Shown here: positions 1 to 64,000 of the stretch, piece by piece
Layout of the letters: each line of letters starts with the position of its first letter
Position numbering within the stretch: the first letter of the stretch is position 1
Source of the DNA: Eutreptiella sp. 'Long Island Sound 2002'
Lineage: Eukaryota; Protista; Euglenida
Assembly (NCBI GenBank): GCA_964036045.1
Contig: OZ038378.1
Span: forward strand, 108,438,001-108,502,000
Direction: 5' to 3'
Length of the DNA: 64,000 bases
The notes under the pieces: model-generated
The model's database searches: none
Told to the model about the DNA's origin: nothing
Seen by the model: only the letters and a program-made list of their open reading frames with translations
Position numbers and translations under genes: made by a program

Positions 1-9
1 CAGACCATT

Positions 10-1240
10 GTGGATGCTTGTGGCTGTCATGCCAGCAACCAGAGCGACAGTTGGGATAGGGGCCTGATCTCCAGCTTACCCATACCCTATTGTGCTGACT
101 CTCTTCTCTATGTGGATTTCATCCACGGCCTACCACGCTTCGGCGGCTATGATAGTTGCCTAGTGGTCACCCGTGGCCTATCTTGCTTCACCCGTGTGTT
201 CCCTTGCAATAAGAAAATCACAGGTGAGCAGACTGTGAAACTGTTGGTCGAACAATGGTTCGGACCCTATGGGGCACCTAAGCAGGTGCACTCTGATGAG
301 GATGTACGCATCCGCAGTGACACTGGGTGGTACAAACGAGTGCTAAATGCCCTCACGGTGGAGGTAACCACAGGTGTGCCGTATACCCACACGTCTAACC
401 CTCTCTGTGAGAGACAGAACCGCGTGGTGGAGCAAAGCTTAAGAATCCTGATGAAACAGGTGCGTACCAAGGACTGGGTACGCCTAGTGCCCTGGGCAGT
501 GCTGACCATGAACTCACAGCGGAGCTCTTCTACGGGTTTCACCCCCCACAAACTGTTCCATGGAGGACGACCTGCTTGGTTCTTCAAAACCCCCTTTCCT
601 GAGGACGTCAAGAGCCCTGTGGGAGATTGGCTGGAACACAAGCAGTCTCTGGCTAACCAGGCTGGGACTAACCTGAGACACATTCGTCACCGTTAACTGA
701 GCCAACGGAACCGCCTACGGCGACCTGCCAGCTTCAAGGTTGGTGACCTTGTTTTGGTTCACCATTCACGCCTACCCTCGTGGCCACGTAACTGCCTACA
801 GGACCCTTATATTGGACCCTATCGTGTCATCAGGATAGATGGATCCAGGATCCATGTCAGGTGCAGTCCACGTCTAGGTGGTGAACTGCTGTGTGCACCT
901 AAACAGTTGAGGCGTTATCACTCCCCTGACAATTTGTCTTGGGATGAGTGGCGCCTCAGCGACAGTGAGGTCGAGTTCATAGACCTAGAGAACGCTGCCA
1001 GTCCAGAGGAGGCAGACGAACTCGAAGAGATGACTGCCGATGAGATGGCAGTCGATGGTTACTGCTGGTTGCAGTTATTGCTCGCCACGAGTATAAACAG
1101 GGCTGGAAATTCCTAACCCTGTGGGATGGCTATGGGTTATCTGAGGCGACCTGGGAACCTATGTCAGCCTTCATACAACCAGATGGGAGTGTCAACCCCA
1201 TCTTCTGCACCTACCTCGTTCTGAACAACGAGGGGCAGCT
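10..1240 (+). pseudogene. pol: Gypsy integrase (rve core 10-696, GPY/F motif, chromodomain ~1030-1230), broken by stops and frameshifts
   Basis: LYVDFIHGLP...VHSDEDVRI...SNPLCERQNR (D,D,E); YIGPYRV; frameshifted WDGYGLSEATWEP chromodomain signature. Confidence 0.9.
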
Positions 1241-1970
1241 CCTAACCCGTGCTGAGTCTATGTCCCCGTGTAAAAAGCGAAACTCATTTCCTTGTGTCAG
1301 TCTACTGACAGGTGCAATGAGCACTCTTCTGCAGACGTGCCTGTGTATGGGTGTAAGAGCAGTTGTCACAGTTGCCCCGCATTGCATCGCAGGACAGGAC
1401 CGTTAGCCCCCCGTGACAACCACTCCGTGGCCGAAGGCCATTGGTTTTTCACAGACTACTGCTTACTGAGCACTGCACTGACCCTGTCTGTGCCCTGCAG
1501 ACCCATGCCTATGGTTTCCAGCGTGGGCCAGCTGGCCGCTTATCAGGATTGCAGCCACCCAGCCAGTGTATGCCTTGTTGACCATGTGTTGCATGGGGAC
1601 TGCCCTGTTGTAATGACCGTGGGGATCCAACAAAGAACGGTGGCTTACTACACCAGGGGGCAATGACAAGCAAGGTGTTATGAGGCAAGGTGTGTCTTCC
1701 CTCCTTGGAGACAAGCGTGCCCACACTTAGGACCCCTGACTGGTCCAGACCCATGGGGTTCTACCCTTCCTTACACGGTTTACCATACCCCTATGTGTGC
1801 TACGTATGTCTGTGTGTGTCTCACTTCTCTCCCCGGCGTGGCTCCCGGAGACCAGGCTTCGCTGACGTCGGACCGAAGGTCCTCATCAGGGACTATTACC
1901 ACTCCTATGGTGCCCAATTTCTGAGCTGGCGCCTATCCTTGGGGGAAGACGGCAAAAGCCGTACCTACTA

Positions 1971-1984
1971 GAGGAGAGGGGGGG
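1971..1984 (+). other. Polypurine tract of G1
   Basis: GAGGAGAGGGGGGG, 5 nt before TG at 1990. Confidence 0.6.
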
Positions 1985-1989
1985 CCAAG

Positions 1990-2300
1990 TGTGCTAAAGG
2001 CATACAACACGCCCATTTTTGCTAAGGGCCAAAAGCTAACGCACTCCCCTGCCCACGAGGAAAAGCACGCGGGACAGGAGACACCACTACACTACACTCA
2101 CTAACGCCAGCACCGGCCTTCGAAGGCAGGGTGAGCACTCATCACCTGCACTCAACTCCTGCCAGGCATGCTGACCCTAACCCCTACACGCGCTACTTGG
2201 TGTTGCTGTCAATGAGGTGTCGCGTCATAATGACCCTCCTGTGAAGAAGACAAGAGAACACAGCGCTGCTAAGCAACTGTGGCCTAACAGGGACGTCACA
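1990..2300 (+). repeat. Candidate 3' LTR of G1
   Basis: Follows the PPT; starts TGTG and ends CACA (4-bp inverted termini). The partner LTR is outside the window, so the boundary is unconfirmed. Confidence 0.45.
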
Positions 2301-2334
2301 ACACGTTTCCCTGCTAGGGCTGGGAGGGAAGGGG

Positions 2335-3263
2335 TGCTCTTGTTACATGCACAGCGCGGATGTCGATGGAGTCGAACTGCCCTCGCCACTCCTGGCTGAG
2401 GCGCAGTCAATTGATTGTGTGATCAGCGCCCCTGTTTAGCTGGGGCAGAAAAATGAGATAGTCGCTGGAGGCAGCTGCTGCGTGCACCAATCACCCTGAA
2501 CCTCTCCCACCTGTACAACAGAGGCCAATGAACTGGGTTCGAGACAGAGGAACCAAGACACACTCCACGTATTATACGCTTCTTAGTGTGCCCTATAAAA
2601 CACTGTTTCTGAACCCAGATGCAAGCAAGCAAGCTTAAGTACTTCGCCCGTTCCCTTATGGAACGTAGGGCGAAGCCCTGGGTAACCTGGCAAGGGTTCA
2701 TACCGCGTGCACAGCGCGTGGCCTACTGTCAAATCCCTTTAATGCATCGTGTGCACGCATGCAGGGAAGGGAGGCGGAACCATAACCACAATGACTCAAC
2801 CAGGAGGTGAGCTCCTCCCCGGCTTACCTACCTTACTCACCATGCATCGTGCGAACGCCGAAGTGAAGCGAACGCAAAACAACCCTATTGCGAGTTTTAA
2901 ACAAGCCTAAGCGTTTTAAGCAACCCTACTTTAACGCTACGGGTACACGCAAGCAAACACTTTCTTTTCTTACCTGTTAAGAGAGAACAAGGATGAACGA
3001 GGGTGCAAGGAAAGCGTCACAGCGTGTGAATGCCTCAATTAGGCACATGCATCGCGAGCACAGCGCATATTCTAACCCAGTGTGCGCGCTGCGCGCTCCA
3101 TTCGCATCGCATACCTTCCATTCCTGTTTTGACCTGTGCAGAGCAAAAGAGATGAGCGCCAGAACCCCCAACGAACACAGCGTTGACAACCCTAACGTTT
3201 TAACGAAGCAACCAACACGAACGCAACGCATGCGTGTGAGATGACACTGGCATACCTGAGAGG
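2335..3263 (+). repeat. Second LTR-like segment bracketed by a PPT-like tract (2322-2334) and a PBS-like TGGCATACCTGAGAGG (3248-3263)
   Basis: GGGAGGGAAGGGG then TG...GATGACA (3246), 1 nt, then TGG. No second copy in the window. Confidence 0.3.
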
Positions 3264-3691
3264 TGGGTTGTCCACCTGCTCTGTGGTGTGGGTTGACTTT
3301 GAATACATTTCTCTAAAGTTTATAAACATTTTGATGGAACTGTGCAAAAATTTCCTTTGAACTTTAAAAACTACGGCGCATACTTTCTTTTTCAAAAGCC
3401 GTTTACGCTTGAAGTCCGCTTCCTTTGCGCTTGTCTGCAACTTTGAGTTTGGTGTAAAAATGACGATTTCTCGCGTGATTTCATCAATTTTCAGCGAATG
3501 ATCTGTTAAATAGCTACCCATTTCGCTAAACCGCAGGAATCACTCCCTGTTGGTTACATTTTCTATTTTTTTCAGCTCCTGGAGATTTGTGTCCTCCATT
3601 GGGAGTATTGCTCCGCCCTGGCCCTTGGTCAGGAGGTCTACTGGAACGCTGTTTATACAGCGATCGCCGTCCGCATCAGAGCGGTCGACTG

Positions 3692-3755
3692 TACCCTAGT
3701 GGGCAAGCACATGTGCTCTAGGGAGGGAGTCCTGGGTTCAAACCCCACTACCCCC
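3692..3755 (+). mobile_element. tRNA-derived (SINE-head-like) Pol III A/B box segment
   Basis: A-box-like TACCCTAGTGGG at 3692 and B box GGTTCAAACCC at 3735, with tRNA-like spacing. No complete cloverleaf or CCA. Confidence 0.5.
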
Positions 3756-4659
3756 AAAAATTTACCGAAACTTTTCGTTGCACGCCGGCGACTTTTGAGG
3801 AATGCCCCATCGAAGGGACATCATTCACGGTACATTACACTGTTTTTCGAGGGTACCTACAGTGTGATAGGCTTCTATGAACCGATGAGGATGTTTTTGG
3901 TAAGTTTGATGCATTTTCTCAGGCAATTTTGGGAATATTTGAGCCTTTTTCCTTGGTCCTACTAGCTTAGCTAACTAGTACTCCAGGGGGGAGTAAAAAA
4001 AGGTCACTGCCATGTCTTTCTTGGAGGGCTTGATCCATACCAAGCCCCCCTTAAATCCCTTTTGTTGATGCTAAGACTAACTCAAGTACTTTTATCTCTC
4101 TTTTGAAGCCTAAGGTACACTTTCTCAAAGTAACTAGGGTTGTAACCCTAGCCCCCCCATGAGGTTCACCCCTACCACTCAACTGAGCGGAGGTACCTTC
4201 CTTCATGGAGGATATACCGAAATAAAATAGGCATTTCATGCTTAAGGCCTTGGAAGTTAAGCCTAGTGGTCTCCCACCCCAAGACACCTATACTCAATTG
4301 TTTCTACCACTTATTGTGGTTCTACGTTTTAACTGTTTCTGAATTCAGTTGCTTGGCCAAGTCATTTTTTGTGTTGGCCTGACATCTATGCCCCACATTC
4401 CTAACCAGCACCATTTCACCCAAAAGAGTGCACATGAAGTGCCTGATGCTATCTTGGAGGCCAGAGTCAGTCCAGTTTTCATATAAAATCTTTTGTATTA
4501 TCCATTTGTGATTGATTCTTTGTGTTTATACCTGCATTGTCTATCTGCAGCCCTTCTGTGTTACACTGGAAATGGAAAACTATTCATTGATTCGATCCAC
4601 ATCCTGTTCTTGCTCTACTTGCTGCTTTGGTTTGGGTTTTCAACTTGAAATCCTGCAGG

Positions 4660-5700
4660 ATTTCATCAAAATATCTAGCGCACTAATCAAGGACATCCTT
4701 CTCCGCGCCCACAGCCAGTGGGTAGCGGGCCCTGGCCGCAGGGTCCAAGTATGGGCAGTGGGGCATGGGAGAGCACCCCATCCCGCACACCCACACCCAG
4801 GCAAGAGCCCCCCCCCCCCGGCGCCCTTGTGCCGCCCCCACAGCGCACAAAACCAGCTCGCAAGGGCAGGCCCGCCCGCAGGGGGGCGGGCGACCCGAAG
4901 CCAGGCCAGGAGACGAATGGACCGGGCCAACCCCCGGAGAGCTAGAGGGACGGAGCACGGGACCGGGGCAGGAGATGCGGAGGGCCACGAACCGCCTGGG
5001 ACGGCCCTACCGGCGCCCTGCTCCAGAACTGCAAGTAGTTCGCGCGCCACACCCACGCAGGGGGGGGGCGCGTACGCCGGGGGAGCACAAGTGCAACCAC
5101 ACCCAACAGATACCCGGCGCGGACCCCAAGCGCAACCGGACCGAGCTCGCGGAACGCAATGACTGCATGGTATGGTGTACCTGTATGCAAAGCGAAGGGA
5201 CCCCCGGACAGGACAACCCGCAACATGCACGGCGAGGGACGCGAGGGAAGAGAGGAGCGAGAAACGGCTCCATGGACCCAAAGACCTGCCGCGAGCGCCG
5301 CGCCCACACGACCAGGGCGCTGCGCCCGCCAAGGCAGTAGTAGCACACAGTGCTACGCACCTGCTGCGCGGCTGGGCAGCCTCCGCGCCAGCCCATGGGG
5401 CTCCCACTGGCGACAAGCCAGTAGCTCGGGCCCGGCGGCACCGGCAGCCCGGGCGACCACGCATCAAGGGGACGGCGGACTGGGTAAGTGCCTGCAACCC
5501 CGGTTGCTGAGCATCGCACTGACCAGGCTGTGGCAAAACTCGGAAGCTGGAGAGGGACAGGGCTCGGAGCCCCGTGAACCCGGGGGACTCAGCCACCAGG
5601 CAAGAGGTGTGGCATGAAGGGCCCCCCACTAGGTCCAGGTAGGGAGGATATCACCTGGCCCGACCAGGCGGCCCCCCGAGGCCGAAGAACGCCTAGTACC
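4660..5700 (-). mobile_element. GC-rich decayed repeat, possibly a remnant of a tyrosine-recombinase (DIRS/Ngaro-like) retroelement
   Basis: Long overlapping GC-rich frames with fragments vaguely like YR C-termini (FCALWGRH). No clean H-x-x-R motif. Confidence 0.25.
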
Positions 5701-5772
5701 CGAAAAGTCAAACCTCAAACCTCAACCCTCAGATTACACGGAACGATACAGAGTTACTGCTGAAGCGTATAG

Positions 5773-5792
5773 AGGTAGGTAGGTAGGTAGGT
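5773..5792 (-). repeat. (AGGT)5, i.e. (TACC)n 3' tail of a minus-strand non-LTR element
   Basis: Perfect tetranucleotide run. The same tail type ends the TSD-flanked insert at 47745. Confidence 0.7.
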
Positions 5793-6246
5793 GCACTCTG
5801 TCGTGGAGAGGCGCCCCATGGTTCTCGCTGGCGTTGCCGCTGTGACGAACAGGAAGAGGCTCCGCGCTTGAAGAGGGAAGGCGGCTTACATCCCGCTAGA
5901 CCTGACTGGTGGCCTCCAACTAAGGGGCCCAGGGCATCACCGGGAGGGCTGATTGCCGCCAGCGTGACGTGCTTGTCATGCTGGGCAGGTGTGCCCTTGT
6001 GCTCCTGCACGACCCCTCCTTTAGGGGGAACCCTAGTGGTTCAACGCATTTCCTGGCGTATCCTGTTCCCAAGGCATGCATGCCGGTTCTCGGTACAGGG
6101 TATCCGAGGTCCTTCGGTGTCGCACGCTCTGCCTCGAGTCCCAAAGCAGCGAAGGCCTTAGGATGCAGCCTTTCCCCCGGTCTCCGGGTCATGTTTGGCC
6201 GGGTCACCTGCATGGCACGGACTGCCTTAGTGCCCCGGCTATGGAC

Positions 6247-6540
6247 AGTGGGTTTCTTACCGGAGTGTCGTGCTTGTATTCCGGTCTGGGTTTCGCGTTA
6301 ACCCTGCCATTCCTGGATGGGTTCTAGGCTGTGTGTTTTTTGTACGGGTTTTGGCTTCGCCGCGCCATTCCTGGCTCGGGTTTGTGGTGCGTGTGTTTGC
6401 GTTTGGGTTTCGCGGTAACCCCGCCATTCCTGGCTGGGGTCTAGGGTGTGTGTGTTTGGGTACGGGTTTTGGCTTTGCCCCGCCAAATTTGGCTGGGGTT
6501 TGCGGTCTGTGTGTTTGGGTTTGGGTTTTTCCTGCACCCC
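6247..6540. repeat. 59-bp minisatellite, about 5 units, alternating A/B types
   Basis: CCATTCCTGG-like anchors at ~6306, 6365, 6424 and 6483; units 1/3 and 2/4 are more alike. Confidence 0.8.
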
Positions 6541-7389
6541 GCGTTTCGTGGCACCCCGCCCTCTTGCACGCTCTCCGCTCGTACCCTGCAACTCTCGGGT
6601 GGGGCCGCCTGCAGTGAGGGGTTTTGTGGGGGTCGCTGTGGGCAGGGTTTCTCCATCCCCGACTCTTTTTGTTTTTCTTCCCGGCTTTCTTCGGTGCCAA
6701 GGGGTGGGTCTGTGGGTGTGGTTCTCGGCTCTGTGGTGTTGTGGTTCTGTGGTGGTCACCGTCGCCTGTTCTGACCTTGACCCCCTTGGATCCTGCTCCC
6801 CTAGTCCCCTTCGGTTGGGTTTTTTTTTTTTTGCTGTGTCCGTGTCCGTGTCGCCGGGGGCCTGCCACTTCTCTGGAGAGGGTGTGCACCAGCTTGTCGG
6901 GGGTGTCTTTTCCTCTGGCCCTTCGGCGGCTGTGTGGTCGTGGTGGGCCGCCTTTTTCTCTCTGGGCGTCCTCGGGCTGGGCGGGGTGGTTCCCTCGTGT
7001 CCTATCGGCGGGTCCTGTGGGTGGCGCCTTTGGTGTTGCTTGGCTGGGGGGCTGCCCGCCTTGTTGGACTCGGTGCGGGGCTTCGCTGTTGTGCGACTCT
7101 GCCCCCCGCTTTCCTTCTGTCCCGCTGGCCGGCAGGTGTGCTCTCGATGGCTGAGGTTTCCCCCTTTCTGTATTTTCTTTTTCGGGGGGGTTTGCCTGTT
7201 CTTCCCTCTGCCTTCCCTGGGCTGGGGCACGCACCAGTCGGCATACAGTGTGGTTTACTTGGTCGCTGTTGGTGTTATGGGTGGCCACAGGCCTTGCCCT
7301 GCCCCCTGCGTCCTGTGGTTTATGTACACGCATGGGCTGCCGGCCTGTCCTGTCGGGTTGGGCTCTGGTTCTGCCGGCTGGGCATTTGA

Positions 7390-10048
7390 GGAGTAGGACC
7401 GGCCCCTGCCATTGTGGGGGCCCATTCCCGATCTTTCCACCTTTCTCCCCGTGACACCAATTGTCCTAGATCTCTTCAATGGTGCCATTTTTTCCAATCA
7501 TCAATTTCGAAATTACAAAAATGTCCCACAAACACACCCTTTGGCAACCCTTGGCAATTAAAGTCCAAATACGTTATCCACCATGTCAAGTTGAGGGAAG
7601 TGTTGCAGACGGAGGCACTTGCGTCCATCAATACGTGAAAGTCACAGAGAAGGGAACAAGCAATGACAATGTCGGGCAAAGGAGTTGGGAGGTAGAAATG
7701 GAGATGAAGCCCTGGAATAAGATATGTAATTATCGAAGACGATGTTGCATCCCTACTCCAAGAAACGATTTATAGACCATGCACACTGAAACTATGAGTT
7801 CCGTTATGGACGTATGACACCATGCCCACACAAACCCGATACAACAGCTTGAGAAAACTCATTTGTTCACGAATGATCAGGCCTGACATAATGACATCAA
7901 TACGGTCCATTATATGTATGGCAACACACAAAGAAGTGCATATAAAACACCATGGCCTCATTGGGATCCTCACACAGCTTCGGCACACATGGCCCATCCT
8001 TACCCTTACCCACAAGACGGTAAAATGGAGTAACCAACATGGGTTTCAAACATACGAAATGTTCTCACCGTTGATCAACCATGACACCATGGCACCCATT
8101 AACACAAAGCACGGCATGGCCACATACATGACTTGCCCACCCTCATGAGTCACCAAGGTGCAAGTATGAAGAACTCGCAATCGGGAGCACTAAATATGAG
8201 TCGGGAGAGTGACCTCACGGCAATGGCAAACACTACTTGTCACCTTGCGTGTGTGACATATATGTTGTCATGATCGCAATGCTTCGGTACTCCACACCGG
8301 ACGCCGGGTACCCGTCACTCAGCAATGTCATACACCATGGCCAGCATGTGAATAGGCTTGACGGGTTTACTTGCTGCTTGCAAAGAAGACATTGAGAAGG
8401 GGCAGCCCACAAAACTTCAAATGTTTAGTGTGTGCTACATACCAATTGCTGGGCTCCCCACCAAAGACATGAGTAGAAAAGCCAACACACAACATATGTC
8501 TCATGCCCTCACATCCTTGGACATGCCACTCGGTCCCATCACCTGGTGCCTAATTCCTTGGGACCCGATGGCATAGGCAAACACAATCGTCATGTGCATT
8601 AGAAGCCATCCACACATGAACAAGTGAAATTCATATCGCCTATTTGTATGTTCGTGTGACACCCAACCAGATGAATGCATGCTACTTGGAGAGAGAATGG
8701 GTAAGAAAATTTGATAAGCAAATGCCCCGGGTCACATGTAGACAGCTAGACCCGGCCCGCAGAGTGAGTGCACAAAGAGAGGTATCCCGGGTCCACTGAG
8801 AGCACATCCATGTGAGATTGTCCCATCGGAAAGAGATGTAGTCCTGCCTCGAAGAAGGAGGCCCGGGCCCCAATCCAGGCCTTGAAAGAAATGATCCCGC
8901 CCCAATCCATGCCCGGAGAGAGAACCTAACCAATCCATGGCCCAGGAGGGAGAACCTAACCAATCCATGGCCGGGGACGGAGAGCCTGATCAATCCATGG
9001 CCCAGGAGAGAACCTCACCAAAACTCAATCCTGAGAGCATGCATATGGAGGGAGAGCTTCGCCTAGCCATGAGCAAGGAGAGTATTTCTGCACAGGGAGT
9101 GAGAATCCCCAACTTTCACCGACGATTGTCCCTATATCCAATTGCCAAAATAAGTGAACTCATGCCCTATTGCTTGCTCCCAAGAGAAGGATGGTGGATC
9201 ACCAACCATGTTTGATCAATGATATGAATTCATGGAAGGTTGCCGGAGTAAGACGGCAAATGAGAGGTTAACAACCAGGGCATAAGTGCAATTCTCATCC
9301 TTTAGCATGTTCACCCATTGCACGTGCACACATCATGTCCAACACACACAATCACCAAAGATTGACCCTCTTCGATTCCATAGGAGATCACGTTGTCATG
9401 CCACATGCAAAGCAAACAAATGATAAACCAAGAATGAGGAATTGCTTTGCCTTGCGGAGCAACGACCGAGTTACTTTCTTCCCTTCTGGTGAGCCTACCC
9501 CACCCGCATCCACTTCCCCTTCACTTCCACTAGGGTTCCTCAAGGTTCAAGGGACTAGTGGTCCCCAATTCACGTAGGCGTGGCACTGCCGAAGCAGATG
9601 CGCCCATGAACGTACACCGGTGTCCTCCCAAGTGCAGTGATGCACCCCAGGTTCACAGCCCATGTGGGCGGAGGCACCACACCAGGGTTTAGCCCGATCC
9701 TTAACTCCGGGCCTTCTATCATCCACTGGAGGTGCCCTAGCTTCTGATTCGTTTCCATTTCCGTAACAGGATAGAACTAACACTATTAGCACCCGTGGGG
9801 AAGAATTTTCAGACGATCGGCCCGCATTAAAGAACACAGAGCACGCGTACGCCAACAGGAACACGAGAAGGGCGCGCGCACATACAGCAGGCCTGGTCGG
9901 AACTAGAAATGTGAAATTTGCCATCCTGTGACCTATAAATAATATAAATTCGGAATTTCCCTGAATTTGTAACGGGAAGGTGCTGAAACCGCTGGAATCG
10001 CTGAAGTGTAGGATAGAGTGCAGCCAAATGGGATCCAAATCGGCTTCA
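7390..10048 (-). repeat. G2 3' LTR (~2.66 kb)
   Basis: Begins TGAAGCCG on the minus strand directly after the PPT; colinear with 29390-32151 at roughly 80-85% identity by eye. Confidence 0.8.
8902..9026. repeat. Four ~30-bp CCAAT-containing tandem repeats in the G2 3' LTR
   Basis: Units of the form CCAATCCATGGCCCAGGAGGGAGAACCTAA; the same four-unit array is at ~30930-31047. Confidence 0.8.
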
Positions 10049-10059
10049 CCCCCCTTCCC
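10049..10059 (-). other. Polypurine tract of G2
   Basis: Minus strand GGGAAGGGGGG abutting the LTR-initial TG. Confidence 0.8.
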
Positions 10060-11409
10060 AGAGCATTGTCACCTGCTCGGAAAAACATGAAGAGGACGGG
10101 AGGATCCAAGTTGCTCTCTTGGCACTCCCCTCATTGTGGGAGGGTACCACATACATCGTGGCCACCCGCCCAAGTAATTGGGGGGAGTTAGGATAGGAAC
10201 TCAAAAGAATGAAGTCCCTCCGATCACCACTAGACCTAAAGGCATAGGCTCGGCAGATCAAAGATAGACACAAAGCAACGTCGTCGACTAGTCTACATAA
10301 AAGACCATAAAGAGGTATATGATGCTCCGCATGCACAGAAGTAACCCCTTGCATGACCCGAACTCCCACCAAGAGACATGAGAGAGAGACCTTCGCATTC
10401 CTGGGGGAGAGATGACACTGCACCATGACAGGCGTACACACAAACAACAGCGAAGTTTTTTTTGTTTTATTTTTCATTTTATTGTGATTTCGGAAAAAAA
10501 ATGTTCCGAAATTTTCTTTTTGGGGTCCCCCGTTCCGAACTTGGCTCCAGTCGCAAGATGAGCTATAACGAACGTTGCCATCACGGCCAGCTTGCCAAAA
10601 ACCTTGTCGTGGATCCGGTCGAATGGTCCCTAGGTGCCCAAAACGTGGAGGAATGAGCACAAAATGTTCTATTAGAAAAAGTAACTATTGTTACTAAAAA
10701 TAGCACAAAAACTGAGATCTCCAAACTGAGGGACCCTGAAGGGAAACAAACCTCACCAACATGACGGCGACAGCTCTTCGGACGCTGCAGATTCAGACGA
10801 AACGCGAAACGGGGCCGGTATGGTAGACTTCCGAAAATAGAATTTTTGCTGCTAAAAATAGCCCAAGCGTTCCAAAAGTAGAACGTTTGTTCGCTAAAAA
10901 TAGAAGTAGTAGTTGGAGAGGGGTTTAGCACAACAGGTGGTCCCTCTGGCCTCCGGCATCCTCCAAATAGGTGTCCTTGCTCCAAAAAAAAGCGAATACA
11001 AAGCAACAAAGCAAGGTGGGTGAGGAGATCAAAACAAATAAATATCCACTTCATATCCCCCGTAGACTCTGGAATTCCAACCTGGAAGTCCACGAACGAT
11101 CCCATATAGCGGGGGTGTCCCTCCCGCCGATGCACTTACCAAAGTCTCCACCTCAAGAAGAGGAAGCTATGAGGGGTTCTTGACAACCATGGTTCCGTGG
11201 GAGTCCCCTTAGCAAGCAGTGACCAATTCTGCACACAAACAAATGAACACAACCGAGGACTCATCTTGGTTCCAAATGCCCGTCTCATGTCAATGAAATT
11301 GGGGTGACGGGTACTTGGGAGGTTTTGAGCCTTGACACATGCATCCTTACGGCAAGGAAATGAAATCAAACATGCAGATGCACAAAAATATGTGTAAAGA
11401 AGGTTGGCC

Positions 11410-12900
11410 TCAATCTCGGTCAGCCATGACCAACCGAACCAGTACACCGTTCACATCCAACCTGATTATCTTGGCTTTGAGGTAGTGCAACCACACGGAC
11501 GTGTACCGTGGCACAAAGCTGCTTGGAGGTTCCCAGGAGTTTCTCAATGCAGCCAGACCCTTCCATCGGACCTTGTATAGCCGTCCACCCGGTGTGCTGG
11601 TATCAGGCTTGTTCGAGAGCATGCGCTCAGCGGTGTACTCGTCCTCCTCCATGTCGTTGTCGGAATTGATGGCGTCCGCGGTGAACTCAAAGGTGACAGC
11701 ACGGCCACCGGGATCCAGTTCCCGCGGGAGCATCTGAGTGTGATCCCGCTCCACCGTTTTGTTGTTCCCGAGTTGAGTCAGATACACATCTTGCCAGGTT
11801 TTCCGCAAGATGACACCCAGTATATACCATGACTGCCGCCAGCGCCGGGACAAGATGTCCCTGTGGTGCCGCTCCACTGGCACGGCGTTCTTGAGCCGAT
11901 ATTTGTCAACTTCCCCGGATTGAAAATACTCGGCCCAGTTTGCATTTTTCGCCACCATAGCATCACACACTTTCTTGGCTGTGTCGTCGGCTTCGGACAT
12001 CATGGCATTGGCCCCTCTTGCCACATTACCATCGTTCATCCACGGGAGAGTACCTGAAACCCAATCCCGCAGGAAGAAGATGCAATGGGGGGACAAAACT
12101 GACGGTCCAGATAAATTGTTGTATGCCTGCAGAACCTTCCGAAAGGAAAAATACCAGTTTCTGCCAGGCTCCTCAATATGCAGTTTCCTGAATGTTTCGA
12201 ACAATTGCCTGCCCTGCACCTCCACTCTTCATTCGAACGGCTGTGATATGCCACTGTCTTGGCATGCCTCACATCCATGTACTTGCACATCGTGCGAAAC
12301 CATGCGCCAACAAACTGCGTACCCCTGTCGCTGCATATCACAGTTGGCGAAATCAAATACGGTCAACCAATGTCGGATCATTGCTTGCGCCAGGGTTTTG
12401 GCTTGCAGCCCCACTCCGTGCTTTTCCCTTTTGTCTTTCTTCCTCCGATTTTTTGCCCGCGACCGCCACGATGTATCCGCTGTGGAAATCGACTGCCAAA
12501 ATAACACAATCAAAGACCTCGCCTTCAACGATGACATCCCGCATCGCAAAGACATCCATTGAAATCGACCTCATGGGACTCTCCGGAATGGCCGTGTACA
12601 AGGAGTTTTCAGCAGTTGACCGGTTGAAATCTTTGGTGGCCCTGCAGACCGCACACGCCTTGCAATACCGGTTCAAAAATGCGTAATAACCCGGAGTAAA
12701 CAAAAACCTCGACTGCGAGTCCTTCTGCAATTTCTCTCGTCCCAGGTGCATCAATTGAGCGTTGTGCCAATTGTCAATCAAGTCCTCCCCCCGTTTTTTG
12801 GCAACCAAAAGCTTGTCGCTGAAGAGGAGCTTGTCCATGTCTTCCGTTAATCCCACCGGCCAATCATCGTCGGATGGTCGAGGTTTGCATAATCATCGGA
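11410..12900 (-). pseudogene. pol: G2 integrase (HHCC, DDE) plus chromodomain
   Basis: WHNAQLMHLG...CKACAVC; SMDVF; ICSDRGTQF; HSRSN; LYKVRWKG...SWEPPSSF chromodomain. Confidence 0.9.
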
Positions 12901-13130
12901 CTAATCCTCCATCAAAAACGATTGTACTCCTTCAATGGCTCGTACCATGTCCTTTTCCTTCATTTGCGCCTAGACCGCTTGCACCTTGGCATCTCGGACT
13001 TGGGCCAGCTCCGCGCACGATCCCATCACCAGAAAGCATTTGGCCTCGCCTTTCTCCAAGAGACGCTGCTCCTCGATAATGCGCTTGGCCTCTGCAGTCT
13101 CCTGGGCGTTGCCATGCATGGGAATGTCCA

Positions 13131-13571
13131 TCAATGCTTTTCCAGCTGGGTAGGCGCAACGACTGAGGCAATCGGCAGAGTGTTGTCCTTTCCAGGCACA
13201 TACACTACGGTCAAGTCAAACTCGGCTAGCGTCTCTTGCCACCGGGCGCGTCGGGCTGCCGGACCCGAGGGGGTGTCGACGTGCTCCTTGTGCCAAGTCT
13301 GCAAAGTTTGATGGTCGGTGTACACGACAATGGGTTGCAAACCAATATGCCTGCACCACTTGCGCAAGGCGCAGATAATGGCATATGTCTCCTTTACCCT
13401 CGCAGTCCAAGTGCGGCGTTGCCCCTCCGCCAAAACTCTACTCCAAAAAGCCACTGGGACATGGGAACCATCCTCTCAGACTAGCCCCAGGACTGCTCCC
13501 ACGGCATAATCCGATGCATCGGTGCGGAGCACAAATCCTTTGTCCAGATGGATAAGGAATGATCCCAACTT
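13131..13571 (-). pseudogene. pol: G2 RNase H (continues from 21684 across the LINE-A insertion)
   Basis: FVLRTDASDYAVGAVLG; KETYAIICALRKW; VYTDHQTL. Confidence 0.9.
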
Positions 13572-13829
13572 ACATTCGACGTGCGCGGGTCTGACAACAG
13601 ACGCAAGACTTACTGAGGCACAGACCACCGACGAGTGAATCTTGTCTCTAGACTTCTTCCATTTGACGTACAACTACCTGAAACATCGCTTTCAGAACTT
13701 TGCGGTTTCTTCTGTGTATTACTCGTCACCTACGACAACACTTAAATTTGCATCCTACTACCGTGAAATCAGTGCCTTCCAAGGAACCAAGATCTCGCAC
13801 TCCGTCCTCCGCCACCTCAGAGTCAAGCA

Positions 13830-16233
13830 GTGGTATCAAAAAAATTGCCGTTGGCAGTCACGGGGAATTCCAAAGTGCCCGTAACACCATTCTCTCTCTC
13901 CTCGATCCTGAGCGTGTGTCTGCCACCACGGCCATTGACTCTCTATCCGTCGGTTCCCTTGCCTCCAACTCCTCCTCCATTCCGCTTCCGTTCCCACCCA
14001 TGGAACCCAATTCTCATGTTGGTTATCAAAAAAATGACGACAACCAAAAAAAAGATGAAGTGCAGAAAGAAAATGATGGCTTACAAGAAAATACAAAGTC
14101 CTCAAAAAAATGATGACTCAATCTTCGCAACCCCTGCTCTGCGCCCGCCTATTGATGCCCAAAAGAACGTCCGGGAAAAAAATGAAAGAAATGAGGGTGA
14201 CTCAGTTAACCTAAGTCCGGCTATTGACACCGCGTCGTCCCGTCCAACCGACATGCTATCCTTACATGATTCTTCAGACCACGATGGCCCGGGCGTTTCA
14301 CCCGTTGAAGCCGGCCTCGAAGACTCTACTTCGAATGCAAGTGCAAGAGACCTTGATGATCCAAGGGATGCCTTCACGTCTCCTTCCCCGAACCACACTC
14401 CTCCCAGGCCTTCAAACATGAATAGTGACAAAGGCCCCAATAAAGCATTGAGTGACGTAGTTATGTCCCCCAATCCCGAGTCCACCGTGCCTCAAGCAAA
14501 ACACCTCGAACACAATCCCATCAAAGCCTTGGCGCAACGCTCCTTCTGCCCCCAAGGTGCCTTGCCAACAGGTTTCCCGGAACCCCGGGACCTTACAAAA
14601 GATGTTCAAGGTGGGAAAATTCCCGTCAAAGGCCAAAACCGTTTTTCGAAAATGGACATCCTCTCCTCGACCCCTACCGTCTATCAAAACACCTCAGCCC
14701 TCCCTCCCCCGGATCCCCTCGCCGCATTGGTCCCCACCCCACAAATACTCCTTTTCGTTGATGGCCTCCCATGCCGCGGATTTCTTCGGAATTTTTCAAC
14801 AGCGGACGTGGCTAATTTTGAATGGCAGAAACTCATTGGTCTTGTTTCTTTTGCCATCCTCCCCACCTTCTCCCCTTCTCAAGACGAACCGCCATTTTTT
14901 TCCCACCGCACTGTCGTTAAGCAAATTGTTTCGATGCTTCGAGCCGCAAAAAAACAGGACAAGCTAACCACTCTTCGGCTCGCCCACCAAGCCCGCACAA
15001 ACGTTCCGGATGTTGAACTCGCTGCCGTCCTGAATAGGAGGATAGACCTTGTACCCTCCCTGAGTTTTCTTTGGCTTTCAGTCGTTTGCCAAGGGGTACA
15101 CATGGGCGTGCAATCCCCCGCAACTTACAATGTCTCCACCGCACCAAGCCCCTTGGACCAACCACTTGTCATTTTACAACTCACTTCAATCCCCTCTCCT
15201 GAAAAACCACATTCGGCAAACCATCCGGTATTTTCCTCGAAATGTGGACTCCTCTGAACCGGTCCCCTCCCACGTGCAGACACCTCAGTCCACTCCTTTC
15301 CGAATTTGTGTCATTGTCCCAGTGAACATCACACGTGAGGTTGACGGTGTTGAGATCAAGTGGCATTTTTCTGGGTTGTTGCGACTAATGTTGATGCCAA
15401 ATGGCCTCAACGCCGATGACACCTCCACTATTTTAAAAGAACTCACGATCCCCCGCATCACCAAAACGTTTTGGCCAGTAATTGTGGACTCCGCCCCCGA
15501 AGGATATAAAATGTTCGATTTTCTTGTCCGGTTCGATGTTTTGGGGAATTTGTATGATGAACAACCGGCATTGATGGACATGGGGGTGTCCATCGGGCTC
15601 CTTGACAAGTCAGTCAGGGAGTCCTCCCTTGTCATCACCAATCAACTCCGCTTGAAAAAGGGAGGACCTCGCCGCCGCAAGCTCCCCGCCGACAGAGTGC
15701 GCACAGCAATTGAAATGAACTCGGCCCTCTACCGAAAATTTGCGTTTCTTGTGCTGCTGAATCGCTATGAAGTGTTCTGCATGGTCCATGACCCAATGCT
15801 GATTCGGCCGGCAGTACAAGAAATTGAAAACCTCGGCGAGATGATTTGTGTCTCGGCCGACACAAACAACCGAGTGTTTGCGAAAGATTTTTCCCGTGAA
15901 CTCAATCCACCCTAGTCCATCGTGAGGCTCCCCCCCAGCATCAACATACGAGATGTCGTGAAATCCGCCGCCACCTTTGGACCAGTTGACGGCCACCAAA
16001 TTTTTCAGCAGTCAGGCCTGGTAATGATCAAATACCAAGCCCACCGGTCGGCCCTCACGTCCTACGGAGCCACCCTCCCAGCCCCGGTGTATTTCACTTC
16101 CGGCAGCTCCAAAAAGGATGTACAAATGTCCATCACCGACAGGTTAGAGCAAGTGCGCCTCGCCTCTCTCCCCAGCCCCAGACTCAATGAAGCAGACCTG
16201 GCGGCCGCCTCAGACCCGTTTGGTGCACTCTGA
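13830..16233 (+). pseudogene. LINE-A ORF1 (frames 13830-15257, 15130-15915, 15922-16233)
   Basis: Long frames 5' of the endonuclease; RRM-like INIRDVVKSAATFGPVDGHQIFQQSGLVMIKY at the end. Confidence 0.6.
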
Positions 16234-17259
16234 GTCCCTGACATTCACCTCACCACCCTTCCATCCCGTCCCCCCTCTGCCCTCCCTTCTGGGTCCACCA
16301 CCTTTTCATTTTTTCCTCAGCCATGATCGGGACACGCTCACTACATGCCTCTGCAGCTACGGCCCGACGGGTGATGCAAATACCCAGCAGGCGCCAACGC
16401 CAACAGACGTACACGTGAGCAATACCTCAGGTTTACACCATGACACATCCCGCAAACCGTTGCAGAGCGACCTCATGTGTTTCCTCAAGTTCCGGGATAC
16501 ACCACCCACCCCCAGGGCATTCACCGCCCCCACACTACGCATTCTCCTGTCCTCCCACTCCTTCTCAATGCATGCATTTCACAATTGGTCTACGAGTTGC
16601 GTTGGTACCCATCGTTTAGTCAATGTCCTGCGAGCCGCAGCATGCTACGCAACGCTCCAACTCGTGCTCCGCCTCCTCTACATCCCACACGCCCTCAGAA
16701 CTGCACCCATAAGCCATGACACCAGGGTATCTCCTTTGTGCGGCTCACCACGTAGTGCGCCACGACATCCACTTACCCTGCCCCACAGCACGTCCGCACT
16801 TCGCACAACCCTGCCACAACCAACCCCCCTGCTGCAGCCACCCTCCATTGTACCAGGGCCGCCTTTTGAGACGTGCACCTCACTGCCCTCGTCCACCAAC
16901 GCAATCCCATCCCAGGCAGGCTCTGTGATTGATACTACCGATAACAACTCCCAAGTCACCCAAACAGTACATTCTGCTGCCCCCCCCCAATCCATACCTG
17001 CACCCCGGTTACTTGATAAGACTGCCTCCACGCCTACATCCCCGCCCCCCCCGTACTCAACACCACCAAATACACACGATGAACAGCCCCCTCCCCTGTT
17101 CAGGGCACCTCCTACTGGGGATGCCCTTTCCCACGCGTCCCTGAACGTTGGCGGACCAGAGATTACCCCCAATAGGTTGTGCCATCTTCTGAATGGATTT
17201 ACCACTGCCCCCCACACAATTAGCATACAATAATACAAGAACCTACCGCTACACACCAT

Positions 17260-20200
17260 GTGAGGGAGTACGAAAGGGTTGCAATGTTTTGGAAATTTCA
17301 CCTACTTTTCAGCGCCCCAACTTCAAAAATCGGTGTTGCACTTTTCGTACACACCTCAATCTCCCCAATACCCCCAGCACTTACCGTACACATACCTGGC
17401 ATACTCATGTCCACACAGCTGCATCTCCACCCTGACCCCTTGATTCCCGCACTGAGGATTGCCTCATATTACGGCCCCCATTCCATAACAGAAAAACGTT
17501 GATGCGAACCAGTTCTCAACTCCCTCCTCCGGGAGGCATGTATCGTTCTCGGCGACTACAACTGCACCACCCATCACTCTCACACCACCACTCTCACTTC
17601 GAATCTATGGCCCTGGCTCATAGCCAAGGAGCGGTCGGGTGCCCTGAGTGATCTACTCCTACCCTTCACCACCTCCACACCATATACGCGGGTTAGGCGA
17701 TATGCTGGTACTAAAAGCTACATTGACCGTGCTTATGGTACCCGACTGTACCAAGCCTGCTACAGCCCCTCATCTGCCGAAGTGGTAGATTTTTCTAGAG
17801 TGCATGGGTCTTCAGATCATGACCCAATTATCATCCGCTCCATTCCCTGGACCACCCCCCAGATACCTGAACCCAGATGTGCACAGTGGAACCGCCGTGA
17901 CCTGCACGAATTCCGTTCCCTCATGGAACACTCTGTACATGATCTACAGACCCCCACCAGCTTTCATGATGTGCAGTCCACGTACACACCCTTGTTCAAC
18001 ATATGCTCCACGCAATGTGCACGGTAAATTCTGCCAAGCCAGCCCTCCAAACCAATTCCACAGAAATTTCTGACTGCCACCAAGTGGTCAAGCAGCTGAC
18101 CCGACAGGCCAAGCGTCGGTCCAAAGTGTTCTACCGACGTATCAAACACACCCTGCTTACTCTTTCTGCTCCCTCCACCCTCCCCGTACCCTCCCGCAAG
18201 ATACAGCGCATTCTCCCCCTGGAATGCACGTGCATCTGAGCTCATCACCCCCCAGCCCTTACTGCCTGACCCCCCCCCCCTCTGTGGAGGAACTCCGCAT
18301 TTCGGCGAAGTCCTCCCGAAAGAAGTCCCCTGGACCCGATGGCGTGCCCGCCTATTTGATTGCTGTCCTCCCAGATGCTGCCTTCTCCATAGTACATCAG
18401 TGCCTCGCACTGTGTTATGATGTTTGAGACATCCCTCACAGCTGGCTTATATCAGAGACCCTGTGCATATTTAAAGGTAAAGGTTCCTGGAGGGATCCTG
18501 ATAGGTGGCGACCCATTGCCATGAGCAATTCGGTGTACCGACTGCTCATGCGATGGATCTTGAAAAAACTGTATCCCCTCCTCTCTCCACAAATACACTC
18601 GCACCAGTTTGGTGGGGACGAGGCGTCTCAACCCATGCCACACAAACCTGTTTTGATGACATTGACAATGGCACCAGTTGGGAATCCATTTTTACCTTTG
18701 ACATGTATCATGCCTTCGACAGTCCACCAAAAATACTCATCAGGGATGTACTGCAATGCATTGGGAGCCCCACCAAGTTACTGCTTTTCATTTCCACGGT
18801 ACTTGAGCACGGGTCCACATACATCAGGGGTACACCAGATGAAACCTTCAGTACTACCCACAGCGTGAAACAGGGGTACCCCATTTCCTTCTTCCTTTTT
18901 GTCATTGCTTTCGAAATTCCTCTACGCTATATTCACTCCTACAATATACTATTCTCCGCCTATGTCAACGACATCTCCACCCCAGTTGCACATACGGATG
19001 GTCCCAGAGTCACTTCCATTGTCAAAACAGGCCTGGACCTGATCGGGTGCCAACTGAACGTTAGAAAAATGAGTCCCTCCCTGTTTCTCCACACCGTTCT
19101 CCCCCCCCCATGCTCCCCAAGTATTCACATCCGCCCTCTCCCCTGCAGGTCTCCGCTGATTTCTGGATCCCAGAGAGCTGTTCAACGTGGCGTGACTGGG
19201 CTGACTCCACCGAGTACCCCATGGCCAAGGTATCTCACCTCATGCACTTGGATCATCCCATCCCAAAACATTTCGATGTCAGCCATGCTGTCCAACTGAT
19301 CTTTGGAGAACTACAGGCCCAACTCGCGGAGCTTAACGCCCTCCCCTCTTAGTCACTTGACAGAATACTGGTAGACAACACATTGATCTTTCGCTGCCTG
19401 CTCTATCGATGTGAATGCCTCCCCCTTTCTGCGAACCAGTTGAATCCAATGATCCAAGCCATTGAAAGATATGTGCTTGGAGTCGCGGGGTTACCCTCCC
19501 TCCTTGCCAAGAAAACACTGTCTACCCACCATACTCATGGTTTGGGATTACGCTACTTTGCTGTTCTTCAGCTGATTCGCATACTTGACTCCCTGCACAC
19601 CAACCCACACCTCTTCCACCTCAGCACCAAATCAAAATTTCCCCTATCTCCCTGGCGTCTCTTCGCCACTGCCATCGCCCTGCTTGGCCCCCCCCGCTCC
19701 TCCCCCATGATCCCCCTCCCCGTCTCATGGGGAGCAAAACGTGCCTTGCGGGGTGCCTCTACAGTGATCACAGACTCTGGGATCACTGCATACATCCTGC
19801 CTGGACCCAACCCCCCCCATGACTGCACCTACACTGATGGCAGTCGACTTGGTACCCCCCCTGCCTCAGGCGCATGTGCACTCCTCCCCGATGGGGGCAT
19901 AGTCGTCTGCCGCGTCCCTGGACCCCCCAAACTCGTACAAGACAGAGGTTATTGGCATCCTCCTTGGTTCAGAATTTTCTCCCCCCTCATCCAAAATCAA
20001 GGTTGACTGCAAGGGCGCTATCTCCTCCACCACAGGAGACAGGCGCCCTCTACGCTATGCTCATTATGTCCAGCTGGCCGGGAAATCCATCCAGGGCAAA
20101 TGCCATACAGTAGAATGAATTGAGGGTCACACGGGCCACCTTTTCCAGGAACGATCCGATGAGCTCACCAAGTACGGCTCCACTCTCCCCCTCCCTCCCC

Positions 20201-20500
20201 CTGCCAAACCCTCCACCCCATGGGACGTCGTCCGCCATGGCGAACCTGATGTCCCCCCCACACAAGTTCTGGACACACGACCTTTTTCCTCCACACACAC
20301 ACGAAAGGTTCCATTCTTCCTCCTGGCGACCACTTAAATTTCGTCGCTTGGGATGGCATAAGTGGCTCCTTGGCCTCAGACCCGGCTGCGGTCTAGCCAT
20401 TATGCAACCTTCCGGAAAGATGATGTGCCCCCCACCCCCTGCCCCCACTGTTCCCTCAGACAAAACATGAGTGTCCACGGGTACATAGCACACTGCGCGC
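17260..20500 (+). pseudogene. LINE-A ORF2: APE endonuclease (~17260-17830), RT (~18300-19080), RNase H (~19825-20115), CCHC knuckle (~20425-20500)
   Basis: LGDYN, YIDR, SDHDP; SPGPDG, WRPIAM, FDMYHAFDS, VKQGYPIS, AYVND; YTDGS...EVIGI; CPHC...HGYIAHC. Confidence 0.9.
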
Positions 20501-21683
20501 CCGCGCACCCACTCGTCCATGCGTGGACAACTGCTTGGCCCGTCTCCTCCATACCCATCAGATGGCGAGCCACTGCCCCCGAACGTGACTTCAGGATCAC
20601 TGGGCGCCTTGCTATTCCTCTTTCGCTTTTTCGTTCCCTGAGCGCCGCCCACGGTGGCCCCAGGGCAGCCAGAAGAATAGTGTATAAGTGGCAGGAGAGC
20701 ATGATGGGTAAAATGACTGAAGCCCTGTCTGGCTGCATCCCAGCCCCATCGTCCAAGCCCAATCCATTTACCCAATCCGATTGGAATGTCACCTCCCGTC
20801 CAGTTTGACTTCCCTGCTGTACCCTCCCCGCCACTGCTCAGTACCCCCCCTGCCTCTGACTTCCCCCACTGATTTACACCACCTTGTCTCTCCGCAGGGT
20901 TCAACACAGAGCCGTGAATGAAGAGAAGACAATCTCCACAGCATGCCCCTCTCTTAAACTAACATATGGCATGCGTGCGTTGCCATCAGGGCACCACAGG
21001 AACGTCAGCACAGGCACTGTCATCATCAACATCACTGTGTTTACTGTTCTCAGTCTCTTGCTTTGCCCACCAATGCATGATGCCCTCATCATCTTGGTGC
21101 TGAATTTTGATGGAAAAAAAATAATAAATAATTTTTTCTACTCTGTGGATTCTCCCCCTTTTGCTGCATCCAACGACCCCCCCCCCCCCTACAGGTCCTT
21201 GCGACAGACCCATGGGTCAAGAGTAAACAACCACTGCAGCTCACCCCGAGATGATACGGGGCAGAGCAATAAAAGGGTCGTCCCAACACACAGGCGGCGC
21301 AGACCAAGGGGAGAGCACTCCCCCCCTCCCCACGCCCATATCACTGCATGGATCCGCTGTATGTCCACTCCCTGCCTGATCTCCCTCCCTCCCCCACCAT
21401 TACCCTCCTCATTCTCTGGGACTCACAGCACTGGCCACTGCCGAATGCATGGTACCCCCACTGGCTGCCTTGGCCTCAGGGCCCATAGCACGGGCCGATC
21501 ACCTGCATTATGCCACCTTGTTTATATACGCTTATCTCAGCATGTACCCGCTCTGCATGGCCCCCCCATACACTGGCCTCTGACCCTCGGGGATTTTGGT
21601 GATGGGCTGTATGATGGGCTGGCCCTTTCCTGATTGGAACTTTGCACAAAGGACTCAAGGCATGTGTTTTCAAAAAAAAAAAA

Positions 21684-22700
21684 GAATTGATCCCAACTTT
21701 CCCAAGAGAGTTCTCTTGAGCGTCTCGAACGCTTCATCCGCCCCAGTTGTCCAAGCCAGCTTTTTCTTGCTCCCCTTGCGCTCATCAAACTTCCCAACCC
21801 GCAGCATCTTGTGCAATCGTCCCGAGAGTTCGGGATACATTCGTACGTGACCCGAAAAAAAATGCCAAATCCCATGAGCGAACGCAACTCGCTGATGGTG
21901 GTCGGTCGCTTCAACCGGTTCGAGGCGGCCAAACTGCCTGGCATCGGCCTGGGTTGCCCATGACCAACGACGTGTCCCGGAAACTCTACCTCCTTCATGA
22001 ATAAGGATGCCTTTGTCAGCTTGCATACCACTTGCTGGCGATCAAGGACGTCAGCACTCGTCTCAAGTCTGTCTCGTGGGCCTTGACAAATTCATCCTCC
22101 GACATGTCCACCGTGCCAGACCCGATAATGATCTCATCCGGGAAGGGGTCAGCACAATCAATCACAGGTCCCAGCAGATCCTCCATCATGCGTTGCAATA
22201 CCGCGTTGCCCTTCTTGGTCCTCATCAGCACCACTTTCCATTGCATGGGGCAGAGTGGCGTACTCCTTGCCGTACACGCCCTAGAGTCCTCTTGCAGCGG
22301 CATCTGGTGATGACCATGTTTGAGGTGTAACAACGTGAAGATGTGCTGTCGGGCCTGTGTTTGCAGGATAGTGTCGATAAAGGGAAGAGAGTACGAATCA
22401 TGCTCCGTTTGCTCATTCAAACCTCGATGTTCAACAACTAACCGCCATTCGCCCTTCTCCTTCTTTGGCACGATAAATGCTGGGCTTGCCCACTGACTGT
22501 CCAAAGGTTCTATGCATCCACGCTCGATGAATTCCTTCAACAACATTTTCATGGCCTCCTTCCGCTCACCTTGAAGCTGATATCCTCGATGCTCAGATAC
22601 TTTCGGGTTGGGCCTCAATTTCTTTCGTGCGGTGCCAAGTCGGCCTCGGTCTGGTGGATTTTTGTTGGCCACACCGCTGAAGAGCCGCCAATAATTCTTC
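21684..22700 (-). pseudogene. pol: G2 reverse transcriptase
   Basis: WASPAFIVPKKEKGEWRLVV, YSLPFID, HGHHQMPL, decayed DPFPDE (YxDD position), EVEFPGHVV. Confidence 0.9.
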
Positions 22701-23289
22701 ACCAATCTTCCCCGCAGCGCATACACTCTTGGACTTTCCCTTGCTTCTTGGGCCGCAGCTGTCCCCACGGTCACCACTGACCGAATTGCCGTATAGCTTT
22801 CCTCTGTATCGCTCTCCGACATTTCCTCATCCGTCATTCTCTCCTCAACATCCTGGGTCTGCAGCCCCGCCGATAATTTTCTGAATTCTTGGATGTTCAA
22901 TGGGGTGTCGGTCTTCGATCCGATACCCGAGCGGGGGAAATTGCACGTGGGTGGGTTGGAGCCCACAAGCTCATGTTGATCGGCCATGTGGTCCATTACC
23001 CTCACCACAAACTCGTTCTTGGTGAATTTCCCCGTAATCAAATTTTGATCATCCCACCAATGAGGAGATTTGACCCGGCCTCTTGCCTGCTTGGCTGCCC
23101 CATGGTCATGCATCCCATCTTTCATGTACTGGACAACACGATCAATCTCATCAAACGACAAGGTCTTGACTTCCACTTTGCGGTGGTTGCTCTCCTCGAA
23201 CATGACCCTCATGGGCACGGCTGGTATCCTCAGGATTAGAGCGTCATTGCCCATGGCATGGCTTTGTGCACCGTTCACATGATACGCCT

Positions 23290-23710
23290 GGGTTAATCAT
23301 GCCTCTCCCGTTGACGGCAAAGAGGTTCCTGTAGCGTCCATAAATATCTTCTCATCGGGCGCAACGACAAATTTGTTCAAGGCGATGGAATCGATCTTGG
23401 ATCTTACAACTTCGCCACGAGCGTCTCCTGAGCCGAGTCTAGTCAACACCAAGACTCCTTTGGCTCTATCGGCGATAATTTTGTTCACGATCCGTTCTGA
23501 ATCCTGTTGGCCTCCGTGTACATACAAATTGCACCAATCCTCTGCGACCCAGTGTTTGTTCTACGCCAAGTCACCCTTGTACGAGTACCTCACGCACCTT
23601 TGCAACTCCGGGGCACTTTGATGCCAAGAAATCCGTCGATGGTGTGTCCATAATCAAGCCTTCCACCATGCAACAATAAGCATCCCGGGATAGACCGTGC
23701 TCCCGAAGGT
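23290..23710 (-). pseudogene. DIRS/Dam-like N6-adenine methyltransferase-like domain between PR and RT of G2
   Basis: STDFLASK...RYSYKGD...LYVHGGQ...RIVNKIIADRAKGVLVL, frameshifted; homologous by eye to 56490-56880. Confidence 0.55.
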
Positions 23711-23879
23711 GCTCTCCATCGCCACCTTTGGACATAATTCCTGCTGCTTTCACCGCACAAACCAGTTTCTCCTCGTCATCTCCGGTCCATTGGGAACCAC
23801 CAGGGGCATAATGGGTCGATAGCATTGAAAGCCTCTTGTTTGCCTCACGAATGAGTGTGGCATGATGTGGCAATGCTCT

Positions 23880-24300
23880 GGCTGAATTGCTGACCATGAA
23901 ATCATAGCCAATTATGATATCCCAATCAGAGAGATCGTCCTCGTAGAATTTCCCATGGAGCATCAAGCGTTTAGCTTGGTCCGGTCGATCCAATCGGTCA
24001 TGCCCACAAAAGTCCAGGCCAGGTTCGGCTTCACGGGCTCCTCCGACCATGACCAGCCGTTTGCGGCCTTGAGGCGCACTGGTCGGTCACTGGTTTTCAG
24101 ACATGTGTCCGGAAACAGTCCATTCCGCCCCAAAGTTACCTGGGCCCCAGTATCCACCAAGACCTCCGCGATCACTTCTTTCCGTCCACACATTACCCAC
24201 ACCTTCACGTGCAATTGCCGCTCATCTTCATGTGGGGTGCGGATGACTCTCACAGCATGCAATTCTAGCACGGACGGGTGCATAAGGACTTCCACCGTGT
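23880..24300 (-). pseudogene. G2 aspartic protease
   Basis: VLVDTGAQVTL...VRLKAANG...IIIGYDF. Confidence 0.85.
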
Positions 24301-24779
24301 GATCACGTATCTCATAGATTCTGGGTTGGTCCTGCCCATCCACGGGACTCTCCTTGGTCTCTCCAACCTTCTTGTCCCAGCTGCCAATATCCACTTGTAC
24401 TTCCCTTGGCAGGGCGTCCCATGGACTGGCACTGGTTGAACTCAGTGGCTTCCGCTCCTTCAAAATCTTCTCCGTCACCATACATGCCATCTTCGATTGG
24501 ATTCCACTGATTTTCGGAGGAGAGTCCTCCGGTGTCCCACTCCCGTGGGGGCTTCTCTAAGCTCGGCCGACGGCAGCCCCGTCCTGCTGCGAATCTCCCG
24601 ACCTCGTTCTGCAAGGCCTTGAGCGCTTCCATGCCCCGCATTAACGAATCGGCCACATCCTTGATTCGTCGAATTCGGCTGTCACCTCCATGCCCCTGTG
24701 CTCCGGAGCGTCCACCACCACTTTGTCCACGCTTCCAAGCCTCTATACACTTCCCTTTGGGCACCTTCTCGGAGTGGGG

Positions 24780-27700
24780 TTGGAAATAGGTGTTTGTGTG
24801 GAAAATCTTCCCATAACAGATCCGGCATCAGTCATGTTCCCGCCGGTATTCCTTGAAGGAGAGCGGCGGATTACGGATCCTCCGCGGCGGTTTCCCCATT
24901 CCTCCAGGGGGTGCTGCTCTGCTCCACTTTGACTTGTCTTGCCCATGCTCCTTCGTGTTCTGCGCCGGAAAAGCAAAGAGGTGCGCTTCTACATGATCTT
25001 CTGGGGCCATACTCTCGCCCCTGGCGTCTCCCGAACTCCTGCCGCGATCATCTTGGACCTCTCGATGATGTCGATCTTCGCGGTGATCATGGTTTTCATG
25101 ATTGTGACGGTCTTTAATATGCGCTTCGTTTTTGCAGTTGAGCTTCAATTTGACGCTCACGTACTGGATGATGGAGTCCATGCTCATTCGCGCGGGTATC
25201 ATCTGCAATTTCAGCTTTTCCCCGTGCCTCCATTCGACGTTCTTTAGTTGAAGGAGGAGTCGTCCACCCGCGGTCTCCCCAAACACCCCCATGTACGAGG
25301 AATTCTTCAAAAAGATCATCCGCTCCGGCGCTCTGAGGTTCCGTCGGAAATATTCCATAATGCGACATGATGCGTACTGCCATGCGTTTCCTGGCCCGCT
25401 TCTTGTCCTCGTCTTCCACCCGTTTCTTCCAGTAGGCTGGAAGGACATCCCGCAAGAGATTGCGAATGTCATCCGATTCCGACCAATCCTCAACTTGCTT
25501 TATAAGTCGGCGGTACTTTCGAAGATAACTCCTCCACTCCGTCAACTGCAACTCCCCTCGTTCTAATTTGAGAGGTATTTCCCGTAAGTCATCGAGCTTT
25601 TGGTCGGGGGTGTCCAACCTTTCTTTTTGCTCCAACCAGTCCAAACACTGCTCCTCGGTACGGATCTAGTTCTCCCGAATGGCGTCACGCAAATCCGCCT
25701 TCAACTCCGGGGCCAAACGGTGTGGGAAAGTATGACATGCCCATTTGTCTCGAGCATCCGATGTGAACCGCATCTCACGAACACCTTCCTCGGCAAAGTC
25801 TTCCCAATCCAGGATGAAATGGTCCAGGTTGGCGGGGTTGGCGTTGTAATGGGGTATTTTCACACCCTGGAGGTCGTCGATACTTACAGCATCTCTAATA
25901 TCTGAAGCACTGACGCCCCGGAGACGGATACTTCCACCACCCTTATTGCCCGGAGAGTGGGAGTAGACTCCTGGGATCTCCATGTCTTCTCGCGGTTCAG
26001 ATTTGGTTTCTCCCATGCTCGGACCGACCATGGTCCATATGCTCGACCGAGGATGTTGCACCCATGATTCGCCAATTGATCCTCCACGTATTTCCGAATC
26101 CATTTCAGCGACCCGGCACTCATACGCTGCACGAGCATCGGACGTCCGAGCGGCTAACGGGCGGCTCATGTCAATCTCAACTGTCTCTTCACGGGTATCA
26201 CGCTTGGGCATACCTATCCCCGAGCCTTTTTCGGCGTCTTTTCTCCCAACATGACACTGGCCGAGAAAGGTGGGATGTGCCAAAACAATGAGGGGTCGAC
26301 CCGTGGCAGACCGTATGGTGCCGACTCCATTGGACCCTCCATGGACCCCACTCCTTCTACGGCTGTCCTCACTGTTGTCAGCCGCCTCACCAAAGACTCT
26401 GGGGCAGGATCCCGTGGTGGATCGGGACGTGGTGCCGGGACCCCTTCACGCCTCTCCAACTCCTTCATCATCTCCTCGACATTCTCCAGGTACTTGATCA
26501 TTTAGTCCATTAGTTTCTGCTGCTGTACCAGCATTGTCTCCAGCTTGGCCTCGGAGTCCTCTTGATGTGATCGGATACTCTTCAGAGTGTTGTCAAAGAT
26601 GGCCTGGTCCTCGAGAATTTCACCCGTGGTGTCGTCCAACTTGTCGATCATTTGAAACATGGCATCTTTGCCCACCCGGGATTAACTCCCGATGAGGAAG
26701 TCTACATGTCGGCAATGGCAGTGATCTTCACGCGCCCCGTCCCCGCACGCCACTTCCCTGGCGTCCTCGTGCGGATGCCGACCATCTTCTTCTCGGTCCC
26801 GGCCATCCCGCAGCGGACATCCCGGAGCTCCTCGCTCCTCTCTTCCGCCCATCACGGTGTCGCCCGTCCCGTCACCATCCATCCTTCCTGCCTCCCCTCC
26901 CATCATACAGAACTCGGTATGCCTTGGGACTCTTGTTGTTGCCGACCTTCGCGGCAAGGTTTCTCGTTCTGCATCATGATCAAGTTTAGGGTTTGGGGTT
27001 GTGTGTGATCGCCCCACCGGGAAATCTGGCTCCGCGCCGTCAACATCTGAAGGGTAACCAGTCTGATATCCCCGGAGTCCGACGGAGCACTGAACATCCG
27101 GCGGACAGGGCTCGGCGTCATTTACATTGCCGATTTCGCATCCTTCTTGGACGGTTTTGGCCAACTGCTTTTGTGTTAGCGCCAGGCCTTTGAGCCACTG
27201 CTGCAGCTCGTGACCTCCTCGTCCGATTCCTCTTCGGGTACTCGGAGATGACATAGTTTTGAGCATACGCCTTCACAAAAAGAGACGATGTACTCCATGT
27301 CGTGGACGGTATCAACTCTTCTTCCCGAATGCCTTCCCTATTCTCGGTCTTCAACCACCAACTCTCGGATGTCGTCATTGGTGGTTACCCCGGTCCGGTT
27401 GGGCAGGGCTCATGAGGGCTGAAGCTCCCCGGGCGGTACTTTCGAAGATAACTCCTCCACTCCGTCAACTGCAACTCCCCTCGTTCTAATTTGAGAGGTA
27501 TTTATGTAAGTCATCGAGCTTTTGGTCGGGGGTGTCCAACCTTTCTTTTTGCTCCAACCAGTCCAAACACTGCTCCTCGGTACGGATCTAGTTCTCCCGA
27601 ATGGCGTCACGCAAATCCGCCTTCAACTCCGGGGCCAAACGGTGTGGGAAAGTATGACATGCCCATTTGTCTCGAGCATCCGATCTGAACCGCATCTCAC

Positions 27701-29370
27701 GAACACCTTCCTCGGCAAAGTCTTCCCAATCCAGGATGAAATGGTCCAGGTTGGCGGGGTTGGCGTTGTAATGGGGTATTTTCACACCCTGGAGGTCGTC
27801 GATACTTACAGCATCTCTAATATCTGAAGCACTGACGCCCCGGAGACGGATACTTCCACCACCCTTATTGCCCGGAGAGTGGGAGTAGACTCCTGGGATC
27901 TCCATGTCTTCTCGCGGTTCAGATTTGGTTTCTCCCATGCTCGGACCGACCATGGTCCATATGCTCGACCGAGGATGTTGCACCCATGATTCGCCAATTG
28001 ATCCTCCACGTATTTCCGAATCCATTTCAGCGACCCGGCACTCATACGCTGCACGAGCATCAGACGTCCGAGCGGCTAACGGGCGGCTCATGTCAATCTC
28101 AACTGTCTCTTCACGGGTATCACGCTTGGGCATAACTATCCCCGAGCCTTTTTCGGCGTCTTTTCTCCCAACATGACACTGGCCGAGAAAGGTGGGATGT
28201 GCCAAAACAATGAGGGGTCGACCCGTGGCAGACCGTATGGTGCCGACTCCATTGGACCCTCCATGGACCCCACTCCTTCTACGGCTGTCCTCACTGTTGT
28301 CAGCCGCCTCACCAAAGACTCTGGGGCAGGATCCCGTGGTGGATCGGGACGTGGTGCCGGGACGCCTTCACGCCTCTCCAACTCCTTCATCATCTCCTCG
28401 ACATTCTCCAGGTACTTGATCATTTAGTCCATTAGTTTCTGCTGCTGTACCAGCATTGTCTCCAGCTTGGCCTCGGAGTCCTCTTGATGTGATCGGATAC
28501 TCTTCAGAGTGTTGTCAAAGATGGCCTGGTCCTCGAGAATTTCACCCGTGGTGTCGTCCAACTTGTCGATCATTTGAAAAATGGCATCTTTGCCCACCCG
28601 GGGTTAACTCCCGATGAGGAAGTCTACATGCCGGCAATGGCAGTGATCTTCACGCGCCCCGTCCCCGCACGCCACTTCCCTGGCGTCCTCGTGCGGATGC
28701 CGACCATCTTCTTCTCGGTCCTGGCCATCCCGCAGCGGACATCCCGGAGCTCCTCGCTCCTCTCTTCCGCCCATCACGGTGTCGCCCGTCCCGTCACCAT
28801 CCATCCTTCCTGCCTCCCCTCCCATCATACAGAACTCGGTATGCCTTGGGACTCTTGTTGTTGCCGACCTTCGCGGCAAGGTTTCTCGTTCTGCATCATG
28901 ATAAAGTTTAGGGTTTGGGGTTGTGTGTGATCGCCCCACCGGGAAATCTGGCTCCGCGCCGTCAACATCCGAAGGGTAATTAGTCTGATATCCCCGGAGT
29001 CCGACGGAGCACTGAACATCCGGCAGACAGGGCTCGGCGTCATTTACATTGCTGATTTCGCATCCTTCTTGGACGGTTTTGGCCAACTGCTTTTGTGTTA
29101 GCGCCAGGCCTTTGAGCCACTGCTGCAGCTCGTGACCTCCTCGTCCCATTCCTTTTCGGGTACTCGGAGATGACATAGTTTTGAGCATACGCCTTCACAA
29201 AAAGAGACGATGTACTCCATGTCGTCGACGGTATCAACTCTTCTTCCCGAATGCCTTCCCTATTCTCGGTCTTCAACCACCAACTCTCGGATGTCGTCAT
29301 TGGTGGTTACCCCAGTCCACTTGGGCAGGGCTCATGAGGGCTGAAGCTCCCCGGGTGACAGTAGGCGGCA
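24780..29370 (-). pseudogene. gag: G2 gag region including a tandem duplication
   Basis: KIPHYNANPANLDHFILDWEDFAEE...; C-terminal CRIC knuckle remnant near 24800; located between PBS and protease. Confidence 0.75.
25509..29354. repeat. Tandem duplication, two units of ~1922 bp
   Basis: ORF-track offsets of 1922 (25600/27522, 25666/27588, 26214/28136, 27118/29040); near-identical sequence. Confidence 0.95.
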
Positions 29371-29388
29371 GGTAACCCTCTGCTATCA
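29371..29388 (-). other. Primer-binding site of G2 (initiator tRNA-Met-like)
   Basis: Minus strand TGATAGCAGAGGGTTACC, one mismatch from the TGGTAGCAGAG iMet-type PBS, adjacent to the 5' LTR. Confidence 0.75.
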
Positions 29389-29389
29389 T

Positions 29390-32151
29390 AGATAAGGTCC
29401 GTAGGACCAGCCCCTGCCATTGTGGGGGCTCTACAGCCAATTCCTGATCTTCCCACCTTTCTCCCGATGACACCCATTGTCCTAGATTTCACCAATGCTT
29501 CCATTCTTTCCAATCACCAATTTCGAAATTACAAAAATGTCCCAAAAACACACCCCTTGGCAACCCTTGGCAAGGAAATCCAAATATGTGATCCATCAAT
29601 TCAAATTGAGGGGAGTGTTGAGGACGGAGGCACTTGGGTCCGTCAAAACATGAAAGTCGTGGAGAAGGGAACAAACAATGACAATGTCGGGCAGAGGCGC
29701 TGAGAGGTGGAAATCAGAGATGAAGCCCCGGAAGAAGATATGCAATTATCGAAGACAATGTTGCATCCCTGCTCCAAGATTCGATTTATAGACCATGCAC
29801 ACTCAAACTATGCGTTCCGTTATGGACGTATGATGCCATGCCCGCACAATCCCGACACAACAGCTTGACAAATTCATTGGGTCAGGAATGATCAGGCATG
29901 ACACAACGACATGAATACGGTCAATTATATGCATGGCAACACACGAAGAAAAGCATATAAAACACAATGGCCTCATTGGGATCCTCGCCAAGCTTGGGCA
30001 CACATGGCCCATCGTTACTCTTGCCCACAAGACAGTAAAATGGAGTAACCATCATGGGTTCCAAACATAAGTAATGTTGTCACCGTTGATCAACCATGAC
30101 ACCATGGCCCCCATGAACACAAAGCACGGCATGGCCACATACATGACTTGCCCACCCTCATGAGGTCACCAATGTGCACGTATGAAGAACTTGCTTTGAG
30201 GCTAACTAAATATGAGTCGGGAGAAAGACCTCACGGAAATGGCAAACACTACTTGTCACCTGGCATGTGTGACATATATATTGTCATGATGGCAATGCTT
30301 CGGTACTCCACACCGGACGCCGGGTGCCCGTCACTCAGCGATGTCATACACCATGGCCAGCACGTGAATAGGCTTGACCGGTTTACTTGCCCCTTGCAAA
30401 GAAGACTCCAAGAAGGGCCAGCCCACCAAGCCTCACATGTTTACGGTGTGCTACATACCAATTGCTGGGCTCCCCACGGTTAGAGTGTCGCAAACCTAAG
30501 ACATGAGTAGAAAAGCCAACGCACAACATATGTCTCATGCCCTCACATCCTTGGACATGCCACTGGGTCCGATCACTTGGTGCCTAATTGCTTGGGACCC
30601 GATGGCAGAGGCAAACGCAATGGTCATGTGCATTGGAAACCATCCACACATGAACAAGTGAAATCCATATTGCCTATTTGCATGTTTGTGGGACACCGAA
30701 CGAATTCAATGCATGCTACTTCGAGAGGGATTGGGTAAGAAGTTTGGATAAGCAAATGCCCCGGGTCACATGTAGAGACCTAGACCCGGCCCGCAGAGTG
30801 AGTGCACAAAGAGAGGTCTCCCGGGTCCATTGAGAGCACATCCATGTGGGATTGTCCCAAAGAGGAGTAGTCCTGACTCGAAGAGAGATGGTCCCGCCCC
30901 AATCCAGGGCTTGAGAGAAATGATCCCGCCCCAATCCATGCCCGGAGAGAGAACCTAAGCAATCCATGGCCAGCAAGGGAGAACCTAACCGATCCATGGC
31001 CAAGGAGGAAGAGCCTAACCAATCCATTGCCCAGGAGAGAACCTCACCAAAGCTGAATCCTGAGAGCATGCATATGGAGGGAGAGTTTCGTCTAGCCATC
31101 ACCTAGGATTTTATGGGGTCCAAAAATCCCAAAACCAGCTACAGTCAGAAATACTACTTTTTTTGTCAAATTATACCATAAAGACCATTCCTGCAGACGG
31201 AGTGAGGATCCCCAACCTTCACCGACGATTGTTCCTATATCCAATTGCCAAATTAAGTGACCTCATGCCCTATTGCTTGCTGCCAAGAGAAGGATAGTGG
31301 ATCACCAACCATGTTTGATCAATGAGATGAATTCACCGAAGGTCGCCGGAGTAAGACGGCAAATGAGAGGTTAACAACCAGGGCATAAGTGCAGTTCTCA
31401 TCCTTTAGCATGTTCACCCATTGCACGTGCACACATCATGTTCAACACACACAATCACCAAAGATTAACCCTCCTTGATTCCATGGGAGATCAAGTTGTC
31501 ATGACACATGGAAAAGCAAACAAATGATAAACGAAGGAATGAGGAATTGCTTTGCCTTGCGGAGCAATGACCAAGTTACATGCTTCCCTTTGGGTGCGCC
31601 TACCTCAGCCACATCCACTCCAACTTCACTTCCACTAGGGCTCCTCCAGCTTCAAGGGACTTGTGGTCCCCCATGACCGTAGGCGTTGCACTGCCGAAGC
31701 AGATGCGCCCATTAACGTTCACCAGTCTCCCCTCAAGTGCAGTGATGCACCTAAGGCTGACAGCCGGTGTGGGTGGAGGCACCACAGCAGGGTTTAGCCA
31801 GACCCTTAACCCCGGGCCTTCTATCATCCACTGCAGTTGCCCTAGCTGCCGATTTGTTTCCATTTCTGTAACAGGATAGGACTAACACTTTTAGCACCTG
31901 TTGGGAAGAGTTTTCAGACGATCGGCCCGCATTAAAGAACACAGAGCACACACACGCCAACAGGAACACGAGAAGGGGGCGCGCACACAAGGCAGCCCTG
32001 GTCAGAACTAGAAATGAGAAATTCGGCATCCCGTGAGTTATAAATAATATAAATTTGGAATTCCCCTGAATTTATGCCAGAAAACTGCTGAAATCGCTGA
32101 AATTGGTGAAGTGTAGGATAGAGTGCAGCAAAAGCTGGTTTCGCGCGGTCA
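29390..32151 (-). repeat. G2 5' LTR (~2.76 kb)
   Basis: Begins TGACCG on the minus strand at 32151; colinear with 7390-10048; ~80-bp extra segment near 31100-31185. Confidence 0.8.
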
Positions 32152-32429
32152 TGGGTAAGGGGGGTGGGTCTGTCCCCTGTCCCCCCGCCACTGCGGTGTC
32201 GGTTGAGTGGTGGCGGGTTTAACGTTCCGGTGGCAGTTTGTGTGGGTGGGCCGCCACTGGCGGGGGAGGGGGGGGGGGTTGTACCGACAGGCGTGTGGAG
32301 GCCTCTAGCCCGTGCTCGGTGGGCTGGTGGGTGTTGTCCCACGGCTGCGGGCGCCTTTCTCTCCTTTCCGGGCTGTGAGGCGGCTTGAGCGGGTTAGACC
32401 CATGGTTAGCGTCCCTTGGCTTGGTGCCC

Positions 32430-32700
32430 TGGTGTTTTGTGCTGTGTTGTGCTGTGTTTTGCCTTGCTGCGCCGCGCCCTTCTGCAATGTGCTGCGGTGT
32501 GCCCTGCTCTGCCGTGCCGCGCAGTGTCGTGTCGTGCCGTGGTGTGTCCTGCCGTCACGTGGCGAATTGTGCTGTGCTGTACCGTGCCACGCTGTGTTAT
32601 GCTGTGCTGTGTTGCGCCCCGGTGAGCATCGGTGGTGTGCTGTGCTGCGGTATGTTGTGCTGCGTCGTGTTGTGACGTGCTTTGCTGTGCTATGGTGTGT
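32430..32700. repeat. Degenerate (TGTGC)n/(TGCCG)n pentamer microsatellite
   Basis: Repeated gtgctgtgttgtgctgtg-type units. Confidence 0.75.
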
Positions 32701-34689
32701 GGTCGGTCCATCGTACCTCCGGTCTGGCGTCGGGTGGCGTCGGCGCTCGTTAGACTGGTGGCCTTGTTGTGTGGGACGCGGGCTGAGGTTATCTGGCTGG
32801 CTTGTGGCTGGGGAGCGTGATTTGGCGTGGTGCAGCTCGCTGAGTCTATGTTGCGGTGGTCTGGGTGTGCCGTTCGGTCTGGTGGGCCAAGCGGGTGTCC
32901 GCGTGGTTGCCCTCCCTAGGGGGCTGTGCCTTGGTCCCGTGAGCTCTGAGGGTTCCCGTCCCCAGGGATGGGCTGGGTTCTGTGGGGATTGTTGGGGTGG
33001 TCCCCTCGGCTGGGTTGGGTCCCCTCCGATCCCTCCCCTCTGCCTCCGTGTCGTTCCCCGTCCTTGGTGCCGCGGCGGTGTCCCCTGTTTTTTCGGCGCC
33101 CGGAAGTTCTTGTGCGCTGTTGCGTTGCGTGGTGCTATCCGCGTTTCCCTAAGTGTGTGTATCCCCCTTCCCCTGTGTTGGTGTACTCTCGCTCCCCTGT
33201 GCGGAGACAGGTGGTCGGTGCGCGCGACCCGGTGTGGTTCGTGCCGTGTCAGGTCTGTGCTGCGGCGGCGCGTCTTGGCGGGCGTGCGCCTCCGGGTTGG
33301 TCGGCCTTGTGCCTAGGTGTGGCGGTGTCCCTTGGGGGTCTCACGGTGTCAACCAGGTGCAGAGGTGGGGCGCTGCAGATCCCTCTGGTGTGGTGTGCCC
33401 CTGCTTCGTTGTGCGCGTCCTGGTTCCCGTCGTCATGCCCTCTCCCCCAGTGATGTGGCCCCTGGCCTTTCCTTTTCCCCTTGTTGGTGATCCTTCGGTG
33501 GTTCCTTGCCCCCGTGTTGTTTTGGCCCCGATGACCTGTCCCGGTGGGTGACTGCCTGTTACCTTGGGCTCCTCCTCGCCCTCTTGCGCCCGGCTTTCCC
33601 TTTGCCCTTTCTCTTTCCGGTGTGCTGTTGGTTGGTTGGAGGCGAGGTCTGTGGGGCGCCCATGGCCCATGCCTGGGGCCCGGTGGTCTGGAGCCGGGTG
33701 CGGAGGGTTTCGGGGGTGTAGGGGTGGCGGAGGCCCTGGATAAGGTCCTGGAGGAGGGCTTCCCTTGCCCTCTGCGGCATGGCGGCCTCAGGGGCGGGGT
33801 CATCAGGGTCGGCGGGGGTGCGGATGAGGACTTCCTGGAAAGTGCGGAATGAGTGACGCCCTTCACGCCTTCCCGTTCCCCCAGCCCACTTCACCGAGTG
33901 GCGAATCTACTGCAGGGCGGGGTCAGACTACCAGGCGAGGTGGGCGGGGACCAGGGGGAGGTAGGGCTCCGAGCTCCAGGTCCTGGAGCGGCGCTGGCGG
34001 GAGCTCGGGGTGGAGGAGGCGTATCGGTAGCGCGGGGAACGGGAGGCACAGTGGCGTTCCTGGGGGGAGGGTGGCGCAAATATGGGACGGCGGTGGCGCG
34101 TTTGGTGGCGCTCGGGTGAGTGAGAATGGCGGTCGCGGGCTCCCGGGGGGTCACAGCGGCACCTCGGGGAGCGGCAGCGGAGCAAGTGAGTTGGTGTGGC
34201 GCGGTGGCCCTGCGGGGAGCGTGAGAGTCGGGGGCGGGAGCTTTGCGTGGGGTGGGTGTGGGAGCGTCGCCGTCTGCGGAATCGGGCCTCGTCGCGGGAC
34301 GAGTAGGGCCAGTCAGGAGGCGTCGGTGGGGACTGAGGGGCCTCCTGTGGTGCCACCTTGTACTGGCGGGGGGGAGTCCCCCACCCTCCATGGATCTGCC
34401 GCGTAGGGGCGTGGCGCCGGCTGAGGTGGATGCGGCGGCGGTGGCGGCAGGTGGTACGGGTCCAGTGGTTGTTTGGGGGGTTGTCACGGGTGGGGGTGGC
34501 GCCAGGGGGCCCCTCTGGCGTGGACGTGGTGGCCGGGTGGATACGATTCTTGATAGGGGGGGGGTGCAGTCCCTGGTGGGTTAGTGGGCCGGAACGTCTG
34601 GTGGGTGGTGCTGCCATCCCATGCGCTGGTGCTGTTCGTGCAAGTAGGGTTCTGGCCCGGTGGGGTAGGGTTGTGGGCAGTGGTATTGG

Positions 34690-35280
34690 TGGTGGTGGGA
34701 GTGGTGCTGGGGAGGTTGTTGGGGCTGGTGGTTGGTGGTGGTGGTGGTGGTGGCGGGAGGGCTGGTGGCGGTGGCGCTGTTGGTGGTGGGGATGGTGCTG
34801 TGGGTATGCCCCTGGGATCCCTTGGCGTTCCGGTGGGGCTTGGGGGTCGGGCATCGTTTGCAGCCCTGGGGGCTGTACGGCTTGGTGGATAATGGGGGCG
34901 GGTTGGGAACTTGGCTTGACAGCGACCGAGGCCGAGGGGTCCCACGTTCCCGGGTCGGTCTGGCCGGCGGTGGTGGTTGTTTGTTGAGGGTGGATAATGG
35001 AGCGCTTGGAGATGGAGATGTGGACGAGGGTTTGGACGGGGTCGGGCTGTGTGGCCGCCTCCATGGTGGCGACTCTTGCTGGGGGGAGGGGGGCTTGAGA
35101 TGCGTGCGTGCGGGGTCCTGGCTTGGGTTTGGGCTAGGGTTTGGGTTAGGCCGGGGCCGCTTCTGCTGCCGTTTCGCCTTTTGTGATTTTGGGGCTTTGT
35201 TGGGTGGTGCGGGTGGTGTTGGTGTTGTTGTTGATGTTTGTGGTGCTGGTGGTGCTGTTGCGGGTGGCATTGTCGTTTGG
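34690..35280. repeat. (GGT)n/(GTT)n trinucleotide runs (Pro/His/Thr/Gln-rich on the minus strand)
   Basis: Runs near 34730-34800 and 35210-35270. Confidence 0.7.
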
Positions 35281-36249
35281 GTTCCGGTTTTGATTTGGGG
35301 TCGGGTTTTTGGTTTGGGTCCGGTTCGAGGTTGAGGAGGACCTCTTCGCGGAGGTTTGAGGGCACCGTAGTGCGTGGGGGGGGCTCCAGGTGTGCTGCCA
35401 GGGTGCCTGTGACGGGGTCGGGGGGCCTACGACAGCTTGGCGTGCGGCTGCAGCTTTGACTTTGGCCGTGGCCTTGTGCATGAGGTCGGCGGGGAGGGGG
35501 GGGTCGTCGGAGGAGGTGGAGGACGTTGATGAGCATGAGGATCAGGAGGAAGTGGTTGTTTTGGGGGATGTGGGTTGTGCTGCCATGCTTGGGGGGGCGG
35601 CTTTGTGGGCCGTGACGGCCTCCGCTGCGGCCAGTGTGGGAGGGTGGAGGGCATCTCGTCGGGCTGCAGGCTGGGGGCGGGTGGCTGGAGGGGCCCGGCC
35701 GTGACCTTGTTCAGCGGTGGGCGGGGGAGGCGCAGGGCTGCAGTATCAACCTTCCAGGATCGGCTCGGCTGGGCGTCTGCAATGCCTGAGGCCCTGCGGT
35801 TCGGCGTCCGTTGGGGGGACAAGTCCGCGTGGGCTGCATTTGAGGGCCTGGGGGGTTGGGCCTTGCGTTTCGTGGGTGTGTCTGGTGGTGGTGATGTGGT
35901 TCACTGGGTGGTGTGGGTGTGCGGTGTGGCGTGGGGCTCTTTGCGGTGAGTGAGTGTAGGACGGTGAGGGGTTTTTGGCTGGAGGGTCTGTGGCGGGTGT
36001 GTGTGGGGGGTCGGGCCGATGGGGGAGGCCCGTGTCGCGGGGCCCGGGGCTGCGCGCAATGGTGGGCGTGTGTGGGCCGCTGGGTGGGAAACGAGGAGGG
36101 AAGGGCAGCGGCAGGGGCAGAGTGAGGGGGTGTGGGGCTGGGTTCGCGTGTGCGGTGTGGTTGTACGTGTCCGCTTGCAGCAGCGCACCTGTGTGGTCTC
36201 TTGTAGGCCGGGAGATATGGAGGAGAAGCCTGCCGTTTTCTGCGGCTGC

Positions 36250-37110
36250 GGCAAGGATTTCTCAGACGAGTGTGCGTATTTGGTGGACCTCTTGGTCGGT
36301 GGCGGGAAGAGGGTACTGTAGGGGTGGACTAAGGTGCATGCGCCGGGGGACCCTGTGGATGACGTGGTACCCGCAGGTGTGGGAGTGGTGTGGATTGGGG
36401 AGGGCCCCTTCCGAGTGTCGGGGCCCGCCTCAACGTGTGTGTTGGCGGTGGGGATGGCCCAGATCCAGGGCAAGGTCCCTGTGGACGGCCACTGGCGCTT
36501 GATCCAGCGGGACACGCCGAGCATGGCTGGTCCCAGGTGGTAGCCCGCTTGCCTGGTGCTTATTTGGGCCAGGGCGCGAGCCGGGGCTTGGTCACCGGCT
36601 GGAGGATGCCCCTGAGGACCTTGTACGGGACCGGTGGGGTCCCCTATTGCCCCTGGTGCGGGGGCCCTTGGGTGAGCATGGTGTCGGTCCCCTTGATGAC
36701 CCATTGCTGGCTGGGGGACGTTGCTGTGGCAGCCACTACGTAGTAGTGCCCCTCCTCAAGGACTGTGCACCAGACCTCCAGCGGGGGGTGGTTGATGTCT
36801 CTAGGGGGGGGGCGGGGAGGTTGCGGAGGCCGGCGGCGCGGAGAGCGGTGTTGCGGGTTGGTGCAGTGGCGTGTTCCCACTGTACCGAACAGCTCGGGTT
36901 CGCCGGGTGGTCTTTCTCTGCTGGGTCTCGCCGTAGGCGTGTGGTTCCCCGGCGTGTGACGTTGTGCGTCAGGGCCTGGCCCCACTCGATGGGGGGCATC
37001 CAGATGTGCTGATCTTGGGTTTGATGGCGGGCTCTCCAGAGGACGGAGTCTACGATGGCCTCGTGGAGGCCTTGCCCCGGGTTTGCTAGGTCCAAGAGGG
37101 CCTTGCCGGT
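36250..37110 (-). pseudogene. Ulp1/SENP (peptidase C48)-like cysteine protease domain, complete copy
   Basis: LANPGQGLHEAIVDSVL; VWCTVLEEGHYYVV (His 36746-36748); WVIKGTD (Asp 36683-36685); TCGYHVI (Cys 36373-36375); TDQEVHQIRTLV. Confidence 0.7.
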
Positions 37111-37729
37111 GATCTTCGTCCAGCTCTCTTGCACCTCTCATAGCGGCCTCCTTGATCAGGGGATCCCTGAAGAGCTATTCGGTCGCGTGGTTTTCGTGGC
37201 TGTGGGTCGGCCAGCTTTTGCTTTGCTGTAGGGCTTCCGCCAGGGACCAGTGCACTAAACTGTCCCTGCCTGTATGGAGGGGGCATATCTTGAAGTGTTC
37301 CCAGTTCTCCGGGGTGGTGTCGTCGCATGAGCAGCGGGTGTGTTCTTCGGGGACGTGGATGTGCTTGTGGGCGAGCCAGCGGGCGACCGTGGTGAGGAGT
37401 GTCAGTTGTTCCCTGAGGAGCTGGATTGGTTCTTTTCTGCAGGTGGGCTGGAACGCACGTCGGGCGTAGCACGGAGTGGTGGAAGGGGACTTTCAGCTTC
37501 TTCTGGAGCTCTTGGATGTGTGCTCGGCTGTCCGTGTCTCCGAGCACGTGGGCGAGATGTTGGATGAGGTTGGGGTAATGGTATGCTCTGTCCTGTGACG
37601 TATAGGGGGCGTCCTCCGGTACCCAGTCCGGGGTCCGATGGGGTTCCAGCTTGGGGTATATGTCTTGGAGGTGTTTGTGGTTGCGGTCCAGGTCTGGCAC
37701 CTTGAGGGTCGGTAGGTGTGTAGTGCGCT

Positions 37730-38165
37730 GGTGTACTGCCTGGATGTCGACCTTACCACTTTCGTATTGGTGCCTGTGGGACTCTTTTTTAAGGATGTGA
37801 AGTTGGACGTAAGGTAAGAGGCTGTGGAGGGCTTTCCAGAGTAGCAGTGCTTGGATGCCGAGGCTCGTTACTGTGGCCTTGTTGAGTGGCTGTTGTGCTA
37901 TGTGGAGGAGTAGCTGTGTGTCGACAGTGGCGTCCACTACGAACCAGACCCGGACGACGTGCGGGAGGAGGGCGGGTAGGTCTGACGCGATTTGGCGATG
38001 GCGTCGGCTATGGCACCGAGTTTCCCGTGGCAGGAGGCCCCGTAGGTGGTGTGGCCCGTGTGGTAGTGTCCCTCGTCGTGGGTCAGTTGCAGGGTGGCTC
38101 CCCTGGTGATTGGCTCGAGGGCGGATTAGCCTGACGTGTCGGTGAAAAAGACTACGTCCGCCAGT
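37730..38165 (-). pseudogene. LINE-C RNase H, downstream copy
   Basis: VVFFTDTSG; WFVVDATVD; KESHRHQYESGKVD. Confidence 0.8.
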
Positions 38166-39391
38166 GATAGCTTTGGGAGGCAGCATGGGTTAATGGGCAG
38201 GTACGCGTATATGGCGAGGCCTGTGGTGAGGTTGGCCACCGGGGTTTGGGGCTGCAGAACGGGGGTGGCGTACACCCCTATTCCCTTGGAGATAATGCGT
38301 TTCGCGCGGGGGACATGGCTATGAGTCCTTGTTCTGGTTGTCCTTGTGTGTAGTAGCAGTAGATGTAGTGGACGATGTAAGCCGTGTCCGGGTTCAGGTC
38401 TCCGCATCCGAGGGTTTGTGTTAGGTGTTCTGGTGTGTGGCAGGAATGGTGAAGCGGCTAGTAAGGGTGTTCGTGTTTACACGTTCTGCCTGGTTTGTGC
38501 ATGCTGTAATTGATTGCCAATCCTGCGGGGTCGGCGCGGGGCCAGGTGTGTGAATAGCAATTTGGGTATGTAGTCCGGGTTCCAAGCCACTGTGGGGTTC
38601 CTATCGGCGTAGGGGAAAGACCGGGCCACACATGCGTAGGCCTGTCGTGGTAGGTGAGCCGCGGGGTGGGTGTGGGGGAGTGCTGTGAGGTGCAATACGG
38701 GCCATGGTGTGGCGGGTGCGTTGGGGTCACAGGCCCAACATGTGCGCGGCATTTGTTGGAAGTTGTGGGGGACCGCTGTTAGGTCCTGGGTGGTCATCTG
38801 GTGCTTTGGTAAGAGCCAGCTTGCCCCCGTGGTGGATATCGGTGATCTGTGTGCCTTTGGTCTCGTTGTGGGGCAGTAGTAGGGTTAGCGGTGGGACCAT
38901 GCCTGTCATTCGGGGGAAGGGCTCGTGATGGGACATGGGTGCTGCTTTTTGAAGTCCCGGTAGGCTGATTTCATGTCTTGGTTTCCCGGCAGAGTGTGAT
39001 TCGCTGCCCGCGCCGTCTGTGTGAGGTACTAGTGGAAGGGGCTGTATTGAGTCCACTCAGGAAGTTGTAGGAAGGGGGTATGGCGTGCCTCGCTGCAGTG
39101 AAGGACCCGCATTTCGGAGAGAGTGACGTACACCACTGTGATGGAGGCTCTGACGAGTCAGATGTTGTCGATGGTGCCTTTTCCGTGATGGTGGACGTCC
39201 CCGCCGAGGACGGCTAGGGGTCCTTCCTCCCGGGAGGTGTGGTTGGTGAGCATGGTGTGGTGTGCGGAAGGGAGTAGAAGCTGTAGGTGCTTCCATATAG
39301 GGGTGTTGATGTTGGTGGCCATGCCCGTCTGATTAAGTGCCCAGCGCAGGCATGTGTTGCGGGCCCGTTGTGCGGCTTGCAGGCGGATCGT

Positions 39392-40150
39392 GGGAACCCG
39401 CAGGTGAGGGGGCGTTGTGGCCTGAGGGGGGGTCCTTCCGTGTGTTGGGGCCCGCCTCAACTTGTGTGTGGGCGGTGGGGATGGCTCAGATCCAGGGCAC
39501 GGTTCCTGTGGACGGCCAGCGGCGCTTGATCCACTGGGACAGGCAGAGCATGTCCAGTCCCAGGTGGTAGCCCGCTCGCCCCGAGAAGATTTGGGCCAGG
39601 GCCCGGGCCGGCGTTTCGTCGGCTCGCTGGAGGACGCCCCTGAGGACCTAATGTGGAGTGGCCGGCTCACCTATTGCCCTGGGGGGCGTGGCCCCTAGGG
39701 CTCTGTGCATGATGTCGGTCCCTTTGATGACCCATTTTGGGCCAGGGGACGCTGCTGCCGGGGACACTAGGTAGTAGTGCCGGCGCTCGAGGACTGTACA
39801 CCAGACCTCCGGCGGGGGTTGGTCGCTGTCTGTAGTTGGGGGGGGGGGGTTGTTGTTGGCGATGCGGAAGCCGACAGCATGATGAACGGTGTTGCGGGTG
39901 GGTGCGGTTGCCTGTACCCACTGTTCCGGGTGGCTCGGGTCTGCCGGCTGATCCTTCTCCGCTGGGGCTCGTCGTAGGCGTGTGGTTCCTCGGCGTGTGA
40001 CGTTGGTGTCGGTGTCGTGTGTCAGGCCTGGTCCCACTCCATGGGGGGGATCCAGATGTGCAGCTCTCGTGTTGGTGAGCCCTCCAGAGAACGAGGTCTA
40101 CGATGGTCTCGTGGAGACCTTTCCCCGGGTCGGCTAGGTCGCAGAGGGCC
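39392..40150 (-). pseudogene. Ulp1-like protease, upstream copy truncated just after the catalytic Cys
   Basis: DLADPGKGLHETIVDLVL; VWCTVLERRHYYLV; WVIKGTD; TCG at 39400-39402, then the sequence jumps back to the post-RT region. Confidence 0.65.
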
Positions 40151-40904
40151 TTGAAGGGGAGCTTGGTCAAGCCCCCTTGGAGGCAGTACCAGCCCAGGGG
40201 AGTGTCTCGGGCCCTGCCTTGGAGGGTTGCTCGGAGGAGGATGGGGTCGCTGACGGTGGCTTTTGTCAGGCAGCGGTGTCCTGGGCAGCGGTGTCACCGC
40301 CCCTCTCATGGTGGCCCCCTTGATCAGGGGATCCCTGAAGAGGTGCTCGGTGGCCTGGTGTGTGTGGCTGTTGGTTGGCCAGCCTTCGTGTTGCTGTAGG
40401 GCTTCCGCCAGGGACGAGCCCACTAGTGTGTCCCTGCCTGTATGGAGGGGGCATATCTTGAAGTGGCCCCTGTCCTCTGGGGTCCTATGGTTGCATGGGC
40501 GGCAGGTGTGTTCTTCCACGGCGTGGATGTGCTTGCGCGAGAGCCATCGGGTGACTCTGGTGAAGAATGCTAGTTGCTCCCCGAGGAGCTGGATGCGTCA
40601 TCTCTGCAGGTGGGCAGGGATGCACGCTAGGCGTAGCGCCGAGTGGTAGAGGGGGACTTTCAGTTTCTCTTGGAGCTCTTGGATGTGTGCTCGGCTGTCT
40701 GTTTCGCTGAGCATGAGGGCGAGATGTTGGATGGGGTTGGGATAATGGTATGCTCTGCTGTGTGAGGTATAGAGGGCGTCCTGTGGTACCCAGTCCGGGG
40801 TCCGATGGGGTTCCTGCTTGGGGGGTATGTGCTCGAGGTGTGTGTGGTTGCGGGCCAGGTCTAGCACGTGGAGGGTTGTTAGGAGCGTAGTGCGCCGGTG
40901 TACC

Positions 40905-41345
40905 GCCTCGATGTTCACCTTGCCATTCCAGTATTGGTGCCTGTGGGACTCGTGTTTCACGATGTGAAGTTGGACTTGAGGGGGGAGGCTGTGAGGGGCT
41001 TTCCAGATCAGCAGTGCTTGGGTGCAAAGGCTCGTTGCTGTGGCTTTGTTGAGTGGCTGTCTTGCTACGCGGAGGGGTAGGTGTGTGTCGACAGTGGCGT
41101 CCACTATGAACCAGACCCGGACGACGTGCAGGAAGAGGGCGGGTAGGTTGGCCGCGATTTTGGGGATGGTGTCGGCTATGGCCCCCTGTTCCCCGCGGGA
41201 GGAGGCCCCGTAGGTGCTATGGCCCGTGTGGTGGTCCATGTGGTAGTGTCCCTCGGTGTGGGTCAGTTGCAGGGTGGCCCCCCCGGTGATGGGCGTGGGG
41301 GCGGACTCGCCTGAGGCGTCCCTGAAGAAGACTAGGTCCGCCAGT
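40905..41345 (-). pseudogene. LINE-C RNase H, upstream copy
   Basis: LVFFRDASG; SSRGEQGAIAD; WFIVDATVD; KHESHRHQYWNGKVN. Confidence 0.8.
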
Positions 41346-42699
41346 GATGGCTGTTGGAGGCGGCATGGGTTCATGGGCAGCTAGGCGTATATGGCGAGGC
41401 CTGTGGTGAGGTGGGCCACCGGACCGGTGGGATGCAGGATTGGGGTGGTGTACATCCCTCTTCCTTTGGAGATGATGCGTTTCACTCGGAGGGACATGGC
41501 TATGAGTCCTTGTTCCGGTTGCCCTTCTGTGAGGTAGGAGTAGATGTAATGGAGGATGTAAGCCGTGTCCGGGTTCAGGTCTCTGCATGTGAGGGTTTGT
41601 GTTAGGTGGTCTGGTGTGTTGCACGAGTGGTGGAGCGGATAGTAGGGGTGATTTTGCTTGCCCGTTCAGCCTGGTCGGTGCATGTCGTAATGAATTTCTA
41701 TTCCTGCGGCCCGGGGGCGGGGCCACGTGGGCGTCGTGGTGAATAGCCATTGGGGTTCGTGGTCCGGGTTCCAGAACCAGGGAGCCACTGATGCATAGGC
41801 CTATGGTAGTAGGCCGGCTGTGGGGTGGTTGTGGTGGCGTGCTATGAGTTGCAAAAGGAAGCATGGTGTGGTAGTTGTTTTGGGTTCACAGGCCGGACAT
41901 GTGCGCGGCATGTGTTGGGAGTCGGGGGGGACCGCCGGTAGGTCCCAGGTGGTCATGGGTCTTTTGGTATGCGCCACTTTGCCTCGTGGCGGATGACGGT
42001 GGTTTGCGTGGGTTCGGCCTCGTCTTGGGCCAGTAGTAGGGTTAGCGGCGGGACCTGACTTGTCACTGCGGGGACAGGTTCGTGCTTCGAGCCGATGGGT
42101 GTGTGGGGCGCTATCGCCAGGCGAGATAGGCGTGTTGCGTTTTGAAGTCGGGGTAGGCTGTTTCTCATGTCTTGGTTTTCCGGCAGAGTGTGCTCACTTG
42201 CCCATTCTGTTCGTGTGAGGTACTGGCCGAAGAGGCGGTATTGAGGCTACTCGGGAAGTTTCAGCAAGGGGACGTGGTGTGCCCTGCTGCGGTGAAGGAC
42301 TGGCATTTGGGAGAGAGCGACATATATTACTGTGATGGAGGCTCCGACGAGGTCGATGGTGTTGACAGTGCCCCTCGGGCGATGCTGGAGGTCCCCGCAG
42401 AAGACCGTCAGGGGTCCTTACTCTTGGCATGTGTGGTTAGTGAGTATAGCGTGGTGTCAGGAAGGGAGTAAAAGTTGCAGGTGGTTCCATATGCGGGTGT
42501 TGGTGTTGGTTGGCATGCCCGTCCGGTGGAGTATCCAGTGTGGGCATATGTTGCGGGCCCGTTGCGCGGCTTGGAGGCTGATCGTGGCGACTTTGCGAAC
42601 TTCCGGGGAGTGGTCCTGGGTCATGCGGTGAAGGGGGAGGGAGGTGTGTCTGGTGTAGGCCGCTTTACCTCTTCTCATATGGGTTCCACATAAGGGGGC

Positions 42700-43651
42700 C
42701 ATGCGGCACCTATGGCCCGTGTGAGTATGGAGGTGAGCCAGCCCCTGTGTGGTGGCCATGCCTTGGTGACGGCGCGTGTGGCTGGCTTGAGGGCGGTTGT
42801 GGGGTGTGTCAGGTGGAGTACCTGGAAGCCTATGGAGGCGTTCAAGACCCCCGTGAGGTAGTATGCCAGGCTTTGGTGGGATGGGGAGAGGGCCTTGATG
42901 GCCAGGGACGCATCTCGGGGGAGATAGGCCAGGTGTGATCGCAACTTGGGGGGGAGGGTGGTATCGTCGGGGTTTGTGGTCTGGATCACACCCAGGTGGG
43001 TAGCGGCTTCGGCAACGTGCATGGAGGGCCCTCGTGACCCCAGGGTGGCGGCTGTGGCAGACCCTTTGAACTTCGCGACCGAATTTGTAGGGTGGATGAT
43101 GAGGTTGAGGTAGGAGATGGTCATGTCCAGTAAGTCGTTCGCCTGCTGGGTGACTGTTGGTCCGTCGTCTGGGGTGTGGGGTTCTTATGGGGTGTCTGCA
43201 ACCGTGAGGTTGGTGTCATCCGCGAAGCCCACCAGCAGGGAGAGGAGGGGGTACAACGCGTAGGCCGGGTATAGCTGTTCGATTGCGAGGGCCACGGGGA
43301 GTGTCACGAGGAGGTACAGGAAGGGCTCTTCCGCTCCTCCCTGGGGACCCCGCTGCCTGGCTCCAGGAAGGAGGTGAGGCCCACTCCGGTGCAGACTGTG
43401 TATTTACGGGTGCGGATGTAGTCGGGGGTGAGGTTGTAGAAGGGGAGGCCCATGTGTTTCCATACCACTTCCAGAAGAAGCCAGAGCTGTTCAGTCCGGA
43501 TCCCTTGACTTTGAGGGAGGCGCTGATGAGATCCAGAGGGTCCATGTCGGCTATGGTGTGCTGGAGGACTATGGCCTCGTTTGGGGACCGGCCTGGGATA
43601 GCTCCCCAGAGGCTGGCGGGTATGTGGGGGTCTAGGTTGGGGCGAGAAAGT
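42700..43651 (-). pseudogene. LINE-C reverse transcriptase, 5'-truncated
   Basis: LWGAIPGRSPNEA, ISASLKVKG, GPQGGAEEPFLYLL, VGFADD, HLGVIQ. Confidence 0.9.
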
Positions 43652-44065
43652 TAGAGCAGGGTACCACTGTTTATTGTTTTGATGATATTGCTTTCTTGTG
43701 CACGCTTGCTCCTGCTGCTCCTTCATGTAGCTCAGTTATTCAAGGAATACATTTTTTGTTGAAAGAAACCAAAAATCCAAGTACCCACAGTGCAAAAGAG
43801 GAACCACAGAATCAAATCCAAGACATGAAGGGCTGCAGTCAAAGAAGATAGTGTCTGGACAAAGGAACTCACGATAACTACAGAGGTGAGAAACGATAGT
43901 TAGAAAATATTCTACAATCATTGAAAAACTGACCACATGGGCACTCACTCTTTTATGGGGCCATCTAGAGATGTACACTCTTTGTCTTGGGTCCGATAAG
44001 TTCTGAGGTTGCATGGCTTGTGACGCTGACGTCACTGCCATGTCACATCGGATCTTCCTACTTAG

Positions 44066-44150
44066 CTAGGCTGACTGGGAATTGAACCCAGGACCTCTCC
44101 AAAAGAGGTGCCCCAGCCCCCTAGGGTGCAGACCACTAGGATAGCTAAGC
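44066..44150 (-). mobile_element. tRNA-derived (SINE-head-like) segment
   Basis: Minus strand A box TATCCTAGTGG and perfect T-arm CTGGG-TTCAATT-CCCAG; no canonical acceptor stem. Confidence 0.55.
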
Positions 44151-46769
44151 ATTCATGGGAAGATATAGAAACTTGTACAGGCTCTGGATCAATGTCAGCG
44201 CCTCAGTCAGTCCAGGATATTGGAGTTATGTCCAATCAGTTGGGGGGTCAGGGGTCCACACAACATGCAAAGTTCAATGCTTGGTTGGTATAGGTCAAAA
44301 TGCTTTGCCACCCCCTTTTGGATTGGCCAATACTAAGATAATAATGTAGTATGCCCTTGGGCATCTCTGAAACAAGTAACGCTTACCATTAGGCAGGCTC
44401 CCGCCTTGTGCTGTGGTGGCCACCACTGTCGCATTCTAAAGGAAAAAGGGTATTTTTCTTGACCTCCCCATTGTTTCAGCATCTTTTTTTAAAATTACCT
44501 ATAACTTCCCTAACACTGTAGAAGGGGCGCTGCGTCAGGGCAGTTGCCAGTTTTTACCTTGTCGTAACAAACACATATAGCCCCCACTGCGCTCAGTGGC
44601 GTTGCCGGGGCAGCTGTGGCTTGGTAGGGGGTTGAAATGGGCGTGCTAAGTCATGCAATCATGAATCCCTCCCTCCAAGTAGCAAAACGCGAAACCCAAC
44701 GCAGGCTACCGTCAGGGCACGCAGTCCTGGTCGTCGTGGAACCAGCTGCCTGTGCCTGGCCTGTCCTTAGGGCGGGGGTGTGGCGTTGAAAATTATTTTT
44801 CCCTTAATGGGGTCTTGGGATTCTGGACAGTGGTCATTGGGGCAGAGATTGGACCAGAACACGGCCCACACCGCTGTATTCACCCAAGGATATCTGCAGA
44901 GAAAAGATGCAAGGGATGAGGGTCAGATTTACGCGCAACGATCGATGATGCACTTAAATCCGTCAAATGACAGACTAGACCTTTTCTGAGGGTACACACC
45001 TGTCCAGAACGTCCATGTGCATTCAATGCACATTTTCACGCATTCTTCCTTCATCAAAGGAATTTTCAAATCCCTGGATTCACACGCAGCGAAAAGCGGC
45101 GCGCTGGAGCGCATCCTATCCGGAAAGGACAGAGAAAATAAGATTATAACGGTATGTCACCTAAAAATAAAGAAATGGCGACACACACATTAAATAATAA
45201 AGGAATGAATTGTAAACGAGGTCTACTTGACACAAGAAGGCTCCAAATACATTCAGAAAAAGCAATCCATTCTTAAAGAAAAAAGGTACGCTCCTGATCT
45301 TGATCCATGGGATCTGATATTACTCATCGGGTCAGAACTTAGATCCAAAGACCAAGTACAACAGCTTCTAGAGCAACCAGCGCTTCCCTTGGGGTAACTG
45401 ACGCCTTTTCGAAGCTAACCCCACGCCTCTCCCTTGCCTGCTTATCTCTTCAGCATTACTTTAATTATGCATTTCCATGGGGACGCAAAGGGACGTCGTC
45501 TCTCGACTGCAGAACAAGACATGAGCGTTCACTGTAACTACCTTCGAACACCGAAGTGCTTTCAGGTTTGTCATGCTTTGTTGCTGTCAGCGCCTGTCCA
45601 CTACATGATTCAGTGTTAAGCGCACACCATGTACTGACTCCACCTATTCTCAGTTTGTGCCAAAGGCGACCCGACAGTATGCTCAGCCATGGATCCATTA
45701 GGTCCCCTTCTTTTACACCCAGCCCAACGCTGTTACATCGTCACCCGTCCGCCCGCACACCTTTTCACTGACCACACTCTCCCCACATCATCACGCGGTT
45801 TGCGAATCATTGCAACCTACCCCCAGGTCCTATACGCCACCTGATGCCACAACATGTTTCCCTTGGGACTACAAAGCCACTCCAACACTCGTCGACAAAA
45901 CAAGGCATGAACACACGCTGAAACGACTCTTGAACATCGGAGTCCTTCCAGGTTTGTCATGTCTCGCAACTGTTAACGCTTTCGAGCTACATTATTCACT
46001 GTCTGTTTCTCCCCACATGTTGGGTATTCTTATCTCACCATCAAATAGTTCGTACCCCTGCTTTGCTCCCGACTCAACGCCACTCCACCACCAACTCCGC
46101 CTGCACATTTTTTCTCTGCCTACCTTTCCATCTTGCTGATTCAGAATCATCAAAAATTAACCTTGAATTCTATGAAAAGCCTGGCAATCTGGCAGACGTA
46201 AATACATGTCTGGCCTACTCGAGCGGCCTTCGATGGGACGGAACCTCCCGTATCAAAAGGTGAGAGCTGGGACTCTGACCCCACCCTATACTTCCACACT
46301 CTGCGCAGCCCTCTCCTGGTGAGTCAGGTAACTATCGTCTTCCGTCACTTCAACACCCATCATTTTGCATACTCGCTGAATCCAGAGTCACATGAAATAC
46401 AGAATTCAGTCCTTGTTGTACCTTACTCCGACTGGTTGTCAGGGTCAGGACTGATTTCTTTTCATTTGAAGGAATACGTGCTCCTTGGGAGTACTTTTTG
46501 CCTGCGTTTTGGCTGGACCCCCGCTGCATCACAAAGCATGCAACGTATCCTCCATGAGCTGGTATATTCACTGCAATTTCTCTCTCACTCAGCGTTCCTC
46601 AAGAGAAGCAAAGCACACGTTGCTCTACTTCTCGCCCCCCTCCTCCCCCAACCAAGGCCGCCATGACGCCATCCAATGAAACCTTTACACCTAGAAAACA
46701 AATACCAACTTCCCATCTTCCCGAGCACCACCTCTCTGCCAGCACCAACTAAGACACCTTCGCCTCCGC

Positions 46770-47275
46770 TGAATTTCTTTCCGAACGAGATCTGCACCAT
46801 CTCCCACAACTTACAACGCCGCAAGAAACTTTCCCTGCAGACTGTCCTCCATCTTTTTCAATGGTTTTGATATTGTGGCCTTGCACGAAGTGGTTCATCA
46901 CATGCCCCCTCCTCTTTGCTACGAATCGTCAAAATTCTTCCACATCGTCAGTCGTACTACTACAAGGGGCACGGCTTTAGTATTGTCCCCGCAACTTGCG
47001 CCCATGGCATCGGAACTCATCACTGACCCACGTGGCTTGTTGACATCTGCCTTGTTACGCCTTCCTGGACTCCTTCCCGTACTCATACTCTCTGTTTACG
47101 CGCCACGAAGCGATGAGGAGTCACGCGAAAACATCATCTCCTTAATTTCTGTTCTTCTAGAACAATATCCACTTCATTGACTCATGGGCAACTTCAACAC
47201 ACTACCGAAGAATGCTCTGGACTCAGAGGGTGTCAACTCCGCAAACGTGTGGCCCTGGCCCTCCAATGCAGTCAA
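46770..47275 (+). pseudogene. LINE-B APE endonuclease, N-terminal part
   Basis: ICTISHNLQ, VALHEV, GTALVL, LSVYAP, MGNFN. Confidence 0.85.
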
Positions 47276-47719
47276 TGTAATGGGGCAGAGCATTTTGCTA
47301 CTGTTCATCTATCTTTGTATTGTTTTGGCAGGATCAGGCACCGCGATGCGCGTGCCGCAGAAATCGCGCATTGCGCAGATTACATAATAGCTTTTGGCAG
47401 TCAAAGATTGTCTTTTCTTCTTAATTTATTTAATGTTAAAAGATCACTGCATGCTATTGTTTATTCTGTATGCGTAAATGCATGATCTGTTCATCTACCT
47501 TTGTTTAGGTAATGAACAGAGTATTTGCTGAACCAGCTAGTGCTGGTCTTTGAATGAGATCGCAACAGTGAACAGAGTTCAATAACATCTGGGAGTTCTT
47601 CTTCTGCGTGCCGTTCTGTGGTTTCCGACGTGAAAGGTTTGGTGCTAGTGAGTATGAGTTCTGAAATGGCATGAACAGAGTATTGTGAAGCACCGTGAAA
47701 TAAGGACACTCCTATTACA
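47276..47719 (+). repeat. 5' LTR, 444 bp
   Basis: About 8 substitutions versus 50314-50757 (manual count, ~98% identity). Confidence 0.95.
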
Positions 47720-47730
47720 GTTCAGCAAAT
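47720..47730 (+). other. Putative self-priming PBS GTTCAGCAAAT
   Basis: No TGG tRNA-type PBS; exact reverse complement of ATTTGCTGAAC at 47523-47533 inside the 5' LTR. Confidence 0.7.
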
Positions 47731-47744
47731 CACGTTCCTACAGA

Positions 47745-48227
47745 GGTAGGTAGGTAGGTATCTTCGGGAGCTCGGGATGCCTCCTTTGACGGTGCAGGAA
47801 GAAGGTCTTACCACGGGGACGTCCTGTCCCTCCCACTGCCCTATGTTAGGTGCCTCTTGAGCCGCTCCCGCATGTGCTCGGGAAGGCATTGTCGCGGCCA
47901 CCCGGTCCATGTGTCCCAGGTGGGAGGGTGTCCCCACATGTGTCCATGAGTAGGGCCACATGCCCCCTCCTTTGGGCGGCAGCTCTGGGGGCTGCCCAGC
48001 CGTGTGGAGTATCTCTCACCACAAGGGGTATTGCTCCCGCTTGTCTACGGTACGACCGCCTCACCCTTGTGGCTTGAGTTGCGGGGCCGCTCCGCTTTGC
48101 AGGCGACCCCCTCCTGGACTGTGTACCGGCTCGCCTGTCACCGGTTGCATCCATGGCTCCGGGTGACGTTTGCCATGGTCCCCGATGCAGCCTGGCCGGG
48201 CTCGGACCAATAGCCTTGGAGTACCGC
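47745..48227 (-). mobile_element. 483-bp 3' fragment of a (TACC)n-tailed non-LTR element
   Basis: TSD TCCTACAGA (47736-47744, 48228-48236); GGTA repeats at the 47745 end; motif blocks shared with 5773-6250. Confidence 0.85.
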
Positions 48228-48264
48228 TCCTACAGAACGTGCCACGAGAAGAAGACGCCGTACT

Positions 48265-49365
48265 TTGCGTGCGGCGCTGCCAAGATCGTTGCGAACATTG
48301 CGACATGGCATTCCGACATTGAGTGTTCAACCTTTTTCTCTCGTTCTCTTGTGCGGCGCTGAGCACTGCAGATACGCATTTACGACGCCAAGGCTGAAGT
48401 GGAGTAGTGTGCTACTGATGCGGCAGTCCCTTTTGGCTGGTGCAGCTCAGCAGCGTTGCCACTGCAATCAATTTGCAATCAACGTACGGTGCCGCAAAGC
48501 AGCGACTTGTTCAGTGCGCCGCGCCTCACAGAGACTTATGGATCTCACGTGCAATGACTGTCTTGTACGCTTACCGTCAGGGCGACAACTCGTCGTGGAC
48601 CACGTCTATTGTCGTCCCCGTCACAAGGTCAACCGCATATCAGTGGCAGCGCTGTCTGTGCGAGCGCTGTCAGACGCGGAGGACGACAGTGGGCCTTGTG
48701 CGTGGGCAGAGATGCGATATACGGGACAACAAGACAGAGATGGTCGCATTGTAGCGTGCTGGCCAGAAGAGTGGGCGACGGGCGCCCATCGAAGGCCAAA
48801 GAGCCCAGTGCTGTGCGTTGTAGCGAAGGCAGAGGATGAAGATATGTGGATGTACAGTATGCTGCTGAGGCAGCAGCAAGTTGACTACGACAGCTATGAT
48901 GAGCACTTAGAGGAGAAGCTGTGGAATAACATCCGAAGAGTGGCGAGTGAGAGAAAGGCACGTCGTACAAAACGACAGCAGGGGCCCACGCTGGATTGTA
49001 AGAGCCTTTTGGTGCAGCAGATGCAGCGACGCCGCAGAATCCAGCGTGAGGAAGACATCCAGTGGAGTACTCTCAAGGAGCTGCGCCCTGGGAGAGGGTG
49101 TCACAGGATTGGGTTCAACTTGAGTATACCAACTGTGCAGAGGACGCCAGCGGAAGTGCCACAGAGCACAGCAATTTCGCTTGAGAGTGGTATCCAAAGT
49201 GATCCCAGAATGGACCTTATGGTTGAGACGTTACAAGCCATTGCAAGGAATACAGAACCCACGCAAGCTACACCGGTGCAAGAGATTATTACAAAGCCAA
49301 AGAGAAAGAGGTGTGAGAGGCCACGCAGCCGTGGTGGCTCCAAAAAGGCTGACACGACAGACTGA
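48265..49365 (+). CDS. Orphan Cys-rich/basic protein carried by the LTR element (first ATG 48418, 315 aa; open frame 366 codons)
   Basis: Uninterrupted frame; CHC...C...C...CNDC cluster; C-terminal KPKRKR. The same frame stays open after the TGA until 49602. Confidence 0.55.
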   Translation: MRAALPRSLRTLRHGIPTLSVQPFSLVLLCGAEHCRYAFTTPRLKWSSVLLMRQSLLAGAAQQRCHCNQFAINVRCRKAATCSVRRASQRLMDLTCNDCLVRLPSGRQLVVDHVYCRPRHKVNRISVAALSVRALSDAEDDSGPCAWAEMRYTGQQDRDGRIVACWPEEWATGAHRRPKSPVLCVVAKAEDEDMWMYSMLLRQQQVDYDSYDEHLEEKLWNNIRRVASERKARRTKRQQGPTLDCKSLLVQQMQRRRRIQREEDIQWSTLKELRPGRGCHRIGFNLSIPTVQRTPAEVPQSTAISLESGIQSDPRMDLMVETLQAIARNTEPTQATPVQEIITKPKRKRCERPRSRGGSKKADTTD

Positions 49366-50129
49366 GTCCGCGCTGTGTGTGCAGGGTCATGCAGGGCCTT
49401 CAAGGCTCGCAAGTGCTCGCCCGGGGCTCGCTGGGATTGTTGTCTCGCAGTTCCCTTCGGGGACTGCAGTGGTGTCGTGGGCCGCAAACGTGATTGTAAA
49501 TTCGAAAAAATTTCCTACTACATACAACACACGCTCGTATACTGGTGGCGCGCTCCTCGAAGGAGGTGGGATGACTATTCAAATTGTGGCTTGCAGCGTT
49601 GAGGAAAACAAAGTTGGAGTTGAGCATTAGCGCTGTCGAGTACGAACAGGGATGCCATTAAATACGTTGACTAAATGAGCAGTGCGTATTGTCGACGCAC
49701 ATCTTGGAGATCCGCATGTACGCTGTTTCGAGCAATTTACTTTCATACCGTAAGTTTTTATGTTCTTTGTTTTGTGCAATTACTTTTTCGCAGTTGGTTG
49801 CCTTTTTTTCCGAGGTGACTGTGGCCACGGAGGCACAATTGCTGCGCGGTTGAGAGTGCCTGATGCAACATCACCTGAATTGGGTACAGGACACAGCAAC
49901 ATTTTTTTTCTTTGCTTTGTCTGCGCCCTGGTGTGAACTGCATGCTGTTTTGTGGTAAACTGCAGAGGTTTTGGAAACAGTGCAGGATTCTTTTACTTGC
50001 AGTGTTTGTCGAAACGTTTTGTGGTTGAAACCAACAGCAGGGGTTCTATGTGAAAGCAACTACAAACAGGGTACCTGTCTATGCGAATAAGGGTAGATGT
50101 TTGTGTGTGCACCCCTTGGTGGTCAAAGG

Positions 50130-50147
50130 TTCTGAGTGTCTATTTCG
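50130..50147 (+). other. Euglenid spliced-leader-like relic TTCTGAGTGTCTATTTCG
   Basis: 16 nt identical to the Euglena SL core as recalled (TTCTGAGTGTCTATTT), then CG with the pyrimidine run shortened. Confidence 0.65.
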
Positions 50148-50303
50148 TAGGCCAGAATCCACCCATGTTTAATAAGTTGGCAGCAGCACACTGTTTTTAC
50201 TGTGCAACCCCTTAGGAAGGGGGTAGCAAAAGCCTCAACCCCATTTGTATTTTTTTCGGCTTTGTCAACACCTCTCTCTTTTTTGAGAGATGTGTTGAGA
50301 CCT

Positions 50304-50313
50304 AGGAAGGGGG
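50304..50313 (+). other. Polypurine tract of the small LTR element
   Basis: AGGAAGGGGG abutting TGTAAT. Confidence 0.9.
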
Positions 50314-50757
50314 TGTAATGGGGCAGAGCATTTTGCTACTGTTCATCTATCCTTGTATTGTTTTGGCAGGATCAGGCACCGCGATGCGCGTGCCGCAGAA
50401 ATCGCGCATTGCGCAGATTACATAATAGCTTTTGGCAGTCAAAGATTTTCTTTTCTTTTTAATTTATTTAATGTTAAACGATCACTGCATGCTATTGTTT
50501 ATTCTGTATGCGTAAATGCATGATCTGTTCATCTACCTTTGTTTAGGTAATGAACAGAGTATTAGCTGAACCAGCTAGTGCTGGTCTTTGAATGAGATCG
50601 CAACAATGAACTGAGTTCAATAACATCTGGGAGTTCTTCTTCTGCGTGCTGTTCTGTGGTTTCCGACGTGAAAGGTTTGGTGCTAGTGAGTATGAGTTCT
50701 GAAATGGCATGAACAGAGTATTGTGAAGCACCGTGAAATAAGGACACTCCTATTACA
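50314..50757 (+). repeat. 3' LTR, 444 bp
   Basis: Direct repeat of 47276-47719, followed by TSD GTCAA. Confidence 0.95.
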
Positions 50758-50762
50758 GTCAA

Positions 50763-50974
50763 TTCACCCTCTCCAACACTTATTGACTCCTTCCGCAACC
50801 GTCACCTTTCCAAACGTCAATTGTCCCGGTTCCCCTCGTCTCTACATTCTAATCAAACTTGAATCCACTTAATACTTACCGTTGTGCCACTTCCTGCTTG
50901 CCTCCCTATTCTGTCTGCGGAAATTGATGTTGTCAATAACGTTTCCGACCATCACCAGGTCAGTGCCATATTCT
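50763..50974 (+). pseudogene. LINE-B APE endonuclease, C-terminal piece between two LTR insertions
   Basis: TLIDSFRNRH...VSDHHQVSAIF (SDH motif). Confidence 0.85.
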
Positions 50975-51419
50975 TGTAGGTTGCAGTGATTCAGAGCCGC
51001 TCAGCTAGGCTGCAGGCAGGTAAAATTGGCTGTGATGAATAGCATTCGCGGCAGAGCTCACGCCTCGGAACGTCCCTTGCAAATTTGTGTGTGATTAATA
51101 GACAACGCTTCAATTCAGTACGCTTTGTTGATCAACAATTGTAGCAGTCAGATTGTATAGATATTTCATCATGATCAGTATTGAAGGTCGGTTCACTGTC
51201 ACATTCCAGGGTCCTTTTTCACGGTGCAACAATGACAATGAATGGATATTCGTGGTCCTGATGTTGTGATCCTGCTTTGGACATCATTGAGGTCTGTGAT
51301 TTTGTAGTTGGCATGATTCCGGTCTCAAAACAAGGTTCCTCATTTCAAGGAGTAAAACTACAAGTGGGCTTTGCACGATTGGATCGACAAACAATCCATG
51401 GCTTCACAAATGTCTAGCA
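50975..51419 (+). repeat. G3 5' LTR
   Basis: TGTAGG...CTAGCA; colinear with 61379-61823, roughly 85-90% identity by eye. Confidence 0.9.
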
Positions 51420-51432
51420 TGGTAGCGGTTTG
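51420..51432 (+). other. G3 PBS (TGGTAGCGG..., initiator tRNA-Met-like)
   Basis: TGG immediately after the LTR-terminal CA. Confidence 0.75.
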
Positions 51433-51832
51433 TGGTCAACAACAAGCCATTGCTTATCAAGTGCCGGCCTTTGCGTGTGGCTCTTTTACGTCTCTTGCGT
51501 CCAATGAGAACATTGGAGGCAAGAGAGGTCTTTGGCGTATGGATGTTGATTTTGAACCTTGCAAGGTTCGGGTTGAAGGATAACGTTGGTTTGCCTCTCA
51601 AGGCAATCCTAATGAGTGGCTCCCGTTCATAAGTGAACCTATCACTTATATGGAGTCCATTGTTGATGAGTTTGGACGCTAAAATGAAGTAAACTACAAA
51701 CACTTTGATTTGCACTCTCAAAACCTTGAAGGAGTGGCTTGCGCCTTGCATGTTGCATCGAAAAACGATAAATGTCTACATTCGGAGATTGCTAATTTCG
51801 TGGTGCAATCGCTGATTGGGACAAGCGATTGA

Positions 51833-54354
51833 TTGAATTTCTTAATCAATTCACAAAGGATGTCCAACAAATTGGCGCGGAAAATGCGAGTTTGGAAACT
51901 ACCATGGAACGTAATAAAGCACGTCGCGAGTTGGTCGCCAAGGGCGCTAAAATGTTTTGTGGGTGAAGGATTTCAAGTGCCGCCATCGCCTTTGAAGGAT
52001 ATACCTTTGTTGGATCGGGTTCCACAACGCATCAATCAATGGCAGGAGGATTTTCGGCGCTTGGATGTATCGCACTCACAAGCTACTGCCGCCACATCCA
52101 TGGTGGAGGAGGCGTGTAAGTCATGTGGCAAAGATGTTGCTAAGCGTTGGACTGGTATTGAGAAAATGGACATCACCTTTCGTGAGTTCGTTGAGAATGA
52201 AATTTTCAAGGTTCAAGATCATTATCAGGCAGAAATTTGGTTGATGAGTCATGAGCATTCGCAGAGGATTGCAAGTATGCAAGTGGCTCATCTTAGAGCC
52301 ATTGAGAAAGTGGAGACGGCTTGTCATGGGAAGATTGAGACTTGGGAAAAAAACGTTCAAGAGCAAATTAATCGCTTGACTCATTCAATGTCCACGCTTT
52401 CGAATTCTCCTTCCCATGCCTTGTCAACCATCACTTCTGAATTTTGTTGCTCGCAATGTTCATGCGTTGTAGAATTTCGTAAAGCCGAATCCAATATTGA
52501 AACTCGACTCACCGGCATTGAGTTGGTCAATGCAACTATAGGTTAGCCAATGAGAATGTCACTAAACCTCTTTGCTCTTTACTCCAGGAGCGTGCAAATG
52601 CGAGTTAATCCAACGAACAACATCCAGGGATCATGAATTTATGACAAGAATTGGGGCCGTCGGATTCACACCGGGAGGTAATGGGCAATGTGGGGATGAT
52701 TGCCCATTGTCTTGATCATGTGTCACCGATACCAGAGAGGTGCGAATCAATTTGGAGGGTAGTATGGGCACTCACGAAGACAAATTTAGGCTGTTGCGCA
52801 CGTCTATTCACGAGTTACGTGATGAACTCGTGGGTCTGAGTCGTGAGCAGACTATTAAACATGAGCCCATTAACTCTGTGTTGCCTTCTTCCATTGCAGC
52901 GTTCACTCTCGACGTCTCCAATCTTCAACGGGAAGTGGCAGCGGTACGTCTCGCCATTGAGGGATGGGAACACGAAGGAGTGGATGAGGAAAAAGAATTC
53001 AGCGACGATGAATCATTTCAGGTATGCTCCTCCGGGCGCCCTGGAAGGCATGCCAATTGTACAAATAGATCGGTTGAATCCCTGTCCTCGGCTTTCTATG
53101 GACGGGGACAAGATAATGCCTCCAAGTGTTCCACCTCCGCCCCATGTGCAGCGAAAAAAAGTTTTCTTGGCGTTGTTTGTGATAATTTCCATTGGGTTGA
53201 TGGTGAACGATACACCTCCTCCATTTTTTCCCACCCACAGACACTTCATCATAATATCACACAAGGCAAGTTACCCACCTTGGATGTGCCGAAACTGTCG
53301 GTGAGTGGAATTTGCCGGGGTGTGAAGAGTGGTGAGCAAGGAATGTTCGGGACAATGTTTGGATGGCGAGTATGGTGAATTTGGTGGCGAGTATCAAGGA
53401 ATTATTTCGCGAGACAAAAATGTGTCCTTCGGAGGTGACATGATTTTTGAAATTTTCTTGTCGAAACAAAAAATCTGGGAGTGCCCGATGCAGGACCCGA
53501 AGGAATCCAGGGGAAGATCTGCCGCTTGTTTGGGCTCACGGGATCGTCCAGGCCCCATTTTGAAGCTTTGGACGACAACATCAGGAAAGAGGTCCGGAAA
53601 ATGTTAAAGTGTCCTAGATGGAAGGGAGACTAAAAGCAGTGGCTCGCCTTCGAGTTACTGTGGAGGCGGTCTCATGATCACTGGTCTAGGAGATGTGGAG
53701 CCGACCTCATGGCAAAAATTCGGATTACTACACGCACGGAGGCAGAACGGGCACTCTATACGGAGATTCACATGACGATGGGATGGACCTACCAACAAAT
53801 TTGGTTGGAATTGGCGGGGTCGCCGGGGCCTACAAAGCTGGCGTTCATTGCGGCGGGTATGAACAGCCTCCCAGCCTCCGCCTGGAAAATCGTGGGAGAA
53901 ATTTGGAACATGGGTGCTGAAATCGAGTTTTTTGCTCCCAAAAGCAATGGCGGTTGCGGCCGAGAGGGCAAAGGAATTTTTTGTGGACGCCTTGGTGCAA
54001 CACCGTGAATATGGTGAGGAGTTGAATGAGGTGTATAAATGGAAACAGATCCATGGACAGGAATTGACGGTGGCAGGAGTCCCTGAGATCCTGGTGTATG
54101 AGATTGGGTGGCGTGAAGACCGCGATTCGGCCCAGCATGAAGACGCGGCCAAGGTCCAGAGAATGCACATCGGGGTGGGGTCCGGTAAGTCCAATGAAAG
54201 GGCCGCGGTAAAGGCCGCCCTTGCATACGTGGTCAGGATGGCCGCGATCAGAAACAAGGTGGCCGTGGACGAGGTGGAAAGGACGGGCAAGGACAGAGTG
54301 GACAGAGACAGGGTAAAGGCCAGGAATAACATTGCACAAAGACGGGCTCACTGA
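51833..54354 (+). pseudogene. gag: G3 gag-region frames (coiled-coil-like N-terminal part, capsid-like remainder)
   Basis: Frames 51833-52546, 52740-53378 and 53709-54354 between PBS and protease; assignment is by position. Confidence 0.55.
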
Positions 54355-55089
54355 ATTTTGTTGGCAGAAAGGTGCAAAGGGCAAATGTAACTGTGGAAAG
54401 GGCCGCCCAACCCTGCAGCAAGCGGACGCTGAGACTGAGCGTCGTTTCAGGTAAAAGCTCTGTCTACACTGTGCCTCGCCTGATCATTGGGCCAGGCATT
54501 GTCCCCAGAACAGTCCCAGCAAGCAGCAGGGTAAAGGGCGTGGCCGGGGAAAGGGCCAGCACCGCCAAGTGGGTGCTGAGGCGTCACGGGAGCCGCCTGG
54601 CGACCAGGACGCGGGGAAGAGCCAGAAGGGCAGGGGGACTGATGAGCAGGGCAACCCAGCAAAATTGCCTGGGCAACCAGGACCCTCAGGCGCTTCGGCT
54701 AAGCCAGCTGCTGGACGAGAGACTCAAGGCTGAAGCTGTCTGAGCTGAGCGAAAAAAAACGGAAACAGGAATGCCTGAGTAACACAACCACTGTGAACAC
54801 GGCCATTGCCCCACTGACCGCTGTCAACGATCAACAGACCCCGACCACCACTGTGGGGTGTGGCGTGCAGTCACAGCATGGCATCCTGAATTCGTCTCTG
54901 GGGGCCGCTGCTTCTGTAGATCAGCCCCCAGAGTCTCTTGTGTTGCCTATGCTTGAGGTCTGCATCCGGTCATGTGCACTGCGTCCTGCCACTGTACGAC
55001 GCTATTCACTGGCTTGTGGCATCACCAGAAAAAAAGTGTGCAGATTCAGGCGCAAGCCGGCACCGACTCAGGTTGATGGTGCCACGACG

Positions 55090-55440
55090 TTGGTTGTATC
55101 TGAAGTTGTTGAAGGGGTGCAGTACACAGTATTGATGGACTCCAGTGCCAAGGTGTTTGTTTTTTAAGAATAAAGAGTTGTCACTCGCTGCCCGCCCACT
55201 GCAGATCACAGTGGCAGATGGCAGTTGTATCGCTGGTGGTACACATGGTGCCACAGTGTCCGGAGTGGTGCCTGTCAAACATCACGGGCGCATGACTGAG
55301 ATTCTCTGTGAGGATGTGTTTGTTTACAAGGCTGATGTAGTCGAGCATGTCATCCTAGGGTATCCTTTTTGTAAGTCGTATGGACTGACGATTGATCCAG
55401 TCCGCGACTGTCTGATGGATATTTCTCCATCAGTTTCTAT
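55090..55440 (+). pseudogene. G3 aspartic protease
   Basis: VLMDSSA (decayed DSG), ITVADGS, VILGYPF. Confidence 0.8.
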
Positions 55441-56489
55441 TTTTTAGATGAGTCACGAAGCGCCTGAGTTGAGGGGTCCGCTTGGAGAGCCCAGGCAAGA
55501 CTCAGGGATCAGCGGGGACAGCCAGGCAGAAATAACAGTGGCCATGTGTCGACACTGTTCCGAACTTTATGTGTGGTCCGGGGAGGTGGGGAGTTGCTCC
55601 CAAAAACACCTGGTAACTCAGGGGTCTACGGCACCTGACAGGGATGAGCAGGGTTCGCTGTGCTGTGCCACTGAGGTTGCTGCAACCATTTTTATGTTCG
55701 TTGGCGCGTTTGACCCTACCTCACACGCACCTAGTCCCAGGCATCACAGTTGGCACATTTGCTTCTGTCACTGCTCCCTGTATTCCTTGTATTCCTTCCA
55801 CAGGATGCCCACGTCAGCATGAACGAGAACCTTTGGGTCTGGATCGCCAGGAAACGGGACATCCGGAGACAAGGACATCGTGCAAGAATTTTCGCAGGTT
55901 TTGTATGTGTGCAATTGACTGTTTGTGTGTTAGACAGTGCATGAGTGGGGGGTTGTGTCCACCTGCGGCCCTCGTGTTGAATGACGAGTCAGAGCATCCG
56001 CAACGCCCATGTATCATAGATGCCGGGTCTGACCCAAATTCTGAGGCATATGGCACAGATGAGCTCCAATCTGACATGGAGGACGTGCCTGATGCTCATT
56101 CTGTATATACAGCCTCGCACCCCGATTCTTTTGCGGGTGGTCTTGGGCTCCGTCCTGACTACAGGGGCCCAGCCAAAGCTTCGGAAGGGGGCGGCGCACA
56201 GACAACCACCAGCCCCATTTTCCTGTCTTCATTGTAAGTGTGAAGAGGATGAGGGGTGCGCCATGTGTTGACCGGGAGATATCCCCAGGAATGATTTGGC
56301 TGATGACGAACAGGGGGGGGGGGCACTGAAGATGACCCATATTGGATCCACACCAGTCACATCACGACAGGTGCGCGCCCAGTACTCAAAATTGTTTCGG
56401 AAAATGGCACTTCAGACCGCCGGTAAATGCCGTCAGGCCGTGCGCAGGAAGATGAGACGATCCACTAAATCTTTATACTCACAGGGCAA

Positions 56490-56880
56490 TCACATTCTTT
56501 CATCGTCAGTGCAAGACATGATTCTGAAATGGGCTGGGCTGAAGGGTGATCAGTTTGTTGATGTTCTTGCTTCCAACCAGCCCCACTTGTTTCCAGAGTA
56601 TTGGTATAAAGGGGAGAATGGGTTGTCCCATAATTGTTGTTTGTCGGACTCCAAAGGGCGACCAGAGCAAACATTTTTATGGTTGCATACACCGCACCAC
56701 TTGCTGCAAGACACAATAACCAAGGTTATGCTGGACCAGGGCAGAGGAATCCTGCTGGCACAGGTATGTAAGCAGTGTCCACCGCTTTGGACGTTGGGGG
56801 AAGTGGCACTGGATTGGTTGGACCTCGACCCAACAGTGCCCTTATATGGGAACATCGATGGGCAGATTCTGCAGCAATCT
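56490..56880 (+). pseudogene. DIRS/Dam-like N6-adenine methyltransferase-like domain between PR and RT of G3
   Basis: FVDVLASNQPHLFPEYW...FLWLHTPHHLLQDTITKVMLDQGRGILLA...LWTL resembles the DIRS MT pattern (VDLFAS...FPPF.LI..VL.K....A..ILV.P). Confidence 0.65.
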
Positions 56881-57238
56881 CCCGACTAGACGACCAGGTT
56901 TGTGCTGTCTGATGCGCAGGGTATGGATCTGCGTCAGCCCGCTGAGGGTAAGAAATGGGGGTGTACAGATGAGTCGGCCGCGGGGTAGACGGATGGCTGC
57001 CACCAGATTAGTTCTGCGTGTTGCGTCTGCCATTCCAGTCACCGCGTTTTGTCCCCGCCCTCATCCATGAGGGAAGCACGGGTGTGTGTGCTGCGGCACG
57101 AAACTCCTGCACATTCCCTGCTTTCGGAACGCAGTTTGCAAACTGTTTTTGAGGGCGATCGTATTGAACCCCTGTTGTGTGCCGTATCAGAAGATGTTGG
57201 AGATGAAATTTTGAACTGTTTTTGAGTTTGCAAAAAAT

Positions 57239-58830
57239 ATGCTGACGGAAGTGGACCATTCCAAGCGTGGTGAGGCTGGCATCGCGCGAATAAAATTGAA
57301 ACAACGAGCCGTTCCTCAGAGGGTCGGTCGTGATAGAACTGTGGGAGTCCGAGATGCCGCTTTTCGTGAAATGATTTTCACCTTCTTTGAGCGCGGCATG
57401 CTCGGAAAATCAGTTTTGAGTTGGGCAACCACGGCGTTTTGTGTGCCCAAGCCGTAGGGCAAATGTCGGTTAGTCATTACTCCTACCTCAATTCGCCAAT
57501 TGCGGATGAGGCTTTTCTGCTCCTGGTCATTGAAGACATTTTTTGGAGCAGTCCAAAAACGCCATTTGGTCCATCTTCGATTTGGAAGATGGGTTTCACC
57601 AAATGGTTTTGGAGCCTGAGTCCAGGCCCCTTACAGCGTTTGTGACGCCGTGGGGTCTTTTTCAATGGACAGTGCTCCCCATGTGGCTGAGAACGGCCCC
57701 ACAGGCCAATCAGACAATGGTCCAGCTCTGTTGGGAGGAAACGGGGCTGAAACCCTACATTGATGATGTGCTGAGGGGTACACCGAACACAGAGGATAAC
57801 CCAGATCTGGACGCTCCGGTGACTGATGGGTGTCTTGGTCAGCACTATGAAGATTTGTGCCAAATTTTAACATGTTTGCGGGATTGGCAGCTGTCTATTA
57901 GACCGTCCAAGGCGTTTCTGTCTTCGAGACGACTGTGTTTTTGTGGGCAGATTTTAGAGCGAGGAAGGAGATCGGCAGATCCTCAGAAGGTCGCTGCAGT
58001 CTCCAGGTGGGATTGGCAGGACATCTGGACCCCAACCCACCTGAAAGCATTTTTGGGGTTAGCGGAGTGGTATCCATTTTACATTGACAAATCTTCGGAC
58101 TACGCAGCGCCGCTGACGGATGCCCTCCGGGGTCTGGATTCGACGAGAAGGGGAGAATTCAAGTCTAGAGACCGGGCCCTGAGCACGTCCAGACGCAAAG
58201 CTGTTTTTCAGCAGTTTTTCAGTGTCACAGAAGCAGAAATACAAATATGTCGTTTAGAGAACAGGATTCACTGGAAGCCAGAGATGATCTGGCATTTTCA
58301 GCAACTGAAGGAAAAATTATTCAATCCCGTACAGCTGTACATTCCGGATCCTCAGACGCCAGTGACTTTGCGGTTGGGGGTGTGCTGGAGCAGCGCCGCT
58401 GCAAATGTCCTGAGCCTGACAATCCTACCCAGGGCTGCGGATGTCCCCTATTTCCTGTGGCATTTTTTTGGAGAAAGTTGCAGGGGGATAAGTTCCATGG
58501 CCAACGTGCCTGGCCAGGGAGGGACAAAGAAACTTGTGCCATTGATGCGACACTCCAAAACTTTCACGCATGGCTACAGCAGTCCAGACTTTTTTTGAAG
58601 TCGCCGTGGGTCGCAACGGATCACCGCAGCCTGGAGTACATGATGAAGGAGGACTTTGTCACGGTGTACGGTCCAGTAGGCAGACAGCGCCGCTGGCACC
58701 AGTTCCTGTCGCAGTTTTTTGTAGATGTAGTGTGTGTGCCCGGACAGAATCAGGAAAATCCTGACGGCCGCTCACGCTGGTCTTACCCGGCGTATTTGTA
58801 TAGTCCTGAAACTAACATACACGGTACCGA
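57239..58830 (+). pseudogene. pol: G3 RT and RNase H
   Basis: FDLEDGFHQM, FQWTVLPM, YIDDVL, FCGQIL; SDASDFAVGGVL, ATDHRSLE. Confidence 0.92.
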
Positions 58831-59436
58831 GGAGGACGCTGAGGGCGTAGCAGCTAATGAGAGGGAGCAACGAGCCCATGCAGATCAGCTCCTGGAGAGG
58901 GCTGAGGGTCATGGTGAGACACAATTTTCTACGCAATTTTGTGGCATGGCATTCCCCTTTGTCTGCATCAGGGGTGACGCCTTCAGATCAGAAAGTTGAT
59001 GTGTTCCAGGACGATGCTGAATTTTTTGCTGAGTTTGAGGACGTGTATGCTACGTATTGCAGTCAGGTCAGAACTTTGTGTTCTGTTGAAGGCCTGCCAC
59101 GTAAGGCACACCGAAAAGCACAACGCGTCACGATTTCGCAGGGACGCAGCCAGAAGTGGTCTGCCCTTGCCCTTGGGGCTGCACTGCAATGTGCGCCTGC
59201 TGCCTGTGTTGCAGACTGTGATTCTGATTAGCCATGGGCGATGGTCCGCGCGGGGGGAGCGGTTCCCCCTGAGGTTTCTATTTTGCATGACGACTGGACT
59301 GGTTTTTATGAGCAGGACCCTCATCTCATGAGAGTCCTGGCTTCTTTGCGGCAAGAGCAGGCGTCTCTTCGCGCGCCAGGTTCTGCGTTTTATACTCCTA
59401 GGCCTGATTGTTTACGTCTGCGCTAGCGGGGCAAAC

Positions 59437-60747
59437 ATGTGGTGCCACAGGTCATCAGTCAGAAGGTTGTTCAGGCCTGCCACACGTATGTCCATGTTGG
59501 AGTGGACAAGACCTTTTTGCTGTGTGATACAAAATTTAATTTCCCTGATACAGATTTGCGCAAGTTGGTCTGGCAGCTCTGCCGGGCATGTGAGGTGTGT
59601 CATCAGACTAAGCCCCAGACTGGGAAGCAACATGGGGAGCTCGCGTTTTACCCCGTCCCTGATGACCCTTTCACTAGTTTAGCCATCGTTTTCGTAAGTC
59701 TCCCAAAAACTGTCATTAATGGTGAGACTTGCGACTACCTGATGGTCGGCGTGTGCCGGTTAACAGGCTACATTTTGGCCATTCCAACCCAAGAATTGGG
59801 TCTGGATAGCCGGAAGTTAGCTGAAATCTTTCTAGAGAGAGTTGTATTTTTTATGGGGTTACCGAAGAAATTGTATTCGGACAATGCTTTGGTTCTGAGC
59901 AGCCAGTTTCCTTGAGCGGTATTGGACTACACAGTAGCGTTGTCTATAAATCAGCCACAAACCGCAGGGCAGAAATGGCGGTCAAGAGTGTGGTCATGTC
60001 GCTTAGGCATTTCTGACTCAGCGACCGCGCTCTTGGTATCATCCCCTCCCCCTAGCCTTGTGGGGGTTGAATAACCTGCCGGGTTTGTTTCCCCCCTACT
60101 CACCCCACAGGCTAGGTTTCGGGAGGGACCCCGTAGAGTTTGGGGAGGTACCCCCCACAGTGTCGGGAGATGGGGCGGGGGATGCGCAGCAATTTTTTTC
60201 GAGGCTTGTGACTGAGCGTCAACAGGTCAAAACTGCTTTGAAGCGCTTGCACGACAAGGAGTCGGGCGCATTGCGCAAAACGTTTAAGGTGCAACCTTTC
60301 AGAGGGGATGATCGTGTGTGGTTGCAAGATCGCCCAAAGTGGGATCAGCCTCACTACAACAAGTTGAAGCAAATATGGCAGGGCCCGTGTGAGGTAATAC
60401 GGTGGGAGGGGGGGGGTTGCTATGTGATTCAGGTGGGGGAAGCCAAAAGAGTAGTTGCCTCAGATCGTCTGGAATTTTACAGATCCATCTTGAAAAAGGT
60501 GACAGCCCCCTTTGTGTATCACAGTGATAGGCAGTTGCCGCCCAATGACGACACGCATATGGTCGAGGATGTCTTGGACCATGCGGTCAAAAGGCCCCGA
60601 GGTGCCTCGCCTTATCTTCAGTTGCATGTGGCTTGGAAGGATCATGAGGACAAGACGTGGGAGGACGCTCGGAAGTTCATTCGGTGGGGAAATGATAGGG
60701 TTGAATTTTATTGCACGCGCCATGGTCTGAAGAAATCGTTGAAGTAG
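59437..60747 (+). pseudogene. pol: G3 integrase plus chromodomain
   Basis: CHTYVHVG...CRACEVC; YSDNA; WQGPCEV; VEDVLDH...VAWKDHEDKTWED. Confidence 0.9.
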
Positions 60748-61368
60748 ACATGGTGATGTTTGGCATTCCATCTACCTCCCGATGCCTGATTGTTTTCCAC
60801 TGGGCATTCCCTCTCTGCCCCATAGGTCAGCCACTCAGCAGTTTTGTCCCGGTTGAGTCATTTACCAAGAAGAGCGGGGTAAGCGGTGTAGGACGACGAT
60901 TGTTGCATTGCAACGTGCCCGCAAAGAGGCTGCTCCGTCCCCAGATGACAGAGTCTTTTTTTTGCTGTACTTCTGCATGTTTGTGACTGTTTTGTTTTTT
61001 TTTGTTGTTGTTTCTTTCTGTACGTGCAGGTTCGTGTTGAGTCCCAGAGTCCAGAGCAGAGCCACCAGATCGTCCGGACCATGCCGTGGAGATGGTCAGC
61101 TTTAAGGGTGGGTGTCTGTACCTGGGCTTGCTCATCCGGTTTTATTTTTCAGTAGGCATTGTGTGACCCTGTTGGATGATCGGGCCTGTAATGGCCGCTG
61201 TCGGGAATTTGTTCTATCACTTCTGCTGCTAGGTCAGTTACAGGAACCGAGTCTTGCCAGGGCCCAGCTACATATGTTGATGTTTGCTGCCCCTTCTTCG
61301 TCCCGCTTAACTGCCGCTGTAGTTTCGGACTTCCGGGGTCAGACAACACACGAAGCGTGTGCTGTCCT

Positions 61369-61378
61369 GGGAGGGAGA
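61369..61378 (+). other. G3 polypurine tract
   Basis: GGGAGGGAGA abutting the 3' LTR TG. Confidence 0.8.
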
Positions 61379-61823
61379 TGTGTGTGGCAGGATTCACGCC
61401 CGCTCAGCTAGGCTGCAGGCAGTTCGAATCGGCTGTGATGATTAGGAATTGCGGCAGCGCTCACGCATCAGATCGTCGCGTGCGAATTTCTGTGTGATAA
61501 ATGGACCACGATTCAATTCAGTACGCTTTGTTGATCAACAATTGTAGCAATCAGATTGTATAATTATTTCATCATGTTCAGTATTGAAGGTCGGTTCACG
61601 GTCACATTTCAGGGTCCTGTTTCAGGATGCAACAATGACAATGAATGGATATCCTTGGTCTGAGTTGTGGTGATCCTGCTTTGCACATCATTGAGGTCTG
61701 TGATTTTGTAGTTGGCAGAATTCCGGTGTGAAAGGAAGGTTCCTCATTTCAAGGAGTAAAGCTACAAGTGGGTTTTGCACGATTGGATCGACAAACAATC
61801 CATGGCTTCACAAGTGTCTAGCA
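61379..61823 (+). repeat. G3 3' LTR
   Basis: Direct repeat of 50975-51419, followed by TSD ATTCT. Confidence 0.9.
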
Positions 61824-62471
61824 ATTCTCCACCCTGCCGCTTCCGACCAGTCACACTGTCCCTCTACCATCAGTCGTCTTTCGTAGACTGACCAAAGAGG
61901 AAACCACGCGATTCTCAACTTCCAGTCTTGTCAATTGGATCAAGACAGCACTCCCTATTTTCGAGACCCTGTCTACCTCTGAACTACTTCGACTCACTGA
62001 CCTCATCGTTGAAGAGTTGAGGAAAGCATTCCAGCGCATTACCAAGCTACCCAACCACAAACCATCAACAGAAAGAAAATTCACAAAATTGATTTCTGCC
62101 ATCACCCGGCCGTCATCCCCTCGGTACACATCTCACTCTTACCAGATGCAACAATTGCTGGACCAATGGAGCCAAACACTGGCCACAAAACGTACCTAAA
62201 CACTGCACTCAGCTCTATTCAGAAAATGTAATATGAAGAGGTCGATAGCAGAATTTTTGCAGCCCCAACAGCCGGAGCCCACGGTTATTGCAGACCCTTC
62301 TGATCAAACGAACATTTCGCACAATCTTGCAACAATTTCTCATTTTTTTCAGACGCATTATCAACCCTCGATGGAGATCCTCCTTTCTCACCTCCTATAT
62401 CAACATTCCAAGAGGCCCTCTCCTTTTCCCCTGCATGCCCACCTTCCACTAAACGGGAACCGCTACCTCTG

Positions 62472-63420
62472 ATGTCTGAGGATAAGTTTCAACGAATCCT
62501 GGCATCACCCAAACCCTCCAAATCAGGAGGTACCGATCAATCCAATGCATACTTGTTTTCGCTGGCACCTCAGGCAACACGGCAATGGATCCTGATAACT
62601 CTCAATTATTTTCTCAGTCACCAGATTCCCTCGCACTGGTCCACCTCCAACGGCTTTTTACTGTTCAAGTCAGGGGACCCCCTAAACACAAAAACTACTT
62701 CCCCATTTCCTTGCTCCATACCATATTCCAATTACTGTCCACTCACTTATGTGACTGCATCACGCATCAAGTGGGAAGGCAGGGAGTCATGCACCCTTCT
62801 CAGCATGGTTCCATCTCAGGGGTACGCACCAGCGACCATTTATTACACCCAAAAGCACTAAGCCACCAACACCCTGATGTCTATCATCTTTAAATTGATT
62901 TTGAAAAAAGCTTCCAACAGCGTCGCTGTTGAATCCCTGTTCCAGCTTCTGTGACATTACAACTTACCTTCTGAACTCCTTTCCTCAATCTGAACCTGTG
63001 CACTTACACCGCAGAACAGCCATTAGTTGATGGCTGTGTCCATGGGTCACACAAACAGCACAGAGGGCTACCTCAGGGGTGTCCTCTATCGCCCCTGCTA
63101 TTCAAATTCTTCCTCATCATACCCCAGCATCACATCACCTCAACAATGCATTTCGATGAATCGTTTTCACTACATGCAATCATCGACGACATACTGATAC
63201 GTACACGGGACGAAACACTGGTACATACACTATACAAATACTTCGACTCCACAGTCCGCAAAATGGGCCTCCGTATGAACGTCAAAGGAACTGAGCTACA
63301 GGCCCCTAATGCAGCACCTCACTTGTTTTTCACTTCATCATCAGGCACGCTGGTCTCCACGTGAGATAAAGATAACAGCCCACACAGCTTCTATAATTAT
63401 CTGGGAGTCTACATCTTAGT
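62472..63420 (+). pseudogene. LINE-B reverse transcriptase
   Basis: SGGTD, YFPISLL, SQHG, IDFEKS, LPQGCPLSPLLF, AIIDDILI, YLGVY. Confidence 0.9.
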
Positions 63421-64000
63421 GAGAGACAACTTGGAGTTACTTTTTCAAATACTTCAGTCAGAAATCAGAACCTCTTTCTCTAATCTACAACGGGTCCCTC
63501 TGATGCCCCATGAATTTGTACTCCGGTACAATATTCAACTGCTCTCCACCTTGTGTTATTGCATGCTCCTGCACTATCTGCCCGCCCAAGAAAATATGGG
63601 CCCTGGAAAGCATTCTAGGGCAGTCATTCAGTAAAGCAGCAAGTATCTCCTCCTTGACAGCCCCCAAAGATCAGTTTGTCCCTCCGTCTCAAGGAGGCAC
63701 AGGCCTGAGACACTTCGGTTGCGCTCCGCACAAGCAGACCATTAACGAAGTATTGAGGCATTTACATCACGGTTCACCGCCATAAGCATATCTGTCAGTC
63801 TGCACCGCCATCCACTCGGTCACGCCCAACACACTACAGGATACCTTTGCGGCTGCTTGTCACTTTCTCAAACTTCACACAAATGGAATACGCCCATGGA
63901 ATGTCTACAACGCATGCAGCATCCCTCGCAACACTGACATTTACACACAATTCAACAATCGCTTTTGCATAGGTCGTGTTTCAACTTCGTCCGCCACATA

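What the first reader, a model, noticed from the sequence alone, without database searches (positions are those of the whole stretch)
36250..37110. Non-LTR retrotransposon with a C-terminal Ulp1/SENP-like cysteine protease
After RT, RNase H and the zinc knuckle, four Ulp1-family landmarks appear in order. These are PG..L....VD..L, a beta-strand then His (GHYYVV), Asp (KGTD), and Cys (TCGYHVI) followed by a DQEVHQIR..V terminal helix. Ulp1-like proteases are known in some DNA transposons and N-terminally in NeSL-type non-LTR elements. I do not know of a C-terminal placement after RNase H in this kind of LINE. A deSUMOylase could counter SUMO-dependent silencing; that function is inference.
Basis: partly seen in the sequence, partly recalled or inferred. 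Interest (0 to 1): 0.8.

Follow-up and report, generated by a model that had tools for sequence, protein, structure and literature searches.

The report
Worn LINE copy, Ulp1-like protease domain
This stretch is a broken copy of an extra gene carried by a very abundant jumping gene (a LINE) of a Euglena-type alga; intact copies encode a very divergent domain whose conserved residues and predicted fold point, with modest scores, to a SUMO/ubiquitin-type (Ulp1-like) cysteine protease.

Summary
The four landmarks are real. They lie on the minus strand, spread over three reading frames. The window copy is dead: it has three frameshifts, several stops, and two conserved residues lost. It belongs to a LINE family with over 12,000 first-look hits in a 2.28-Gb genome that earlier scan notes call Euglena-like. 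The family has a Pfam-confirmed RT and a weak APE match; RNase H is seen by motif only.

In typical copies the domain is not fused to ORF2. It opens a separate, overlapping +1 ORF3.

The domain is a real coding unit. It shows ORF2-like codon periodicity and a synonymous excess among shared variants (p=0.0065). It recurs in three paralogous lineages at about 28% identity, with His, Asp, Gln and Cys conserved. A sister LINE lineage, 45% identical in ORF2, also carries it downstream.

No Pfam, PDB-sequence or own-HMM match to C48 was found. hhalign gives E 0.03, and 2 of 150 shuffles reach that score.

Verdict: probably a divergent CE-clan protease (about 0.8). Its substrate is unknown.

The scan met this family twice before on other DNA (s1-199748, s1-228076) without structural support.

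The parts
39393..43690 (-). LINE copy 1. It is 5'-truncated inside the RT and cut off at its 3' end at 39393, at the conserved Cys of the protease-like domain.
   Evidence: blastn to the C20 copy: window 43179->40291 matches c20 7021-9949, and 40278->39393 matches c20 10367-11255. The upstream extension to about 43690 is read from the translation against P0364.
32366..39393 (-). LINE copy 2, which holds the finding. It starts in the RT thumb region and runs through the RNase H-like part, the knuckle, the protease-like domain and a long Pro/Thr-rich 3' part. Homology is detectable down to 32366.
   Evidence: blastn: window 39393->37131 matches c20 7623-9941, 37131->34249 matches c20 10466-13305, and further pieces run to 32366. 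It is 78% identical to copy 1.
36163..37134 (-). Remnant of the Ulp1-like domain (the finding). It reads in frames -2, -1, -3, -2 and contains stops.
   Evidence: tblastn of the intact L030 domain; translation.
37027..37098 (-). N-terminal helix motif (PG...VD..L), the counterpart of the Ulp1 N-terminal helix.
   Evidence: a predicted helix at residues 39-54 in the AF2 model of L030.
36746..36748 (-). Candidate catalytic His (H153 of the intact domain), retained.
   Evidence: nearly invariant across lineages A, B and C.
36683..36685 (-). Candidate catalytic Asp (D174), retained.
   Evidence: invariant in A3.
36516..36518 (-). Invariant structural Cys (C230, in the helix after the Asp strand), mutated to Gly in this copy.
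36435..36437 (-). Candidate oxyanion Gln (Q257), mutated to His in this copy.
36373..36375 (-). Candidate catalytic Cys (C278), retained. In the models it sits at the N-terminus of a predicted helix.
36235..36309 (-). C-terminal helix of the domain.
37125..37137 (-). Junction where this copy lacks 524 bp found in typical copies. The missing piece holds the end of ORF2, its stop codon and the start of ORF3.
37270..37340 (-). Cys/His knuckle at the end of ORF2.
   Evidence: Read in the translation only; no profile hit.
37740..38155 (-). RNase H-like region. The D-E-D-H-D pattern is seen by eye.
   Evidence: Pfam and PDB sequence searches on intact relatives found nothing.
39394..40230 (-). Remnant of the same domain in copy 1. 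His 39779-39777, Asp 39716-39714, C230 39545-39543, Gln 39464-39462 and Cys 39402-39400 are all retained. It has two stops and one frame change.
43188..43403 (-). RT fragment of copy 1 (motif B to the FADD box).
   Evidence: Translation. Pfam is silent on this 72-aa piece, but family members P0385, P0443 and P0364 match RVT_1.

Best explanation
The stretch is a decayed, non-functional copy of a domain belonging to a third gene (ORF3) of an APE-type LINE. This LINE is among the most abundant repeats of a 2.28-Gb genome that earlier notes of this scan call Euglena-like.

In typical copies ORF2 (APE, RT, RNase H-like part, Cys/His knuckle) ends at a conserved stop. ORF3 opens in the +1 frame, with Met codons 17-26 nt before that stop. 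About 75 residues into ORF3 lies a 300-aa domain.

I read that domain as a very divergent clan-CE (Ulp1/SENP-like) cysteine protease. His153 sits at the start of a beta strand, Asp174 at the end of the next strand, Gln257 after a further strand, and Cys278 at the N-terminus of a helix. One unusual feature is a loop of about 20 residues between Gln and Cys.

Shown here: the coding constraint, the conservation of the four residues across three lineages, the linkage to LINE ORF2 in two lineages, and fold searches in which SENP/Ulp1 rank first.

Inferred: the enzyme cleaves after a ubiquitin-like (Gly-Gly type) C-terminus. Most likely it acts in trans as a deconjugase of SUMO or another ubiquitin-like modifier on host or element proteins during retrotransposition. 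Less likely, it cuts the element's own products.

Odds: about 0.8 for the fold, about 0.4 for the trans-deconjugase mechanism.
For: Coding reality of the domain:
- T content by codon position is 8/20/5% in lineage A and 13/20/1% in lineage B. ORF2 shows the same pattern (10-11/23/4-5%). The low-complexity region downstream does not (6/8/3%).
- Variation among 19 copies by codon position is 207/177/330.
- Shared variants are 61 synonymous to 57 nonsynonymous, against 92 to 161 for singletons: Fisher p=0.0065 in this frame, and p=0.9 and 0.24 in the other two frames.
- Most copies keep the 1050-nt length.

Conservation:
- Three lineages at 26-30% identity share invariant Y154, W168, D174, C230, W234, R237, W239, Q257 and C278, and nearly invariant H153.

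Linkage to the LINE:
- Lineage A ORF2 is followed by the domain about 600 bp downstream (L075).
- The sister ORF2 P0405 (45% identical) is followed by the lineage B domain 2.6 kb downstream on the same strand (L076).

Fold:
- Foldseek's top 50 hold I7L, RickCE, SENP5, CidB and XopD.

Sequence:
- hhalign against a 122-sequence C48 profile gives E 0.034 over 146 colinear columns and pairs C278 with the catalytic Cys. Only 2 of 150 column shuffles and 2 of 150 block shuffles reach that score.
- ESM feature search of P0206: ranks 2 and 3 are clusters carrying PF02902 (score 0.89).

LINE identity:
- RVT_1 E 2.3e-10 (P0385) and 4.1e-14 (P0405).
- Exo_endo_phos E 5.2e-4.

ORF layout.
Against: - No Pfam hit for any window piece, any intact copy, or any of ten distant relatives.
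- A six-frame PF02902 scan of the whole genome lists 41 matches, none in this family.
- My own C48 HMM scores about 0 bits.
- hhalign probability is only 1.5%.
- Both AF2 models are poor: mean pLDDT 43.5 and 49. Only residues 145-256 of the second reach 59-83, and the Cys helix is below 50.
- The ESM Atlas shape search and the viral library gave nothing.
- The Gln-Cys spacing is 21 residues, against 6 in Ulp1 and SENP.
- No relative was found outside this organism, so no annotated bridge sequence exists.
- Expression could not be tested.
Confidence: 0.6

Rival explanations
1. The ORF3 domain is real and conserved but is not a protease. It is a different alpha/beta domain (for example RNase H-like, as in the MutS connector, or a nucleic-acid or protein-binding module), and the His/Asp/Cys pattern is coincidental.
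For: There is no significant sequence match to C48. MutS connector, GNAT and gelsolin-like domains score within 1 Z unit of the SENPs. The Atlas shape search shows no C48. The models are low-confidence.
Against: SENP and Ulp1 take the first ranks in four searches on two models of different paralogs. The four residues that would form a CE active site are exactly the ones invariant across lineages that share only about 28% identity. hhalign pairs the conserved Cys with the catalytic Cys and beats 148 of 150 shuffles. ESM features point to PF02902 clusters.
Confidence: 0.2
2. It has the CE-clan fold but works in cis. It would be a processing protease that cuts the element's own long ORF3 (or ORF2) product, as proposed for the N-terminal protease of NeSL elements and as adenain, I7L and pS273R do for viral polyproteins.
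For: In lineage A, ORF3 stays open for about 1,060 codons after the start. Viral processing proteases of clan CE are among the structural matches. An earlier scan note reports further coding sequence downstream (s1-199748, not tested here).
Against: In lineage B the domain ends its ORF and is preceded only by Pro/Thr/His-rich low complexity, so there is little to process. The long open frame after the domain in lineage A lacks coding periodicity, and stops are rare anyway on a strand with 7-9% T. LINE ORF2 proteins are not known to need processing (established knowledge).
Confidence: 0.15
3. The resemblance arises only from reading a stop-poor, C-rich strand: a chance ORF in decayed non-coding DNA.
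For: The sense strand has 7-9% T, so long ORFs occur in all three frames.
Against: The codon periodicity is like that of ORF2. The synonymous excess is frame-specific. Paralogs are recognisable at 28% protein identity.
Confidence: 0.02

Closest known systems
Ulp1 / SENP1-8 / NEDP1 (MEROPS family C48, clan CE; Pfam PF02902)
   Same: The order is His, Asp, Gln, Cys. His starts a beta strand and Asp ends the next one. The His-Asp spacing is 21 residues, against 17 in Ulp1 and SENP1. A helix precedes a strand that leads to the Gln. Cys sits at a helix N-terminus and is followed by a long C-terminal helix. These structures are the best fold-search matches.
   Different: No profile match to PF02902. 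There are 21 residues between Gln and Cys instead of 6. The Trp after His is replaced by Tyr. The usual Asp-Cys-Gly becomes Thr/Leu-Cys-Gly/Pro. A Pro-rich insert of about 65 residues separates the N-terminal helices from the core. It is encoded by a retrotransposon.
N-terminal Ulp1-like protease of NeSL and Utopia-1_TSP non-LTR retrotransposons (PMC4640811)
   Same: A Ulp1-like cysteine protease encoded by a non-LTR retrotransposon.
   Different: Those elements use a restriction-like endonuclease. Their protease is at the N-terminus of the single ORF and is alignable with cellular Ulp1. Here the element has an APE-like endonuclease, the domain lies downstream of RT in a separate ORF3, and it is too divergent for profile detection.
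Ulp1 domains of DNA transposons: C-terminal in Ginger1 transposases, and in Mutator-like elements (PMC2836005)
   Same: A transposable element repeatedly carries a clan-CE protease after its main enzyme; the function there is also unknown.
   Different: Those are class II elements, and their domains match pfam02902 directly.
Viral clan-CE processing proteases (adenain, poxvirus I7L, ASFV pS273R)
   Same: They are divergent CE folds in selfish genetic elements, and they appear among the structural matches.

Membership tests
Peptidase C48 (Ulp1/SENP), Pfam PF02902 | Significant match to the family profile. | tested here: not met
   hmmscan found no hit on window pieces, the intact L030 domain, or ten distant relatives, at thresholds of E<=10 (window pieces, L030) and E<=1 (distant relatives). 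A genome-wide six-frame PF02902 scan gave 41 matches, none in this family. My own 122-sequence C48 HMM scores about 0 bits. hhalign gives E 0.034 and probability 1.5%, with 2 of 150 shuffles reaching that score.
Peptidase C48 (Ulp1/SENP), Pfam PF02902 | Catalytic His, Asp and Cys in that order, with an oxyanion Gln before Cys, conserved among members. | tested here: met
   In alignment A3 of three lineages, D174, Q257 and C278 are invariant and H153 is present in at least 90% of sequences. The His-Asp spacing is 21. The Gln-Cys spacing of 21 is atypical.
Peptidase C48 (Ulp1/SENP), Pfam PF02902 | The Ulp1 fold. | tested here: inconclusive
Peptidase C48 (Ulp1/SENP), Pfam PF02902 | Cleavage after the Gly-Gly of SUMO, NEDD8 or another Ubl. 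| not testable with these tools
   Needs an enzyme assay.
APE-type non-LTR retrotransposon (LINE) | A LINE-type reverse transcriptase. | tested here: met
   RVT_1 scores: P0385 E 2.3e-10 (41 bits, cut-off 29.6), P0443 E 8.6e-11, sister P0405 E 4.1e-14. P0385 is 87% identical to the C20 copy's ORF2.
APE-type non-LTR retrotransposon (LINE) | An apurinic-type endonuclease upstream of the RT. | tested here: inconclusive
   Exo_endo_phos scores E 5.2e-4 and 20.3 bits, below the 24.5 cut-off, on L075:8965-9912 just upstream of the RT.
APE-type non-LTR retrotransposon (LINE) | Many 5'-truncated copies. | tested here: met
   The window copies start in the RT and in the thumb region. The C20 and L074 copies start inside the RT. 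There are thousands of copies.
APE-type non-LTR retrotransposon (LINE) | A 3' tail and target-site duplications. | not tested
   The 3' ends are buried in T-poor repeats; I did not resolve them.
RNase H-bearing LINE clades (I/Ingi-like) | An RNase H domain after the RT. | tested here: not met
   No Pfam or PDB sequence hit on L030, L031 or P0405 segments. Only the D-E-D-H-D pattern seen by eye.
NeSL/Utopia protease-bearing non-LTR elements | A restriction-like endonuclease after the RT and a protease at the N-terminus of the single ORF. | tested here: not met
   The endonuclease signal is APE-like and upstream of the RT. The protease-like domain is downstream, in a separate ORF3.

The most novel reading that the evidence does not exclude
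An ancient clade of APE-type LINEs has carried its own clan-CE deconjugase (ORF3) through the split of at least two lineages (45% ORF2 identity). With it, the clade became one of the dominant repeats of the Euglena genome. The enzyme would strip SUMO or another ubiquitin-like mark from host silencing or repair factors, or from the element's RNP. That would make it the first LINE-encoded counter-silencing enzyme.
Probability: 0.2. Interest if true: 0.85.

Novelty: new variant of a known kind. Interest (0 to 1): 0.6.

Why it matters
Transposon-borne Ulp1 domains are known in DNA transposons (Ginger1, Mutator-like) and at the N-terminus of NeSL/Utopia elements, but their role is unexplained.

This case differs in three ways:
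- The host is an APE-type LINE.
- The domain sits in a separate ORF3.
- It is conserved between lineages that have otherwise diverged to 45% identity in ORF2.

The families run to tens of thousands of hits in a genome whose published annotation calls only 1.5% LINE and 32.7% unknown repeat (PMC11252322). If that genome is the same organism, which I did not verify, these families may account for part of the 'unknown' fraction.

Lineage B has many identical, intact 341-aa copies. That makes the open question of what a transposon's Ubl-type protease does directly testable in a culturable protist.

The domain is also a useful hard case for remote homology: profile methods miss it and only fold-level ranking sees it.

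Tried and rejected
- **Pfam scans.** Window pieces, the intact domain, distant relatives, and the RT and RNase H pieces gave nothing. The exceptions were RVT_1 on longer family proteins and a weak APE match.
- **PDB sequence search.** For the domain the only hit was a BOP1 WD40 repeat at E 0.017, taken as chance. For the RNase H-like part there was no relevant hit.
- **hhalign.** Against seven C48 domains from this genome, probability was 0.3%. Global hhalign was useless.
- **Structure libraries.** The ESM Atlas shape search gave TM 0.18-0.24 with no C48. The BFVD viral library gave nothing. Foldseek against PDB found no match with E below 0.09.
- **Relatives outside the organism.** None found. 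All 130 phmmer hits that I checked, and all 120 listed profile hits, come from one ENA assembly that is 100% identical to this genome. Cluster look-up gave no names.
- **Expression.** No RNA run holds the sequence, and the laid runs are contigs of unknown kind, so nothing can be said.
- **C230 as an alternative catalytic Cys.** It is invariant and sits 56 residues after the Asp. I rejected it because the models place it mid-helix, and because hhalign and the SENP superpositions put the catalytic position at C278.
- **His167 (the 'HW' of lineages B and C) as the catalytic His.** Rejected because it is Gln in lineage A.
- **In-frame fusion of ORF2 with the domain in the window copies.** Rejected: the frames differ by +1 in both copies.
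- I redid the mapping purely by reference.
- **No consensus or repaired sequence was built.** All searches and folds used naturally intact copies by reference.

Full report
**1. What is at the coordinates**

The finding lies on the minus strand. From 32,000 to 44,000 the plus strand has strong positive GC skew and negative AT skew, so the sense strand of the element is C- and A-rich and T-poor.

I mapped them by reference to a naturally intact copy found elsewhere in the genome, L030:1450-2499:+:

| Feature | Window position | Frame | State in this copy |
|---|---|---|---|
| N-terminal helix motif | 37098-37027 | -2 | present |
| His | 36748-36746 | -1 | retained |
| Asp | 36685-36683 | -1 | retained |
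| C230 (invariant Cys) | 36518-36516 | -3 | mutated to Gly |
| Q257 (invariant Gln) | 36437-36435 | -3 | mutated to His |
| Cys | 36375-36373 | -2 | retained |
| Terminal helix | 36309-36235 | -2 | present |

There are three frame changes and several stops.

**2. Layout of the window**

blastn against a copy on contig C20 shows two head-to-tail, 5'-truncated copies.

- Copy 1 runs from about 43,690 to 39,393. It is cut off exactly at the conserved Cys.
- Copy 2 runs from 39,393 to about 32,366.

The two copies are only 78% identical to each other, so they are old.

Both lack a segment that typical copies carry between the Cys/His knuckle and the domain: 417 bp in copy 1 and 524 bp in copy 2.

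**3. The family**

- A DNA search with the region gave 2,313 first-look candidates, at 79-83% identity to the window.
- The intact 350-aa domain gave 12,149 candidates. The 116 that were scored are 85-100% identical, mostly with no stop and no indel.
- The genome is 2.28 Gb. Earlier notes of this scan call it Euglena-like. The size fits the published 2.14-2.37 Gb estimates for E. gracilis (PMC11252322). I did not verify the species.
- The sense strand has about 9% T and 46% C. Long ORFs in every frame therefore mean nothing by themselves.

**4. Is it a LINE?**

- Window pieces gave no Pfam hit.
- Longer proteins of the same family, 82-90% identical to the C20 copy's ORF2, match RVT_1: P0385 at E 2.3e-10, P0443 at E 8.6e-11.
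- P0364 shows the N-terminal motifs typical of LINE RTs.
- Just upstream of the RT in locus L075 there is an APE-like segment. Exo_endo_phos scores E 5.2e-4 and 20.3 bits, below Pfam's cut-off.
- RNase H could not be confirmed by Pfam or PDB sequence search, even on the better-preserved sister protein P0405. Only the D-E-D-H-D pattern is visible by eye.

**5. Where the domain sits**

I scored 14 copies for both anchors. In 9 of them:
- ORF2 ends at the same conserved stop.
- The domain's frame is +1 relative to ORF2.
- That frame opens 89 nt before the ORF2 stop.
- It has two Met codons 17-26 nt before the ORF2 stop.

The domain is therefore the first part of a separate, overlapping ORF3. It is not the C-terminus of ORF2. 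In both window copies the two frames also differ by +1.

**6. Is the domain really coding?**

Yes, on four lines of evidence.

- **Codon periodicity.** T content by codon position in the domain matches ORF2 and differs from the low-complexity stretch after the domain:

| Region | T at positions 1/2/3 |
|---|---|
| Domain, lineage A | 8/20/5% |
| Domain, lineage B | 13/20/1% |
| ORF2 | 10-11/23/4-5% |
| Low complexity after the domain | 6/8/3% |

- **Position of variation.** Among 19 copies, variation by codon position is 207/177/330.
- **Shared versus private variants.** Variants shared by two or more copies reflect the replicating lineages. They are 61 synonymous to 57 nonsynonymous, against 92 to 161 for singletons. 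Fisher p is 0.0065 in this frame, and 0.9 and 0.24 in the other two frames.
- **Paralogs.** phmmer against 1.84 billion representatives found 130 hits. Among them are two distant groups at 24-30% identity:
  - Lineage B: P0206, 341 aa, 14,879 candidates in this genome at 96-100% identity, with the ORF stopping right after the domain.
  - Lineage C: P0139, 427 aa, 12,016 candidates at about 80% identity.

All of these come from one ENA assembly that is 100% identical to this genome. They are paralogs, not orthologs.

**7. Linkage to the LINE is ancient**

In locus L076 the sister ORF2 (P0405) is 45% identical to lineage A's ORF2 and matches RVT_1 at E 4.1e-14. It is followed 2.6 kb downstream, on the same strand, by the lineage B domain. 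In L075 and L074 the lineage A ORF2 is followed by the lineage A domain.

**8. Is it Ulp1-like?**

*Sequence-level tests fail or are marginal.*
- No Pfam hit on the intact domain or on ten distant relatives.
- None of this family appears among the 41 PF02902 matches of a whole-genome six-frame scan.
- A C48 HMM that I built from 122 sequences scores about 0 bits.
- Local hhalign against that profile gives E 0.034 and probability 1.5%. The alignment covers 146 colinear columns and pairs C278 with the catalytic Cys.
- Only 2 of 150 column shuffles and 2 of 150 block shuffles reach that score.
- An ESM feature search of P0206 puts two clusters carrying PF02902 at ranks 2 and 3, at score 0.89. This is a lead only.

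*Conservation is telling.* Across lineages A, B and C the invariant or nearly invariant residues include H153, D174, Q257 and C278. Their order and spacing fit clan CE, apart from a 21-residue loop between Gln and Cys.

*Structure.* Two AF2 models are poor overall: L030 with 17 sequences has mean pLDDT 43.5, and P0206 with 105 sequences has 49. The second has a beta core at residues 145-256 with pLDDT 59-83. Both predict the following:
- His at the start of a strand.
- Asp at the end of the next strand.
- A helix, then a strand leading to the Gln.
- Cys at the N-terminus of a helix.
- A long C-terminal helix.

*Fold searches.*

| Search | Model | Result |
|---|---|---|
| Foldseek, PDB | P0206 | no match with E below 0.09, but I7L, RickCE, SENP5, CidB and XopD in the top 50 |

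*Caveats on the fold searches.*
- Unrelated alpha/beta domains lie within 1 unit: MutS connector at 4.1-4.3, GNAT at 3.9.
- The two models share part of their alignment, so they are not independent.
- The Atlas and viral searches were blank.

Taken together, I put about 0.8 on a clan-CE fold with a plausible active site.

**9. Mechanism**

Shown: coding constraint, conserved candidate active-site residues, linkage to the LINE in two lineages, and SENP/Ulp1 as the best fold matches.

Inferred: the enzyme is a thiol protease specific for a ubiquitin-like C-terminus.

I favour a trans-acting deconjugase (about 0.4) for two reasons. In lineage B the domain ends its ORF and is preceded only by low complexity, so there is no polyprotein to cut. 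In lineage A the long open frame after the domain lacks coding periodicity. Self-processing remains possible at about 0.15. The anti-silencing idea is untested.

**10. Comparison with known systems**

- Ulp1-like proteases are known at the N-terminus of NeSL and Utopia-1_TSP, which are RLE-type non-LTR elements (PMC4640811).
- They are also known at the C-terminus of Ginger1 transposases and in Mutator-like elements (PMC2836005).
- Searches for 'Euglena' with 'non-LTR', and for non-LTR elements with cysteine proteases, returned no paper describing this element.
- A protease-like ORF3 in an APE-type LINE, undetectable by profiles, is a new variant of a known theme.
- The same family was flagged twice before in this scan on other DNA (s1-199748, s1-228076), both times as unproven.

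**11. Limits**

- Expression could not be assessed.
- I did not verify the species.
- I did not resolve the element's 3' end or target-site duplications.

Noticed in passing
window 32000-44000 (-); L030, L065, L075, L076: The sense strand of these LINE lineages is extremely T-poor and C-rich (7-13% T, 41-49% C; third codon positions 1-5% T), and this includes non-coding parts over 10-15 kb. The cause is unexplained: it could be a mutational or editing bias, or a long-standing compositional habit of the family.
   Followed up: partly
window 37131 and 40278-40291 (-): Both old window copies lack 524 bp and 417 bp at almost the same place: the end of ORF2, its stop codon and the start of ORF3. 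Yet they are only 78% identical to each other. They may represent an older short subfamily rather than two independent deletions.
   Followed up: partly
L071:1-6625 (-); window 61876-63890 (+), 46860-47258 (+), 18188-18616 (+): A different LINE of normal base composition has an ORF2 with Exo_endo_phos and RVT_1, preceded by a 980-aa ORF with a weak 2OG-Fe(II) oxygenase (AlkB-like) hit. Relatives of its ORF2 lie in the window, with tblastn E down to 1e-55.
   Followed up: no
P0362 cluster; L074:10001-13258: A protein cluster (90% identity) of 573 member sequences of varying length represents an ORF2 form. Its representative, P0362, begins inside the RT at the same point as the C20 and L074 copies. 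This suggests an amplified 5'-deleted or chimeric subfamily.
   Followed up: no
L031:3400-6100; L075:18900-22300; window 32400-32700 (-): Long tandem arrays flank or end these elements: units of about 210 bp in the C20 locus, a 65-bp array at L075:4350-5850, and nearly T-free short-repeat tracts.
   Followed up: no
G000:C1:197535377, C1:84247907, C1:84303907, C11:30342262 and others: There are multi-copy open frames of 985-1182 aa with a genuine PF02902 match (about 31 bits). They are probably another transposable element carrying a canonical Ulp1 domain in the same genome.
   Followed up: no
L030:1450-2499 residues 125-175: A local WD40-like match to BOP1 (phmmer E 0.017) falls over the His-Asp strands. 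I judged it chance.
   Followed up: yes
L072:5466-6542 (P0126): A diverged copy of the domain's N-terminal part (40% identity over residues 1-132 of the query) is preceded by about 128 residues of normal-composition sequence not seen in the other copies.
   Followed up: no

Follow-up and report, generated by a model that had tools for sequence, protein, structure and literature searches.

A non-autonomous LTR retrotransposon family of a euglenid-like genome with a candidate self-priming signal

The element at positions 47276-50757 of the analysed stretch of DNA (64 kb; hereafter, the window) is a non-autonomous LTR retrotransposon and belongs to a family of ~16 copies, all of which lack pol. 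The 11 nt directly following its 5' LTR, GTTCAGCAAAT (47720-47730), are the exact reverse complement (11/11, offset 0) of ATTTGCTGAAC (47523-47533) within the LTR. The best reading of this arrangement is that the family starts minus-strand DNA synthesis by self-priming, a prediction from sequence that we consider to have an even chance of being correct.

Structure of the element

The element of ~3.5 kb possesses two direct LTRs with TG..CA ends (TGTAATGG...ATTACA). Each LTR is 444 bp long (47276-47719 and 50314-50757) and the two are identical at 436 of 444 positions (98.2%). Together with the target site duplication (TSD) and the polypurine tract (PPT) beside the 3' LTR, all structural characteristics of an LTR retrotransposon are present, which confirms the element delimited earlier in a sequence-only reading of the window. 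The following features were recognized:

47271-47275, + strand: left copy of the TSD, GTCAA; the same 5 nt occur at 50758-50762
47276-47719, + strand: 5' LTR, 444 bp, TG...CA; 98.2% identity to 50314-50757
47487-47519, + strand: inverted repeat CTGTTCAT...ATGAACAG with 8-bp arms and a 17-nt loop; ends 3 nt before the 11-mer
47523-47533, + strand: ATTTGCTGAAC, proposed self-primer, exact complement of the proposed primer-binding site (PBS)
47534-47545, + strand: small hairpin CAGC-TAGT-GCTG, adjoining the proposed cleavage site on its 3' side; present in minimum free energy (MFE) folds, putative function
47720-47730, + strand: GTTCAGCAAAT, proposed PBS, from the first base past the LTR
47731-47744, + strand: left half of the 7-bp hairpin CACGTTC-CTACA-GAACGTG, interrupted in the window copy by a foreign segment
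47745-48225, + strand: foreign GC-rich segment of ~480 nt, restricted to the window copy; belongs to a different dispersed repeat
48226-48537, + strand: 5' untranslated leader, common to all copies; 92-94% identity to other copies
48538-49365, + strand: orphan ORF, 275 codons
50130-50145, + strand: 16 nt identical to the core of the euglenid spliced leader
50214-50245, + strand: second copy of the PPT, AGGAAGGGGG, and after it the first ~23 nt of the LTR in inverted orientation
50304-50313, + strand: PPT AGGAAGGGGG adjoining the 3' LTR; kept in most copies
50314-50757, + strand: 3' LTR; 11-mer with one substitution
50758-50762, + strand: right copy of the TSD, GTCAA, 3' of the 3' LTR

The 3' LTR version of the 11-mer (50561-50571) is the one-base variant ATTAGCTGAAC. 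The inverted repeats formed by the LTR start and the region at 50214-50245 are 83% complementary over 23 nt. The motif RTGAACAG is strongly enriched in the LTR; nine of its 11 matches in the window fall within the two LTRs. The hairpin at 47487-47519, to which the sequence-only reading had drawn attention, is indeed located just before the 11-mer, but its arms are two of the five RTGAACAG copies in the LTR. It is invariant in young copies, and L014, the most diverged copy, carries a single arm change without compensation.

Complementarity between the LTR and the proposed PBS

Both the pairing of the two 11-mers and the lack of a tRNA-type PBS had been proposed from the sequence-only reading. 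The pairing was confirmed, and no TGG, the motif by which a tRNA-type PBS was judged, occurs within 40 nt past the LTR. The duplex comprises exactly 11 bp and extends to neither side (A47719 faces C47534, and C47731 faces T47522). GTTCAGCAAAT and ATTTGCTGAAC are the only two exact occurrences of the 11-mer within the 64-kb window.

The chance of an 11-nt match was estimated analytically as ~1e-4. Among 20,000 dinucleotide-shuffled LTRs, matches of at least 11 nt were obtained in 5 cases at offset 0 (~2.5e-4) and in 75 cases when offsets of 0-5 were allowed (~4e-3). Three further LTR elements of this genome served as controls (G3, the L015 gypsy element, and the small L011 element): their first 25 post-LTR bases were compared with their own LTRs, and no self-complement of at least 8 nt was found. 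Other repeat pairs checked for the self-priming signature in the examined loci did not display it either. The low chance of an exact complement at the LTR end and the negative controls both argue for self-priming. So does the geometry: the first post-LTR base is paired with the 3' end of the upstream 11-mer, from which synthesis would proceed first into the terminal ...ACA of U5. The complement lies at LTR position 248 of 444, where a U3/R boundary would be plausible; in the self-priming model, U3 would correspond to 47276-47522 and R-U5 to 47523-47719, as judged from the position of the 11-mer alone. In Tf1, Tj1, sushi, Tcn1, and TAR elements, self-priming is by general agreement predicted from the same signature (PMC7175516, PMC4600332, PMC6317226), which adds to the case for the present family.

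The predicted course of priming is as follows. The genomic RNA would start at or upstream of 47523, and its segment AUUUGCUGAAC would fold back onto the PBS, GUUCAGCAAAU, from the first base past U5. RNase H activity supplied in trans would cut after C47533, and synthesis from the freed 3'-OH would pass A47719 and continue into U5-R. Following strand transfer, the 3' R would restore the 11 nt, and the PBS would be copied anew from the primer. A helper element would have to provide Gag, protease, RT/RNase H, and integrase.

In RNA folding, the fold-back duplex was included in the MFE fold of R-U5-PBS (a leader of 223-248 nt) and each 11-mer is located directly 5' of a small hairpin, both of which are in favour of self-priming. 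The low probability of the duplex in the ensemble was counted against it: the ensemble probability of the duplex was 0.17 in the 248-nt context and ~0 with at least 100 nt of downstream sequence. Enforcing the duplex costs 6.7 kcal/mol, and the overall fold z-score was -0.55. Overall, thermodynamic modelling appears neutral and gives no persuasive support for the fold-back duplex. Rfam, applied to the window at gathering thresholds, returned no match, and ARAGORN identified no tRNA gene in the window or in loci L001-L003 (~100 kb).

Alternatively, the primer annealing to GTTCAGCAAAT or an overlapping site could be supplied by the host, in the form of a tRNA half, a different tRNA fragment or some other small RNA, while the complement in the LTR would serve otherwise, for example as a long-range contact for packaging, dimerisation or control of primer access. 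Interactions of this kind in the 5' RNA are known from Ty1 and retroviruses. Half-tRNA primers occur in some copia lineages (PMC6317226), which provides a precedent. This alternative would also accommodate the unfavourable thermodynamics of the duplex in longer RNA, and the L015 gypsy element, which displays neither a TGG-type PBS nor a self-complement, indicates that unconventional primers may exist in this genome. Against this, the 11-mer does not resemble a tRNA 3' end, given the lack of TGG. Read as a fragment of a tRNA anticodon loop, it would carry C37 (GAA reading) or G37 (GCU reading), both of which are presumably atypical by general tRNA rules. These atypical readings and the missing TGG-type PBS favour self-priming. 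Moreover, a PBS-like site would need to match two partners at once, and the end of the duplex coincides exactly with the LTR boundary, a position needed for priming but not for a structural contact. We regard a host-RNA primer as less likely than self-priming. The sequence suited to matching against host tRNAs and small RNAs as primers is GTTCAGCAAATCAC.

Copies, conservation, and mobility of the family

About 15 further copies were retrieved from the same assembly (ENA ERZ25074135), so that ~16 copies on more than 10 contigs were available in all. The family element is ~3.0 kb long; the window copy measures 3.5 kb because it has picked up the foreign sequence of ~480 nt. In most other copies with a preserved LTR/PBS junction, the PBS is followed by the hairpin CACGTTC-CTACA-GAACGTG. 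LTR-pair identities range from 91% to 99.3%, and other copies are flanked by individual 5-bp TSDs (e.g. TTTAC and CATAT), which indicates repeated retrotransposition. The family represents a single young lineage.

The sequence-only reading had looked to other copies for preserved complementarity and for covariation between the LTR 11-mer and the PBS. Complementarity is preserved in that both 11-mers are the majority state across the ~16 copies. The PBS 11-mer is identical in 13 of the 15 copies retaining the LTR/PBS junction; the LTR 11-mer is intact in most copies, with singleton changes in 6 of 25 aligned LTRs. Complementarity has been eroded in L014, the most diverged and oldest copy, in which three uncompensated changes leave 8/11 pairs. 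One uncompensated change each was found in L015 (another old copy; 10/11), L009b, L005, L011, L001, and the 3' LTR of the window copy. The expected covariation was not borne out: the two 11-mers are invariant save for these uncompensated singletons, and no compensated change was detected. The persistence of both 11-mers as the majority state through repeated retrotransposition, and the fact that no variant is common to two copies, speak for self-priming. Conversely, the lack of covariation and the substitution density of the 11-mer (2.55%), close to the LTR average of 2.79%, were counted against it. The uncompensated changes fit neutral decay of dead copies and give no positive support for self-priming.

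The complementarity might also be a coincidence or a by-product of the LTR repeats that became fixed in the founder of a young family using some other priming mechanism. Such an origin would agree with a signature seen in one lineage only, with the missing signs of constraint and covariation, and with an LTR rich in short repeated motifs; in addition, many features were inspected initially, which implies some multiple testing. The chance of ~2.5e-4 to 4e-3 per element and the negative controls point the other way. The 11-mer lies outside the RTGAACAG repeats, and the family has transposed repeatedly with this arrangement and no alternative PBS. Coincidence is improbable in our view. Spread of the copies by segmental duplication or recombination, with neither reverse transcription nor a primer, is largely refuted and highly improbable: it could draw on L009, where part of a copy lies within a 4.4-kb segmental duplication, and on an LTR-internal-LTR-internal-LTR tandem (L002), but most copies lie in unrelated flanks with their own, independent 5-bp TSDs, have the PPT and TG..CA ends, and possess LTR pairs whose members are generally closer to each other than to other copies.

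Internal region and orphan ORF

The ORF at 48538-49365 encodes a protein with a CxxC...HxxC N-terminus, a central helical region, and a basic C-terminus. It is intact in 7 of the 12 copies that retain the ORF region, and dN/dS values between copies are 0.4-1.3. The Pfam search assigned the ORF to no family and gave no Gag or zinc-knuckle match. Homologues among 5.8 billion clusters were confined to the family copies, and a search of 1.84 billion representatives with no length filter returned only the ORF itself; no Gag-Pol protein with a related N-terminus was thus revealed. Residues 45-146 match weakly the ribosomal protein eS12 of Trypanosoma brucei (E = 0.004). This similarity was not corroborated by Pfam, and a search with that segment yielded family fragments only. 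The AlphaFold model of the ORF was unusable (pLDDT 36).

The match to the core of the euglenid spliced leader (PMC5654406, PMC3621762) is 16 nt long and exact at 50130-50145, and extends to 17 nt in most other copies. The number of such matches expected in the window, even with two mismatches, is 0.02. On the strength of this copy, the host genome appears to be that of a euglenid. An ATG is located 18 nt after the spliced-leader copy, and the piece tagged in this way comprises ~170 nt with a decayed ORF. The foreign segment of the window copy is absent from all other copies, displays 93% identity to L010 13063-13549 (minus strand), and has its right junction within the microhomology CGYTCCT. 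The internal region has the look of a patchwork, consisting of a spliced-leader-tagged fragment, possibly an eS12-like stretch and, in the window copy, another repeat; this evidence is suggestive only. Combined with the microhomology junction, it suggests template switching onto co-packaged RNAs.

Euglena 3' splice acceptors consist of a C-rich pyrimidine tract plus CAG (PMC11170887), and TTCCTACAG (within 47731-47744) seems to resemble such an acceptor. A broader reading, which we put forward as speculative and rather doubtful, is that this euglenid genome harbours a self-priming LTR system whose visible members are only helper-dependent, their interiors having been assembled as the reverse transcriptase switched templates to co-packaged host mRNAs capped with the spliced leader. 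In that case, the native 5' end of the genomic RNA would have to be kept, and the acceptor-like TTCCTACAG after the PBS could give rise to a trans-spliced subgenomic mRNA for the ORF.

Search for an autonomous partner

Pfam detected no domain of any kind in the internal ORFs; the lack of RT and integrase agrees with the sequence-only reading. The element thus encodes no protease, RT, RNase H or integrase, yet occurs in multiple transposed copies, as is characteristic of non-autonomous elements. An autonomous element sharing the LTR, anticipated in the same reading, was sought without success. The searches described here revealed no pol-encoding element with the same LTR, PBS or leader, no diverged active relatives, and no relatives of any kind outside the ENA ERZ25074135 assembly. 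All 11 members of the cluster defined by a 35-aa LTR pseudo-ORF were examined and belong to the same non-autonomous family, as does the one further cluster found with a 79-aa antisense LTR ORF. The exact pattern of PBS plus leader had no match in JGI metagenome contigs and IMG/VR. One 23-nt match to the context of the LTR 11-mer, in an unrelated 162-kb contig, had no further homology and was taken as chance.

The copy in L009 was considered as a candidate autonomous element, as it contains an ORF of 1172 aa with an RVT_1 domain that starts at the family ATG. It was rejected as a fusion: the RT is of the 5'-truncated LINE type and is joined after codon 41, inside the 4.4-kb segmental duplication. 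Assignment of the flanking sequence to a LINE, based on a GNFN motif, received no support from Pfam. Chromodomain-bearing gypsy elements are present in the same genome, and none of them was linked to the family LTR. Two elements of the window, G2 and G3, had been read as tRNA-primed. This holds for G3, the neighbouring gypsy element (~50985-61823), whose PBS starts with TGG (TGGTAGCGG); for G2 the assignment is doubtful, as the TGG-containing stretch lies inside both 2.7-kb repeats. The missing pol-encoding partner and the TGG-type PBS of G3 were both counted against self-priming of the family.

Comparison with known systems

The literature searched contained no report of self-priming in Euglenozoa. 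If the self-priming reading is true, self-primed reverse transcription would be extended to this group, and a non-autonomous element could rely on the RNase H of a helper for an unusual cut in an RNA duplex. It would also raise the question of how a trans-splicing host keeps full-length genomic RNA with a defined 5' end alongside trans-spliced mRNAs. With 3 kb and one ORF, the family is a compact natural substrate for a transposition assay in Euglena. If the reading is not true, this is an ordinary non-autonomous LTR family with some other primer.

The patchwork interior is shared with gene-capturing elements, such as maize Bs1, and with retroviral transduction. Unlike in Bs1, the captured origin is suggestive only in our family, being based on the eS12 match of E = 0.004 and the spliced-leader piece of ~170 nt. 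As in LARD, TRIM, and TR-GAG elements, LTRs, PBS, and PPT are kept while pol is missing, and the multiple copies with TSDs imply that the element was mobilised in trans. The family differs from TRIMs (<1 kb) and from ORF-less LARDs by its length of 3.0 kb and an intact orphan ORF. The latter matches neither Gag nor zinc-knuckle families in Pfam, so that its identity as a Gag of the TR-GAG kind is unproven. For most non-autonomous families, an autonomous partner with the same LTR and PBS can be identified; this one differs in that none was found.

The self-primed Ty3/gypsy chromoviruses (Tf1/Tf2, Tj1, and the Tf1/sushi group) likewise lack a tRNA PBS, and their PBS, located immediately past the 5' LTR, is the complement of a site inside that LTR. 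In contrast to them, the present family lacks gag-pol and is known from non-autonomous copies alone, its host is a euglenid-like protist with spliced-leader trans-splicing, and its transcription start, cleavage, and U5-IR-type structure are predicted at most, with no self-primed autonomous partner found. Of the Tf1-like self-priming initially proposed for the element, the 11-nt geometry has stood and is the majority state of the family, while covariation is absent and an element devoid of pol cannot be placed in the Tf1/sushi lineage.

The assumption that self-priming is found mainly in fungal and vertebrate chromoviruses is too narrow in the light of plant data: 12% of plant LTR elements, the copia TAR lineage among them, were predicted to self-prime (PMC6317226). 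In plants, these predictions were made from the same signature alone, for Tcn1-clade chromoviruses as well as for Ty1/copia TAR elements (Houba, Osr-1), which means that self-priming is limited neither to one RT lineage nor to fungi and vertebrates (PMC6317226). The plant elements are autonomous and classified by their RT, whereas our family is a non-autonomous derivative. Predictions of self-priming thus exist for numerous fungal, vertebrate, and plant elements, and the family described here adds another member to them.

Structure of the element

The region 47276-50757 is a complete LTR retrotransposon, with the 5-bp target duplication GTCAA on both sides of its LTR pair.

Features of the element (window positions)
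47276-47719 and 50314-50757, plus strand: LTR pair, 444 bp each, 436/444 identical, TG...CA ends
47523-47533, plus strand: ATTTGCTGAAC, LTR 11-mer, exact reverse complement of GTTCAGCAAAT
47720-47730, plus strand: GTTCAGCAAAT, PBS 11-mer, first 11 bases after the 5' LTR
~47745-48225: foreign GC-rich segment, ~480 nt, in the window copy only and absent from all other copies
48538-49365, plus strand: sole long ORF of the interior, 275 codons
48670-48975, plus strand: marginally eS12-like stretch (ORF residues 45-146), includes LCVxA...DED...W
50130-50145, plus strand: TTCTGAGTGTCTATTT, spliced-leader copy of 16 nt in the 3' part of the element (17 nt in locus L006, 9812-9828)
50304-50313, plus strand: polypurine tract AGGAAGGGGG, abutting the 3' LTR

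No protease, reverse transcriptase (RT), RNase H or integrase was found in the interior (47720-50313), in agreement with the sequence-only reading, which had described the element as lacking RT and integrase. The ORF belongs to no Pfam family, and neither of two large protein searches, one of them run without a length filter, gave homologs outside the element family. Its AlphaFold model (pLDDT 36) was unusable. A profile search returned one marginal match, to residues 45-146, with the Trypanosoma brucei ribosomal protein eS12 (4v8m_AF; E = 0.004); this resemblance had no backing from Pfam or from a search with that segment. As a lead only, the stretch may be a captured, diverged fragment of a host gene.

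A second copy of the polypurine tract is located 90 nt upstream (50214-50245 versus 50304-50339). Behind this copy, the first ~23 nt of the LTR recur in inverted orientation; in RNA, this arrangement could form a stem enclosing the true tract. The 5' LTR holds five copies of the motif RTGAACAG, with both orientations represented; of the 11 matches to this motif in the window, nine fall within the two LTRs (47301-47678, 50339-50716). Together with a 14-nt direct repeat, ATGAACAGAGTATT, at 47512-47525 and 47671-47684, these copies are probably regulatory repeats. The inverted repeat at 47487-47519, previously taken for a hairpin preceding the predicted transcription start, does exist; its arms, however, are two of the five RTGAACAG copies and therefore look like a repeated regulatory motif.

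Complementarity between PBS and LTR

The reported 11-nt complementarity between the PBS and the LTR was confirmed as exact (11/11) and correctly placed. The duplex comprises exactly 11 bp, since the adjoining bases on either side are unable to pair. Neither 11-mer has a further exact match in the 64-kb window, and beyond these two no exact site was present outside family copies in the 311 kb of genome examined. By chance, an exact match of 11 nt at offset 0 would arise in a 444-bp LTR with a probability of ~1e-4; among 20,000 dinucleotide-preserving shuffles, a match of at least 11 nt appeared at offset 0 in five and at offsets 0-5 in 75. Also, no TGG-type tRNA PBS occurs within the first 40 nt after the 5' LTR, as had been noticed before. 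Given this placement, the low expectation, the shuffle counts and the missing TGG-type PBS, the signal is real and unlikely to be due to chance. Three control elements (the neighbouring Ty3/gypsy element G3, a gypsy element in locus L015 and a small LTR element in locus L011) displayed no complement of at least 8 nt between the 25 nt following the LTR and their own LTR.

Of the 15 family copies retaining the junction, 13 share the same PBS 11-mer, and most LTRs have an intact LTR 11-mer, so the complementarity belongs to the family founder and not to one copy. Every variant of the 11-mers is a singleton and stands without a compensating change; the covariation proposed as a check was thus not seen. 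The minor-allele rate in the 11-mer equals the LTR average (2.55 versus 2.79%), and informative sites number 0 in the 11-mer versus 12.4% of LTR columns. The oldest copy, in L014 (87% LTR identity; own LTR pair 91%), reads ATTTACTCAAC and GCTCAGCAAAT and has 8/11 pairs left, while the L015 copy keeps 10/11. These changes are as predicted by neutral decay of dead copies and speak neither for nor against self-priming. The 11-bp duplex is part of the minimum free energy structure of the 223-248-nt R-U5-PBS RNA. Its ensemble probability is 0.17, falling to ~0 with at least 100 nt of downstream sequence added, and forcing it costs 6.7 kcal/mol; the fold z-score (-0.55) is unremarkable. The modelled thermodynamics are neutral overall.

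Element family and host

The three protein matches to the ORF all came from a single assembly, ENA ERZ25074135 (contigs up to 3.3 Mb), in which the window is part of a 1.75-Mb contig. The clustered LTR copies were all fetched using a 35-codon pseudo-ORF inside the LTR as a handle, and two older copies were found through ORF fragments. The family comprises ~16 copies spread over more than 10 contigs. Each is the same ~3.0 kb element, and copies bear their own 5-bp target duplications. The range of LTR-pair identities, from 91% to 99.3%, shows repeated mobilisation of the family through time. Of the 12 copies retaining the ORF region, seven have an intact ORF; dN/dS values between copies (0.4-1.3) match the expectation for decaying insertions. 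One locus (L002, 2587-8206) carries a tandem array of two interiors and three LTRs, 99.3% identical between units, with a single target duplication, TTTAC.

The foreign segment of the window copy is 93% identical to a dispersed repeat in locus L010 (13063-13549, minus strand; also 80-202) and has the microhomology CGYTCCT at its junction. The repeat extends beyond the limits of the segment in L010, which argues for a fragment gained by recombination or template switching and not for a clean transposon insertion. The segment breaks a 7-bp perfect hairpin, CACGTTC-CTACA-GAACGTG, found directly 3' of the PBS in most other junction-keeping copies.

TTCTGAGTGTCTATTT matches exactly the core of ACACTTTCTGAGTGTCTATTTTTTTTCG, the spliced leader of Euglena gracilis and Eutreptiella (PMC5654406, PMC3621762); most of the other copies have a 17-nt version. 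The site is present in all family copies; at 50130-50145 an ATG follows 18 nt later and opens a decayed ORF of 16 codons. It looks as though template switching had captured the 5' end of a host mRNA that had been trans-spliced. Since the next bases in most other copies are GTAGG, an SL-RNA gene is a possible alternative source (the 5' splice site is GTATA in E. gracilis). Adjoining ORFs in L014 (14273-17737) gave a weak Dam methyltransferase match and an RVT_1 match, like the DAM-LTR retrotransposons with Dam and RT ORFs recently described for E. gracilis (bioRxiv 10.64898/2026.05.21.726589), a species in which LTR elements are reportedly abundant (PMC11252322). The spliced-leader match, the DAM-LTR-like ORFs and this LTR richness make a euglenid the most likely host.

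Neighbouring and other elements

Other elements and repeats
~50985-61823: G3, degenerate Ty3/gypsy element, 227 bp downstream of the window copy; its ORFs for RT, RNase H and the integrase zinc-binding domain are frameshifted
7393-10028 and 29401-32133: repeat pair of G2, 2.7-kb direct repeats, ~84-89% identical, 22 kb apart and flanking an RT ORF on the minus strand
L009, 3865-8295 and 10981-15411: segmental duplication, 4.4 kb, 98.6%, including the 5' part of a family copy
L009, 15288-18806: LINE-type RT ORF, 1172 aa, fused in-frame behind codon 41 of the family ORF in the second duplication copy

G3 has LTRs of ~435 bp (88.7% identical) and a PBS starting with TGGTAGCGG, in line with its earlier description as tRNA-primed. 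The same description of G2 is weakened by the location of its TGG-containing candidate PBS inside both 2.7-kb repeats. The window also contains a 1.92-kb tandem duplication (25509-29355; 98.8%) and a degenerate ~3.17 kb tandem repeat in a GC-rich, strongly GC-skewed block (36366-42587). Neither the gypsy element with RT/RNase H in L015 (561-8751, minus strand) nor the 2.9-kb non-autonomous element with 373-bp LTRs in L011 (16896-19794) has a TGG-type PBS directly after the 5' LTR or a self-complement. Judging from these sequences, priming by unconventional means may be widespread in this genome.

The suggested search for autonomous elements with the same LTR gave none: no pol-encoding element with the family LTR, PBS or leader was found, and exact-pattern scans of JGI metagenomes and IMG/VR returned nothing homologous. 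L009 was rejected as an autonomous copy; its 5'-truncated LINE-type RT is joined after codon 41, inside the segmental duplication.

Mechanism of priming

Tf1-type self-priming in a trans-complemented form is the best explanation of the sequence pattern, although we give it about an even chance of being correct. The exact 11/11 complement and its family-wide presence support this earlier proposal; the lack of covariation and of a detectable helper gives it no support. Transcription would start at or before 47523, RNase H of the helper would cleave after 47533, the freed primer would be extended into U5, and the PBS would be regenerated from the primer. Priming by a host RNA, with the LTR complement in a structural role, is possible and clearly less probable. 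By general tRNA rules, an origin of the 11-mer from a tRNA anticodon loop would place an atypical base at position 37 in either reading. Less probable again is a coincidence fixed in a young founder. Spread of the family without reverse transcription is very improbable, being largely excluded by the independent target duplications.

Comparison with known self-priming systems

The same complementarity signature has been used to infer self-priming in Tj1 (PMC4600332) and in several fungal elements as well as vertebrate sushi elements (PMC6934838, PMC4600332). The view that self-priming is known mainly from fungal and vertebrate chromoviruses proved too narrow, as a survey of plant LTR elements inferred it for 12% of them, among these the Tcn1 clade and the TAR lineage of copia (PMC6317226). 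Searches of the open-access literature turned up no self-priming element from Euglena or from any other member of the Euglenozoa. The sequence TTCCTACAG, just after the PBS, resembles the outron acceptor of E. gracilis, a C-rich tract plus CAG (PMC11170887); speculatively, a trans-spliced subgenomic mRNA could therefore exist alongside unspliced genomic RNA. On paper, the element works like the Tj1, fungal, sushi and plant self-primers, but it lacks the pol that an assignment to the Tf1/sushi lineage would require. For this family, the self-priming interpretation is partly supported.
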